In this document: positions 1-64,000 of the stretch, in pieces | How positions within the stretch are numbered: the first letter of the stretch is position 1 | Layout of the letters: every line of letters begins with the position of its first letter | Origin: Eledone cirrhosa | Lineage: Eukaryota | Direction of reading: 5' to 3' | DNA: 64,000 nt | Assembly: GCA_964016885.1 (NCBI GenBank) | Contig: OZ024743.1 | Span: 81,158,001 to 81,222,000 of the forward strand | Position numbers and translations under genes: made by a program | The notes under the pieces: generated by a model | Told to the model about the DNA's origin: nothing | The model's database searches: none | The model's input: the letters and a program-made list of their open reading frames with translations, nothing else

Positions 1-189
1 AGTTGGCAAAATTACGTTGGACGGACTAATTCTGAAATACAGCTGCATGTAGTGTTGATATGGTACTGGTTGATAGAGAGGGGGAGGAGTGAGTGAGGGA
101 GAGGAGGATGAGGGAGAGAGGGGGAGGGGGTGTAGAGAGAGAGGGTGAGGAGGGAATGAGAGAGAGAGGTGAGGAGGAGAGAGAGTGTG

Positions 190-500
190 ACCGTGGTTTA
201 GTGGTGAAAGTGTTCAGCTCTCGAAAGTTTGTTCTCACGATTCCATGAGTCACCTTGTGTCCTTGAGCAAGGAACTTTATTTATTTCCTATTTTTCCAAT
301 TCATTCGACCGAGAAAAAAGACATTTTTATCTGTAATTCAAAAGATCAGCGTTGCCACAATCTGTCGCATGCTGAATCTCCCTGCAGACTTCGTTAACGA
401 TACACGTGTCTGTGGAATGCTGAAACACTTGCATGTTAATTTCACGTGCGGGATGTTCCGTTGATCAAGTAACTAGACTAGAGCTCCCTCTGGTGGCTAT
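190..500 (+). mobile_element. tRNA-derived CORE-type SINE (family A)
   Basis: tRNA-like head (GTGGTTTAGTGG...TCACGATTCC), CORE-like TGTGTCCTTGAGCAAGGAACTTTA, body shared with copies at 1485, 3050, 11500 and 44515. Confidence 0.7.
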
Positions 501-570
501 ATGTAGTTAATATTAACAATGGTTCTATAACTCGTGTCACCAGCATGGCGGTGACATCTGACAAAATCAA

Positions 571-1003
571 AGACAGACAGACAGACAGACAGATAGATAG
601 ACATACAGACAGATAGATAGACATACAGACAGATAGATAGACATACAGACAGATAGACAGACATACAGACAGATAGACAGACAGATAGATAGACATACAG
701 ACAGATAGACAGACATACAGACAGATAGATAGACATACAGACAGATAGACAGACATACAGACAGATAGATAGACATACAGACAGATAGACAGACATACAG
801 ACAGATAGATAGACATACAGACAGATAGACAGACAGACAGATAGATAGATAGACATACAGACAGACATACAGACCGATAGACATACAGATAGATAGACAG
901 ACAGACAGACAGACAGGCAGACAGACAGACAGACAGACAGACAGATAGACAGACAGACATACATACATACAGGCACACAGACAGGCACACAGAGAGACAG
1001 TCA

Positions 1004-1072
<69 letters not shown>

Positions 1073-1215
1073 CGTACAGACACACAGAGACAGACAGGTC
1101 GACACACACATACACACACAGATATACAGCCAGACATACATGAAGACAGACTGACAGACTGACACACGCACACATAGAAACGGACAGACACACACAGCCT
1201 GGGAGACTGACAGAC
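571..1215. repeat. Compound (GACA/GATA)n, (TA)n, (GA)n microsatellite
   Basis: Directly visible. Confidence 0.95.
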
Positions 1216-1484
1216 ATTGACATAAGGATTCAATATTAACATTGGAATAACAATGTCTCGTTCGTCAACATAAGTCTGTCAAAGTGATAGCCACAAACGG
1301 CTCTCACTTTTATTATCCACCATCTGTGATGTCCAATGTGAAGATTTTGGTAAATAATTCCCTGGAGGAATGGAGTTCCCATATTCTGTTTACTGCCAGT
1401 CAATCCTTTCTGTATACCTCACATTTAATTCTTCCTCCCTATAAAATAAATAATTAATTCTTTAATTATATGAGGAATCGAGAA

Positions 1485-1730
1485 GACACATGGCTGAATG
1501 GTTATGGTACCCAGGTAACAAACATAAGTTCGCGAGTTCGATTTCAGGCGGCATGTTGTGTCCTTGAGCAATACACTTTATTCCATGTGGCTTCAGCTCA
1601 ATCAGCGGGCAAAAATGTGTTGAACCCCTAATTCAAAGTATCAGATTTGTGACACTCCCTGTCACGTTGAATATCTTTTAGAACTACGTTAAGGTTACAC
1701 GTGGCTGTGGAATTCTCAGCCACTTGCACT
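1485..1730 (+). mobile_element. SINE family A copy
   Basis: TGGCTGAATGG A-box-like, GAGTTCGATTTC B-box-like, TGTGTCCTTGAGCAATACACTTTA core. Confidence 0.75.
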
Positions 1731-1786
1731 ATTATGTTGTCTGATTTAGACACAAGACAAAACATTACATATATATGTATATATAT

Positions 1787-1920
1787 TCAGGAACAAGCTG
1801 TTGAAACGGCTAGAGCTCAGCCGTGCAGCCCTGACTGTTTCTAATAGTCACACTCTACTATACCAAGTATAGTACTCTGTTGAAAAATGGTTTAACTTGT
1901 TTAAGACTGGTTTACTTCTG
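1787..1920 (+). mobile_element. Remnant of a short hammerhead-type element between (TA)n tracts
   Basis: GAAA-CGGCT...AGCCG stem III-like half; tail ACTCTACTATACCAAGTATAGTACTCTG resembles the tail of the 24367-24566 element. Confidence 0.4.
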
Positions 1921-1951
<31 letters not shown>

Positions 1952-1952
1952 C

Positions 1953-2022
<70 letters not shown>

Positions 2023-2894
2023 TTACTATTGTTGTTATGTTATTATAACTACAATTACCTTAACTTACTAGTGAAAGTTGTTGATGTCAACATCTTGAAA
2101 TCTAAACTAGGGGCGGGAAATTGCTTTGTTGGTAAAAATGAATTTTTACCATTTCGTTGTATAAACTAATCATGACTGAAAATACTCTAAACTAAAAACT
2201 CTATTTTGTTTCCTCCTATGTAGAACAAGGTTTTCCTTTAAATCGTTTTCATATTACTATTTCTGATAGAAGTCCACAATAGCCGATTATCGATTCATTT
2301 CGCCTTCAGCTGCTCTGTCTAAACATTTATTCTAAATATTATCACAGCAAGATTCGAAAATCACCATAAAATGATTGAACAATGGAGACGATGTAGAGAA
2401 ATATCTTATTTTATGAACATTATCAACTTTGTTATTATCTGTGAGGATATGTCATTATTGTTGTTTATCCCCAGGCCAACACTGATTGAATCGAGTAAAA
2501 CCTGTGATTAAAACGTTCGAGCCATGATGAATCCGTCAATAAGTATTAAACATAGTATACCTAATATAATATTTCATCCTATATAATATTTCTCTTATCA
2601 AGCTTTGGAGATTTAGCTGTTAGTTTCAGCATTTCGACCATCCAACTACATTAACATATATATATAACATTTGGAGAAATGTTAGCTGTTATTTCTGGCA
2701 GGTTGAACATCCAACTACGTTATTCTCTGTATCCTTCATTGGTTAAAAGTTGGGAGGGATTTAGCTGCTATTTTAGCAAGTTCAGTATCCAAAACATAGA
2801 ATCTTACTTGGTGGTACTTCAAGAGTTTTTGGTTTACCTACCAGAAGTCCACAGGGAATTTGAGGTCCACTTGAGGTCTACATGACAAACAATG

Positions 2895-3270
2895 TCAGTT
2901 GAAGCGTCTTGCTCAGGAAGACAACGCGTCAACTGCCACCGGAGTCGAACCCACGACTTTACGACCACAAGCCCAAAGCCCTAATCACGAGATCATGTAC
3001 CTTGAAGATATATTTTGGTTTTGCGGGGTTATTATTGGACTTCCGTCTGATTCGACGATGAGTGTTTCAGTTGATTGATCAACGGAACAGCCCCTTTCGT
3101 GATATCACAGTTCAAATACTGAGTATTCTACAGACACGTGTACACTTACCTTAGTTCTCGTAGTGATTTAGTGTGACACAGTGTGTGACAAGGCTGACCC
3201 GTTGAATAACATATACAACACATTTTGTTCCAGCTTCATGGACAGATGAAACGTAGACAATAAAGTATCC
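2895..3270 (-). mobile_element. SINE family A fragments (head 2895-3000, body 3050-3270)
   Basis: Reverse complement of the family A head, core and body. Confidence 0.7.
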
Positions 3271-3452
3271 GGTTGATCCAGGAATCTAACAGCCTTCAAG
3301 ATAACTTTTAGTTTGGTGCATTATTTTGTATTGTGAGACGAATGTCCCATATAGAAGTAGGGAGAGTTAGATATCCACTATAATCTCTACTCAGTCTTTC
3401 CTAAGATAATAGAATATGGCTACAATTTATTGGTATCCTCGTCTGCTTTTAC

Positions 3453-3562
3453 CTTGTGGGACTTCCGGTATGATAGATGGTGAGTGTGGAAGGTAGAGCT
3501 TCCAGTACCTAGTCTCTCTACTTCCCTGTTCCGTATATCCGTTCTAGCTTTTTGGGTCATTG
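3453..3562 (-). other. Possible isolated coding exon of an unknown host gene
   Basis: Non-repetitive 110 bp with acceptor tcttcttatag| and donor AAG|gtaaaa; one open frame (MTQKARTDIRNREVERLGTGSSTFHTHHLSYRKSHK); no recognisable domain. Confidence 0.2.
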
Positions 3563-3649
3563 CTATAAGAAGATTTTGCACACACACACACACACACACA
3601 TACTCACACACATAAACACACACACACACACACATACATATATACATAA

Positions 3650-3734
<85 letters not shown>

Positions 3735-4140
3735 GGGGTGTAATTTAAAATAATTTTCTGAAGAGGAATGGAAGTAAAGAATCGGGAATCTATATTCCTT
3801 GTGATTTCAAACTAATTAAACGGTTTTAGTCCCGAAGAAGTCATTTTTATATAAAATACACTAAGAAGGAATATTAATAGTTTTAAAACATGAAATAGAC
3901 TTACGAATGTTTTGCGAGACTAACTAGGAATGAAATAAAGTTCATAGTTGGGAGAATATCTCATTAGAGTCAAATTAAATACAAATAATTTACTTGGGAG
4001 AAATGTTCTGACTTCGTATACGAAGTGTAAATATATGTGTCTATGTATATATATATATATATATCCATAAACACACACACACGCACAGACACACATACAC
4101 GCACACACTCACTTACATACATATATATATCATGTTGCAT

Positions 4141-4348
4141 ATAGAAATGGCTTCTACAGGACTAGAACTGTTTCATTCGGTAGAAATCATCAGGAAGCCA
4201 GGTGAAATCATCAGGCTTCCTGATGATTTCTACCGAATCAAATAGTTCTAGTCCTGTAGAAGCCATTCTATATTAAATATTCATACTCTGCTTTGTATTC
4301 AGTACCTTACTTACTGTGGTTACCCCCGATTGAACCCGGGATAAACTT
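4141..4348 (+). mobile_element. Short hammerhead element (family H1): 5' inverted copy plus sense copy ending at (TA)n
   Basis: 4141-4199 is the reverse complement of 4214-4272; same family at 27172-27305 and 35206-35340. Confidence 0.85.
4149..4199 (-). ncRNA. Type I hammerhead ribozyme, intact core
   Basis: Minus strand: GGCTTC-CTGATGA-tttc tacc gaat-GAAA-CAG ttctagtc CTG-TA-GAAGCC; the + copy at 4214-4264 has GAAA mutated to CAAA. Confidence 0.85.
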
Positions 4349-4854
4349 ATATATATATATATATATATGTGCCCGCGCATGTGTGTGTGTGTGTATGTGA
4401 CAAAGAGAGATCTGTGAATATTATGCACAGACCAATCTATCTGAAAAGTGTCCATACAATTTCCATACACCCAATATTCATCACACAGCTCCATTAGAAT
4501 CATGGTCAATGATACACAGTCTGATCGAACAAGAGATCCTATGATTGAGAAATAAAATTTCTTAATCATAATTATAATTGTTAAAAAAAATTAATCATTT
4601 TTACATCGCTTCATCCAAATTTAGAAATTAGGTCGAAATTGAAAATGGAGATTTTCTCATAATTTTATCGATAATATTTCCATTCACCTCTCAAACTCTA
4701 CATTAAATATTTCAGTTAATGTTCAATGAAAAAAATGAAATTTACTTCATGAAAATATACAAGGAATTTAGATGTAAATATTTTACATCTGAAACATTGG
4801 AAATATTGAAAGCTTTTAGTTTTTAGTCATTATAAATGTATTTATTAAAACTCG

Positions 4855-4972
<118 letters not shown>

Positions 4973-5289
4973 TGTATGTATGTATGTATGTATGTATGTA
5001 TGTATACATGTATATATATTTATATTCAGTATGTATGTATGCATGTATGTAAGTATGTATGTGTGTATGTATGTATGTATGCGTGTATAAGTGCGTGTAA
5101 CGCATGATTTTACTTTTAAGCGAACCAACCATAATCCCTTTCTAGAAATTTCTGAAATACTATTTAGCGACGTGTCAATATAGATATATTCAACTCCTCA
5201 CACTTGGCATTTGTTTCAATCCCATGTCAAAGCACCTGGATGACATATGTACATATTGAAATACACATATATGCTGTGGTAGTGAACTT

Positions 5290-6150
5290 GAAATCAAAGG
5301 GTTTACAAAAAGAAAACAGTGAAGACAACACGGCACGAGACTGTATAATATCGGTTATTTCGGGTAAAAAAAGATAACAGTAAAACAGATAAAAAATCAA
5401 ACAGAAGAAAATTCCGCAATACGGGAGCAACTTCCGGGGTAACTCGTAGAGAAAGCTCCCAGAATGTCATGGTAAATCTAACCGCTAGGGCAAGAGTCCC
5501 CTCCCAGTTGTCTGCCTCCCACCGGCAGAGCCAAACACAGACCAGTGACATCCACTCTGACCTCGTCAATATCATACACCTTTCAACAAACTGGTTCGAA
5601 GGAAGCACTTTCCGCTTCACCACGATTTTCCTATTCAAGTGAAACCGGAAAATTTAATCAGGAATTCACCGAGGATAACATTCCTTATTTTCAAACCTTT
5701 CAACGCGTCCACCACCAGATCCCTTACAACATGACCACCAGACAGATAAAAGCAGCCTGCCTTTCCAAGCTAATGATAGGTGGTGGGATGATCTTCAGGA
5801 TGGACTCAGCTGGTAGCTGGATCTGTCCAACACGTGTCCATGATCCTCGGCCGTAAACAAGTGTTGTCAGTCCTACTGCACGGTAAACTCTAACTTTATT
5901 TTTCAGTGATATACTTCAAACACCTCATAGTAAATGATGTAGTTTGCCAAAAACATCAGTTGCTTTGTTGATGCGCCTGACGATCTCGTTGTTCAGGGAT
6001 GCAGAGGGCTCCACCTTACTGCCAAGGTAGGTAAAATAGTTCACATACTTCAGATCCAACCCATCATCTGCGTTAGTAAGATGGAGTTGTCCATGCCTTG
6101 TCTGTCCCTACTTATCGTCGTTTACTGGTTGGTAGAGGAGGGCTCTTTGA
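5290..6150 (-). pseudogene. RTE-like LINE 3' fragment (RT C-terminal part)
   Basis: Minus strand reads LKYVNYFTYLGSKV...NEIVRRINKA and RAVGLTTLVYG...SWT, typical post-RT motifs, with frameshifts. Confidence 0.65.
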
Positions 6151-6399
6151 TTCATGAACAAACCCAGTTTTCTTAATGCGACCCTTAATTCTTAAGGGAA
6201 TTCACACAGTGGTTCCAACGTTTTTTTCCACGGAAGACATGTTATGTGTGAATCTCTTTAGCTCATAGGTTACAATCTTTCATATGTTTTCCACAGTCCC
6301 AAAACAATGACGCTTTAAGTTCGATTTCAAATTAGAAAAGAAATAGAAAGCCCACGAATCTAGAACTAGTTGGTATGGTGAATGTGGAAGAGTGGGAAT

Positions 6400-7355
6400 G
6401 TGTTTCTTAACGAGAAATTATTTAATTAAAAGTGCAGTATCCAATCTCCTTCTATGTACTTTCGGACTCACTGGATATGTTTTCGAAGTCGTTCCAAGAC
6501 ATCTTTTAGAAGGTGCGATTAATTGTCTGTCCTGGAGACGAGAACTCTTTGTGACAATCACATGGCTGTCGAAAAAAATGATAATTATCATTTTGACTTT
6601 GGATCGGCTCATGTGTGCTTTCTTCAGCCAAAGAAAATTTTTAGTATGCCTCGCATGACTTTTCTGTTTTGTCTCTCGATCGTATTGGAACACGTATGAT
6701 TCATCTCCTGTTATTAGTTTATCCAAGAAATTTGGCTTCATTTCGAATCTTTCTAGCAAATCCTGACAAATTTCTAGCCGGTTCGCTTTTTGCTCCACAG
6801 AAAAATGAGCACGAGTTTTGCACTGATTCTTTGCGTGTGCAAATCATATTAAAATTCAGTGAACTGCATTTTTATCCAAATCCGTTTCTTCTGTAATAAT
6901 TCAAACACATAACTGGTGATGTTTCGCGATAACCACTCGTATCACTTCCACATGTTCTTCAATTGTTGACGAGATTGGTCTTTCAGAACAAGATACGTTT
7001 TCAACATATTCTCGGCACACTTTAAAAGATTTGTACCACATAAAAACCTTACTTCAGGAGAGGGTGACATCTCTATAAATCGGTGTTAAACATTTAATTG
7101 TTTCGGGGGCAGATTTGTTGAGTTTCATACAAACTTTATCGCGTGTCTTTGTTCAATACTTTCCTGCATTGCAAAGGTAAAAAAACGTCTGTACATAAAT
7201 GGCAATAACTCACGACTGGCTCAATCGATCAAGTTGGAAGAAGTATTTATGTTCAGCCAAAGTCATAACCAACACGCATATATACCTCAACGAGGTGCTC
7301 TATTACCATGTCGTACGTTGGAAAACCAGTTATTTTATATTTCAGACAAACCTCG
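6400..7355 (-). mobile_element. Decayed mariner transposon
   Basis: N-terminal IEQRHAIKF..KLNKSA..ETI (~7160), EQKANRLEICQDLL...LITGDESYVFQYDRETKQKS, SKVKMIIIIFFD; TIR-like CGAGGTTTGTCTGAAA at ~7355. Confidence 0.85.
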
Positions 7356-7383
7356 AAAATATATATATATATATATATGTGTT

Positions 7384-7416
<33 letters not shown>

Positions 7417-7795
7417 GAGTGTGTGTGTGTGGATCTGTCTTTGTGTCTGTGTCTGTGTATATACACATACAATAACAAACGCACAACACACAGAAGCACA
7501 CACACACACTCATATACCTAAATAAATGTGTACAATAATTTACATGTATGTGTAATAAGGAGGTGGCCATTATACAGTTTTTTCTGTTCTTAATTCAATA
7601 CATATAAAGAACATTTACAAATGAATCATTATGCTCGGCGTTGGGCTTGTCCCTCCCTTCAAGAAATATCTGCTATACTCCATCACCGCCCCGTTATTAG
7701 ATATTTTTGTATCTTTTCTTTTGGCTGGCAATATTAATGAATATCGTAACGTGTTCAAGAAAAAGTTTAGAGAAATATATAAAGGAATATATATA

Positions 7796-7844
<49 letters not shown>

Positions 7845-7930
7845 TTTATGTCTAAAAATATAATAAAATAGATATAAACACATCCAGAAAGGAAAATTTA
7901 TGAGACACACACACACACACACACACACAC

Positions 7931-7985
<55 letters not shown>

Positions 7986-8343
7986 AAACACACACACATA
8001 CACACACACACACACACACACATACACACACACATATATATATGTATGTATGTATATATTCCTGTATGTGTATGTATAAAAATAATTAAATAAATCTTGA
8101 CGTAAATATTAAATATAAATATAAATAAATGGATGAAATAAAGTGAATTAAAGAAATATATACATAATCATTAAATATATATACACAATTATAATATATA
8201 TATAATTATTAAATATATATACATATATACATAACTATTATTTTATATACATTATACATAATTATTAAATGTTTAAAAAGGAATTAAGAAACAAAAAATC
8301 ATAATAAACAAATTAAAGAAAAGAATATAATTATATATACATG

Positions 8344-8397
<54 letters not shown>

Positions 8398-8527
8398 TCT
8401 CTTTCTCTCTCTCTCTTTATATATATATATGTGTGTGTGTGAAAGTGTGTGTAATGTAAGAGACGCGGAAATAAGGGGTAAGAAAATAGGACGTAATGTA
8501 GAAAAGGAAAAACTGAGAGTACAAAGA

Positions 8528-8592
<65 letters not shown>

Positions 8593-8699
8593 TGAGAGTG
8601 GAAGGGAGAAGGGGATGTCGGAAATAACTGTTTTATCGAAGTAGATTCCAACGAACGGAGATGACCAACAACTAAATTTATTGCTACAGTGCTGAATAG

Positions 8700-8798
<99 letters not shown>

Positions 8799-8896
8799 TA
8801 TATATATATATATATATATATATCAAATGTCCAAAATGGCTGACTGAATACGCATGTGTGTCTTCTTTTTTCACCTTTTATGTTTTATTCCTAATC

Positions 8897-8940
8897 CTAG
8901 CTTCTGGTGATGGAATAGCCTCCGAAACGTTAAGACACTT
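8897..8940 (+). ncRNA. Degenerate hammerhead-like motif
   Basis: CTT-CTGGTGA-tGGA atagcc TCC-GAAA-CGT-TA-AG; one core substitution. Confidence 0.5.
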
Positions 8941-9169
8941 GACCAGCTATTTCAAACGTTAAACTAATATATTTCTTCAATGAACTGTGTTGTTTGCCTA
9001 TTTATTTCTATTTACCTTTTACACACCCACATCCACACACACACTCCCACACACACACACATACGGATCACTTTTCAATTGAAATCAGTATGGATAGCTT
9101 GTATTTTGTAGTACTTAAAAGACATTCCTACTGATGAGAACTAACTCGTTAATTGACGAGTTGGATGTG

Positions 9170-9476
9170 TAGTTGGTCAAACAATTGAATGTCCATGTAG
9201 TTGGTCAAACAATTGAATGTATATGTAGTTGGTCAAACAATTGAATGTCCATGTAGTTGATCAAACAATTGAATGTATATGTAGTTGGTCAAACAATTGA
9301 ATGTCCATGTAGTTGATCAAACAATTGAATGTCCATGCAGTTGGTCAAACAATTGAATGTCCATGTAGTTGGTCAAACAATTGAATGTCCATGTAGTTGA
9401 TCAAACAATTGAATGTCCATGTAGTTGGTCAAACAATTGAATGTTCATGTAGTTGGTCAAACAATTGAATGTCCAT
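9170..9476. repeat. 28-bp minisatellite TAGTTGGTCAAACAATTGAATGTCCATG, about 11 copies
   Basis: Direct tandem repeat. Confidence 0.95.
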
Positions 9477-9599
9477 CCTCTAAACTGACGGAGATCCATC
9501 ATTACCAATACTTATGTTACCAACATCTGAAATGATGAACGGCAAAGTGGATACGGTCTGGAAATGAACTTGAAAGCTAATAATAAATCACGTCCAAAC

Positions 9600-9960
9600 A
9601 CCACAAGGTATTTTGTCCCCTACTTTACATATTCTCTCATCTACCACAAGGTATTTTGTCCCCTACTTTACAGATTCTCTCATCTACCACAAGGTATTTT
9701 GTCCCCTACTTTACAGATTCTCTCATCTGCCACAAGGTATTTTGTCCCCTACTTTACAGATTCTCTCATCTACCACAAGGTATTTTGTCCCTTACTTTAC
9801 AGATTCTCTTATCTACCACAAGGTATTGTGTCCCCTACTTTAAAGATTCTCTCATCTACCACAAGGTATTTTGTCCCCTACTTTACAGATTCTCTCATCT
9901 ACCACAAGGTATTTTGTCCCCTACTTTACAGATTCTCTCATCTATCACAAGGTATTTGCT
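9600..9960. repeat. 43-bp minisatellite ACCACAAGGTATTTTGTCCCCTACTTTACAGATTCTCTCATCT, about 8 copies
   Basis: Direct tandem repeat; ORF starts offset by 43. Confidence 0.95.
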
Positions 9961-10176
9961 CCCCTACCTCTCATATGCCACTGTTTGTTACATCTTATTA
10001 TGAATACTTCTATTATGTTGGTAGAAGACCAAACTTTTTGATTAGAATTAGAAATATTCTACAAATTGCCACCATACTCAATCAATTGGTTACTCCTTCA
10101 TTACGTTTATTAGTTTGTGACGCGCGTTTCGCCACCGATCATCTCAAGGGATATATATATATATATATATATATGG

Positions 10177-10660
10177 ACCCTTAGCTGTTGATGGAGTCGT
10201 AGGGATGTCATCATGTTATAGTCTAAATGGTATCTTAGTATGCATATATCAACCCTTAGCGCCTGGTAGAGTCGTAAGGACTCCATCATGTTATAGTGTA
10301 GACGTATTTTAGTATGATGTCACTTACACTCGCCTGCTTCAACGCATTCAGAACATAAGTTGGTGACTCTGACTTGAGAGAGATTAATGGCGGCCTCCTA
10401 CCCATGTCTGTAAAAGGAGAGTAAGGTTTGCTGGCCACTGCCATTGTGCAACCTATGAGGCTGTGTCCCCATTAGTGCTTTGGAAACCACAAGCAGTCAA
10501 TAATAACTGGGGGCACAAGGTCTCCTATCCCGATGTCATCTCCAGAGATTCTGGTATTGAAATCCAGGATTTGGCAACGTCAATGAACGACAGACCCACG
10601 TGGAGATCAATTGTTGCATCCATTTCGGCTGAGGCCGCTGGATGATGATGATGATGATGA

Positions 10661-10694
<34 letters not shown>

Positions 10695-10815
10695 CGTTTC
10701 TGAATTTGCAACTTGACCCTTCCAAAGCATAACAATATATATATATATATATAAGTAAAAAACATTAAGCAAAAACAATAACAAAGAGTGCAGTACGAAC
10801 AGTGTTGGTATTAGG

Positions 10816-10913
<98 letters not shown>

Positions 10914-11004
10914 CTTCGCATCTGATATAGTCGTAGAGGCGTCACCATCATATAAACTGGCTCATGAAATAATTTACTGTCTTATGATGTAGACGCTGTC
11001 TTAG

Positions 11005-11051
<47 letters not shown>

Positions 11052-11200
11052 CCTTAGCTCCTGATGGAGTCGCAGGGACGCTATCATGTTACAAAATGTG
11101 TCATGGAATAATTTGCTGTTATAGAGTAGACAGTATCTTAGTATGTATATATAGACCCTTAGCTTTTGATGGAGTCGTAGGGACGCTATCATGATATAAG
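10177..11200 (+). repeat. Local repeat GACCCTTAGC..TGATGGAGTCGTAGGG, 5 diverged copies separated by TA/GA tracts and insertions
   Basis: Copies near 10177, 10252, 10910, 11049 and 11154. Confidence 0.7.
10340..10663 (+). pseudogene. RTE-like LINE extreme 3' end with (GAT)n tail
   Basis: RFAGHC..., LVLWKP...SYPDVISRDSG...MNDRPTWRSIV then (GAT)n. Confidence 0.7.
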
Positions 11201-11399
11201 GCGTGTGAAGGACATTTTAAACGTGGGGGAGCCTATCTCCTCTCCAGAGAAAGTGAGAAAGCCAGAGATATAGAGGAAGACTCAACCTCAGTACTGCTAT
11301 ATTTTCACAGACCTAGAAAGGATAAAAGGCACCTACTTTATTATATCACTGGACTGAATAATAGTTCAGTGTGTATACACATGTAACAAACATTGGACC

Positions 11400-12235
11400 T
11401 CCATCGGTTACGACGAAGAGTGTTACAGTTGTTCAAACGACTGAACAGCTTTATCTTGGTGGGATTTACACACGGTAAAGAGTAAGCCGGATTAGAGGAC
11501 GAAGCACCTTTAATCCAACACCCAACGATTTTGACAGATTTCCACGGAAACCTGTACATGTATCATAGTTCTGAGAATATATAGAGTGGCACAGTGTGGA
11601 GCAAGACGGCGTGGCACAGTGTGGGGCAAGGCAGCGCGGCAGAGTGTGACACAACACTCTGTGTAACACAGTGTGGAACAAGACTAAGGGTGGCAAGTGT
11701 GACACAGCGTGGCACACAACTCTGTGTGACACAATATAGAACATGACACAATGTGGCACAGTGTGGCACAGTGTGACACAGTGTGACACAGTGTGGCACA
11801 CGACTCTGTGTGGCACAATATAGAACATGACACCGTATGGAACAGCGTTGCACACAACTATGTGTAACACAATATAGAACATGACACAGTGTGGCACAGT
11901 GTGGCACATGACACAGTGTGGAACATGAGACAGTATGACACAGTGTGACACAGCGTTGCACACAGCTTTGTGTGACACAATATAGAACATGACACAGTAT
12001 GGCACACGACACTGTGTGACACAATATAGAACAAGACACAGTGTGGCACACGACACTGTGTAACATAACCTAGAACAAGACTCACCATTTGAATTAGTAT
12101 TATGGAGCAACTTGGAGCAACTTAGTATTATGGAGCAACTTTGATTAAAGTGTCTTGCTCAAGGAAATCACCTCTGATTCCTGGAATCAAACGCAAATCA
12201 TCACGATATGATAAACATCCTAACCATCAGACCAT
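11400..12235 (-). mobile_element. SINE family A copy with an internal ~500-bp degenerate GTGTG(G/A)CACA expansion
   Basis: SINE body before 11590; AAAGTGTCTTGCTCAAGG core at ~12147; the expansion replaces the GTGACACAGTGTGTGACAA segment. Confidence 0.65.
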
Positions 12236-12361
12236 GTCACACCTTTGTAAGGGGTAACAAGGGCCCTTAACTTCTGGCGGGATCATGTGGGGAGTATTTT
12301 AAAACTTGGTAAAGTCTCGACTTCTCTTTGTCAGAACACATAAAGAGAGAAATAGAGAACG

Positions 12362-12403
<42 letters not shown>

Positions 12404-12422
12404 AGAGAGAGAGAGAGAGAGA

Positions 12423-12560
12423 ACTGGTTCCAATACTGGACTTCATTTATCCACCTCTAAAAGATAAAAGACAAAATTATCTCGGTGGGATTTGAAACCG
12501 GAATACAGTGAGTTGGAACAAACCGTTGTCTTAACGACTTCGTCCAATCGTTTCCTTGGC
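12423..12560 (-). mobile_element. SINE family B copy
   Basis: Diverged reverse complement of GTTCAAATCCCGCCGAGGTTAACTTTGCCTTTCATCC... Confidence 0.55.
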
Positions 12561-12589
12561 TTTGGAAGTAATAGTAATAAAGGGCTTGG

Positions 12590-13200
12590 AAAGAATAGAA
12601 CTGCAGACTTTTGTATACTAAAGCCGTTGCAATATCTAGTTCACAACTTTCAGTTCCGTATAGAAATGTTTCTACCATTGATTTTTGAATTCATTCTGGC
12701 TATTCCAATAAGTACCATTACATCTCATTGCGTCTTTCTTTTCTAATACTTTCTATCTAATTTTGGAGTGCAATGTAGTATAGCCGCAGGCAAGATCTTG
12801 GTGAATTGTGTCTACTTTCCAATTTTAGATATTGTTGAAGCCATTTCGTAGAATTCCATTGATGCTCTTGGGAGTATCAGGAATATCTCATTATACCTTC
12901 GACTGATAAAACTAAATAACCTTGTGCCAAGTTCCAACATAACCAATATATTATTTTCATGGTATATTTTTTAACGATAAGAGCTCGTGTATAATTCGGG
13001 CAATGAGGCTCTTTTTTAATGATATGGCAGTTATTACTGATTTCAAACATAACATCATCAACACACACAACAATTACTATTAGAAATTTAAAGTTAAATT
13101 TCAGAAAAATTTTATTTTGATAATATATATTGATGGAAGTGAATAACTATCAGTTATAGTCATCGTCTGCCAGAATCAATAGACAGAATTTTTCCATTAT
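12590..13200 (-). pseudogene. Highly decayed LINE reverse transcriptase fragment
   Basis: Minus strand ILADD at ~13165 and VETFLYGTES at ~12650-12678. Confidence 0.5.
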
Positions 13201-13534
13201 AAATTCAAAATATTAAAAATTATTAACATACGTATGGTCGTTTTTGTCTCCTAGCGAATTGTGAAGCTCTTAAAGAAGTTAAAATCTATATATTGAGGTT
13301 ATAGAAGTTGTGAGACTTTTCATTAGTTGTGCACAGGCATTCATTTTTTTTCTCATCTATTTTTTGATGTGATGTTTATCTGTGCTAGATAACTAACTCC
13401 TACAACAGAGGACATGTTATTTTATTCAATGTCTCAGAAAATAATATCCGGTCTTTTCTACTTGCATCTTATTGGCAATTTTCATTGCGATATTCAAGCA
13501 GCATTCATTATTTTTATCTATCTCACTCTGTCTA

Positions 13535-13574
<40 letters not shown>

Positions 13575-13580
13575 TGTATA

Positions 13581-13667
<87 letters not shown>

Positions 13668-13722
13668 ATATATGCGTAAATATACATATATATCTATATT
13701 TATATACATACATATATATATG

Positions 13723-13762
<40 letters not shown>

Positions 13763-14600
13763 TATATTTACGTATATATATATACATACATATATATATA
13801 TATATATATACATATATATGTATATATGTATATATGTAAATATATATATGCATATATATATGTATATATGTATATATATATGTAAGTATATATATATGCA
13901 TATATATATGTGTGTGTATATATATATGTATATATATATATATATATTTACATATATATATCCAAATACATATATATACATATATATATATAAATACATA
14001 TATATATATATATATATATTTACATATATATATATACATATATATAAATATAAATACATATATATATGCGTGGGTGTGTGTGCATGTGTGTGTGTGTTGT
14101 GTGTGTGTGCATTTTACTTCACTAACGTACCTCAGTGTATCTCAGTGTACCTCTATTAGATTACTAGTATATATATGTGTGTAGTACAATATATATATAT
14201 GTGTATATGCATGTGTGTTGTAGACTTGGTTGTATATAAACTATATTGTATAGTCATATAGTTACTTGAATGAGTTGTTCTCTTGCTAAATTCCTATTAA
14301 ATATTTATATATATTTGTATGTAAGTATGTTGTATGTATGTTGTATGTTTGTTGTATGTATGTTGTATGTGTGTTGTATGTATGTTGTATGTATGTATGT
14401 TGTATGTATGTTGTATGCATATATGCATGTTGTATGCATATGTGTATGTTGTATGTATGTATTTATGTATGTTGTATGTATGTTGTATGTATTTATGTTG
14501 TATGTTGTATGTATTTATGTTGTATGTTGTATGTATGTATTTATGTATTTATGTATATATGAATATTTGATGTATGTATGGATGGATGGACGTATGAATG
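13535..14600. repeat. Long (TA)n, (TG)n and (TATG/TTG)n microsatellites
   Basis: Directly visible. Confidence 0.95.
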
Positions 14601-15233
14601 CATATATATATTTATAGGTTCTACCACACAAACATCCATACATACCTTTTCGTTTTCCGTTTCTAAGTTCAACTCCAGCCGATGTTTTTATTACAACCTT
14701 CTATCTAAATACCAATAAAGTTGTATGTTAGGGCAATACTGCAAAGCAAATATAACATTAGCTATTAAAAGTAAGAGAACAGGTTTGTTGGAAGTTTACA
14801 TTTGAAATATTTTAATTAGTTCTCTATATATTTCGGGAAGAAAATCACTTGTCAAAAGTTCAAGAAATTATGTCCATGCAGAAAAATGTGCTTAGTTCAT
14901 TTGGTGACATTTTGAACTATGAACGAGGTTAAGTGAATGCATCGTATTTATATACATGTGTGTGTGTGTGTGTGAGTGTGTTTATGAGTGTGTGTGTGAG
15001 TGTGTGTGTGAGTGTGTTTATGAGTATGTGTGTGTGAGTGTGAGTGTGTATATATATGTGTATGTGTGTGTGCATGTGTGTGTGTGTGTGTGTTGTGCAT
15101 AGAACAATAAAAAAACAATCAGGGGTAGGAAGATATTTAGTTCATTGTTTGACATTCGTTTCAAAGGGTCGATTGATCGGTGGAGATCGATATATCGGCT
15201 AGCATGGTACCTACTACCTATTTCATCGTTTAC

Positions 15234-15880
15234 CTAGTACATTGTTCCTTTGTCAGTGTTGAACAAAAGGGCAACGATGGTTGCTAAACACTGTACGGTT
15301 TAATTCGGGGTGTTTGTTTACAAACAAACCGAGCATTATAATAAATGTTCGGTAAATCCATACGTACACATATATATATATATATGTGCATGTATGTATA
15401 TATATACATACTACTGTACGTCTGTATACATATATGTATGTACGTATACATACTTATATTTAAGTAACAGCCGTACTAAGAGTGAGAAATGAAATTTCGT
15501 TTCATTTTTTCCATTTATCGTTTTCGGTGCGCCCGGCAGATTAACTCACTCGATATGCAAATTAGGCTGCTCAACCGTTAATATGCATAAGGAAAGTATA
15601 TACTTTCAGACGTTCAATCATCATCTGGCAGGAGGGTATACGGTGCTGACGATAGCTAATAAGCTTGAAACTAGTAATCGTTCTTTTGTCAGTGTTGAAC
15701 AAAAGAGCAACGATGGTTGCTAAACACTGTACGGCTTAATTCGGGATGTTTGTTTACAAACACACCGAGCATTATAATAAATGTTCGGTAAATCCATACG
15801 TACATAGATATATGTGTGCATGTATGTATATATATACATACTACTGTACGTCTGTATACATATATGTATGTACGTATTCA
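15234..15880 (+). mobile_element. Partial tandem hammerhead element, unit about 436 bp (family H2b)
   Basis: 15244-15450 recurs at 15680-15880; the first copy starts at CTAGTAC, the ribozyme cleavage region. Confidence 0.75.
15640..15682 (+). ncRNA. Type I hammerhead ribozyme
   Basis: ACGGTG-CTGACGA-tAGCT aata AGCTt-GAAA-CTAG-TA-ATCGT; one nt of stem I is lost here but present in the first copy. Confidence 0.75.
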
Positions 15881-16269
15881 TATATATATATATATGTATG
15901 TATATATATATAACCATTCATTTATTTATTCATTCATTTTTTATGTAGTTGTAGTAAATTTCTGTAAAATAGTTGTGTCTAATCATATCTACCCACGGCA
16001 AAAAGTGTTGGGTTGTCACGAGATACGATACCAGTCATATCATGGCTGTTAAGGATGATGGGTTGACGGAATCATAGGAGCGTCTGATAAATTAGTTTCA
16101 GTTTTTGTTAGGTTGGTTTATATTCTGGGTTAAAATCATGATAAGGTGACACATCCTTTTATATTTCGGAGATTGATCCTAAAATACCTTTCTTATACAT
16201 GTTGTTGTTACATGTTTAGCTGGCCTCCTCCAAGGTTGTATCTCGTTGGGGGTGTATTGGGTAATTTAA

Positions 16270-16430
16270 TGATACGGACCCCAGTCCTATCACCACATTT
16301 CTACAGCTGAATAAACTGGAGTAACGTGAAATAAAATCTCTTGCTCAAGGAAACAACACATCACACGGTCCGAGAATTGAACTCACAACCTTTCGATTGC
16401 AAGCCCAATGCTCTAACCACTAAGCCATGG
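16270..16430 (-). mobile_element. SINE family A head and core
   Basis: CAGCTGA...TCTTGCTCAAGG...GAATTGAACTC...CTAACCACTAAGCCA. Confidence 0.7.
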
Positions 16431-16514
16431 AGTCAACTTAATCTTCTTCTTCCTCAAAATGTCTGCCCCTGTGTCTCAGAAAACACCATTGCTATTTATG
16501 ACATGTAGCATATT

Positions 16515-16690
16515 ATATCGGTAGAGGGTCGGATGCCATGCTTTGCAGCATAGAGTTACCTCCTTTTATGATCTGAGTTCAAATCCCGCCGAGGGTAACT
16601 TTACCTTTCATCCTTACGGGGTCGATAAAATAAAGTACCAGTAATACACTGGGGTAATTATTGGCCTTGTGCCAAAAGTAGAAACAATTA
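16515..16690 (+). mobile_element. SINE family B
   Basis: GAGTTCAAATCCCGCCGAGG...CTTTCATCCTTACGGGGTCGATAAAATAAAGTACCAG, a conserved central domain resembling Meta/Nin-type SINE domains; copies at 23697, 38964, 48976. Confidence 0.75.
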
Positions 16691-16729
16691 TTGTTATATC
16701 TACTGTGTTCACTTTGGGTTATGTCGCAT

Positions 16730-16892
16730 TCATTGTTGTTGTTACTCTATTTGTTGCTGCTGCTGTTGCTGCTGCTGTTGCTGCTGCTGCTGTTGCTGCT
16801 GCTGTTGTTGTTGTTCGTATTGTTGTTGTTACTGTTGTTGTTGTTGCTGTTGTTGTTGTTGTTGTTGTTGTTGCTGCTGCTGCTGCTGCTGC

Positions 16893-16929
<37 letters not shown>

Positions 16930-16970
16930 ATCACTGTTGTTGTTGACACTGTTGTTGTTATCACTGTTGT
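16730..16970. repeat. (GTT/GCT)n trinucleotide repeat
   Basis: Directly visible. Confidence 0.95.
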
Positions 16971-17609
16971 TATCTTAACATTAACAGTACACAGTATCAC
17001 ACTATGTCTCTAGTGTAGAAACCATTTCTTTCCAGCCGCCATCTTAAACTATATAATTTGTTCTACTTATCATACCCACATTGTTTCTGTAGTGGATGTT
17101 TACTCATTTAATTCTCCCTCTCTTCCCTCTCCCCTTTTCCCACAATAATCCCACAATGCTTTGCTGTTTTGTTGTTTATTTTCTTCATTGTTTTTCCCCT
17201 TTATTCTCCTATTCGACTCTTCAGTTAAATAATCAATGCCGCCATTATCATTTTTTTTTTATTTCACATTGTTACTTTGTATCTTTTATTTTAGATATTT
17301 ACTTATTTTTTATACATTTATTTATATATATCTTTTTATACGTTTATTTCTATATATTTATTCTTCTATATATATTTTTTATATGTTTATTATTATATAT
17401 TTATTTTTAAATGTCTATTTTTAAATATTTATTTTTATATATTTATTATTGTATGTTTGTTTTTATATGTTTATTGTTATGTTTCTTGTTATGTTTATAT
17501 GTTTCTTAGTTTTATTTTTTCATCTATTTATTTTTGTTGGTTGTTTTCATGTGTTCATATTTAATTAAATATCCCTTTGTAAATTTCCACTTTGTGATTT
17601 TACTGCAAT

Positions 17610-18430
17610 GTTAAGTTTGTGTTTGTATGTCTGTCAGTGTGTATGTGTGTATGTGTTTGTATGTGTATGTCTGTGTGTGTCTGTGTGTGTCTGTGTGTGT
17701 CTGTGTGTATGTCTGTATGTGTGTGTCTGTATGTGTATCTATGCGTATCTGTGTGTGTCTGTGTGTGTCTGTGTGTGTCTGTGTGTGTCTGTGTGTTTGT
17801 CTGTATGTGTGTGTCTGTATGTGTATCTGTGTGTATCTGTGTGTATCTGTGTGTATCTGTGTGTGTCTGTGGGAGCAAGTGTTCAACTGCCTCTGTATCT
17901 GTGTGTCTGTCTGTGTGTATGTGTGTCTATATGTCTGTCTGTGTGTCTGTGTGTCTGTCTGTGTGTATGTGTGTGTCTGTGCGTGTGTGTGTATGTGTGC
18001 GCCAGTGTGTGTGTCTGTGTAGGCCAGTGTGTGTCTGTGCGTGTGTATGTATGTGTGTGCCTGTGTGTGTCTGTGCGTGTGTTTCTCAATGTGTGCCAGT
18101 GTGTGTCTGTGCGTGTGTTTCTCTGTGTGTGCCAGTGTGTGTCTGTGCGTGTGTTTCTCAATGTATGCCAGTGTGTGTCTGTGCGTGTGTTTCTCTGTGT
18201 GTGCCAGTGTGTGTCTGTGCGTGTGTTTCTCAATGTATGCCAGTGTGTGTCTGTGCGTGTGTTTCTCTGTGTGTGCCTCTGTGTGTCTGTGCGTGTGTTT
18301 CTCTGTGTGTGTCAGTGTGTGTCTGTGCGTGTGTTTCTCTGTGTGTGCCTGTGTGTGGACAAGCGTTCAAATGCTTGTGTATCTGTATGTGTGTCAGTGA
18401 GTGTGTTTGAATACAAGTGTGTGTGTGTGT
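17610..18430. repeat. TG/TC-rich degenerate microsatellite with ~34-bp subunits
   Basis: Repeated GTGTGTCTGTGCGTGTGTTTCTC...GCCA. Confidence 0.85.
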
Positions 18431-18667
18431 GTCCGAGCACCTGAGTATAATTAAGCTTCTGTCAGTGTGTCTTTGAATTCCTATGTCTGTGTATCTGTGA
18501 GTTTGTCTATGAGCTTATGTGTGTGCCTATGCGTCTTTATGTGTATATGTGTTTGAATATATAAGTGTATGTATGTGTGGGGGTATGTAAATGTGAGTTC
18601 CTGTGTGTGTCTGTACATTTACTTCTAAGTACGTATGGTTATCTGAAGAAGAAAAAAAACATCTCTA

Positions 18668-18805
18668 TTTTCTTCTTCTTCTTCTTCTTCTTCTTCTTCT
18701 TCTTCTTCTTCTTCTTCTTCTTCTTCTTCTTCTTCTTCTTCTTCTTCTTCTTCTTCTTCTTCTTCTTCTTCTTCTTCTTCGTCTTCGTCTTCTTCTTCTT
18801 CTTCC
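18668..18805. repeat. (CTT)n repeat
   Basis: Directly visible. Confidence 0.95.
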
Positions 18806-18980
18806 TACAATACAACTTCCTGCATGTCTTCAACTAAGTTCCTGGAGGAATCTAAACAGAACTGTTTCATTATATTTAATGCGATAAGCAGTCTTCAATA
18901 CATCATCTTTGCTAAATTATAAATTTAAATGAAAAAAAAAATTTTATTCATCATATCTCCAACTTATATGTATATATATG

Positions 18981-19089
<109 letters not shown>

Positions 19090-19130
19090 GTGTGTGTGTA
19101 TGTATACACACACACACATATATGTGTGTG

Positions 19131-19162
<32 letters not shown>

Positions 19163-19712
19163 TATATATATACATACATACATATATTCATATATATTTT
19201 TATATATATAAATATATATGTATATATATATATATATACATATATACATACACACACACACATATATATACATATATACATACATACACACATATATACA
19301 TATACAACACACATATGTACATATACAATACACATATACATATAGTGTAGCCTTTCCGGTGTGTAGAAAATTTCATTAGATTTTAAGTTTAATTAAATCT
19401 ATATTGTTGTTAGGGTTTGTCTTGTATAATAATTCTACTTCCTGGAATTTCCGTTATGTTTCCAATAGACCAGCAAGCATTGTTGATCTACATAGAGAAA
19501 CACTCGCTTCGATAAATATTTCACTGGTTTTATATCTTAATTATATTTATTTATTATTGTTATATATTTATAGTAGTTTTAAAATCAGTTGTCGTTAAGA
19601 TATTGAAGAATGTTACCCCCACAATATAGGTCACGATTTATATAGGAAAAAATGTCTCTGAACGATTTCTGGCACATAAATTATACGTGCTGTATGTATG
19701 TATGTATGTATG

Positions 19713-19746
<34 letters not shown>

Positions 19747-19774
19747 TGTATGTATGTATGTATGTATGTATGTA

Positions 19775-21054
19775 CGCCTCCAACTCTGTTTTCCTTATAT
19801 TTTGCGATAATGCTTCTCATGGATTTCTGGAATAATTGTTCGCGTGGAATTTACATCAGGTATCGCATTTCAGGAAGGTTGTTCAACATCAAGCGCTTTG
19901 GTGCAATCACACAGATATTAACATCTATAATCCGAGAGTTTTTGTATGTAGTTGAGTGTGATTTTTTTGCACACTCAAAAAGTGACATGCAGCCTATTTT
20001 GAACTCTTTTTCTGAAGCTTGCAACGCTTGAAAAAGCCTGTTGTGATGTACCAGCCAGCACCTGGAAAAGAGTACACTACACCAAGTTTGTTCGTGTACG
20101 GAAAGAGGCTAAAAGTTGCTGACAAGTTTGTTTACCTTGGTAGTAAGCTGAACAATTCATGCACACTTGAGGATGAGATATCCTTAAGAATCAAGAAAGC
20201 CAGTGATGCTTTTGGACGGCTGCCTGAATGTTTATAGTCCAGACGAGGTACCGCCATTGAAACCAAGGTGAAAGTGTATCTGACTTGTGTCGTCTCCTCT
20301 TTGCTTTATGTGTGTGAAACGTGGGTCACATACAGAAAGCACCTCAAGGAACTGGAGAGATTTCACCAACAATCTCTTCGTAAGTTACTTGGGGTGCAAT
20401 GGAAAATGTTCGTCAGTGATTTGGAAGTTCTAGAACGGAGCAGGTGCATGACTATATAGATCTTTCGGCATCGGTTGAAGTGGTGCAGACATGTGGTCCG
20501 GATGTCTGATGATCGTATCCCAAACGAACTTCTCTACGGTCAACTGTGAGAAGGAAGCCGACCAGCACTGTGTCAGGAGCACCTTGGCTTGGGAATGTGG
20601 GAAGTGGAGACGTTTGATCAAGTCAGGTAGAGAACACTTTGAAACTTGTCGGAGGGAACACTTTACACTGAGAAGGAAGGTGAGAAAAAGGAAGGGTTCT
20701 GAACTACCTGCTTTTGAGCAACATATGGATTGCCAGCACTGTGGTCAAGTCTGCCTGAGCAAAGCTGGTTTGACTAGACACAAACAAAGTTATATGAGTA
20801 GACCTCATGTAGATTATGATCTGAACAGATGTAAGGAATGTGGCAAGGAATGTGCTAGCATGGGAGGGCTTAAAAGACACACGAGAACACACAGCCAGAA
20901 CCAAGCAGTGGAAAGTCCCAGAGGAGCCTACAGTTGCCATGTATGTGGCAGAGGGTGCACGTCTTGGCTGCGTTAAAGAGTCACATTCATGCCTCATATT
21001 TCTGAACATTTTATCAGGCGACGGCAATGCTCGAACACGAGTTTGCGGCCATCG

Positions 21055-21055
<1 letters not shown>
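19775..21055 (+). mobile_element. 5'-truncated RTE-clade LINE with three C-terminal C2H2 zinc fingers, flanked by (TATG)n
   Basis: PTLFSLYF, GRLFNIKRF, KFVYLGS, LLYVCETWVTY..LERFHQ..LRKLL; fingers CQHC..H, CKEC..HTRTH, CHVC..; frameshifted. Confidence 0.9.
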
Positions 21056-21086
<31 letters not shown>

Positions 21087-21395
21087 TGTATGTATGTATG
21101 TATGTATGTATGTATGTATGTATGTTTCTATGTATTTCTCTGCGTTAGCAGTCAGAATGAACGATAATCTTATGTATACATACAGAGTGGGTAACTGAGA
21201 CGGCACCAATGTGTATATATATATATATATATATAATATGTAGACATATAAGCATATCAGAAGATACGATTTTCCATGTAAATTCTCGTACCTAATTGGG
21301 CGCCCATCAGAATTCGTATACATATATACAGGCGTATGCACACACACACGCACATTGAAACACACACATCACCCAGACACAACCACACACACACA

Positions 21396-21453
<58 letters not shown>

Positions 21454-22042
21454 TAGATAATTTAATATATCAACTAACATAAGCGCACAGATGCACGCCC
21501 ATGCCAGCAAATACACAGGTTATGTCATAGTACCTAGGTGGTTCAATAGTTGGAGTGAAAATTTAAGTAAGAAAAAAATTTTTTTTTTTTTTTTTTTTAT
21601 TTTTTTAAAAAAAATATTTTCTTATTTTACGTCCTTTATATTATTGTTCTGCATTCTCCTGCATTGAACCACCTAGGTACTATGACATAACCTGTGTATT
21701 TGCTGGCATGGGCGTGCATCTGTGCGCTTATGTTAGTTGATATATTAAATTATCTATATTTATCTCCAAATCACTGATTTGTCGAGCAAACTTGTCAAAA
21801 CCACTTCTAAAAAAATTTTTTTTGGGGTGTTAGTAGGCGTCAGTCATCTTACCATCCCATTCCTTCTAACTAGCCTCTGTGTCACGTGATTGATTCTTTA
21901 GAATCGGCCATTTGACTTGAAGCAGTGAGAATTTCGGTACATAGAATCCAGTCCTCGCAAGCTGTTCGATCTACCGAATTATTATTATTTTTATATGAGC
22001 CGCCAGTGTCTGCGCATTGCCTGGAGACTTAACTGAGAATAG

Positions 22043-22124
22043 ACTCCCTGATGACGCAATGAATTCTCGACAGTTGGATTACGTAACTGTCTTTATCCCA
22101 TTGCAGAAACTAATTAGTTGGAGT
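22043..22124 (+). ncRNA. Type I hammerhead ribozyme with extended stem II
   Basis: ACTCC-CTGATGA-cGCAATG..GACAGTT..AACTGTC..CATTGCa-GAAA-CTAATTAG-TT-GGAGT. Confidence 0.85.
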
Positions 22125-22612
22125 GAAAATTTAAGTAAGAAAAAAATTTTTTTTTTTTTTTTAAATTTAAAAAAAAAAAAAAAATATTTTCTTATTTTAC
22201 GTCCTTTATATTATTGTTCTGCATTCTCCTGCATTGAACCACCTAGGTACTATGACATAACCTGTGTATTTGCTGGCATGGGCGTGCATCTGTGCGCTTA
22301 TGTTAGTTGATATATTAAATTATCTATATTTATCTCCAAATCACTGATTTGTCGAGCAAACTTGTCAAAACCACTTCTAAAAAAATTTTTTTTGGGGTGT
22401 TAGTAGGCGTCAGTCATCTTACCATCCCATTCCTTCTAACTAGCCTCTGTGTCACGTGATTGATTCTTTAGAATCGGCCATTTGACTTGAAGCAGTGAGA
22501 ATTTCGGTACATAGAATCCAGTCCTCGCAAGCTGTTCGATCTACCGAATTATTATTATTTTTATATGAGCCGCCAGTGTCTGCGCATTGCCTGGAGACTT
22601 AACTGAGAATAG

Positions 22613-22694
22613 ACTCCCTGATGACGCAATGAATTCTCGACAGTTGGATTACGTAACTGTCTTTATCCCATTGCAGAAACTAATTAGTTGGAGT
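22613..22694 (+). ncRNA. Type I hammerhead ribozyme, copy 2
   Basis: Identical to 22043-22124, offset by 570. Confidence 0.85.
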
Positions 22695-23182
22695 GAAAAT
22701 TTAAGTAAGAAAAAAATTTTTTTTTTTTTTTTAAATTTAAAAAAAAAAAAAAAATATTTTCTTATTTTACGTCCTTTATATTATTGTTCTGCATTCTCCT
22801 GCATTGAACCACCTAGGTACTATGACATAACCTGTGTATTTGCTGGCATGGGCGTGCATCTGTGCGCTTATGTTAGTTGATATATTAAATTATCTATATT
22901 TATCTCCAAATCACTGATTTGTCGAGCAAACTTGTCAAAACCACTTCTAAAAAAATTTTTTTTGGGGTGTTAGTAGGCGTCAGTCATCTTACCATCCCAT
23001 TCCTTCTAACTAGCCTCTGTGTCACGTGATTGATTCTTTAGAATCGGCCATTTGACTTGAAGCAGTGAGAATTTCGGTACATAGAATCCAGTCCTCGCAA
23101 GCTGTTCGATCTACCGAATTATTATTATTTTTATATGAGCCGCCAGTGTCCGCGCATTGCCTGGAGACTTAACTGAGAATAG

Positions 23183-23264
23183 ATGCCCTGATGACGCAAT
23201 GAATTCTCGACAGTTGGATTACGTAACTGTCTTTATCCCATTGCAGAAACTAATTAGTTGGAGT
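23183..23264 (+). ncRNA. Type I hammerhead ribozyme, copy 3 (stem I variant ATGCC)
   Basis: Same core; two substitutions in stem I. Confidence 0.75.
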
Positions 23265-23339
23265 GAAAATTTAAGTAAGAAAAAAATTTTTTTTTTTTTT
23301 TTTAATTTTTTAAAAAAAAATATTTTCTTATTTTACGTC

Positions 23340-23373
<34 letters not shown>

Positions 23374-23696
23374 TTATATATATGTGAAATATAAACACCA
23401 AGGTCCAATACAAATGAAGATCTATCTATAGCTGAAAACTGTTACTACCAAAGGAAATTATGTTTCTATAATTTATTTGTGTTAAATGATTTATTTTTGT
23501 TGGTCAATGTAAACTTGTATCTTTAAAAAATAATTGGTGGGATTTCTCCTAGATGATAAATGTATATTTATAAGTGTGTGTGTGTGTTGGTGTATGTATG
23601 TATTAATGAAAAAAGAGGATGTACATCAAGGTCTGTGGTTTTATCTAGTCCCCGTTTTGTATAATTCTGAACTAGTCGTATTAATTAGTGTCAAAT

Positions 23697-23800
23697 CAAA
23701 TCCCGCCGAGGTTAACTTTGCCTTTCATCCTTACGAGTCGATAAAATAAAGTACCAGTAATACACTGGTTAATTGCTGGCCTTGTGCCAAAAGTAGAAAC
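23697..23800 (+). mobile_element. SINE family B fragment
   Basis: CAAATCCCGCCGAGGTTAACTTTGCCTTTCATCC...GTACCAG. Confidence 0.75.
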
Positions 23801-24366
23801 AATTAATTAGTGTCAAATCAGCGCTCAACTTTGTAATTACGATATATAATAAGAAATGATCCCCAAAAGACAACCGATCAGCGAGAATTGTCTATTAAGT
23901 TTGTCTCTTTGGAAATTTTCTGATTCCTATATATATTTATATAGGTATTTTTTATATTATCATTGTACATCAAAATACACAGACACATACACAGACACAC
24001 ACACAGACACACACAGACACATACACACGCGCGCGCGCGTGCGCGGACACACACACACGGGGACACACACACAAACACACACAGACAGACACACATTCAC
24101 ACACACACATATATACATGCATATTACGTATTTATTTATATAAATGTGTGTGTGTGTCTGTTAGTGTAGATTGACAGATAGATATCTAGGTAGATATATG
24201 CATGTGTATATAAAGAACAGAAAATACGAGAGGGAGAGAGCGAAATGATATTGAAGAAGAGAGAAACTTAGATATATGTAGTTTCACACACACACATACA
24301 CACTATATATATTTTATACATATATATATACATATATATATATATGTATATGTATATATATATATG

Positions 24367-24566
24367 GGAAAATGTATGACCCCGACGGCAGAGCTCAATC
24401 CGTTTCGACGGCTATTTCTGGACTCAGAGTCCAGAAATAGCCGTCGAAACGGATTCAGCTCTGCCGTCGGGGTCATACATTTTCCTATTACCTACTCAAC
24501 TACCCTAAGTATTGAGTACTCTGGTTCGTTATGGTCCATCTGGTTCCTTACCACAACTCCTTCGTT
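24367..24566 (+). mobile_element. Fold-back short element retaining the 3' half of a hammerhead
   Basis: Palindrome centred at 24426; + arm GAAA-CGG..CCG-TC-GGGGTC; flanked by (TA)n. Confidence 0.7.
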
Positions 24567-24567
24567 A

Positions 24568-24626
<59 letters not shown>

Positions 24627-24656
24627 TGTATATATATATTCATATATGTATGTAAA

Positions 24657-24698
<42 letters not shown>

Positions 24699-24983
24699 CA
24701 AATAACGAAACGAAATCAAACTTCGTTTCGCTTCTAACTCACTTTTGTATGACTGACGCTTAAACAATTAAGTTAAAGTGTACATCTACATATGTATACG
24801 GAAGTATTAGTATGCATATAAATACACACATGTATACATATGTACATGTACTCAGCTTTTCACTAGACACTTTACAGTGAGTGTCAGCTAGTCTGTATGT
24901 AACCACACAGGCGGACCGGGTTTTAGAGTCATACGAGTTTTCAAGGAAACACATTTCCTCTATTCTCCAGAGGGCCAGACAGG

Positions 24984-25028
24984 AATATTGGACTAGTTTC
25001 GATGTTATTACATCTCATCAGCAATATT
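24984..25028 (-). ncRNA. Type I hammerhead ribozyme
   Basis: Minus strand AATATTG-CTGATGA-GATGT aata ACATC-GAAA-CTAG-TC-CAATATT. Confidence 0.92.
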
Positions 25029-25452
25029 TACCCATCTTCCGGCTTCTCTGGAGAATTGTAAAAGCACATATCGTTATATGCTTTTTCTATGAAAATTAGT
25101 AGTGGGTAGACCAATTTGCATAGAACGTGAGTCATTGTGCGCACCGGTTCAGCGGAAACGATAAAAACAAATAACGAAACGAAATCAAACTTCGTTTCGC
25201 TTCTAACTCACTTTTGTATGACTGACGCTTAAACAATTAAGTTAAAGTGTACATCTACATATGTATACGGAAGTATTAGTATGCATATAAATACACACAT
25301 GTATACATATGTACATGTACTCAGCTTTTCACTAGACACTTTACAGTGAGTGTCAGCTAGTCTGTATGTAACCACACAGGCGGACCGGGTTTTAGAGTCA
25401 TACGAGTTTTCAAGGAAACACATTTCCTCTATTCTCCAGAGGGCCAGACAGG

Positions 25453-25497
25453 AATATTGGACTAGTTTCGATGTTATTACATCTCATCAGCAATATT
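25453..25497 (-). ncRNA. Type I hammerhead ribozyme, copy 2
   Basis: Identical, offset by 469. Confidence 0.92.
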
Positions 25498-25841
25498 TAC
25501 CCATCTTCCGGCTTCTCTGGAGAATTGTAAAAGCACATATCGTTATATGCTTTTTCTATGAAAATTAGTAGTGGGTAGACCAATTTGCATAGAACGTGAG
25601 TCATTGTACGCACCGGTTCAGCGGAAACGATAAAAACAAATAACGAAACGAAATCAAACTTCGTTAGAAGCGAAACGAAGTTTGATTTCGTTTCGTTATT
25701 TGTTTTTATCGTTTCCGCTGAACCGGTGCGTACAATGACTCACGTTCTATGCAAATTGGTCTACCCACTACTAATTTTCATAGAAAAAGCATATAACGAT
25801 ATGTGCTTTTACAATTCTCCAGAGAAGCCGGAAGATGGGTA

Positions 25842-25886
25842 AATATTGCTGATGAGATGTAATAACATCGAAACTAGTCCAATATT
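25842..25886 (+). ncRNA. Type I hammerhead ribozyme, inverted copy
   Basis: AATATTG-CTGATGA-GATGT aata ACATC-GAAA-CTAG-TC-CAATATT; canonical GUC site. Confidence 0.92.
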
Positions 25887-26098
25887 CCTGTCTGGCCCTC
25901 TGGAGAATAGAGGAAATGTGTTTCCTTGAAAACTCGTATGACTCTAAAACCCGGTCCGCCTGTGTGGTTACATACAGACTAGCTGACACTCACTGTAAAG
26001 TGTCTAGTGAAAAGCTGAGTACATGTACATATGTATACATGTGTGTATTTATATGCATACTAATACTTCCGTATACATATGTAGATGTACACTTTAAC

Positions 26099-26159
<61 letters not shown>

Positions 26160-26224
26160 AATGAAGTAATTCCGTTGGAAAAGTCCAGGAAAAAAGAGTG
26201 CTCTATGTAGGTAACAGAGCTTAA

Positions 26225-26482
26225 TAGTTATTTAATAAACAACATAAGGCAATTATTTCATTTACCAGTGGTTTCTTAGAAGCAAAAAAATGTTGCTTTC
26301 AATCATCAAAATGAAAAAATCCAGGCGTATTTATTGACGTTGGATTTTAAAAACCTAGGTTTTTAAAATCCAACGTCAATAAATAAGCCAGGATTTTTTC
26401 ATTCTGATGATTGAAAGCAACATTTTTTTGCTTCTAAGAAACCACTGGTAAATGAAATAATTGCCTTATGTTGTTTATTACA

Positions 26483-26488
<6 letters not shown>
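26225..26488 (+). mobile_element. Palindromic hammerhead element (family H4), centre CCTAGG at 26356/26357
   Basis: About 130-bp arms with few mismatches; 3' end at (TA)n. Confidence 0.85.
26397..26457 (+). ncRNA. Type I hammerhead ribozyme
   Basis: TTTCATT-CTGATGA-TTGAAAGCAA..TTGCTTCTAA-GAAA-CCA c TGG-TA-AATGAAA. Confidence 0.85.
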
Positions 26489-26543
<55 letters not shown>

Positions 26544-26577
26544 ATGTGCGTGTGTGTGTATGTGTATATATATATAT

Positions 26578-26622
<45 letters not shown>

Positions 26623-26647
26623 ATAAATATATATATATATGTATATA

Positions 26648-26679
<32 letters not shown>

Positions 26680-26738
26680 AATTGTATATATATATATTTA
26701 TATGTATGTATATAAATATATATATGTATATATGTGTG

Positions 26739-26787
<49 letters not shown>

Positions 26788-27100
26788 TTATACGTATTCG
26801 TGTTACTTGTGTATTAGTTTAAATTTAGAAAAGTAAACAAAAAAATATGTAAATAATCTTTAATAAATAAAAAGTCTTTTCTAACTGCAAAGATTTTATA
26901 TCAGTTTGAGAAGAAGGTCAGTGTGACCTGAACCAGTCGAGATGTAATTTAATACAACGAATCATTGCAGAATATCACTGAAATAGGTTTGAAATTGGAA
27001 ATTATAAACCGTGTCCTATATATGTAATTATACTAACAAATGTGTGCGTGACATGTACACACACAAACATGTATCTAATATATCATATATATATATATAC

Positions 27101-27171
<71 letters not shown>

Positions 27172-27175
<4 letters not shown>

Positions 27176-27305
27176 TTATTCCGGGTTCAATCGGGGGTAA
27201 CATCAGTAAGTAAGGTACTCAATACATAGCAGAGTATAAATGTCTTAATATAGGGCTCACTGATGATTTCTCACGAATGAAACAGTGCTAGTACTGTAGA
27301 AGCTT
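27172..27305 (+). mobile_element. Family H1 copy: inverted tail followed by hammerhead
   Basis: 27172-27250 is the reverse complement of the H1 tail; CTGATGA-tttc tcac gaat-GAAA-CAGT..ACTG-TA-GAAGC at 27260-27303. Confidence 0.8.
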
Positions 27306-27361
27306 TTCTCTCTCTCTCTCTCTAGAGAGGGAGAGAGAGTGTGTGTGAGTGTGTGACATAT

Positions 27362-27410
<49 letters not shown>

Positions 27411-27494
27411 GAGGTTATATTTAATTTGTTGGGATTCAACAAGCTTAAACATTTTTAGAACTGATATAAAGCACTCAACAGTTTAGTGGAGTAA

Positions 27495-27879
27495 ATATAC
27501 AGTATATTAACAAATGGAAACTATATTTATAAAACCATATTTATTTTAATATACATATTTCAAGGGCCACCAAGGCAAATTATAGTGCGCTTTCATCAGA
27601 TAAAATACAATACAGATTAGTTTTATAATTAAATATTGACATACCCTGAAGAAAGACAACCTTAACGGTTGGAGCTTCCTGGATAGTCTATCCAGGAAGC
27701 TCCAACCGCTAAGGTCGTCTTTTTTCGGGGTATGTCAATATTTAATTATAAAACTAATCTGTATTGTATTTTATTTGATGAAAGCGCACCATAATTTGCC
27801 TTGGTGGCCCTTGAAATATGTATAATAAAATAAATATGGTTTTATAAATATAGTTTCCATTTGTTAATACATTGTATAT
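27495..27879 (+). mobile_element. Palindromic hammerhead element (family H5), centre ~27687
   Basis: About 190-bp arms; + arm TTTTAT-TTGATGA-AAG..CACC..GGTG..CTT-GAAA-TATGTA-TA-ATAAAA at 27769-27830; the minus arm (27545-27605) keeps CTGATGA. Confidence 0.82.
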
Positions 27880-28290
27880 ATATATATATATATTTGGATT
27901 TAATGCTCTGAAATAGCGATATATATGTGAAGACAAACATAGAATATTCGAAAATATTCTGTATGTTTATAATAAACATTTTGAAGACCCAATCGCTATA
28001 GAATAGAATACGTCACGTATTACAATTTGAGATTCTCGAGAATCTCAAATTGTAATACGTGACGTATTCTATTCTATAGCGATTAGGTCTTCAAAATGTT
28101 TATTATAAACATACAGAATATTTTCGAATATTCTATGTTTGTCTTCACATATATATCGCTATTTCAGAGCATTAAATCCAAATTCTAATTTCCGCCGGAC
28201 CGGCTACCGCTCTATCAAACCAGTTCCTGTACACAGCTAAGTATTCTATAAGTCTCTAGCTGTGTCATTCTCGATAAAAGTATTGGATAT

Positions 28291-28333
28291 GTAATCCTGA
28301 TGATTTCTAACAAGAATGAAACGCGTAGATTAC
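28291..28333 (+). ncRNA. Minimal type I hammerhead ribozyme
   Basis: GTAATC-CTGATGA-tTTC taacaa GAAt-GAAA-CGCG-TA-GATTAC. Confidence 0.9.
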
Positions 28334-28602
28334 TTCCCTTACTTTTATCGAGAATCTCAAATTGTAATACGTGACGTATTCTATTCTATAGCGATTGGGT
28401 CTTCAAAATGTTTATTATAAACATACAGAATATTTTCGAATATTCTATGTTTGTCTTCACATATATATCGCTATTTCAGAGCATTAAATCCAAATTCTAA
28501 TTTCCGCCGGACCGGCTACCGCTCTATCAAACCAGTTCCTGTACACAGCTAAGTATTCTATAAGTCTCTAGCTGTGTCATTCTCGATAAAAGTATTGGAT
28601 AT

Positions 28603-28645
28603 GTAATCCTGATGATTTCTAACAAGAATGAAACGCGTAGATTAC
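28603..28645 (+). ncRNA. Minimal type I hammerhead ribozyme, copy 2
   Basis: Identical, offset by 312. Confidence 0.9.
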
Positions 28646-28767
28646 TTCCCTTACTTTTATCGAGAATCTCAAATTGTAATACGTGACGTATTCTATTCTA
28701 TAGCGATTGGGTCTTCAAAATGTTTATTATAAACATACAGAATATTTTCGAATATTCTATGTTTGTC

Positions 28768-28823
<56 letters not shown>

Positions 28824-28824
<1 letters not shown>

Positions 28825-29442
28825 TAGCTGACGTACCCAGCTTCGCCCGGGTAAATAGATGAATTGCTTTTATTATCAGTATTCATTTCGAGCAATTGTC
28901 AAAAAATGACACAATAATAAATATAAAAGATGTCCTTCAATGTAAAAAAAGGTCCATATTTACTCCCTTCACAACTCTGTGTATGTTACACTGACAGACA
29001 GGCACACAGACAGATAAACTGCGTGGCGATTGTGGAACGCCACACACATACACGCATGGAAACGGGCACACGCACGCAAACTTACACACGCACCCGTGCA
29101 CTTACACACACGCACACACTTTCTGTGGAACGCTGCACGCACGCACACACACCTAAACATACGCGCACGTACATACACACGCACACGTGTTAATAGTTAT
29201 TGCTTTCCTTCTCCTCTTAGTTCCACACACACACATGTCTCTGCACTGACACATATACATAGTGTATCCAACACAGCATTAACTTTGCCTCTCTGTTTCT
29301 TACTCTCCCCTCTCACTCCCTCATTGGCATTATGCATATTAATTCAAGTTTGGCATCGTTGTGGTGGGCTGAGTCATTTGAAACCTATGAACCAATGATA
29401 ATCGAGAATTATGACATACGGAATACTGACATTGTTGAAATT

Positions 29443-29445
<3 letters not shown>
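28824..29445 (-). mobile_element. Non-autonomous Helitron-like element
   Basis: Minus-strand 3' end has a GC hairpin (ACCCGGGCGAAGCTGGGT) shortly before terminal CTAG-T; internal CA-rich tract; the 5' boundary is approximate. Confidence 0.65.
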
Positions 29446-29495
<50 letters not shown>

Positions 29496-29563
29496 ATATA
29501 GAAATTATTGTGAGCAAGAAGCCAACAGTATTTCCTAATATATAAGTGGTTATATATATATAT

Positions 29564-29644
29564 ATTAGGTTGTAATATAGATTCCCGCCGTTCTTTGAGA
29601 AGAAATTAATTACAATAACGGCGGGAAATTATGTTACAACCCAA
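29564..29644. mobile_element. About 80-bp mariner-type MITE
   Basis: TIRs ATTAGGTTGTAA..TTCCCGCCGTT / AACGGCGGGAA..TTACAACCCAAT, TA flanks; second copy at 32928. Confidence 0.8.
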
Positions 29645-29657
29645 TATATATATATAT

Positions 29658-29860
29658 AAGAAATATAAGCTATCGCCGTATGGAAAAAGATGTGTATTGA
29701 CGTACATGTACGTCAATACTCATCTTTTTCCATGTCTCCGAGGGTTCTTAACCCCACTATCAGGCTAAATAATTTCTTTAATTTCTTTAGTCAAAATACG
29801 GCGATAGCTTATATTTCTAATTTCAAACTCGCTCGCTGTTTCGAAAATATTCTTACTTGA
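29658..29860 (+). mobile_element. Nested fold-back short element
   Basis: 29659-29680 pairs with 29797-29818; inner palindrome centred on GACGTACATGTACGTC (~29707). Confidence 0.65.
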
Positions 29861-29869
29861 TATATATAT

Positions 29870-30031
29870 ATATAATGAAAACTTGGACAGGAACAAAAAC
29901 AGAGAGGCAGTACAAATGAAAGTTTATTAGGTTCACGCTCTTGAGTGTGTGTGTGTGGGGGGGGGGAGTTTCGAGCATAAGCCCTTCATCAGGAGAAAAG
30001 TGGACAGGAAGAGAGTTCCGATGGTGTGTGG

Positions 30032-30035
<4 letters not shown>
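29870..30035 (-). mobile_element. Penelope-type terminal fragment with hammerhead core
   Basis: Minus strand CTC-CTGATGA-aGGGC ttat GCTC-GAAAC at ~29967-29995; stem III side disrupted. Confidence 0.6.
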
Positions 30036-30087
<52 letters not shown>

Positions 30088-30094
<7 letters not shown>

Positions 30095-30285
30095 GAGGGT
30101 TTTTTTAAACAAAATGAAAAATAACCGCGGTGTCCTACACGAGTTAAAGTATAAAGTAAAAAGATGAAATCGAAAATGCAACAGGAGTCTTTTTTTGTTA
30201 AATATATATTTATTTGGTTCCTTTACCGGTTTCGCAGTTCTTCTGCTTTTCAAAAGTAGAGTTGAGATGGAGGGTCTGTGGCTTT
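30088..30285 (-). mobile_element. Short element with a hammerhead-like variant motif
   Basis: Minus strand CTT-TTGAAAA-GCAG aagaa CTGC-GAAA-CCGG-TA-AAGG; non-canonical core. Confidence 0.45.
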
Positions 30286-30305
30286 TCTCACACACACACA
30301 CATAT

Positions 30306-30391
<86 letters not shown>

Positions 30392-30595
30392 CGTTTCTGA
30401 ATTCGTTTAGCAAGATTCTTTATCTGAAATCGTGTGTTGAAACCGATATTGTTATACTTTGGGAGGGTCATGTTGCCAATAAGAAACACACGCACCAGTT
30501 TCTTTCACTTCAATTTATTATATATTTATAAATTTACAAATTTATAAATTTCTGGTTGGTTGGTTGGTTCCACAACCAGATAGTTGTTTATATAT

Positions 30596-30640
30596 AGTCA
30601 TAGTCCTTTCGTCACACACTCTGTGACCTCTTCAGTGACT
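30596..30640 (-). ncRNA. Type I hammerhead ribozyme in the Penelope-like 3' terminus
   Basis: AGTCA-CTGAAGA-gGTCAC agagtgt GTGAC-GAAA-GGAC-TA-TGACT. Confidence 0.82.
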
Positions 30641-30852
30641 GGGGATTCCTTTCTTTGTTTCTGTGCCTTTCCTTTCTTCTGTCCTACGCCATTTTGTTTC
30701 TGTGTGTGTGTTGTGTGCTCAGTTTGCGCATGCGCCACATCCGGGTGTCTGTGTGTGTTTATGTTCATTTATCTATTTGTTTATTTATTTATTTATTTAC
30801 ATGTTATTGGTTGGTTGTTTGTTCTATGTGTGTGTGTGTTTTCTTTTTGTCC

Positions 30853-31515
30853 TTAATTGTAAGTTGTGATGTTGCTGTTCCACTCATATTTTCTATTTAA
30901 TTTTGGTTGTAATTCTTTTATGTTTATTGCCTCTGTAATTTGTCTAAACATTGCATCTTTTCTGTGTGTAGATTCTATTTTTTTTTTCTATGTTCTCTAA
31001 TTTACCCTTGTGTTCTATCTTAGCATGTTGGTAGAGTACAGATGATTCTTTATTATCTTGAAGGTCTCGCCAGTGTTCATTTATCCGTTCCCCTATACTA
31101 CGAGCTGTCTCACCTATGTACACTATATTTTTGTTTCTACATTGTCCTTCAGTACATCTTATGCTTTATACTACATTTCTAGTTTTACAGTTAATATGGG
31201 GGCTTATTTTACAGGTTATACATTTCTTATCTATACATGAGGGTCTTTGAAACGGGTATGTCTTGCTAATAAGTGTTTTTACGGAGGTACCTGGTCTTTC
31301 TACTATCTTAATATTGAGTTTATGTTTATTTAGGGCCCTTCTAAATTTGTAGGCTAGTTCGCCTCTAGGTGTTGTATCGATGAACATTACACTCTGGTAT
31401 TTATTGCTATCATACCATGAGTTTATTCTATTAGCCTTGTTCCTAGTTCTTTCTATTCTATTCCAAAATTTGCTCCTATACAGGGGCAGGTCCCATTTAT
31501 GTCATTATTTACCAT
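30853..31515 (-). pseudogene. GIY-YIG endonuclease region of a Penelope-like element
   Basis: IKIVERPGTSVKTL..C....C..C......CKTRNVV*SIRC....C...IVYIGETARSIGERINEH...LYQH...RQITEAINI...LNRKYEW; one stop and one frameshift. Confidence 0.9.
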
Positions 31516-31814
31516 TTTGGGGAAAAAAAAAAAAAAGGTAAATAATGACATAAATGGGACTTGCCCCTTGTGTAGGAGCAAATTTTGGAATAGAATAGAA
31601 AGAACTAGGAACAAGGCTAATAGAATAAACTCATGGTATGATAGCAATAAATACCAGAGTGTAATGTTCATCGATACAACCCCTAGAGGCGAACTAGCCT
31701 ACAAATTTAGAAGGGCCCTAAATAAACATAAACTCAATATTAAGATAGTAGAAAGACCATGTACCTCCGTAAAAACACTTATTACATACATATATATATA
31801 TATGTATATATATG

Positions 31815-31864
<50 letters not shown>

Positions 31865-31927
31865 GTAGGAGTTTTTTATGCTTCATAACATGCAAGTGTT
31901 TTTTAAGCTACATATCATGTCTTCCTA

Positions 31928-31994
31928 TTTTATCTGATGAGAACGCAAATATCATCCCATGATGATATTTATTTTTGAAATGCGCATAATAAAA
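31928..31994 (+). ncRNA. Type I hammerhead ribozyme in a ~170-bp insert between (TA)n tracts
   Basis: TTTTAT-CTGATGA-gaacgc AAATATCATC ccat GATGATATTT attttt-GAAA-TGCGCA-TA-ATAAAA. Confidence 0.8.
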
Positions 31995-32026
31995 TACATG
32001 GAACTCTTTTAACCATCTTTTGATCT

Positions 32027-32109
<83 letters not shown>

Positions 32110-32110
<1 letters not shown>

Positions 32111-32500
32111 ATCTCTCATTCCCTTCTTTAGGTGCCACTTTAGAAGGAGAATCAGAGTGTAGAGAGAGGCACTGTACTCCAGTAAATTTACTGAGAGGTG
32201 GGTGAACGTGGGAAAAATGGCCCGAGTGATTGGGCCTTTTCTGTATATAAACCTGTAGGTTGAAGATGAAAGCAAATTGAGGAAGGAAACACTTGCACAA
32301 CCCGCTCCTGAATTAGAGTGTTGTTCTATCGACGGGGTATTAAACAACCCATTTGTGGTGCCCCCCACCCTCCTATTGGGGATTTCGATTGTCATATTGG
32401 TTTGTTTAAACATTTTTTTTTTTACGAGATTGTATGTAAAATCCCTGGCATATGTCTTTGTTTTGTCCCTTTTTCTTCTGCGCCGTTGTGGCTAACAAAG

Positions 32501-32503
<3 letters not shown>
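32110..32503 (+). mobile_element. Probable LINE 3' end (ORF2 C-terminus and UTR)
   Basis: FFRCHFRRRIRV*REALYSSKFTERWVNVGKMARV resembles L1/Tx1-type C-termini; assignment from memory only. Confidence 0.4.
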
Positions 32504-32575
<72 letters not shown>

Positions 32576-32927
32576 AATCAGTGAACACATGTATAGAAGA
32601 TTATTTCTCCTTGTTTACACACCTAAATAACCCCCGCCCCTGTCTTACGCTGTCTTTCACTCGCTTTTTCTCCCTCTCACACACACACAGACTCTCTCTC
32701 TATATATATATAATGTATATTAAACAACACACTATAATTACCTCATTACCCGAGGTTTCCCGAATAGGATGAACACAAGAGACGTCCGTATTCGTTCGTC
32801 AGATATGGCAATATAACATAGTGAGATATTTGAAAAAATAGCTCATCAAGAAAGGACAAAAAATATAAATAAAAGTAATAAGACAAAAAATATATAAAAC
32901 TTCAACACTTATATAAATATATATATA

Positions 32928-33002
32928 TTTGGTTGTAATTCCCGCCGTTGTTATAATTTGTTAGTTTTCAAAAACGGCGGGAATTTATGTTGCAACCTAA
33001 TA
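32928..33002. mobile_element. Second copy of the mariner-type MITE
   Basis: TTGGTTGTAATTCCCGCCGTT...AACGGCGGGAATTTATGTTGCAACCTAAT. Confidence 0.8.
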
Positions 33003-33020
33003 CATATATATATATATATA

Positions 33021-33622
33021 GCGGCGATGAATTAGTTTTGCGAGGTTTTTTATATGAAATCGTGTGTCGAAACAAATATTGTTATACTTGGGGAGGGTCA
33101 TATTTGTGTAATATTGCCAGAATTAATAACAGAATACACTCACTGTTTGGTTGGTTTTCGCTTCTCGCTGTCTTTTATATCGGTAATCTAACTTACTCGG
33201 TCCTCAATGCTGCCATTGACTGACCGACGGTCAAAAATAATACAGATACAATATAGACGCAAACACATATATATAGTTTATCATAAATCTTTCGTTGTAC
33301 ATCTGCAACATCGTCAGTGGTGTTATATTTTCCTCCTGTTGTGTTGTATGTCTACGCCATTTTTATTCAGTCTGTTGAATATATGACGATGTTGCAGATG
33401 TGCAACGAAAGATTTATGATAAACTATATATATGTGTTTGTGTCTATATTGTATCTGTATTATTTTTGACCGTCGGTCAGTCAATGGCAACATTGAGGAC
33501 CGAGTAAGTTAGATTACCGATATAAAAGACAGCGAGAAGCGAAAACCAACCAAACAGTGAGTGTTTTCTGTTATTAATTCTGGCAATATTACACAAATAT
33601 GACCCTCCCCAAGTATAACAAT
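33021..33622 (-). mobile_element. Penelope-like terminal region with 5' inversion, related to the 30389 terminus
   Basis: Arms 33078-33316 and 33384-33622; shares GAAATCGTGTGT..ATTGTTATACTT.GGGAGGGTCAT with 30427-30471; hammerhead core CTGACGA-tGTTGCA..TACAAC-GAAA-GATT-TA on the minus strand at ~33279-33322. Confidence 0.82.
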
Positions 33623-33649
33623 ATATATATATACGTATATTTGTATATG

Positions 33650-34698
<1,049 letters not shown>

Positions 34699-34699
34699 C

Positions 34700-34900
34700 T
34701 TTTGACTGTCATGTTGCCAATAAGAAGCACACGCACCAGATGCTTTCACTTCAATTTATTATCAATTAAATTATAAATTAAAAAAAAATTATAAATTTCC
34801 CGTTGGCTGGTTGGTTTCACAACCGGACGGTTGTTCATATATTGTCAGTTCTTTCGTCACACATTATGTGACCTCATAAGTGACTGGGAATTGTTTTCTG
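34700..34900 (-). mobile_element. Diverged copy of the Penelope-like 3' terminus with a decayed hammerhead
   Basis: Aligns by eye to 30467-30650; the core reads CTTATGA. Confidence 0.75.
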
Positions 34901-35205
34901 CGTGTGCAAGCGCGTGGGCGAGTGTGTGTTGGCGTGTGTGCTTGTACTAACCTACCACTTCCTCAGATGTTCGATCAACTACTTAATAACCTTTGTTCAA
35001 TATTGTATTATAGAATAAGGTAGTGTTTATTTCAATTGCAACTTGCCACTAAACTTCTTTCTCTAAATAAATTTTGTTTTTTCTAAGAATCCACATCATT
35101 TAATCCCACCATGATCTCTACCCCCCCCCCCCCCCCCAACCACTACCCCTACGCCTCCCTTACCATGACAAAATGTATAAATACCAGAAAATTACATTGA
35201 CAGTC

Positions 35206-35340
35206 GGCTTTCTGATGATTTCCCCCGAATGAAACAGTTCTAGTCCTGTAGAAGCCATTTCTATATTAAATTACTTTTACTCTGCTATGTATTGAGTACC
35301 TTACTTACTGTTGTTATCCCCGATTTAACACCGGGATCTA
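35206..35340 (+). mobile_element. Family H1 copy with intact hammerhead (35206-35256)
   Basis: GGCTTT-CTGATGA-tttc cccc gaat-GAAA-CAG..CTG-TA-GAAGCC; ~85-bp tail to (TA)n. Confidence 0.85.
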
Positions 35341-35359
35341 CATATATATATATATATAC

Positions 35360-35430
<71 letters not shown>

Positions 35431-36079
35431 GATAAATCTACCAAAAGTTTACGGTAGTGTCCAATCCGTATGAAGAACTCAATGTAATCCGGATATCATG
35501 GAAAGAAGAGATGCATTCAAAAATCACTTTCGGTGAAAGATAAACGAAATACAGAGTCAAGATAAAATATTAAAAAAATAATGAATAAAACAATGAAACA
35601 GTTCCTTATATTAAACAAAAAAAGTTCATTATTTAACGATCGTTTCTAGGACATATATGTGTTAGAATTGGCATGCATATTCAAAAGATATATGTACAAA
35701 ATTATACAAAATTATACAAACTATCAAATAGAATATACATACCAACACATACATATGCCGTCTTCAGAAATAATGAAATATATTTATTGATAATAACAAC
35801 AATTCAAAATTACAGGTCTGTTTGGGAACAGATTTTAAATAGACCAATGAAATACATAAAAATATATCAAGAAAATACAGTTAGGTGTGTGTATATATGT
35901 AAGTAACTTCGTTCACAGATATGCATAAAAATGTATGTTCACATGCATACGCATGTCGAAAAAATGTATGTAAATACAAAAATTCAGGGCTAATGTCTCT
36001 GTATGTTTATAATCTACAGACAAAATACACATACGTATACATACATATATACACTCATATATACACACATATACATACA

Positions 36080-36139
36080 TTCATACACACACACGCATAT
36101 ACACATAAACATACACATACCCACGAACATACACACACA

Positions 36140-36173
<34 letters not shown>

Positions 36174-36357
36174 TACGTATATATTATTATTATAACTATA
36201 TGGATATTGAGGCGATATAGTGTTTATGTGTGCGCCCCAATATCCATATAGTTATAATAATAATATATACGTATGTGTGTGTGTGTGTGTATGTGTGTGT
36301 GTGTGTATGTTCGTGGGTATGTGTATGTTTATGTGTATATGCGTGTGTGTGTATGAA
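36080..36357. repeat. Inverted duplication next to the 3' end of the Penelope-like element
   Basis: 36080-36214 is the reverse complement of 36232-36357. Confidence 0.85.
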
Positions 36358-36359
36358 CT

Positions 36360-38888
36360 CAAAGGAATATAAATTAAAATAATGTTACATAATATAATGA
36401 TCCATATATTAGTTTTTACTATTGTGCCTTTGTTTCATCAGCTGTCAGCCATAATCAAGCAGTACTCATCTGTCGAGGCTGCATTGTGTGAGATCTGCCT
36501 ATGGGTAACAAGATGGCTGCCAAAGGGCATATTTACCTTACTAATTAGAGGGTGGTTTCAGGGGAAGTAACTTCTCGAGAGAGAGATTGTGTGTATTTTA
36601 TAGTTATGTGCTAGTAATTAAATTATTTAATTGAGAGACAATGTAGGGGAGGTAACTTATAATTATCGAGTTGTTCATAGCAATTTAACTTATTAGCTAC
36701 AATTAGAGATGGGGCTACATGACTAAGTAGGGTCAAAAACTCTATTGGCGAAGGAATTAGCCCTTCGATGTTGACAGCTAATGGTTACCTCCGTTCTATC
36801 GTTAATTGGTAGAAGTCTTGATAGAGTTATGTAATATGCTTCCGTAACACAGAGATCACAAGATTTCCTTCGTCCATTGAACGGTTGGGCCCTAGCTACG
36901 ATATCCCATTTTAGTGAGTGTTGAACTTTGTTTAATTTAAGGTTTTTAATGAGCCTAGCTAGCGATGTCGAACATCTGTTGCTAGGGTCTCGGAAGGAAA
37001 AAGAGTGCGCGTTATAGCGTACCTTAAAAGGGTTAGAGATAGACCCGATATAAGAGCTGGTATTCGAAGCAGTCTCAACCGTGCACCTATAGACTATGTT
37101 GGGTCTCAGGCAGTGTCCATTTAATGGGCATGCATTAGGGTAACAGCAGTTGCAGTTGCTTGTGCGGTTAGTGAGAGTAGGGTTGTTTAACCTAAGCAGT
37201 TGGTCCGTGCTAGAAGGATTGGTAGGGTAGGTGTGCTACTAGAGTAATTATTGGTGTAGTGGTGTGGTGTATTTGATAGGAGTGGTGGTACCGCGGCGTG
37301 GGAGTTATAGTGTCTTAGCTTATGATGGTTACTGAACGCGATGTGGCTAGCTAGGTTAGGTGTAGTGGAGAATGAGATTTTAATGTTGTTTTTATTAAAG
37401 AGTTTGTAATATCTATGGTTAGGGGGGAAGTGTTTGGATAGGATAGAGAAGAAGCGATTGGGGATATTAGTGGTTAGATTAGATGAGAATGGTGGGTTAA
37501 GCCAGGTGGTATTTCTAGGCCTATTCCTTCTAGGAGTTCTAGTGGAGCTGGTAGGGGCCTTCCTAGGGTTATTATTACCTGGGGGTTTGTTATCTGTCAT
37601 CCCATTTCTCATTCCTATTCTAGGGTTGATTCTTAGTTTGCTACTAGGAGTGGCGAGCAGGCCGCTGCCACTATTAAAGTTCCCTGTATAGGTGCTGTTA
37701 CTGCTAAAATTCCGGCGAATCTGGCTATATGCAAAGGTATTTCTAGTTCTAGTGTTAAGTTTATTATGGTGAGTTGCTGTGTTATGGCATTTTGGTATGT
37801 AATAAATTGATTGTTTATAACAAGATTCAGAGAGAGCCTTATAATATTGTGCGTGGTTTATAAATATATCTTCATTTGCTGATAGCATTGAGATCCTATA
37901 GGAGATAGATTTGATTACTGCTCTGATGACTGCCGGTGGGTGGTTAGAGTGTGGGCTAATATATGTGAGTATTTCGCCTGGTTTATGGTAAGGGTTATAA
38001 AAGTAATTGTTGAGATCAAGGGTGACATCTAGGAAGTTTACTACTTTATGGTTCAGCTCGATGGTGATAGAGAGACCATTATTTTTGAAGAATCTATGAA
38101 ATTGTTTCTTAAGCAGATCGATTCCCCGATTAGTGCAATTGTGGACGGCAAATAGGGCGTCGTCCCTGTATATTCCACCTTGCATGAGTTGGATTTCGGC
38201 TCTGATGTTACGTAATAGGTAAAACCCAACTAAGCGGAGTCACTTGAGCCCATCGTAATGTCAAAGTTATCTGTTCTATCTTTTCTAGTCCAGAGTGCTC
38301 CGTTGAATTCAATGATAGTCTGCCTAGCCATGAGTATGATGTTAATCTCATTATTGGTTATGTCCGAGTTGGTGGTTGCTAGGGCTAGTGCTTTGTTTAG
38401 CAGTTCCGGGGTTATTGACACGTAATAGCTGTCTATATCAAATTGGATGAACCTCATAGATTGCTTGGACCTTAGATCGGAGAACCATCTGATGACTTGG
38501 CCGGTGTTGGACCATAACTTGTAGGTGGTATCATCCCGTAGCCCAGGGATTATCCTATCAAGGATGTTCTTACTGATGCGGCCCAGGTCAGATGTGGTTG
38601 GGCTTATGAGTCTAATGGATGGGTTCTCTATAAAGTTTGGCTTGTGGTCCTTGAAAGAGAACCTTGGGGATGTTGGTACATAAGGGTGGGTAAATCTATC
38701 CAAATGCAAGTCCTTAACCAAAGCCTGGGCTTTTCGTTTAAGTACGTTTACACTGGAGGGTGTAGTTTTTTAATAGTTTTTGTTGAGTTCTTTAAGAAGG
38801 AAAGAGTTGTAAATTTCAGGAGTCATGGTGTATAGATTTTTAGTTTTGTCAGACATAACATGTAAGAGGTTGCTATCCTTAAATTTTT
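36360..38888 (-). mobile_element. 5'-truncated Penelope-like retroelement (RT + GIY-YIG; Naiad-like)
   Basis: SDKTKNLY, SFKDHKPNF..IRLISP, FIQFDIDSYY, DITMGS, IYRDD, VNFLDVTLDL, SNHPP, WLNPPFS; truncated at (TA)n. Confidence 0.93.
36723..38885 (-). pseudogene. Penelope-like RT/GIY-YIG ORF disrupted by a stop and frameshifts
   Basis: ORF pieces 38230-38721 and 37187-38185, plus an unlisted frame NCNCCYPNACPLNGHCL..IVYRC..YIGS..FKVRYNAH..STSL..KW..CDLC..E..N.R.E..CQH ending at 36723. Confidence 0.92.
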
Positions 38889-38963
38889 ATATATATATAT
38901 ATATATTAGTATATATATATATTTATTAGTATATATATATATATATATTAGTATATATATATA

Positions 38964-39086
38964 GGGCGGTGGATTGGAGTTCAAATCCCGCCGGGGTTAA
39001 CTTTGCCTTTCCTCCTTACAGGGTCGATAAAATAAAGTACCAGTAATGTACTGGGTAATTGCTGGCCTTGTGCCAAAAATAGAAAC

Positions 39087-39088
<2 letters not shown>
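38964..39088 (+). mobile_element. SINE family B, internally deleted
   Basis: GGCGGTGGATTGG joined to AGTTCAAATCCCGCC...GTACCAG. Confidence 0.75.
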
Positions 39089-39126
<38 letters not shown>

Positions 39127-39809
39127 GTTGCGATTACCCATACCCCAAAGCCACTCACTTTCACAATCTCTCTCTCCCAAATCGATATTCTGAAACCCTG
39201 TCGTCTGCTTCTTTGATACCTCAGTAGGGAAGCTTGGCCCTGTAAAATACAGCACCAACAACTTGGCTAACATACCTCACAGAAATAATCATATTTTGGG
39301 GGATTATTTATACATTTTAATGTGGTTCAGGATTCCGGTCGGATCGATTGTCGGATTTAGTAACTTACGTATTGGCCTTCATGATATTACTGGCACTTAT
39401 TTCATGGACACTGAAAATGAGAGTCTTCCCTACCCCTCCCTACCGTAATTTGAGCCCATATGGTGTGGCACCGTATCTACATGTCAGTTACTTTAGTGGG
39501 GTTATTCTTTGGTTTACCATGTACTTAGGAGGCTACTATAGCACTCAGCGTCCATTTTCAGGGCCCCCGAGACTGGTGAGAGGGAACAACAGTACAGAGG
39601 ACCTTGATTGGGGTCTTCCACACGGGTGAGAGGGAACGGCAGGCCAGAGGACCTTGATTGGGGCCTTCCACACGGGGGGGGGGGGAGCAGGACAGAGGAC
39701 CATGATCAGAGACAGTGTGACACGTAGCAAGGAAGTGGGGTGGGATGTTGAAACCAGTAATAAGGTTGAATTTCTTATAACAGAGATGTCCCTGACAATT
39801 TCGTCCTCA

Positions 39810-42800
39810 ACTAACAGCACCAACAGCGCCACCGACACCGCAACCACCATCACAACAACTACCACAACCACCATCACAACCACCACCACAACCACCACCA
39901 AAACCACCATCACAACCACCACCACAACCACCACCAAAACCACCATCACAACCACCACCAAAACCACCATCACAACCACAATCACAACCACCATCACAAC
40001 CACCACCACAACCACCACCAAAACCACCATCACAACCAGCACCACAACCACCACCAAAACCACCATCACAACCACCATCACAACCACCACCACAACAACT
40101 ACCACAACCACCATCACAACCACCACCGCAACCACCACCAAAACCACCATCACAACCACCACCACAACCACCACCAAAACCACCATCACAACCACAACCA
40201 CAACAACTACCACAACCACCATCACAACCACCACCACAACCACCACCAAAACCACCATCACAACCAGCACCACAACCACCACCAGAACCACCATCACAAC
40301 CACCACCACAACCACCACCACGACCGCCATCACAACCACCACCACAACCACCATCACAACCACCACCACAACCACCACCAAAACCACCATCACAACCAGC
40401 ACCACAACCACCACCAAAACCACCATCACAACCACCATCACAACCACCACCACAACAACTACCACAACCACCATCACAACCACCACCGCAACCACCACCA
40501 AAACCACCATCACAACCACCACCACAACCACCACCAAAACCACCATCACAACCACAACCACAACAACTACCACAACCACCATCACAACCACCACCACAAC
40601 CACCACCAAAACCACCATCACAACCAGCACCACAACCACCACCAGAACCACCATCACAACCACCACCACAACCACCACCACAACCACCACCACGACCGCC
40701 ATCACAACCACCACCACAACCACCATCACAACCACCACCACAACCACCACCAAAACCACCATCACAACCAGCACCACAACCACCACCAGAACCACCATCA
40801 CAACCACCACCACAACCACCACCACGACCGCCATCACAACCACCACCACAACCACCATCACAACCACCACCACAACCACCACCAAAACCACCACCAGAAC
40901 CACCATCACAACCACCACCACAACCACCACCACAACCACCACCACGACCGCCATCACAACCACCACCACAACCACCATCACAACCACCACCACAACCACC
41001 ACCAAAACCACCATCACAACCAGCACCACAACCACCACCAGAACCACCATCACAACCACCACCAAAACCACCACCACAACCACCACCACGACCGCCATCA
41101 CAACCATCACCACAACCACCACCACAACCACCATCACAACCAGCACCAAAACCACCATCACAACCAGCACCACAACCACCACCAAGACCACCATCACAAC
41201 CAGCAACACAACCACCATCACAACCACCACCACAACCACCACCAAAACCACCATCACAACCAGCACCAAAACCACCATCACAACCAGCACCACAACCACC
41301 ACCAAGACCACCATCACAACCAGCACCACAACCACCACCAGAACCACCATCACAACCACCACCACAACCACCACCACGACCACCATCACAACCACCACCA
41401 CACCACCATCACAACCACCACCACACCACCATCACAACCACCACCACAACCACACCAAAACCACCATCACAACCAGCAACACAACCACCACCACAATCAC
41501 CATAACAACCACCACCACAACCACCACCAAAACCACCATCACAACCACCACCACAACCACCACCAAAACCACCATCACAACCATCACCACAAGCACCACC
41601 AGAACCATCATCACAACCACCACCACAACCACCACCAAAACCACCATCACAACTAGCAACACAACCACCACCACAACCACCATAACAACCACCACCAAAA
41701 CCACCATCACAACCAGCACCAAAACCAGCACCAAAACCACCACCACAACCACCACCAAAACCACCATCACAACCAGCACCACAACCACCACCAAAACCAC
41801 CACCACAACCACCACCAAAACCACCATCACAACCAACACCAAAACCACCATCACAACTAGCAACACAACCACCACCACAACCACCATCACAACCACCACC
41901 ACAACCACAATCACCACCGCAACCACCATCACAACCACCACCACAACCACCACCAAAACAACCATCACAACCAGCAACACAACCAGCACCACAAGCACCA
42001 CCAGAACCATCATCACAACCACCACCACACCACCATCACAACCACCACCACACCACCATCACATCCACCACCACACCACCATCACAACCACCACCACAAC
42101 CACCACCAAAACCACCATCACAACCAGCAACACAACCACCACCACAATCACCATAACAACCACCACCACAACCACCACCAAAACCACCATCACAACCAGT
42201 ACCACAACCACCACCAAAACCACCATCACAACCAGCACCACAACCACCACCAAAACCACCATCACAACCACCACCACAACCACCACCACGACCATCATCA
42301 CAACCACCACCACAACCACTACCACAACCACCACCGCACCCACCACCACAACCACAATCACCACCGCAACCACCACCACAACCACCACAACAACTACCAC
42401 AACCACCATCACAACCACCACCACAACCACCACCAAAACCACCATCACAACCACCACCACAACCACCACCAAAACCACCATCACAACCACCACCACAACC
42501 ACCACCACGACCACCATCACAACCACCACCACGACCACCATCACAATCACCACCACATCCACCACCACAACCACCACCGCAACCACCACCACAACCACCA
42601 CCACAACCACCACAACCACAACCACAACCACCACCACAACCACCACCACAACCACCAGCACAACCACCACCACAACCCCCACCAAAACCACCATCACAAC
42701 CACCAGCACAACCACCAGCACAACCACCATCACAGCCACCACCGCAACCACCATCACAACAACCACCACAACCACCACCACAACCACCACCGCAACCAAC

Positions 42801-43766
42801 ATCACAACAACCACCACAACCACCACAACCACCACTACAACCACCACCACAACCACCACCGTAACCACCATCACAACAACCACCACAATCACCACAACCA
42901 CCACCCCAACCACCACTACAAACACCACCACAACCACCACCGTAACCACCATCACAACAACCACCACAACCACCACAACCACCACCGCAACCACCACCAC
43001 AACCACCACCACAACCACCACAACCACCACAACCACCACAACCACCACCGCAACCACCATCACAACATCCACCACAACCACCACCACAACCATCATCACA
43101 ACCACCAGCACAACCACCACCACCACAACCACAACAACCACCACAACCACCACCACAACAACCAACACAACCACCACAACCACCACCACCACCACCACAG
43201 CCACCACCACCACCACCACCACCACAACCACCACCACAACCACCACCACAACCACCACCACCACAACTACCACAACCACCACAACCACCACCACCACCAC
43301 CACCACTAGAACTACCACCACAAGAACAACAAGCACCAACTCAATAAGCCCACCGCCACCACCACCAACTCTAACACTCCACCCTATAACCAATAGGTCA
43401 AGAAACCCAAGCTGTCACCAATATCTCTTTTGTCATCATCACCTCATAGTTTCAACACCGCCACCAGCACCACCAACAATAAGAACAACAACAACAACAC
43501 CAACAACAATAACAACAACAATAACACTACCAACAACAACAATAACCAACAACAATAACAACAACGCCACCACCACCAACAATAAGAACAACAACACCAA
43601 CACCAACAACAATAACAACAACACTAACAACACAAACAACAGCAACAATAATAACACCAACAACAATAACAACAACAACAACAATAACAACACCAACAAC
43701 ACCAACTACAAAAACAATACCAACACCAACAACAATAACAACAACACCAACTACAACAACAACACT

Positions 43767-43806
<40 letters not shown>

Positions 43807-44140
43807 CCAACAACAACAAAACACCAACACCACCAACAATAACAACACCAACAATAACACCAACAACAACACCAACAACAACACCAACAACAACACCAAC
43901 AACAACAACAACAATAACACCACAACCAACAACAAAAAAACACCAACACCACCAACAATAACAACAATAACACCAACAATAACAACACCAACAACACCAA
44001 CACCAACAACAACAACAACACCAACAACAACAACAATAACACCACCAACAACAATAACAACAATAACAACAGCAACAACACCACCACCACCAACAACAAC
44101 AACAACACCAACACCAACAACAACAACACCAACACCAACA
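39810..44140. repeat. About 4.3-kb cryptic (ACC/ACA/ATC)n then (AAC)n tract with internal duplications
   Basis: A 360-bp block duplication (40021 matches 40381); a reversed (GGT)n tract follows at 44225-44515. Confidence 0.95.
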
Positions 44141-44544
44141 ACATTAAATATATGTCAAAGTTAACATGTTTGCTGTCAGTAATTGCATATTTGCCATGGT
44201 TACCATAGCAGCTGCGGAGTTTACACGGTGGTGGTAATGGTGGTAGTGGTGGTGATATGGTGGTGGTGGTGTAGGTGGAGTGATGGTGGTGGAGTGATGG
44301 TGGTGGAGTGATGGTGGTGGTGGTGGTGGTGATGGTGGTGTAGGTGGTGGTGTGGTGGAGGTGGTGGTGGTGGTGGTGTTGGTGGTGGTGGTGGTGGTAT
44401 AGTGGTGTTGGTATGGTGGAGGTGGTGTTGTTGGTGGTGGTGGTGGTATGGTGGTGTTGGTGTTGTTAGTGGTGGAGGTATGGTGGTGGAGTGGTGGTTG
44501 TGGTGATGGGGGTGTTGTACCATTAACGTAATACACAGACAACT

Positions 44545-45830
44545 CCAATATGACAAGTCAGTATGACACAACTCCAGTATGACACAAGTCAGTATGACAC
44601 AACTCCAGTATGACACAACTCCAGTATGACACAAGTCAGTATGACACAAGTCAGTATGACACAAGTCAATATGACACAACTCCAGTATGACACAACTCCA
44701 GTATGACACAAGTCAGTATGACACAAGTCAGTATGACACAAGTCAATATGACACAAGTCAGTATGACACAACTCCTGTATGACACAAGTCAGTATGACAC
44801 AACTCCAGTATGACACAAGTCAGTATGACACAAGTCAGTATGACACAACTCCAGTATGACACAAGTCAGTATGACACAACTCCAGTATGACACAAGTCAG
44901 TATGACACAAGTCAGTATGACACAACTCCAGTATGACACAATTCCAGTATCACACAAGTCAGTATGACACAAGTCAGTATGACACAACTCCAGTATCACA
45001 CAAGTCAGTATGACACAAGTCAATATGACACAAGTCAGTATGACACAACTCCTGTATGACACAAGTCAGTATGACACAACTCCAGTATGACACAAGTCAG
45101 TATGACACAAGTCAGTATGACACAACTCCAGTATGACACAAGTCAGTATGACACAACTCCAGTATGACACAAGTCAGTATGACACAAGTCAGTATGACAC
45201 AACTCCAGTATGACACAATTCCAGTATCACACAAGTCAGTATGACACAAGTCAGTATGACACAACTCCAGTATCACACAAGTCAGTATGACACAAGTCAA
45301 TATGACACAAGTCAGTATGACACAACTCCTGTATGACACAAGTCAGTATGACACAACTCCAGTATGACACAAGTCAGTATGACACAACTCCTGTATGACA
45401 CAACTCCAGTATGACACAAGTCAGTATGACACAAGTCAGTATGACACAACTCCAGTATGACACAATTCCAGTATCACACAAGTCAGTATGACACAACTCC
45501 TGTATGACACAATTCCAGTATGACACAAGTCAGTATGACAAAAGTCAGTATGACACAAGTTAGTATGACATAAGTCAGTATGATACAACTCCTGTATGAC
45601 ACAATTCCAGTATGACAAAAGTCAGTATGACAAAAGTCAGTATGACAAAAGTCAGTATGACACAAGTCAGTATGACACAAGTCAGTATGACACAAGTCAA
45701 TATGACACAACTCCTGTATGACACAACTCCAGTATGACACAAGTCAGTATGACACAACTCCAGTATGACACAACTCCAGTATGACACAAGTCAGTATGAC
45801 AAAAGTCAGTATGACACAAGTTAGTATGAC
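44545..45830. repeat. 15/16-bp two-monomer minisatellite (AGTATGACACAAGTC / AGTATGACACAACTCC) with a 277-bp higher-order duplication
   Basis: Direct repeats; identical ORFs at 44835 and 45112. Confidence 0.95.
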
Positions 45831-45864
45831 AAGTCTAGTTCTTAAGATTACATCTCATATCTAC

Positions 45865-46286
45865 CAGCTGAGTGACAAGGTGAAGTAAAGTGTCTTGCTC
45901 AAGCTGAGTGATGTGGAACAAGGTGAAGTTAAGTGTCTTGCTCAAGCTGAGTGATGTGGAACAAGGTGAAGTTAAGTGTCTTGCTCAAGCTGAGTGATGT
46001 GGAACAAGGTGAAGTTAAGTGTCTTGCTCAAGCTGAGTGGGAACAAGGTGAAGTAAAGTGTTTTGCTCAAGCTTAGTGATGTGGAACAAGGTGAAGTAAA
46101 GTGTCTTGCTCAAGCTGAGTAATGTGGAACAAGGTGAAGTAAAGTGTCTTGCTCAAGCTGAGTGATGTGGAACAAGGTGAAGTTAAGTGTCTTGCTCAAG
46201 CTGAGTGATGTGGAACAAGGTGAAGTAAAGTGTCTTGCTCAAGCTGAGTGGTGTGGAACAAGGTGAAGTAAAGTGTCTTGCTCAAG
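45865..46286. repeat. 43-bp minisatellite derived from the SINE A core, about 10 copies
   Basis: GCTGAGTGATGTGGAACAAGGTGAAGTAAAGTGTCTTGCTCAA. Confidence 0.93.
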
Positions 46287-46787
46287 GTCACAACTCACCA
46301 TCGGAAATCAATGAAATAAATGCTGTCTAAATGAGGGGTGTAAGGGAGAGAGAAGACAACGAGGTGGTCGTCCTAATCCTATCAGATTTACTTTTAATTG
46401 TCTCCCTTGAATACTTATCTCTGAAACGTGGTCAGATAAAAATATGACGACCCGAGTTTAAAGACAGCGGGGGAAATAAAACATATCTCTCTTACCCCTC
46501 TCTCATTATCTCTCTCTCCCCCTCTCTCTTTCCCCCTCTCTATCTTTCTCCCGTCTCGCTCTCTCTCTCTCTCTCTCTCTTTCCCCCTCTTTCCCTTTTT
46601 CTCTATCTCTATCAATCTAAGTATGTGTCTTGTGTGCATACAAATATACATACATGCATATATATACATATATATACATATATATACATATATACATTCA
46701 TACATAAATACATACATACACATACATATATATATATATATACTTATTTATATATACACACACATATATATAGATATATACATATAA

Positions 46788-46848
<61 letters not shown>

Positions 46849-46869
46849 TGTGTGTGTGTTTATTTAAGT

Positions 46870-47103
46870 AAATGAGTTTGTGTCTGTCTGTGTGTCTGTC
46901 TGTGTGTGTCTGTGTGTGTCTGTGTGTGTCTGTCTGTCTGTGTCTGTGTGTGTGTCTGTGTGTCTGTGTCTGTGTGTGTCTGTGTGTGTCTGTGTCTGTG
47001 TGTATGTGTCTATCTGTGTGTGTGTATGTGTGTGTCTGTGTGTGTGTCTATATGTCTGTGTCTGTGTGTGTCTGTATGTATGTGTGTGTCTGTGTGTATG
47101 TGT

Positions 47104-47157
<54 letters not shown>

Positions 47158-48700
47158 CTGTGTGTGTATATGTGTGTCTGTGTGTGTCTGTGTATGTGTG
47201 TATGTGTGTGTCTGTGTATGATGACGTTTTGTCATCCCCTGTTTGTGATTCAAGTCACGCCCAGACGTGAATTGGTTTCTCCCCGAGAACCAACCACAGT
47301 GAAACACCAACTTGACCTACAAATGTAATAAAATGCTCATAAGTATTCCATTCACGTGAGGCCGCTGTTGCCAAACACCGTGTCACCTCTGCAGGGTCAC
47401 TACAACCATTTGAAATTCACTTCCAATTCAATAACACAAAATATCACAAACTACCGTTTTATTTCATTTATAGTTCTGTGTGTGTATATGTTTGTGTGTG
47501 AGTGTGTTTGTGTGTGTGTTAGTGTGTGTGTTTATGTGTGTGTGTGTGTGTGTTTGTGTGTATGTGTTTGTGTGTGAGTGTGTTTGTGTGTGAGTGTTTC
47601 TGTGTGTTTGTGTGTGTGTTTGTGTGTGTTTGTGTGTGAGTGTGTTTGTGTATGAGTGTGTTTGTGTGTGTGTTTGTGTGTGTGTTTGTGTGTTTGTGTG
47701 TGAGTGTGTTTGTGTGTGAGTGTGTTTGTGTGTGAGCGTGTGAGTGGGTCTGTGTGTTTGTATGTGCTTGTGTGCTTGTGTGCTTGTGTGTTTGTGTGTG
47801 TGTATGTGTGTACGTGTATGTGTGTATGCATATGGGTGTTTGTATATATATGTTGTGTGTATACCTGTGCGTGTGTGTATGTGTGTGGATGGATGTATTT
47901 GTGTGTGTATCTCTCTGTGTATATGTGTACACGTGTGCCTGTTTATGTGTATGCCTTTGTGGGGGGGGGGATATTTGTGGAGTATGTGGCTGTATGTGTG
48001 TGGCTACGTGTGTGTGTGTGTGTGTGTATGTGTGTGTGTGTATGAATCTTTATATGACCGCATGACTGTATGACTGTATATGTATTTGTGTATGTGTCTC
48101 TCTCAGTGTTGATGTATGCATGTGTATGAATGTGTATGTGTGTGTGCCTCTCTCTATGTGGGTGTATATCTGTATATATTTGTATGTATGTGTGTTTGTG
48201 TGTATATTTGTGTAAGAGTGTGTATATTTGTGTATGTGTATATATATGTGTGTACTTTACTTTGTTGATATAATCGCCATGTTTGTTTAACAGTTTTTAT
48301 AATTATATATTTTTTTTATATATTTTTTTTACTGATTTTCACTGTTAAAGAATATCTCCCATACTAACGAGATCCCGTTGTGACAACGAGATCTGCAAAT
48401 CGTGATAAACAGCACGTTTATTTAACTATTGTATCACCCTAAAACGCCCCTCTATCTACTTATGACTTATACATGTATATATATATATGTGAGTGTGTGT
48501 GTGTCTTTGTGTATGTGTGTGTGTGTATGTGTGTCTTTGTGTGTGTGTGTGTGTGTGAGTGTGTGTGTGTGTATGTGTGTCTTTGTGTGTGTGTGTCTTT
48601 GTGTATGTATGTGTGAGTGTGTGTGTGTGTATCTTTGTGTGTGTGTGTCTTTGTGTATGTATGTGTGAGTGTGTGTGTGTATGCCTATATATTTATATAT
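46870..48700. repeat. TG-rich degenerate microsatellites
   Basis: Directly visible. Confidence 0.9.
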
Positions 48701-48825
48701 ATATTTATATATAAATATGTATGTATGTATTGGTAAATAATTATGGTGTTTCTATTTTTAATTCCCGTGAAAATTAATTTCAATATGTAAGACATTTCCT
48801 TTGTCGCTCACATGCCCTTCAACGA

Positions 48826-48893
<68 letters not shown>

Positions 48894-48975
48894 AACGCGC
48901 GTCACATGTGAATAAACATATTGATGGTTTATTGATACCTCCTTACTATTGCTCATTATATATATATATATATAT

Positions 48976-49157
48976 GGTGGATTGGCAGTATTGGTAGAGG
49001 GTCAGATACCATGCTTTCCAGCATAGAGTTACGGCCCTTGCTATTCTGAGTTCAAATCCTGCCGAGGTTAACTTTGTCTTTCATCCTTACGGGGTCGATG
49101 AAATAAAGTACCAGTAATGCACTGGGTATTTGCTGGGCTTGTGCCAAAAGTAGAAAC
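48976..49157 (+). mobile_element. SINE family B, near full length
   Basis: GGTGGATTGGCAG head, GAGTTCAAATCC B box, central domain, GTGCCAAAAGTAGAAAC end. Confidence 0.8.
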
Positions 49158-49179
49158 ATATATATATATGTATATATAA

Positions 49180-49234
<55 letters not shown>

Positions 49235-50367
49235 GGTTTGTATGTATGTGTGTGTGGGGGGGGAAGGGGAGGCTGTGACCTGTCCTGGGAGGCGTGGGAT
49301 GGATAAACAACGACTGCGCATCGCAACCCCAAAGTAGGTTCGGAAGAGAGCAAAGCTTGAGAAATGTCTCCTAGAACATGACAACCTATTGAGGAGAGGA
49401 GCTAGAACCCATAGAGGACGTCAGATACTACCGACTCCATATAGTCGGTCTTTCTTTAACAATATCCGTCGTTCTGCTAATGTGTATTGAACCATGAACA
49501 TTAACAAAAGTCAATCATAAATTCATAATTAGTTCATTGTCTTACGATCGTTTCAGAGAATTGACTGATCATGGTAGATTGATATATTGACTAGCAGTTA
49601 GTGGTTATATAACTACATATTTCTAGTCTCGAATTTCCTGATCCATCACACCGTCATCTGCAGAAACAATGAACTATGACATTATTTGCAATATCTATAT
49701 AAATAGGCTGAACTGGGCTAGTCGGATACATCCAACGGTGGAAGAAATAAATAAATGGATCCATAAATGAAAGATAAAGAATAATATTAGACAAAAGACA
49801 ATTTGTAGAAAAAATGTCTGAAAGAAACATAAAGTAAATAAAAATTTGAATTTATAAACAATTGTAAATAATGAGAGGGAGTTACATTATTGTAAGTACA
49901 CCTTTTAGAGTTATTAAGAACCTATCATCGGCCTTTGTTATATTTTCATTGATACACACACACACAAGCATATATATATATATATATAAATGACTCTGTA
50001 GCTCGAGTAGTATTTACGAGTGAACCTTATGCAATGAGAGCCTACTACAAAAACTAGCACTCACCGCCTAATCTCGTTGAAACCATCTCTTCAAGACTGC
50101 ATTGAATTCTAACAACGTTATCGACGCCATCACAAACATGTGGATAGAAGAATATATATAGAGGGCTCATGTTGGCATACCGCCTGGGAACGCGATTCAA
50201 CTGCCTGTATATATATATATTGGCAATTGGATTGCGTTCACAGGTAGTTTGCTAAGATGAACACTCGATGCTCCTGGGGAGCAGCTCCTTGAGCTGATCG
50301 GCAGTGAAACATACGTAATATGTAATTATTTATATGATGCAATACTGATTTTTTGGGTCCCATTTAT

Positions 50368-50438
<71 letters not shown>

Positions 50439-50639
50439 AGGCTGAAATATTGAATCTACTTATTTCCACAAATCTGTCCCTTGTCCTTCCCCAATGCAAT
50501 GAAGTATATACCTGCAAATGTATCTACATTGGCATAAGCGACTATACATTGAAGATGGTGCCACAGCATGGCCGCTGTCCAATGTCTGAAACTAGTAAAT
50601 TGATAAAAGAATATTAATAGACCCTCTTACGGTCATTAC

Positions 50640-50905
50640 TGACATTGTGATTGCACCAGCTTGGGCAAGGTGTTTTGTGGAAGACAAGCAGTCGTCTACA
50701 TGTGCCAGTCTTCCTTTTCCAGGACACTAATGCTGTCCAATATAAAGGGAAAGTCGGCAGTTGTACCGTCGCAACTCATTTGTTTAGCGAGTTGAGATGA
50801 GTGTGGCAATGTGAGATGTATTGCCTTGCTCAGGAACACACAACGTTCCAAAGATTGAACTTACGACCACAGATTCGTGAATCCAACACTTTAAACTCTA
50901 AGCCA
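50640..50905 (-). mobile_element. Diverged CORE-type SINE
   Basis: CCTTGCTCAGGAACACA...GATTGAACT...CTAAGCCAC. Confidence 0.55.
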
Positions 50906-51499
50906 CATACATATATAAATATAGAGACGTATGTGTGTATTTTTGAATGTGAGCTATGTGTGCTTTCGTGCACCGCTTGTATATACAAGTCGACATGTCA
51001 CTATCATTATTGTTTTTTCTAAGTAAAACTTGCAAATTTCTCAGCCACTTATCTCGTCTGTTCATTATAATTAAACCTTCTGAGTCCTGTTTTATTATTA
51101 ACAAAACACAGGTTTGTTTGCCCTGATGTCTTCTCTCCACTTACTATTATGATGCCTGCAACATATAACCGACCAAGTTATCAATTTAACATTGAACAGC
51201 CTTATTTTCTGGTGTGAAAGGCCGACTTAAATGTTAGCGTGACTCACACACTAAAGAAGCTAACATTCGCGAGATTTCAACGCAAACATAACGTGTGATA
51301 GCACATTTTTACGGGGCGGGTGAAATATAAAAATATAACGACTTGATCAACAAGGACATCCCCGGGTGACGTATCGTCTTAAATGTTGTAAACAAGAGAA
51401 AATATCTGAAGCTATGTCACGTCGTAAGCTGGGTTGAGTTATAGGAAACAGACGATAAATATAACATTGAGAATGTGGCAGTCACGTGATCTTGTTGGA

Positions 51500-52245
51500 G
51501 AGAGATTGGGGTGGGGAGGAGAGAGAGAGAGAAGAGAGTGGAAAGAATGGGAGAGATATAAATAGAAGAGAATGAGAGAGGAGAGGGGGGGGGAAGGATT
51601 AAGACGTATAAAGCGAAAGAGATAGAGAGAGTGAGAGAGAATGAGAGAGGGAGAGAGTGGAGAGAATATGAGAGATATAAATAGAAGAGAATGAGAGAGG
51701 GGGAGAGAATGAGAGATATAAAAGAGAATGAGATGAGAGAGGGGGAGAGAATGAGAGATATAAATAGAAGAGAATGAGAGAGGGGGAGAGAATGAGAGAT
51801 ATAGAAAGAATGAGATGAGAGAGGGGAGAGAATGAGAGATATAAATAGAAGAGAATGAGAGAGGGGGAGAGAATGAGAGATATAGAAAGAATGAGACGAG
51901 AGAGGGAGAGAGAATGAGAGATATAAATAGAAGGGAATGAGAGAGGGGGAGAGAATGATAGATATAGAAAGAATGAGATGAGAGAGGGAGAGAGAATGAG
52001 AGATATAAATAGAAGAGAATGAGAGAGGGGGGGGGGAGAATGAGAGATATAGAAAGAATGAGATGAGACAATGTGAAACATTGAGAAAAGAAAAGAGATA
52101 TAGAGGCGGTATAGAGAAAGTAATTAGAGAAGATGAGATATAGACATAGAGAGATAGAGAGATAGGTAGATAGGTAGATAGATAGAGATAGAGAGAGTGG
52201 GAGAGAGAGAATGAGGGAAAGAGAGGGGGAGAGAGAGAAAGAGGG
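51500..52245. repeat. Purine-rich degenerate tandem repeat (~40-bp GAGAATGAGAGATATA.. units)
   Basis: Directly visible strand-asymmetric GA tract. Confidence 0.85.
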
Positions 52246-52542
52246 GTGTGCAGTGTAAAACATGTACTATAACAATGAACAATAAGTAAATTATACAAAA
52301 TTGCACACGTATATTTACTTATTAAGCTCACCCCACTACTACCACCAGCACCATCACCACCACTACCATCCACCCCATTACTACCCCACCACCACCACCC
52401 CACTACTATACCACCACCACCCCACAAATACCCAAGACCCCCCCCCCACCACCACCACCACCACAACCTATCACTCAATCACACATCCAATCGGAATCAT
52501 TCACTCATTTCTTCACACCCAACAATCCCCACAATCACTTTA

Positions 52543-55500
52543 GTCCTCACTCACTCCTTCTCTTAACACATTGGTTACCATTTGGTCGCCAGTCGTTCCT
52601 TCTCTTAACACATTGGTTACCATTTGGTCCCCAGTCGTTCCTTCTCTCAACACATGGGTTACCATTTGGTCCTCACTCATTCCTTCTCTCAACACATTGG
52701 TTACCATTTGGTCCTCACTCATTCCTTCTCTCAACATATTGGTTACCATTTGGTCCTCAGTCGTTCCTTCTCTCAACACATTGGTTACCATTTGGTCCTC
52801 ACTCTTTCCTTCTCTCAACACATTGGTTACCATTTGGTCCTCACTCATTCCTTCTCTCAACACATTGGTTACCATTTGGTCCTCAGACGTTCCTTCTCTC
52901 AACACATTGTTTACCATTTCATCCCCAGTCGTTCCTTCTCTCAACATATTGGTTACCATTTGATCCCAGTCGTTCCTTCTCTCAACACATTGGTTACCAT
53001 TTGGTCCTCAGTCGTTCCTTCTCTCAACACATTGGTTACCATTTGGTCCTCACTCATTCCTTCTCTCAACACATTGGTTACCATTTGATCCCCAGTCGTT
53101 CCTTCTCTCAACACATTGGTTACCATTTGGTCCTCTGTCGTTTCTTCTCTCAACACATTGGTTACCATTTGGTCCTCTGTCGTTTCTTCTCTCAACACAT
53201 TGGTTAGCATTTGGACCCCAGTTGTTCATTCTCTCAACACATTGGTTACCATTTGGTCCCCAGTCGTTCCTTCTCTCAACATATTGGTTACCATTTGGTC
53301 CGTCGTCGTTCATTCTCTCAACACATTGGTTACCATTTGGTCCCCAGTCGTTCCATCTCTCAACACATTGGTTACCATTTGGTCCCCAGTCGTTCCTTCT
53401 CTCAACATATTGGTTACCATTTGGTCCGTAGTCGTTCCTTCTCTCAACACATTGGTTACCATTTGGTTCCCAGTCGTTCCTTCTCTCAACACATTGGTTA
53501 TCATTTGGTCCCCAGTCAATCCTTCTCTCAACACATTGGTTACCATTTGGTCCCCAGTCGTTCCTTCTCACCAACACATTGGTTACCATTTGGTCCCCAG
53601 TCGTTCCTTCTCTCAACTCATTGGTTACCATTTGGTCGCCAGTCGTTCCTTCGATCAACACATTGGTTACCATTTGGTTGCAAGTCGTTCCTTCTCTTAA
53701 CACTATGGTTACCATTTGGTCCTCACTCATTACTTCTCTCAACACATTGTTTACCATTTGGCCCTCACTCCCTCCTTCTCTCAACACATTGGTTACCATT
53801 TGCTCCTCACTCATTCAATCTCTCAACACATTGGTTACCAATTGGTCCCAGTCGTTGCTTCTCTCAACACATTGGTTACCATTTGGTCCTCACTCATTCC
53901 TTCTCTCAACACATTGGTTACCATTTGGTTCCCAGTCGTTCTTTCTCTCAACACATTAGTTACCATTTGGTCCTCAGTCGTTCCTTCTCTCTACACATTG
54001 TTTACCATTTGGTCCCCAGTCGTTCCTTCTCCCAACATATTGGTTACCATTTGGTCCTCAGTCGTTCCTCCTCTCAACACATTGGTTACCATTTGGTCCT
54101 CAGTCGTTCCTTCTCTCAACACATTGGTTACCATTTGGTCCTCACTCATTCCTTCTCTCAACACATTGGTTACCATTTGGTCCTCACTCACTCCGTCTCT
54201 CAACACATTGGTTACCATTTAGTCCCCAGTCGTTCCTTCTCTCAACTCATTGGTTACCATTTATTCCCCAGTCGTTCCTTCTCTCAACACATTGGTTACC
54301 ATTTGGTCCCCAGTCGTTCTTTCTCCCAACATATTGGTTACCATTTGGTCCTCACTCATTCCTTCTCTCAACACATTGGTTACCATTTGGTCCCCAGTCG
54401 TTCCTTCTCCCAACATATTGGTTACCATTTGGTCCTCACTCATTCCTTCTCTCAACACATTGGTTACTATTTGGTCCGCAGTCGTTCCTTCTCTCAACAC
54501 ATTGGTTACCATTTGGTCCTCAGTCGTTCCATCTCTCAACACATTGGTTACCATTTGGTCCGCAGTCGTTCCTTCTATCAACACATTGGTTACCATTTGT
54601 TCCTCACTCATTCCTTCTCTCAACACATTGGTTACCATTTGGTCCTCAGTCGTTCCATCTCTCAACACATTGGTTACCATTTGGTCCGCAGTCGTTCTTT
54701 CTATCAACACATTGGTTACCATTTGGTCCCCAGTCGTTCCTTCTCTTAACACACATTGGTTACCATTTGGTCCTCACTCACTCCTTCTCTCAACACATTG
54801 GTTACCATTTGGTCCCCAGTCGTTCCTTCTCTCGACTCATTGGTTACCATATGGTTGCCAGTCGTTCCTTCTCTCAACTCATTGGTTACCATTCTGTTGC
54901 CAGTCATTCCTTCTCTCAACTCATTGGTTACCATTTGGTCCGCAGTCGTTCCTTCTCTCAATACACTGGTTACCATTTGGTCCCCAGTCGTTCCTTCTCT
55001 CAACACATTGGTTACCATTTGGTCCCCTGTCGTTCCATCTCTCAATACACTGGTTACCATTTGGTCCTCACTCATTCCTTCTCTCAACACATTGGTTACC
55101 ATTTGCTCCCCAGTGGTTCCTTCTCTCAACACATTGGTTACCATTTGGTCCCCAGTCTTTCCTTCTCTCAACACATTGGTTACCATTTGGTCCCCAGTCG
55201 TTCCTTCTCTCAACTCATTGGTTACCATTTGGTCGCCAGTCGTTCCTTCGATCAACACATTGGTTACCATTTGGTTGCAAGTCGTTCCTTCTCTTAACAC
55301 TATGGTTACCATTTGGTCCTCACTCATTACTTCTCTCAACACATTGTTTACCATTTGGCCCTCACTCCCTCCTTCTCTCAACACATTGGTTACCATTTGC
55401 TCCTCACTCATTCAATCTCTCAACACATTGGTTACCAATTGGTCCCAGTCGTTGCTTCTCTCAACACATTGGTTACCATTTGGTCCTCACTCATTCCTTC

Positions 55501-58500
55501 TCTCAACACATTGGTTACCATTTGGTTCCCAGTCGTTCTTTCTCTCAACACATTAGTTACCATTTGGTCCTCAGTCGTTCCTTCTCTCTACACATTGTTT
55601 ACCATTTGGTCCCCAGTCGTTCCTTCTCCCAACATATTGGTTACCATTTGGTCCTCAGTCGTTCCTCCTCTCAACACATTGGTTACCATTTGGTCCTCAG
55701 TCGTTCCTTCTCTCAACACATTGGTTACCATTTGGTCCTCACTCATTCCTTCTCTCAACACATTGGTTACCATTTGGTCCTCACTCACTCCGTCTCTCAA
55801 CACATTGGTTACCATTTAGTCCCCAGTCGTTCCTTCTCTCAACTCATTGGTTACCATTTATTCCCCAGTCGTTCCTTCTCTCAACACATTGGTTACCATT
55901 TGGTCCCCAGTCGTTCTTTCTCCCAACATATTGGTTACCATTTGGTCCTCACTCATTCCTTCTCTCAACACATTGGTTACCATTTGGTCCCCAGTCGTTC
56001 CTTCTCCCAACATATTGGTTACCATTTGGTCCTCACTCATTCCTTCTCTCAACACATTGGTTACTATTTGGTCCGCAGTCGTTCCTTCTCTCAACACATT
56101 GGTTACCATTTGGTCCTCAGTCGTTCCATCTCTCAACACATTGGTTACCATTTGGTCCGCAGTCGTTCCTTCTATCAACACATTGGTTACCATTTGTTCC
56201 TCACTCATTCCTTCTCTCAACACATTGGTTACCATTTGGTCCTCAGTCGTTCCATCTCTCAACACATTGGTTACCATTTGGTCCGCAGTCGTTCTTTCTA
56301 TCAACACATTGGTTACCATTTGGTCCCCAGTCGTTCCTTCTCTTAACACACATTGGTTACCATTTGGTCCTCACTCACTCCTTCTCTCAACACATTGGTT
56401 ACCATTTGGTCCCCAGTCGTTCCTTCTCTCGACTCATTGGTTACCATATGGTTGCCAGTCGTTCCTTCTCTCAACTCATTGGTTACCATTTTGTTGCCAG
56501 TCATTCCTTCTCTCAACTCATTGGTTACCATTTGGTCCGCAGTCGTTCCTTCTCTCAATACACTGGTTACCATTTGGTCCCCAGTCGTTCCTTCTCTCAA
56601 CACATTGGTTACCATTTGGTCCCCTGTCGTTCCTTCTCTCAATACACTGGTTACCATTTGGTCCTCACTCATTCCTTCTCTCAACACATTGGTTACCATT
56701 TGCTCCCCAGTGGTTCCTTCTCTCAACACATTGGTTACCATTTGGTCCCCAGTCTTTCCTTCTCTCAACATATTGGTTACCATTTGGTCCCCACTCATTC
56801 CTTCTCTCAACACATTGGTTACCATTTGGTCCCCAGTCGTTCCTTCTCTCAACACATTGGTTACCATTTGGTCCCCAGTCGTTTCTTCTCTCAACACATT
56901 GGTTACCATTTGGTCCTCAGTCGTTCCTTCTCTCAACACATTGGTTACCATTTGGTCCTCACTAACTCCTTCTCTCAACACATTGGTTACCATTTGGTCC
57001 CCAGTCGTTCCTTCTCTCAACTCATTGGTTACCATTTGGTTGCCAGTCGTTCCTTCTCTCAACTCATTGGTTACCATTTTGTTGCCAGTCGTTCCTCCTC
57101 TCAACTCATTGGTTACCATTTGGTCCCCAGTCGTTCCTTCTCTCAACACATTGGTTACCATTTGGTCCTCAGTCGTTCCTTCTCTCAAAACATTGGTTAC
57201 CATTTGGTCCTCAGTCGTTCCTTCTCTCAACACATTGGTTACCATTTGGTTCTCAGTCGTTCCTTCTCTCAACACATTGGTTACCATTTGGTCCCCAGTC
57301 GTTCCTTCTCTCAACTCATTGGTTACCATTTGGTTGCCAGTCGTTCCTTCTCTCAACTCATTGGTTACCATTTGGTTGCCAGTCGTTCCTTCTCTCAACA
57401 CATTGGTTACCATTTGGTCCTCAGTCGTTCCTTCTCTCAAAACATTGGTTACCATTTGGTCCTCAGTCGTTCCTTCTCTCAACACATTGGTTACCATTTG
57501 GTTCTCAGTCGTTCCTTCTCTCAACACATTGGTTACCATTTGGTCCCCAGTCGTTCCTTCTCTCAACTCATTGGTTACCATTTTGTTGCCAGTCGTTCCT
57601 CTTCTCAACTCATTGGTTACCATTTGGTCCTCACTCCTTCCTTCTCTCAACACATTGGTTACCATTTGGTCCCCAGTCGTTCCTTCTCTCTACACATTGG
57701 TTACCATTTGGTCCCCAGTCGTTCCTTCTCTCAACATATTGGTTACCATTTGGTCCTCACTCATTCCTTCTCTCAACACATTGGTTACTATTTGGTCCGC
57801 AGTCGTTCCTTCTCTCAACACATTGGTTACCATTTGGTCCTCAGTCGTTCCATCTCTCACCACATTGGTTACCATTTGGTCCGCAGTCGTTCCTTCTATC
57901 AACACATTGGTTACCATTTGTTCCTCACTCATTCCTTCTCTCAACACATTGGTTACCATTTGGTCCTCACTCATTCCTTCTCTCAACACATTAGTTACCA
58001 TTTGGTCCCCAGTCGTTCCTTCTCTCAACACATTGGTTACCATTTGGTTCCCAGTCGTTTCTTCTCTCAACACATTGGTTACCATTTGATCCTCACTCAT
58101 TCCTTCTCTCAACACATTGGTTACCATTTGATACCCAGTCGTTCCTTCTCTCAACATATTGGTTACCATTTGGTCCTCACTCATTCCTCCTCTCAACACA
58201 TTGGTTACCATTTGGTCCCCAGTCAATCCTTCTCTCAACACATTGTTACCATTTGGTCCCCAGTCGTTCCTTCTCACCAACACATTGGTTACCATTTGGT
58301 CCCCAGTCGTTCCTTCTCTCAACTCATTGGTTACCATTTGGTCGCCAGTCGTTCCTTCGATCAACACATTGGTTACCATTTGGTTGCAAGTCGTTCCTTC
58401 TCTTAACACTATGGTTACCATTTGGTCCTCACTCATTACTTCTCTCAACACATTGTTTACCATTTGGCCCTCACTCCCTCCTTCTCTCAACACATTGGTT

Positions 58501-61500
58501 ACCATTTGCTCCTCACTCATTCAATCTCTCAACACATTGGTTACCAATTGGTCCCAGTCGTTGCTTCTCTCAACACATTGGTTACCATTTGGTCCTCACT
58601 CATTCCTTCTCTCAACACATTGGTTACCATTTGGTCCCCAGTCGTTCTTTCTCTCAACACATTAGTTACCATTTGGTCCTCAGTCGTTCCTTCTCTCTAC
58701 ACATTGTTTACCATTTGGTCCCCAGTCGTTCCTTCTCCCAACATATTGGTTACCATTTGGTCCTCAGTCGTTCCTCCTCTCAACACATTGGTTACCATTT
58801 GGTCCTCAGTCGTTCCTTCTCTCAACACATTGGTTACCATTTGGTCCTCACTCATTCCTTCTCTCAACACATTGGTTACCATTTGGTCCTCACTCACTCC
58901 GTCTCTCAACACATTGGTTACCATTTAGTCCCCAGTCGTTCCTTCTCTCAACTCATTGGTTACCATTTATTCCCCAGTCGTTCCTTCTCTCAACACATTG
59001 GTTACCATTTGGTCCCCAGTCGTTCTTTCTCCCAACATATTGGTTACCATTTGGTCCTCACTCATTCCTTCTCTCAACACATTGGTTACCATTTGGTCCC
59101 CAGTCGTTCCTTCTCTCAACATATTGGTTACCATTTGGTCCTCACTCATTCCTTCTCTCAACACATTGGTTACTATTTGGTCCGCAGTCGTTCCTTCTCT
59201 CAACACATTGGTTACCATTTGGTCCTCAGTCGTTCCATCTCTCACCACATTGGTTACCATTTGGTCCGCAGTCGTTCCTTCTATCAACACATTGGTTACC
59301 ATTTGTTCCTCACTCATTCCTTCTCTCAACACATTGGTTACCATTTGGTCCTCAGTCGTTCCATCTCTCAACACATGGGTTACCATTTGGTCCGCAGTCG
59401 TTCTTTCTATCAACACATTGGTTACCATTTGGTCCCCAGTCGTTCCTTCTCTTAACACACATTGGTTACCATTTGGTCCTCACTCACTCCTTCTCTCAAC
59501 ACATTGGTTACCATTTGGTCCCCAGTCGTTCCTTCTCTCGACTCATTGGTTACCATTTGGTTGCCAGTCGTTCCTTCTCTCAACTCATTGGTTACCATTT
59601 TGTTGCCAGTCATTCCTTCTCTCAACTCATTGGTTACCATTTGGTCCGCAGTCGTTCCTTCTCTCAATACACTGGTTACCATTTGGTCCCCAGTCGTTCC
59701 TTCTCTCAACACATTGGTTACCATTTGGTCCCCTGTCGTTCCTTCTCTCAATACACTGGTTACCATTTGGTCCTCACTCATTCCTTCTCTCAACACATTG
59801 GTTACCATTTGCTCCCCAGTCGTTCCTTCTCTCAACACATTGGTTACCATTTGGTCCCCAGTCTTTCCTTCTCTCAACATATTGGTTACCATTTGGTCCC
59901 CACTCATTCCTTCTCTCAACACATTGGTTACCATTTGGTCCCCAGTCGTTCCTTCTCTCAACACATTGGTTACCATTTGGTCCCCAGTCGTTTCTTCTCT
60001 CAACACATTGGTTACCATTTGGTCCTCAGTCGTTCCTTCTCTCAACACATTGGTTACCATTTGGTCCCCAGTCGTTCCTTCTCTCAACTCATTGGTTACC
60101 ATTTGGTCCCCAGTCGTTCCTTCTCTCAACTCATTGGTTACCATTTTGTTGCCAGTCGTTCCTCCTCTCAACTCATTGGTTACCATTTGGTCCCCAATCG
60201 TTCCTTCTCTCAACACATTGGTTACCATTTGGTCCTCAGTCGTTCCTTCTCTCAAAACATTGGTTACCATTTGGTCCTCAGTCGTTCCTTCTCTCAACAC
60301 ATTGGTTACCATTTGGTTCTCAGTCGTTCCTTCTCTCAACACATTGGTTACCATTTGGTCCCCAGTCGTTCCTTCTCTCAACTCATTGGTTACCATTTTG
60401 TTGCCAGTCGTTCCTCTTCTCAACTCATTTGTTACCATTTGGTCCTCACTCCTTCCTTCTCTCAACACATTGGTTACCATTTGGTCCCCAGTCGTTCCTT
60501 CTCTCTACACATTGGTTACCATTTGGTCCCCAGTCGTTCCTTCTCTCAAAACATTGGTTACCATTTGGTCCTCAGTCGTTCCTTCTCTCAACACATTGGT
60601 TACCATTTGGTTCTCAGTCGTTCCTTCTCTCAACACATTGGTTACCATTTGGTCCCCAGTCGTTCCTTCTCTCAACTCATTGGTTACCATTTGGTTGCCA
60701 GTCGTTCCTTCTCTCAACTCATTGGTTACCATTTGGTTGCCAGTCGTTCCTTCTCTCAACACATTGGTTACCATTTGGTCCTCAGTCGTTCCTTCTCTCA
60801 AAACATTGGTTACCATTTGGTCCTCAGTCGTTCCTTCTCTCAACACATTGGTTACCATTTGGTTCTCAGTCGTTCCTTCTCTCAACACATTGGTTACCAT
60901 TTGGTCCCCAGTCGTTCCTTCTCTCAACTCATTGGTTACCATTTTGTTGCCAGTCGTTCCTCTTCTCAACTCATTGGTTACCATTTGGTCCTCACTCCTT
61001 CCTTCTCTCAACACATTGGTTACCATTTGGTCCCCAGTCGTTCCTTCTCTCTACACATTGGTTACCATTTGGTCCCCAGTCGTTCCTTCTCTCAACATAT
61101 TGGTTACCATTTGGTCCTCACTCATTCCTTCTCTCAACACATTGGTTACTATTTGGTCCGCAGTCGTTCCTTCTCTCAACACATTGGTTACCATTTGGTC
61201 CTCAGTCGTTCCATCTCTCACCACATTGGTTACCATTTGGTCCGCAGTCGTTCCTTCTATCAACACATTGGTTACCATTTGTTCCTCACTCATTCCTTCT
61301 CTCAACACATTGGTTACCATTTGGTCCTCACTCATTCCTTCTCTCAACACATTAGTTACCATTTGGTCCCCAGTCGTTCCTTCTCTCAACACATTGGTTA
61401 CCATTTGGTTCCCAGTCGTTTCTTCTCTCAACACATTGGTTACCATTTGATCCTCACTCATTCCTTCTCTCAACACATTGGTTACCATTTGATACCCAGT

Positions 61501-64000
61501 CGTTCCTTCTCTCAACATATTGGTTACCATTTGGTCCTCACTCATTCCTCCTCTCAACACATTGGTTACCATTTGGTCCCCAGTCAATCCTTCTCTCAAC
61601 ACATTGTTACCATTTGGTCCCCAGTCGTTCCTTCTCACCAACACATTGGTTACCATTTGGTCCCCAGTCGTTCCTTCTCTCAACTCATTGGTTACCATTT
61701 GGTCGCCAGTCGTTCCTTCGATCAACACATTGGTTACCATTTGGTTGCAAGTCGTTCCTTCTCTTAACACTATGGTTACCATTTGGTCCTCACTCATTAC
61801 TTCTCTCAACACATTGTTTACCATTTGGCCCTCACTCCCTCCTTCTCTCAACACATTGGTTACCATTTGCTCCTCACTCATTCAATCTCTCAACACATTG
61901 GTTACCAATTGGTCCCAGTCGTTGCTTCTCTCAACACATTGGTTACCATTTGGTCCTCACTCATTCCTTCTCTCAACACATTGGTTACCATTTGGTCCCC
62001 AGTCGTTCTTTCTCTCAACACATTAGTTACCATTTGGTCCTCAGTCGTTCCTTCTCTCTACACATTGTTTACCATTTGGTCCCCAGTCGTTCCTTCTCCC
62101 AACATATTGGTTACCATTTGGTCCTCAGTCGTTCCTCCTCTCAACACATTGGTTACCATTTGGTCCTCAGTCGTTCCTTCTCTCAACACATTGGTTACCA
62201 TTTGGTCCTCACTCATTCCTTCTCTCAACACATTGGTTACCATTTGGTCCTCACTCACTCCGTCTCTCAACACATTGGTTACCATTTAGTCCCCAGTCGT
62301 TCCTTCTCTCAACTCATTGGTTACCATTTATTCCCCAGTCGTTCCTTCTCTCAACACATTGGTTACCATTTGGTCCCCAGTCGTTCTTTCTCCCAACATA
62401 TTGGTTACCATTTGGTCCTCACTCATTCCTTCTCTCAACACATTGGTTACCATTTGGTCCCCAGTCGTTCCTTCTCTCAACATATTGGTTACCATTTGGT
62501 CCTCACTCATTCCTTCTCTCAACACATTGGTTACTATTTGGTCCGCAGTCGTTCCTTCTCTCAACACATTGGTTACCATTTGGTCCTCAGTCGTTCCATC
62601 TCTCACCACATTGGTTACCATTTGGTCCGCAGTCGTTCCTTCTATCAACACATTGGTTACCATTTGTTCCTCACTCATTCCTTCTCTCAACACATTGGTT
62701 ACCATTTGGTCCTCAGTCGTTCCATCTCTCAACACATGGGTTACCATTTGGTCCGCAGTCGTTCTTTCTATCAACACATTGGTTACCATTTGGTCCCCAG
62801 TCGTTCCTTCTCTTAACACACATTGGTTACCATTTGGTCCTCACTCACTCCTTCTCTCAACACATTGGTTACCATTTGGTCCCCAGTCGTTCCTTCTCTC
62901 GACTCATTGGTTACCATTTGGTTGCCAGTCGTTCCTTCTCTCAACTCATTGGTTACCATTTTGTTGCCAGTCATTCCTTCTCTCAACTCATTGGTTACCA
63001 TTTGGTCCGCAGTCGTTCCTTCTCTCAATACACTGGTTACCATTTGGTCCCCAGTCGTTCCTTCTCTCAACACATTGGTTACCATTTGGTCCCCTGTCGT
63101 TCCTTCTCTCAATACACTGGTTACCATTTGGTCCTCACTCATTCCTTCTCTCAACACATTGGTTACCATTTGCTCCCCAGTCGTTCCTTCTCTCAACACA
63201 TTGGTTACCATTTGGTCCCCAGTCTTTCCTTCTCTCAACATATTGGTTACCATTTGGTCCCCACTCATTCCTTCTCTCAACACATTGGTTACCATTTGGT
63301 CCCCAGTCGTTCCTTCTCTCAACACATTGGTTACCATTTGGTCCCCAGTCGTTTCTTCTCTCAACACATTGGTTACCATTTGGTCCTCAGTCGTTCCTTC
63401 TCTCAACACATTGGTTACCATTTGGTCCCCAGTCGTTCCTTCTCTCAACTCATTGGTTACCATTTGGTCCCCAGTCGTTCCTTCTCTCAACTCATTGGTT
63501 ACCATTTTGTTGCCAGTCGTTCCTCCTCTCAACTCATTGGTTACCATTTGGTCCCCAATCGTTCCTTCTCTCAACACATTGGTTACCATTTGGTCCTCAG
63601 TCGTTCCTTCTCTCAAAACATTGGTTACCATTTGGTCCTCAGTCGTTCCTTCTCTCAACACATTGGTTACCATTTGGTTCTCAGTCGTTCCTTCTCTCAA
63701 CACATTGGTTACCATTTGGTCCCCAGTCGTTCCTTCTCTCAACTCATTGGTTACCATTTTGTTGCCAGTCGTTCCTCTTCTCAACTCATTTGTTACCATT
63801 TGGTCCTCACTCCTTCCTTCTCTCAACACATTGGTTACCATTTGGTCCCCAGTCGTTCCTTCTCTCTACACATTGGTTACCATTTGGTCCCCAGTCGTTC
63901 CTTCTCTCAACATATTGGTTACCATTTGGTCCTCACTCATTCCTTCTCTCAACACATTAGTTACCATTTGGTCCCCAGTCGTTCCTTCTCTCAACACATT
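52543..64000. repeat. 42-bp satellite CATTGGTTACCATTTGGTCCCCAGTCGTTCCTTCTCTCAACA with higher-order repeats; runs off the window
   Basis: About 270 monomers; variant blocks recur at spacings of 1597, 3109 and 3361 bp (ORF starts 53716, 55313, 58422, 61783). Confidence 0.97.

Follow-up and report, generated by a model that had tools for sequence, protein, structure and literature searches.

Non-LTR retrozymes are non-coding tandem repeats with hammerhead ribozymes that are expressed as circular RNAs, and the enzymes of Penelope-like elements (PLEs) have been proposed as their mobilisers (Cervera and de la Pena 2020, PMC7229834). In the available part of that paper the ribozyme-made circles range from 150 to over 1000 nt, and circle-templated reverse transcription (RT) by PLE enzymes is put forward as a hypothesis for retrozyme spread. 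The available text of Li, Clavereau and Pollet (2026; bioRxiv 10.64898/2026.07.22.740005) proposes local tandem growth, and it reports that eight of nine Xenopus retrozyme dimers stayed uncleaved in vitro. For the tandem and inverted structures of PLEs, the accessible portion of Craig et al. (2021, PMC8557442) calls the origin open and suggests that the tail is made by endonuclease cleavage or resolution. The PLE protein of Anolis Poseidon (PAc), a predicted dimer, cuts and extends both strands and starts reverse transcription at two internal RNA sites that lie downstream of the hammerhead and bound the tail (Frangieh et al. 2024, PMC11167929). Its main substrate is uncleaved RNA, hammerhead cleavage being unneeded, and both strands use the same start sites, with priming described as non-homologous to the cut DNA. 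PLE-type hammerheads have a palindromic helix III and work as dimers, as the available part of Cervera and de la Pena (2014, PMC4209133) describes them.

Here we analyse a stretch of 64,000 nt (below, the window) of Eledone cirrhosa contig OZ024743.1 (assembly GCA_964016885.1, positions 81,158,001 to 81,222,000), from a genome of 3.0 Gb that is rich in microsatellites. An original prediction, made from the letters of this stretch alone, had pointed to a tandem array that starts at its own ribozyme cleavage site, and we follow it up by comparison with other loci of the same family.

Anatomy of the array

The array at 21453–23347 is a real and very young non-LTR retrozyme insertion (Table 1). 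Unit coordinates (u) are counted from u1, the G after the predicted cut in unit 2. As predicted, units of about 570 nt stand in tandem (568, 570 and 570 nt, then an 88-nt tail piece) behind a short inverted piece, and the sense and inverted arms overlap by 1 nt, a shared T at 21547, at the inner junction. The predicted GUU/G cuts have their first G at 21552, 22120, 22690 and 23260. Leaving aside the A/T homopolymer block, no difference separates units 1 and 2, and three changes set unit 3 apart, one at u462 and two in stem I at u495 and u496. Of the three hammerhead motifs two are intact; multi-unit arms are found in most of the parsed family loci. The array has a G+C content of 35% and no stop-free frame of at least 120 aa across 21453–23347, and it is not classed as an autonomous PLE because no RT or GIY-YIG ORF was found in the element. 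What corresponds to the "tail" of the element is the interval between start sites A and B. Both array ends sit in (TA)n, where the limits of a target-site duplication cannot be drawn.

Table 1. Positions in the window of the parts of the insertion and of its target.
Feature	Positions	Strand	Remarks
Left (TA)n target tract	21399–21452	.	4-nt slippage duplication at junction
Inverted arm, 95 nt	21453–21547	-	Reverse complement of u114–u208; outer end is start site B
Sense arm, 1,801 nt (3.16 units)	21547–23347	+	Inner end u566/567, outer end start site A
4 nt ahead of first predicted cut	21548–21551	+	Absent from a cleaved linear template
Hammerhead 1, type I	22043–22124	+	Predicted cut 22119/22120
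A/T-rich hairpin, u14–78	22133–22197	+	Hypervariable among units; one copy per unit; just upstream of site A
Start site B, u206–209, unit 2	22325–22328	+	About 118 nt downstream of site A
Hammerhead 2, type I	22613–22694	+	Identical to hammerhead 1; predicted cut 22689/22690
Hammerhead 3, type I	23183–23264	+	Stem I weakened by two substitutions at 23184–23185
Start site A (u88–92, at 23343–23347), merging into right (TA)n target tract	23343–23383	.	

In the A/T hairpin the units of one locus differ by local swaps of A and T runs, which accumulate far faster than changes in the rest of the unit. Four B arms (at 21449–21456 in the window and in loci L031, L051 and L110) have a 4-nt duplication at the target junction, which suggests primer slippage at initiation. 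Just upstream of the array, a frame at 20479–20976 (+) contains a C2H2 zinc finger (Pfam PF00096), and we take this frame to resemble the 3' end of an RTE-type LINE.

The hammerhead ribozyme

One type I hammerhead closes each full unit. In hammerhead 1, stem I pairs 22043–22047 with 22120–22124 (5 bp), and the core CUGAUGA (22048–22054) is followed by an extra C (22055). Stem II consists of two helices, IIa (6 bp, 22056–22061 with 22099–22104) and IIb (8 bp, 22069–22076 with 22084–22091), separated by a 7x7 internal loop, after which come an extra A (22105), GAAA, a 10-nt palindrome (22109–22118) and the GUU triplet. The second stem II helix, the palindromic stem III and the GUU triplet had all been foreseen and are all present. 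Of the two stems that were singled out, the two-helix stem II is borne out by covariation; the palindrome of stem III is a usual feature among the type I hammerheads of animals (PMC4209133).

The hammerhead region folds better than its own shuffles (z = -2.87). For covariation we aligned 28 variants, hand-picked for diversity among 66 distinct ones, in all of which CUGAUGA, GAAA and GUU are invariant, part of the core having been fixed by the search patterns. Helix cells are paired at 92.8% with 72 double changes, against 37–46% in slid controls, and 0 of 500 shuffles reach the observed pairing, a count that is no probability since the sequences are related. Pair 22-72 of stem IIa occurs in all four Watson–Crick types and six of the eight pairs of stem IIb show double changes, while stem III never varies. 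Because its helices covary across the variants, the long two-helix stem II is a conserved structure. It adds a hammerhead variant that Rfam misses: at the gathering score there was no match in the window, probably due to the long stem II, and at E values up to 10 only MIR841, snoR144 and mir-297 were returned, hairpin look-alikes that all score far under the gathering score. Exact patterns found 1,547 + 6,664 non-overlapping family motifs genome-wide (at least 8,200) and 0 with the reversed controls.

Folding energies predict that the monomer is locked and the dimer active. For a single hammerhead the locked fold, in which the core pairs with the palindrome, is calculated at -21.6 kcal/mol against -19.1 for the active fold, and the same pairing recurs in the consensus fold; a double hammerhead comes to -50.2 against -43.2 kcal/mol for two locked copies. 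GUU is a permitted NUH cleavage site but a slower one.

Fixed outer ends and the pairing of sites A and B

The family DNA search gave 365 candidates, 40 of which were scored; 39 loci were fetched from these, and 80 further loci from the first 100 of 256 exact site-A junctions. With the window this makes 120 loci, of which 116 were parsed after four had been dropped: L132 and L092, which belong to older subfamilies, L094, which like these two is A+B by eye, and L125, which has A and a non-standard end near A. Older neighbour copies in L037, L052 and L081 were left out, twelve ends close to the A/T hairpin were placed manually, and 10 short arms were likewise parsed manually. Locus L121 has the same two-armed insertion twice (558–1439 and 2592–3473, 2,034 nt apart) with identical junctions, either a later segmental duplication or an assembly duplication, and it was counted once.

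The 116 parsed loci comprise 83 two-armed loci, their arms joined head to head, and 33 one-armed loci. The outer ends of the arms fall at two internal sites, A (u88–92) and B (u206–209), and those of sister subfamilies fall at the same two places. (TA)n adjoins 177 of 180 A or B ends, and no recurrent arm end is found at the longer ATATAT stretch at u191–197. Among the 75 two-armed loci with both outer ends visible (the eight others ran off the fetched stretch), 73 are A+B, one is A+A and one is A+other, and the tail is found at exactly one end in the same 73, which is the anatomy of a PLE-type insertion. The rule holds in the set that was not chosen by end, where 22 of 23 two-armed loci are A+B (P = 3e-6) and the one-armed loci divide 6:4 between A and B, and eight later-fetched loci add 6 of 6 A+B. 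By eye, there was no B facing B within 10 kb among the first 100 of 800 B junctions listed, and one pair of A facing A among the first 100 site-A junctions listed. The original prediction overlooked both the fixed position of the outer ends and the nature of the inverted piece, which is a second arm primed separately.

Evidence for a single template per insertion

At u497 the two arms carry the same C/T allele in all 56 loci compared (22 C, 34 T; P = 2e-16), and none of the 86 multi-copy loci mixes the alleles. Each of twelve rare variants is present in every one of the 3–9 copies at its locus; 11 span both arms, and five are confined to their one locus. Both arms have the same template stop in the same pass at 8 of 73 loci, against 1.5 by permutation (P = 1e-4). 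The inverted arm in the window covers no informative variant, and the single-template reading there is taken from the family. The arms might also share alleles because a single source locus is active in a cell, and not because a single molecule was copied. Copying of one arm from the other by DNA synthesis was ruled out because in 15 of 73 loci neither arm contains the other. The inner junctions show microhomology of 1–5 nt at 38 of 48 flush cases (21.7 expected; P = 1.5e-6) and inserted bases in 13 of 61.

Two further observations concern copying errors and foreign sequence. Single-unit substitutions on the sense strand of the parsed loci include 23 G>A and 10 C>T (P = 0.014), mostly non-CpG, and this skew possibly reflects deamination of single-stranded cDNA. 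Locus L087 has a 234-nt foreign piece (4451–4684) between its two arms and L152 (1300–1420) a sister-subfamily retrozyme arm fused to the 5' piece of a PLE family; template switches are possible in both.

Circular or linear template

The proposal that the template was a ribozyme-bearing RNA, probably circular, copied in several rounds is supported by the family as a whole. Arm lengths fit an exponential with a mean of 854 nt (n = 126, KS P = 0.68), the lengths of the two arms of a locus show no correlation, and the longest noted arm, of about 11 units, has no variant outside homopolymer tracts. Of 394 copies, 390 have an exact unit junction at the cut and none has an indel there, which argues against jumps between linear monomers.

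A linear multimer would give nearly the same picture. Here the two-site Penelope-type insertion would be the same, with an uncleaved linear multimer from homogeneous source arrays as the template and no circle in the step. Hammerhead cleavage is dispensable for lizard PLE insertion in vitro (PMC11167929), the lone ribozyme is predicted to be mostly locked, and the fixed ends, the A+B pairing, the allele sharing and the exact junctions are all expected from such a template, nearly the same patterns arising if the source array is homogeneous and young. It should, however, leave variants that are common to both arms in part of the units, and only 1 such variant is seen where 10–20 are expected, if source arrays were as mutated as today's. 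Single-unit variants almost never recur between loci (67 of 69 do not), and u528T and u418A, each single-unit in one array, fill all units of another on the same background. Moreover, the twenty haplotype patterns among 92 loci need repeated monomer bottlenecks, and without another amplifier the arrays could only shrink between generations. We therefore regard a linear multimer as unlikely, and the sequence patterns favour a monomer-length circle as the template.

The start of the array and the predicted cut

Under the original prediction, the 5' end of a ribozyme-cleaved RNA set the start of the array. The sense arm does begin close to the first predicted cut, and the offset of about 5 nt given in that prediction is confirmed at 4–5 nt; these bases, 4 in number or 5 if the shared T is counted, lie upstream of the cut, however, and the proposed start at the cleavage site fails because RNA cleaved at GUU lacks them. 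Nor does the start of an array mark cleavage in the family as a rule. The original prediction had named beforehand, as refuting it, random starts of the other copies, and the 5' ends of these copies lie at scattered positions across the unit: of 197 inner ends, five are at u1, 15 at u2–20 and 32 in the hairpin, with the remainder across the unit. The 192 ends away from the cut include that of the window locus, and the cut site is read through about 373 times in the 116 loci.

The five arms that end exactly at the predicted cut compare with 0.38 expected if drop-off is constant (13-fold, P = 5e-5), although the five include two from a single locus, one that is ambiguous by 2 nt and one with a substitution. 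They lend indirect support, at the level of sequence, to cleavage after GUU, and like the ends at u2–65, which have about 1.7–1.9 times their expected frequency, they speak for a cleaved RNA template. At u560–570, on the other hand, the 4 ends match the 4.1 expected. A special stop 4–7 nt upstream of the cut (the window, L056 and L137 at 4–5 nt, L108 at 7) was considered and is not significant; the bin u564–567, which holds the window locus and was chosen after the fact, has 4 ends against 1.5 expected (P = 0.06). Cleaved RNA is thus probably used now and then, not as a rule, and does not explain the array in the window, for which a start set by the cleaved 5' end is very improbable. The headline of the original prediction is wrong and its rolling-copy idea probably right.

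Growth after insertion and assembly

Arrays might also have grown locally as satellites, by unequal exchange after insertion of a monomer, along the lines proposed in the available part of bioRxiv 2026.07.22.740005. In the window, u462T is common to units 1 and 2, and one hairpin variant is the same in units 2 and 3, as a single local duplication would leave them; one window unit was therefore probably duplicated locally after insertion. Within-arm partial variants occur at three loci (the window, L047 and L060), and there has been some later local copying. It is minor, with 4 partial against 71 single-unit variants, and local growth is also at odds with arm lengths that are exponential from 30 nt to several kb and with loci where both inverted arms are multimeric and share private variants. 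As the origin of the arrays it is a most unlikely explanation. Single-copy variants stand at 0.05% per base, in agreement with the recent insertion that had been proposed. This very young family is a countable genomic record that separates insertion models, and the record reads as one arm per start site, one template per insertion, and arrays mostly born at insertion.

That the assembler or polishing made the inverted arm or the uniformity within loci is extremely unlikely: inverted repeats and homopolymers are difficult to assemble, and none of the listed contigs from runs X1–X6 (where family sequence is present, X1 being dominated by other variants) bridges the inner junction of the window, but the same anatomy is found at 119 other loci, the inner junctions differ from locus to locus and bear biological microhomology, hairpin length and single variants still differ among the units of one locus, and three unrelated families, each by one example, repeat the A+B arrangement.

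Proposed insertion mechanism

We consider it likely, with a probability of roughly 70%, that the retrozyme was inserted by a Penelope-like RT-endonuclease that copied one, probably circular, RNA from both target ends. The fixed ends, A+B pairing, allele sharing, junctions, lengths, microhomology and covariation are observed in the loci themselves, and from such sequence evidence we infer the cleavage, the circularity and the enzyme. A multi-unit transcript would cleave after GUU through a double hammerhead, in which two palindromes form one 10-bp stem III, and the cleaved monomer would be ligated into a circle, where the lone ribozyme is predicted to be mostly in the locked fold. The enzyme would cut both target strands in (TA)n, and cDNA would start at site A from one target end and at site B, 118 nt apart, from the other, with priming at both sites aided by 4–5 nt of UA/TA pairing. 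Both polymerases would then run round the template, dropping off at an about constant rate (mean about 850 nt); alternatively, both may halt together where the RNA is broken or cleaved. Finally, the two cDNA ends would join head to head through 1–5 nt of microhomology, and a one-armed insertion would result if only one end extends.

Whether PLE retrotransposition in general is twin rolling-circle reverse transcription, in which one RT-endonuclease dimer would keep hold of the two ends of a cut TA repeat and load them on two fixed sites of one circular RNA before the cDNAs are joined head to head, is a proposition to which we give even odds. If it is true, twin copying would account for three features of PLEs (tandem pseudo-LTRs, an inverted copy and a tail on one side) as well as for the multimeric arrays of animal retrozymes; the GUU hammerhead, gated by dimerisation, would produce the circle and afterwards remain locked through several copying rounds. 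The retrozyme would be a natural case of two-ended, circle-templated DNA insertion, and the family, which specifies a 560-nt RNA, the two sites where copying starts and a target, makes the PLE insertion mechanism directly testable in vitro.

Candidate PLE partners and other repeats

The genome has abundant young PLE copies whose ORFs encode RT and GIY-YIG domains. One young PLE family, with a GIY-YIG domain above the Pfam cut-off and an RT at E = 2.5e-4, below it, adjoins the retrozyme at L045, L070, L100 and L102. It was rejected as a proven partner: its UTR is full of TA repeats, no sequence is common to the family and the unit, and a relaxed scan of the family turned up no convincing hammerhead. 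Several copies (L100 1539–5200, L102 3259–4450 and L222–L233) have open frames of at least 796 aa, and the family has a long UTR built of microsatellites and a 36-nt tail. No autonomous element with the hammerhead or tail of the retrozyme was seen among the fetched loci and the first 100 matches per pattern; 40 matches to a short-stem-II pattern look like deletion derivatives and not like a PLE pLTR. The fusion in L152 to the 5' piece of a PLE family is the only chimeric junction found and a single hint of a link to that family. Two arms with two different outer ends are found in one example each of three families unrelated to one another, in L102 (tail about 36 nt), in L071 (about 60 nt) and at 24692–26109 in the window (about 80 nt).

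The window holds further repeats. At 24692–26109 lies a second, unrelated hammerhead repeat with a 469-nt unit, GUC and a short palindromic stem III, in which a 2.1-unit arm and a 0.9-unit inverted arm sit in (TA)n and about 80 nt of the unit separates their outer ends. A third (window 28036–28780 and L116 4388–5800) has a 312-nt unit and GUA, with at least 5 units in L116, and hammerhead-like motifs of at least two more families occur at 4193, 4220, 27260, 35212 and 29992. Rfam detected none of the hammerhead-like motifs in the window; the genome is rich in such motifs. On the reverse strand, 36723–38769 is a frameshifted ORF remnant that by eye resembles a Penelope-like RT and endonuclease, with no Pfam match at E = 0.001. 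Long satellites with periods of 42, 12/15, 15/77 and 43 nt lie at 52398–64000, 39836–43367 and 44539–46286.

Comparison with known systems

As the available sources describe animal non-LTR retrozymes, the family resembles them in its AT-rich non-coding tandem units with a type I hammerhead and short palindromic helix III in each, in its dispersed copies and in the presence of PLEs in the same genome. Within the same limits it differs from them in its unit of about 545–578 nt, outside their typical range of 150–450 nt, and in its 6-bp stem II with a second covarying helix, its GUU triplet and the extra A before G12. Two-armed insertions, fixed RT starts and allele sharing are not described in the available parts of PMC7229834 and bioRxiv 2026.07.22.740005. 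The pairing rule and single-template evidence were not found in the mostly open-access text that was searched, though published figures and supplements may contain the pairing, and PMC9977147 and PMC11722881 held nothing further for comparison.

With PLE-type hammerheads, as far as the available part of PMC4209133 describes them, the ribozyme shares the extra nucleotide between A9 and G10.1, the conserved G10.1–C11.1 pair, a longer helix II and a short helix I; it departs from that description in its two-helix stem II with a conserved pyrimidine-rich internal loop, the invariant extra A at the 3' base of stem II and GUU. In insertion anatomy it is like the endonuclease-bearing PLEs of the available part of Craig et al. 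(2021, PMC8557442), which have 5'-truncated partial tandems, an inverted 5'-truncated copy, a tail often at one end only and (TA)n targets. Unlike those, it has no ORF, a tail of about 118 rather than 30–40 nt, and up to 11 units per arm.

Like PAc, the retrozyme has two internal starts that bound the tail downstream of the hammerhead, and an AT-rich target. In PAc, assayed on a linear template, both strands use the same sites, whereas the two ends of the retrozyme almost always use different sites, with 4–5 nt of target homology, and its template was likely one circular RNA. Retrozymes, PLE tails and the use of two start sites are already published, and new in this retrozyme are the long unit, the two-helix stem II and GUU.

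The insertions also recall twin priming by L1, in which two target ends prime on one RNA and an inverted 5' piece is joined by microhomology. In L1, however, the position of the second priming site is variable and the two arms are free of overlap, whereas the retrozyme has two fixed sites and overlapping arms, both of which can be longer than the template itself.

What the first reader, a model, noticed from the sequence alone, without database searches (positions are those of the whole stretch)
27893..28771. 312-bp tandem element: ribozyme nested in a longer hairpin that coincides with the inversion point
Seen: the hammerhead (28291-28333) is enclosed by an outer 14-bp helix TCTCGATAAAAGTA / TACTTTTATCGAGA. 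The 5' inversion is centred on CTCGAG, at the position in the unit equivalent to the end of that helix. The unit size falls in the range known for animal retrozyme monomers. Inference: RNA or cDNA secondary structure sets the template-switch point.
Basis: partly seen in the sequence, partly recalled or inferred. Interest (0 to 1): 0.75.

Follow-up and report, generated by a model that had tools for sequence, protein, structure and literature searches.

The report
Two-armed retrozyme with Penelope ends
This 312-base repeat with a self-cutting-RNA motif sits at hundreds of places in an animal genome as two back-to-back arms with fixed outer ends, likely made by a Penelope-type transposon enzyme copying one small, probably circular RNA from both sides of a DNA break; the long hairpin is real and conserved but marks the join in only a few percent of copies.

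Summary
In detail: a 312-nt unit, a type I hammerhead, an outer helix (16 bp, not 14) and an inversion centred at 28037|28038. The idea that the helix sets the switch point fails as a rule. This junction occurs once in the genome. Across 116 junctions in other copies, breakpoints scatter over the unit with short microhomologies. Only 4 of 116 join across the helix (0.03 expected), and the window's junction is not one of them. The outer ends are what is fixed. Of 118 head-to-head copies, 108 pair one long end (unit ~150) with one short end (~115); none pairs like with like. Ends run into (TA)n. This is the Penelope 'tail'. Both arms of a copy share the same variants (1084 of 1093 sites). Best reading: a non-autonomous Penelope-type retrozyme, likely inserted by priming from both sides of a break on one probably circular RNA, with the two cDNAs joined by microhomology. 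The helix covaries across related families and is predicted to clamp the monomer ends. No RNA evidence and no partner enzyme were found. The scan noted this layout before in other families of this genome.

The parts
27875..27893 (.). Left (TA)n target run
   Evidence: sequence; 235 of 250 family 3' ends run into TA repeats
27892..28039 (-). Long-ended arm, unit positions 4-151 (148 nt)
   Evidence: (L070)
27893..27927 (-). Penelope-type tail (unit 116-150, about 35 nt), terminal on this arm only
   Evidence: offset between the two fixed 3' ends
28036..28039 (.). Central head-to-head junction, 4-nt palindromic overlap TCGA
   Evidence: unique in genome
28036..28771 (+). Short-ended arm, 2.4 tandem units, ending at unit position about 115
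28267..28282 (+). Outer helix, 5' strand (copy 1)
   Evidence: covariation
28291..28333 (+). Type I hammerhead motif, copy 1; predicted cleavage after 28327
28340..28355 (+). Outer helix, 3' strand (copy 1)
28328..28639 (+). Predicted cleavage-to-cleavage monomer (312 nt), ends held together by stem I and the outer helix
   Evidence: fold z -4.4
28579..28667 (+). Outer helix and hammerhead, copy 2 (motif 28603-28645)
28772..28823 (.). Right (TA)n target run

Best explanation
The element is a non-coding 312-base hammerhead repeat whose copies lie as two back-to-back arms with one long and one short fixed outer end in (TA)n, likely inserted by a Penelope-type reverse transcriptase/endonuclease that would prime from both sides of a cut on one probably circular RNA, the two cDNA ends then likely joined by microhomology. 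Steps: (1) a tandem transcript is predicted to fold as a double hammerhead and release a 312-nt monomer whose ends the 16-bp helix would clamp for ligation (predicted). (2) A Penelope-type enzyme cuts (TA)n (inferred). (3) One DNA end starts at unit ~150 and the other at ~115 (pairing shown, priming inferred). (4) Each cDNA runs a random distance, often more than one unit (shown). (5) The two ends anneal over 0-6 nt, sometimes with short inserts, and rarely over the two strands of a hairpin (junctions shown, repair route inferred). The helix is part of the ribozyme domain, not the usual switch signal.
For: End pairs in 118 head-to-head loci: long+short 108, long+other 8, short+other 2, long+long 0, short+short 0. 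In the 57 loci not chosen for a long end: 50 long+short, 0 like pairs. The offset of about 35 nt matches the 30-40 bp tail (PMC8557442), which PMC11167929 maps between two RT start sites, with both strands cut and extended. 235 of 250 ends run into TA. Divergence: within arm 0.65%, between arms 0.67%, between loci 2.2%. Arms agree at 1084 of 1093 diagnostic sites against 72% for mismatched loci; 24 rare variants lie in both arms of 22 loci. In 35 of 106 loci neither arm contains the other, and 129 of 212 arms exceed one unit. No excess of ends at the cleavage site (2 vs 5.5). Overlap of 2 nt or more in 54 of 89 clean junctions vs 16 expected. The unconstrained fold of the two-copy stretch is the double hammerhead (-107.8 vs -100.0 kcal/mol). 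Helix: 7 of 13 pairs change on both sides in 9 related sequences; one pair is C-G in 160, T-A in 26, C-C in 1 of 187 arms. RT plus GIY-YIG reading frames exist in the genome (5 of 6 tested).
Against: No RNA, circle or cleavage was shown. No autonomous partner sharing this family's ends was found among 50 GIY-YIG loci or next to 30 related loci. The base of stem II is U.U in 407 of 407 and 417 of 418 units, not the conserved G10.1-C11.1 (PMC4209133), so activity is uncertain; only 1 of 9 Xenopus dimers cleaved in vitro. Shared variants also fit two RNAs or a linear multimer from one source locus. 19 of 137 loci have one arm only and 10 of 118 have an irregular end. 234 rare variants lie in one arm only, and 9 diagnostic sites disagree between arms. 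Target-site duplications cannot be read in (TA)n. In vitro, the anole enzyme did not need ribozyme cleavage.
Confidence: 0.7

Rival explanations
1. The outer helix sets the template-switch point for the family.
For: 4 of 116 junctions, 5 genome-wide, cross exactly between the helix strands (0.03 expected). Up to 3 more use other hairpins (L050, L225, and L054 with a mismatch). Ends in the 5' strand are 19 vs 11.1 expected (p 0.017) before those four are removed. The window's junction lies inside the 3' strand.
Against: 111 of 116 junctions are neither helix-crossing nor the window's. No strand excess remains after removal. Pairing probability next to the ends equals background (0.59 vs 0.60, first 55 junctions). 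The window's junction is unique, and its long arm passed the helix twice. The loop-out deletion that would turn a helix-crossing junction into the window's was found 0 times.
Confidence: 0.05
2. Self-priming or fold-back at a palindrome, on an antisense template (model of PMC3846280), makes the inverted arm as a copy of the first.
For: The window alone fits: a perfect palindrome at TCGA, with the short arm contained in the long one. Shared variants between arms are expected. The model is in print for Penelope elements.
Against: The window is the only phase-symmetric junction of 116 (1.1 expected by chance). In 35 of 106 loci neither arm contains the other. It does not explain one long plus one short end.
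Confidence: 0.07
3. Same two-sided priming, but the template is an uncut linear multimer, or two RNAs from one source locus, not a circle.
For: The anole enzyme used unprocessed RNA. Stem II is non-canonical. Source arrays of 8-12 near-identical units exist.
Against: Private variants are present in every unit of both arms (for example 13 of 13 in L195, 8 of 8 in L220), while units of an aged source array carry their own differences that should be handed on in register; this was not seen by eye but was not tested formally.
Confidence: 0.22
4. A short solo terminal repeat inserts and then grows locally by unequal crossover, with gene conversion making units and arms alike (model discussed in 10.64898/2026.07.22.740005).
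For: A few long arrays share variants among only some units (L031, L062).
Against: Arms end in partial units at random phase with fresh junctions. Loci with under one unit per arm also share variants (L100, L088). 234 rare one-arm variants persist, so conversion is not erasing differences.
Confidence: 0.06

Closest known systems
Metazoan non-LTR retrozymes (PMC7229834; 10.64898/2026.07.22.740005)
   Same: Tandem non-coding units of 150-450 bp with one type I hammerhead each, GC under 50% (34% here), palindromic stem III, dispersed copies, Penelope-like elements in the same genome.
   Different: These papers describe head-to-tail arrays; 'inverted' does not occur in the first and only in a reference title in the second. 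Here most copies are two head-to-head arms with a one-sided tail. Expression as circles was shown there and is untested here.
Endonuclease-bearing Penelope-like elements (PMC8557442, PMC3846280, PMC2377424, PMC11167929)
   Same: Inverted 5'-truncated copy at the 5' end, 30-40 bp tail at one end, partial tandems, AT-rich or (TA)n targets, type I hammerhead upstream of the 3' end.
   Different: No reading frame (longest 34 codons). Arms are multimers of one short unit. The junction is rarely a palindrome, against the self-priming model.
LINE-1 twin priming (recalled, no call)
   Same: Both DNA ends prime on one RNA, and the cDNA ends are joined by microhomology into an inversion.
   Different: Here the second start is a fixed site about 35 nt from the first, and the arms overlap and repeat the same sequence instead of dividing it.

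Membership tests
Non-LTR retrozyme | Tandem units of 150-450 bp, each with a type I hammerhead motif | tested here: met
   312-nt units, two motifs here; core positions conserved in over 99% of about 400 units except variable N7 and 6 changes at H17
Non-LTR retrozyme | No protein, no LTR, low GC, dispersed multicopy | tested here: met
   longest ORF 34 codons, 34% GC; 785 exact hits of a 22-mer, control 0
Non-LTR retrozyme | Canonical hammerhead core including G10.1-C11.1 | tested here: inconclusive
   All core nucleotides present, but U.U at the base of stem II; Rfam below gathering score; the same U.U occurs in several other families of this genome, one in the 3' end of an RT-GIY-YIG element
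Non-LTR retrozyme | Self-cleavage (as dimer) | not testable with these tools
   double hammerhead is the predicted minimum-energy fold
Non-LTR retrozyme | Expressed as monomeric circular RNA | not testable with these tools
   only contigs of runs of unrecorded kind were available
Non-autonomous Penelope-like element | Inverted 5'-truncated copy next to the 5' end | tested here: met
   118 of 137 loci head-to-head
Non-autonomous Penelope-like element | 30-40 bp tail at one end only | tested here: met
   ends at about 150 and about 115 (113-124, blurred by TA); 108 of 118 long+short, 0 like pairs
Non-autonomous Penelope-like element | AT-rich or (TA)n target | tested here: met
   235 of 250 ends
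Non-autonomous Penelope-like element | Terminal sequence shared with an autonomous RT-GIY-YIG element | tested here: inconclusive
   none in 50 GIY-YIG loci, drawn from 150 scored of 10,596 candidates, nor beside 30 related loci
Non-autonomous Penelope-like element | Target-site duplication | tested here: inconclusive
   both flanks are (TA)n, so a duplication cannot be read

The most novel reading that the evidence does not exclude
The copies record a Penelope cycle not described in the papers read: one enzyme dimer holds a single small RNA circle, assigns one start site to each side of the DNA break (always one long, one short), rolls round the circle in both arms, and leaves the two cDNA ends to be joined by microhomology. 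The conserved 16-bp helix is the clamp that lets a weak dimeric ribozyme make the circle, and it shows up as a rare one-polarity junction hotspot.
Probability: 0.45. Interest if true: 0.7.

Novelty: new member of a known kind. Interest (0 to 1): 0.5.

Why it matters
PMC8557442 names the formation of tandem and inverted Penelope structures as undefined. PMC3846280 proposes self-priming on an antisense template. PMC7229834 proposes, without showing, that Penelope enzymes copy retrozyme circles. A young family with over a hundred scored junctions separates these models. It argues against self-priming and against a structure-set switch. It gives a sharp prediction for the existing in vitro system (PMC11167929): each cut target should carry one long and one short start, copied from the same RNA. 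The element is of a known kind, and the window's own junction is an ordinary member of the distribution.

Tried and rejected
Helix as the general switch point: rejected. In the first 56 junctions ends inside the ribozyme region looked enriched (29 vs 20.5, p 0.03). This did not replicate in the 70 new loci (16 vs 22.4). A first hint of near-symmetric junctions (19 vs 10.8 within 30 nt) also faded (29 vs 22.7, p 0.09). Window junction as a helix-crossing junction plus loop-out deletion: deletion found 0 times. RNA-editing scars: variants shared by whole loci were A>G 8 and T>C 6 of 22, with no strand bias. Expression: no RNA holder listed; four of six runs were laid, all contigs of unrecorded kind, and nothing is concluded from depth. 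Autonomous partner: not found; one search failed on a stop codon and was not repeated. Rfam miRNA-type hits are hairpin noise below gathering score. Rows dropped before counts: 3 of 140 loci as duplicates (L049, L068, L241); the second, duplicated element in L048; separate extra fragments in L064, L189 and L215; pieces under 24 nt; 2 of 118 junctions with gaps over 30 nt (L046, L200). The 8 relatives in the covariation test were picked by eye as those holding the whole ribozyme region, from 30 loci plus L102 and L131; several are close kin. Look-ups of earlier findings by sequence and by words gave nothing.

Full report
Observation. The stretch 27892-28771 lies between two (TA)n runs. It holds 2.4 tandem copies of a 312-nt unit on the plus strand and a 148-nt inverted arm, with the inversion centred at 28037|28038. 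With unit position 1 at 28345, both arms begin at position 4 and overlap by TCGA. Rfam gives no hit at gathering score and a weak HH9 hit. The outer helix is a perfect 16 bp. The junction lies within its 3' strand, 6 nt from the outer end.

Family. A 22-mer from the unit has 785 exact hits in the 3.0-Gb genome, control 0. The first 100 hits fall in 38 loci, so about 300 loci is my estimate. I fetched 140 loci: 40 from the best DNA matches, 30 more from the first 100 pattern hits, and 70 more from the first 100 of 138 exact long ends. After dropping 3 duplicates, 118 of 137 are head-to-head pairs and 19 have one arm. The host is an animal with a (TA)n-rich genome; it looks cephalopod-like from recall, which I did not test.

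The window's junction occurs once in the genome, allowing one mismatch. In 116 scorable junctions the 232 ends spread over the unit (12 bins, p 0.07, corrected for arm length). The helix 3' strand holds 16 ends vs 13.0 expected and the 5' strand 19 vs 11.1. Four junctions (L076, L186, L197, L204) join exactly across the two helix strands with a 15-nt overlap, against 0.03 expected. Without them and the window, the counts are 10 vs 12.4 and 15 vs 10.7. Genome-wide that junction occurs 5 times, the opposite polarity 0 times, and the loop-out deletion 0 times. Up to three further junctions use other hairpins. Most junctions have short overlaps (2 nt or more in 54 of 89 vs 16 expected), and 27 of 116 carry inserts of 1-25 nt, some of which repeat nearby sequence. 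So hairpins act only as occasional long microhomologies. The window's junction is one of 8 with a 4-nt overlap and the only symmetric one (1.1 expected).

What is fixed. One arm ends at about 150 and the other at about 115; the short end reads as 113-124 because the unit itself has a TA run there. Pairs are long+short in 108 of 118 loci and never long+long or short+short; 10 have an irregular end. The 70 later loci were chosen for a long end and cannot show short+short. The first 57 were not, and gave 50 long+short and no like pairs. 235 of 250 ends run into TA. Penelope-like elements have an inverted 5'-truncated copy, a 30-40 bp tail at one end and microsatellite targets (PMC8557442, passages; PMC3846280, passages; PMC2377424, passages). 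In vitro, the anole enzyme cuts and extends both strands and starts at two sites that bound the tail; it is predicted to be a dimer (PMC11167929, parts 1-2 of 4).

One template. Units differ by 0.65% within an arm, 0.67% between arms and 2.2% between loci (first 69 loci). Arms agree at 1084 of 1093 diagnostic sites in 116 loci, against 72% for mismatched loci. 24 rare variants lie in both arms of 22 loci; 234 lie in one arm only. In 35 of 106 loci neither arm contains the other, so one arm is not a copy of the other. 129 of 212 arms exceed one unit and 60 exceed two. Ends do not gather at the cleavage site (2 vs 5.5), as a cut linear monomer would make them. A circle fits best; a linear multimer from one uniform source is not excluded.

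What the helix does. In 9 related sequences it is 95% paired, with two-sided changes at 7 of 13 pairs, against 42-53% for slid controls; these were picked by eye and are related. A larger set of related families has 5,482 hits of a 19-mer. Within the family one pair switches between C-G and T-A. The cleavage-to-cleavage monomer folds with its ends clamped by stem I and this helix (z -4.4). The two-copy stretch folds, unconstrained, into the double hammerhead, the form described for metazoan ribozymes with short palindromic helix III (PMC4209133, parts 1-2 of 4). I infer a role in dimeric cleavage and ligation. The U.U at the base of stem II departs from the canonical G-C and leaves activity open, although other families here share it.

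Partner. [quoted passage not shown] None of 50 such loci shares this family's ends; the matches there were inserted non-coding relatives.

Known and new. The element fits non-LTR retrozymes (PMC7229834, passages; preprint 10.64898/2026.07.22.740005, parts 1-3 of 5 and a word search; supplements not seen) and carries the Penelope insertion signature. Seven paper searches did not turn up a report of the strict long+short pairing, of shared variants between arms, or of two-armed retrozymes; most subscription papers are not in the library. This scan's earlier notes describe the same layout for other families in this genome. I had reached that reading before opening them, and they are not independent support.

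Verdict. Observation confirmed; interpretation partly supported (retrozyme yes, helix-set switch only in about 2-4% of copies). New member of a known kind, interest 0.5, because the family discriminates between published models and gives a direct in vitro test.

Noticed in passing
window 24692-26103: A 469-nt hammerhead unit with the same two-armed layout in mirror orientation; three motifs (Rfam HH9 31.8 bits); the two outer ends differ by about 74 nt, read by eye.
   Followed up: partly
window 21447-23347: About three tandem copies of a 568-570-nt unit with a CTGATGA core in each and an inverted left part, ending in (TA)n; the strict scan did not call a hammerhead.
   Followed up: no
window 27492-27882, 26224-26489, 31267-31784, 33076-33624, 36080-36357, 4139-4273: Further long palindromes between TA runs, several with hammerhead-like motifs in or beside them (26404, 31934, 4193; also 35212); probably short two-armed insertions of other families.
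   Followed up: no
window 30086-30280, minus strand: By eye, matches the terminal repeat that flanks a 938-codon RT-GIY-YIG frame in L131.
   Followed up: no
unit position 173 (window 28517): 6 of the 9 between-arm disagreements fall here, five of them T/A; the A form extends a neighbouring palindrome, which suggests templated mutation.
   Followed up: partly
L131:494-540, L155, L175, L178: Related families carry the U3-A8 core variant that PMC4209133 reports for Schistosoma elements, inside the same outer helix.
   Followed up: partly
L197:3400-3612: The short arm of this copy is cut off by sequence of the 469-nt family, a chimeric or nested insertion.
   Followed up: no
L204 flanks: The left and right flanks of the insertion are reverse complements of each other.
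   Followed up: no
runs X4 and X6: Contigs of 342 and 340 nt cover about one unit in runs labelled as two other organisms, 12 and 15 differences; a tandem array or a circle would both give this.
   Followed up: no
window about 52400-64000: Long strand-skewed stretch; at 60000 it is a 43-nt tandem repeat.
   Followed up: no
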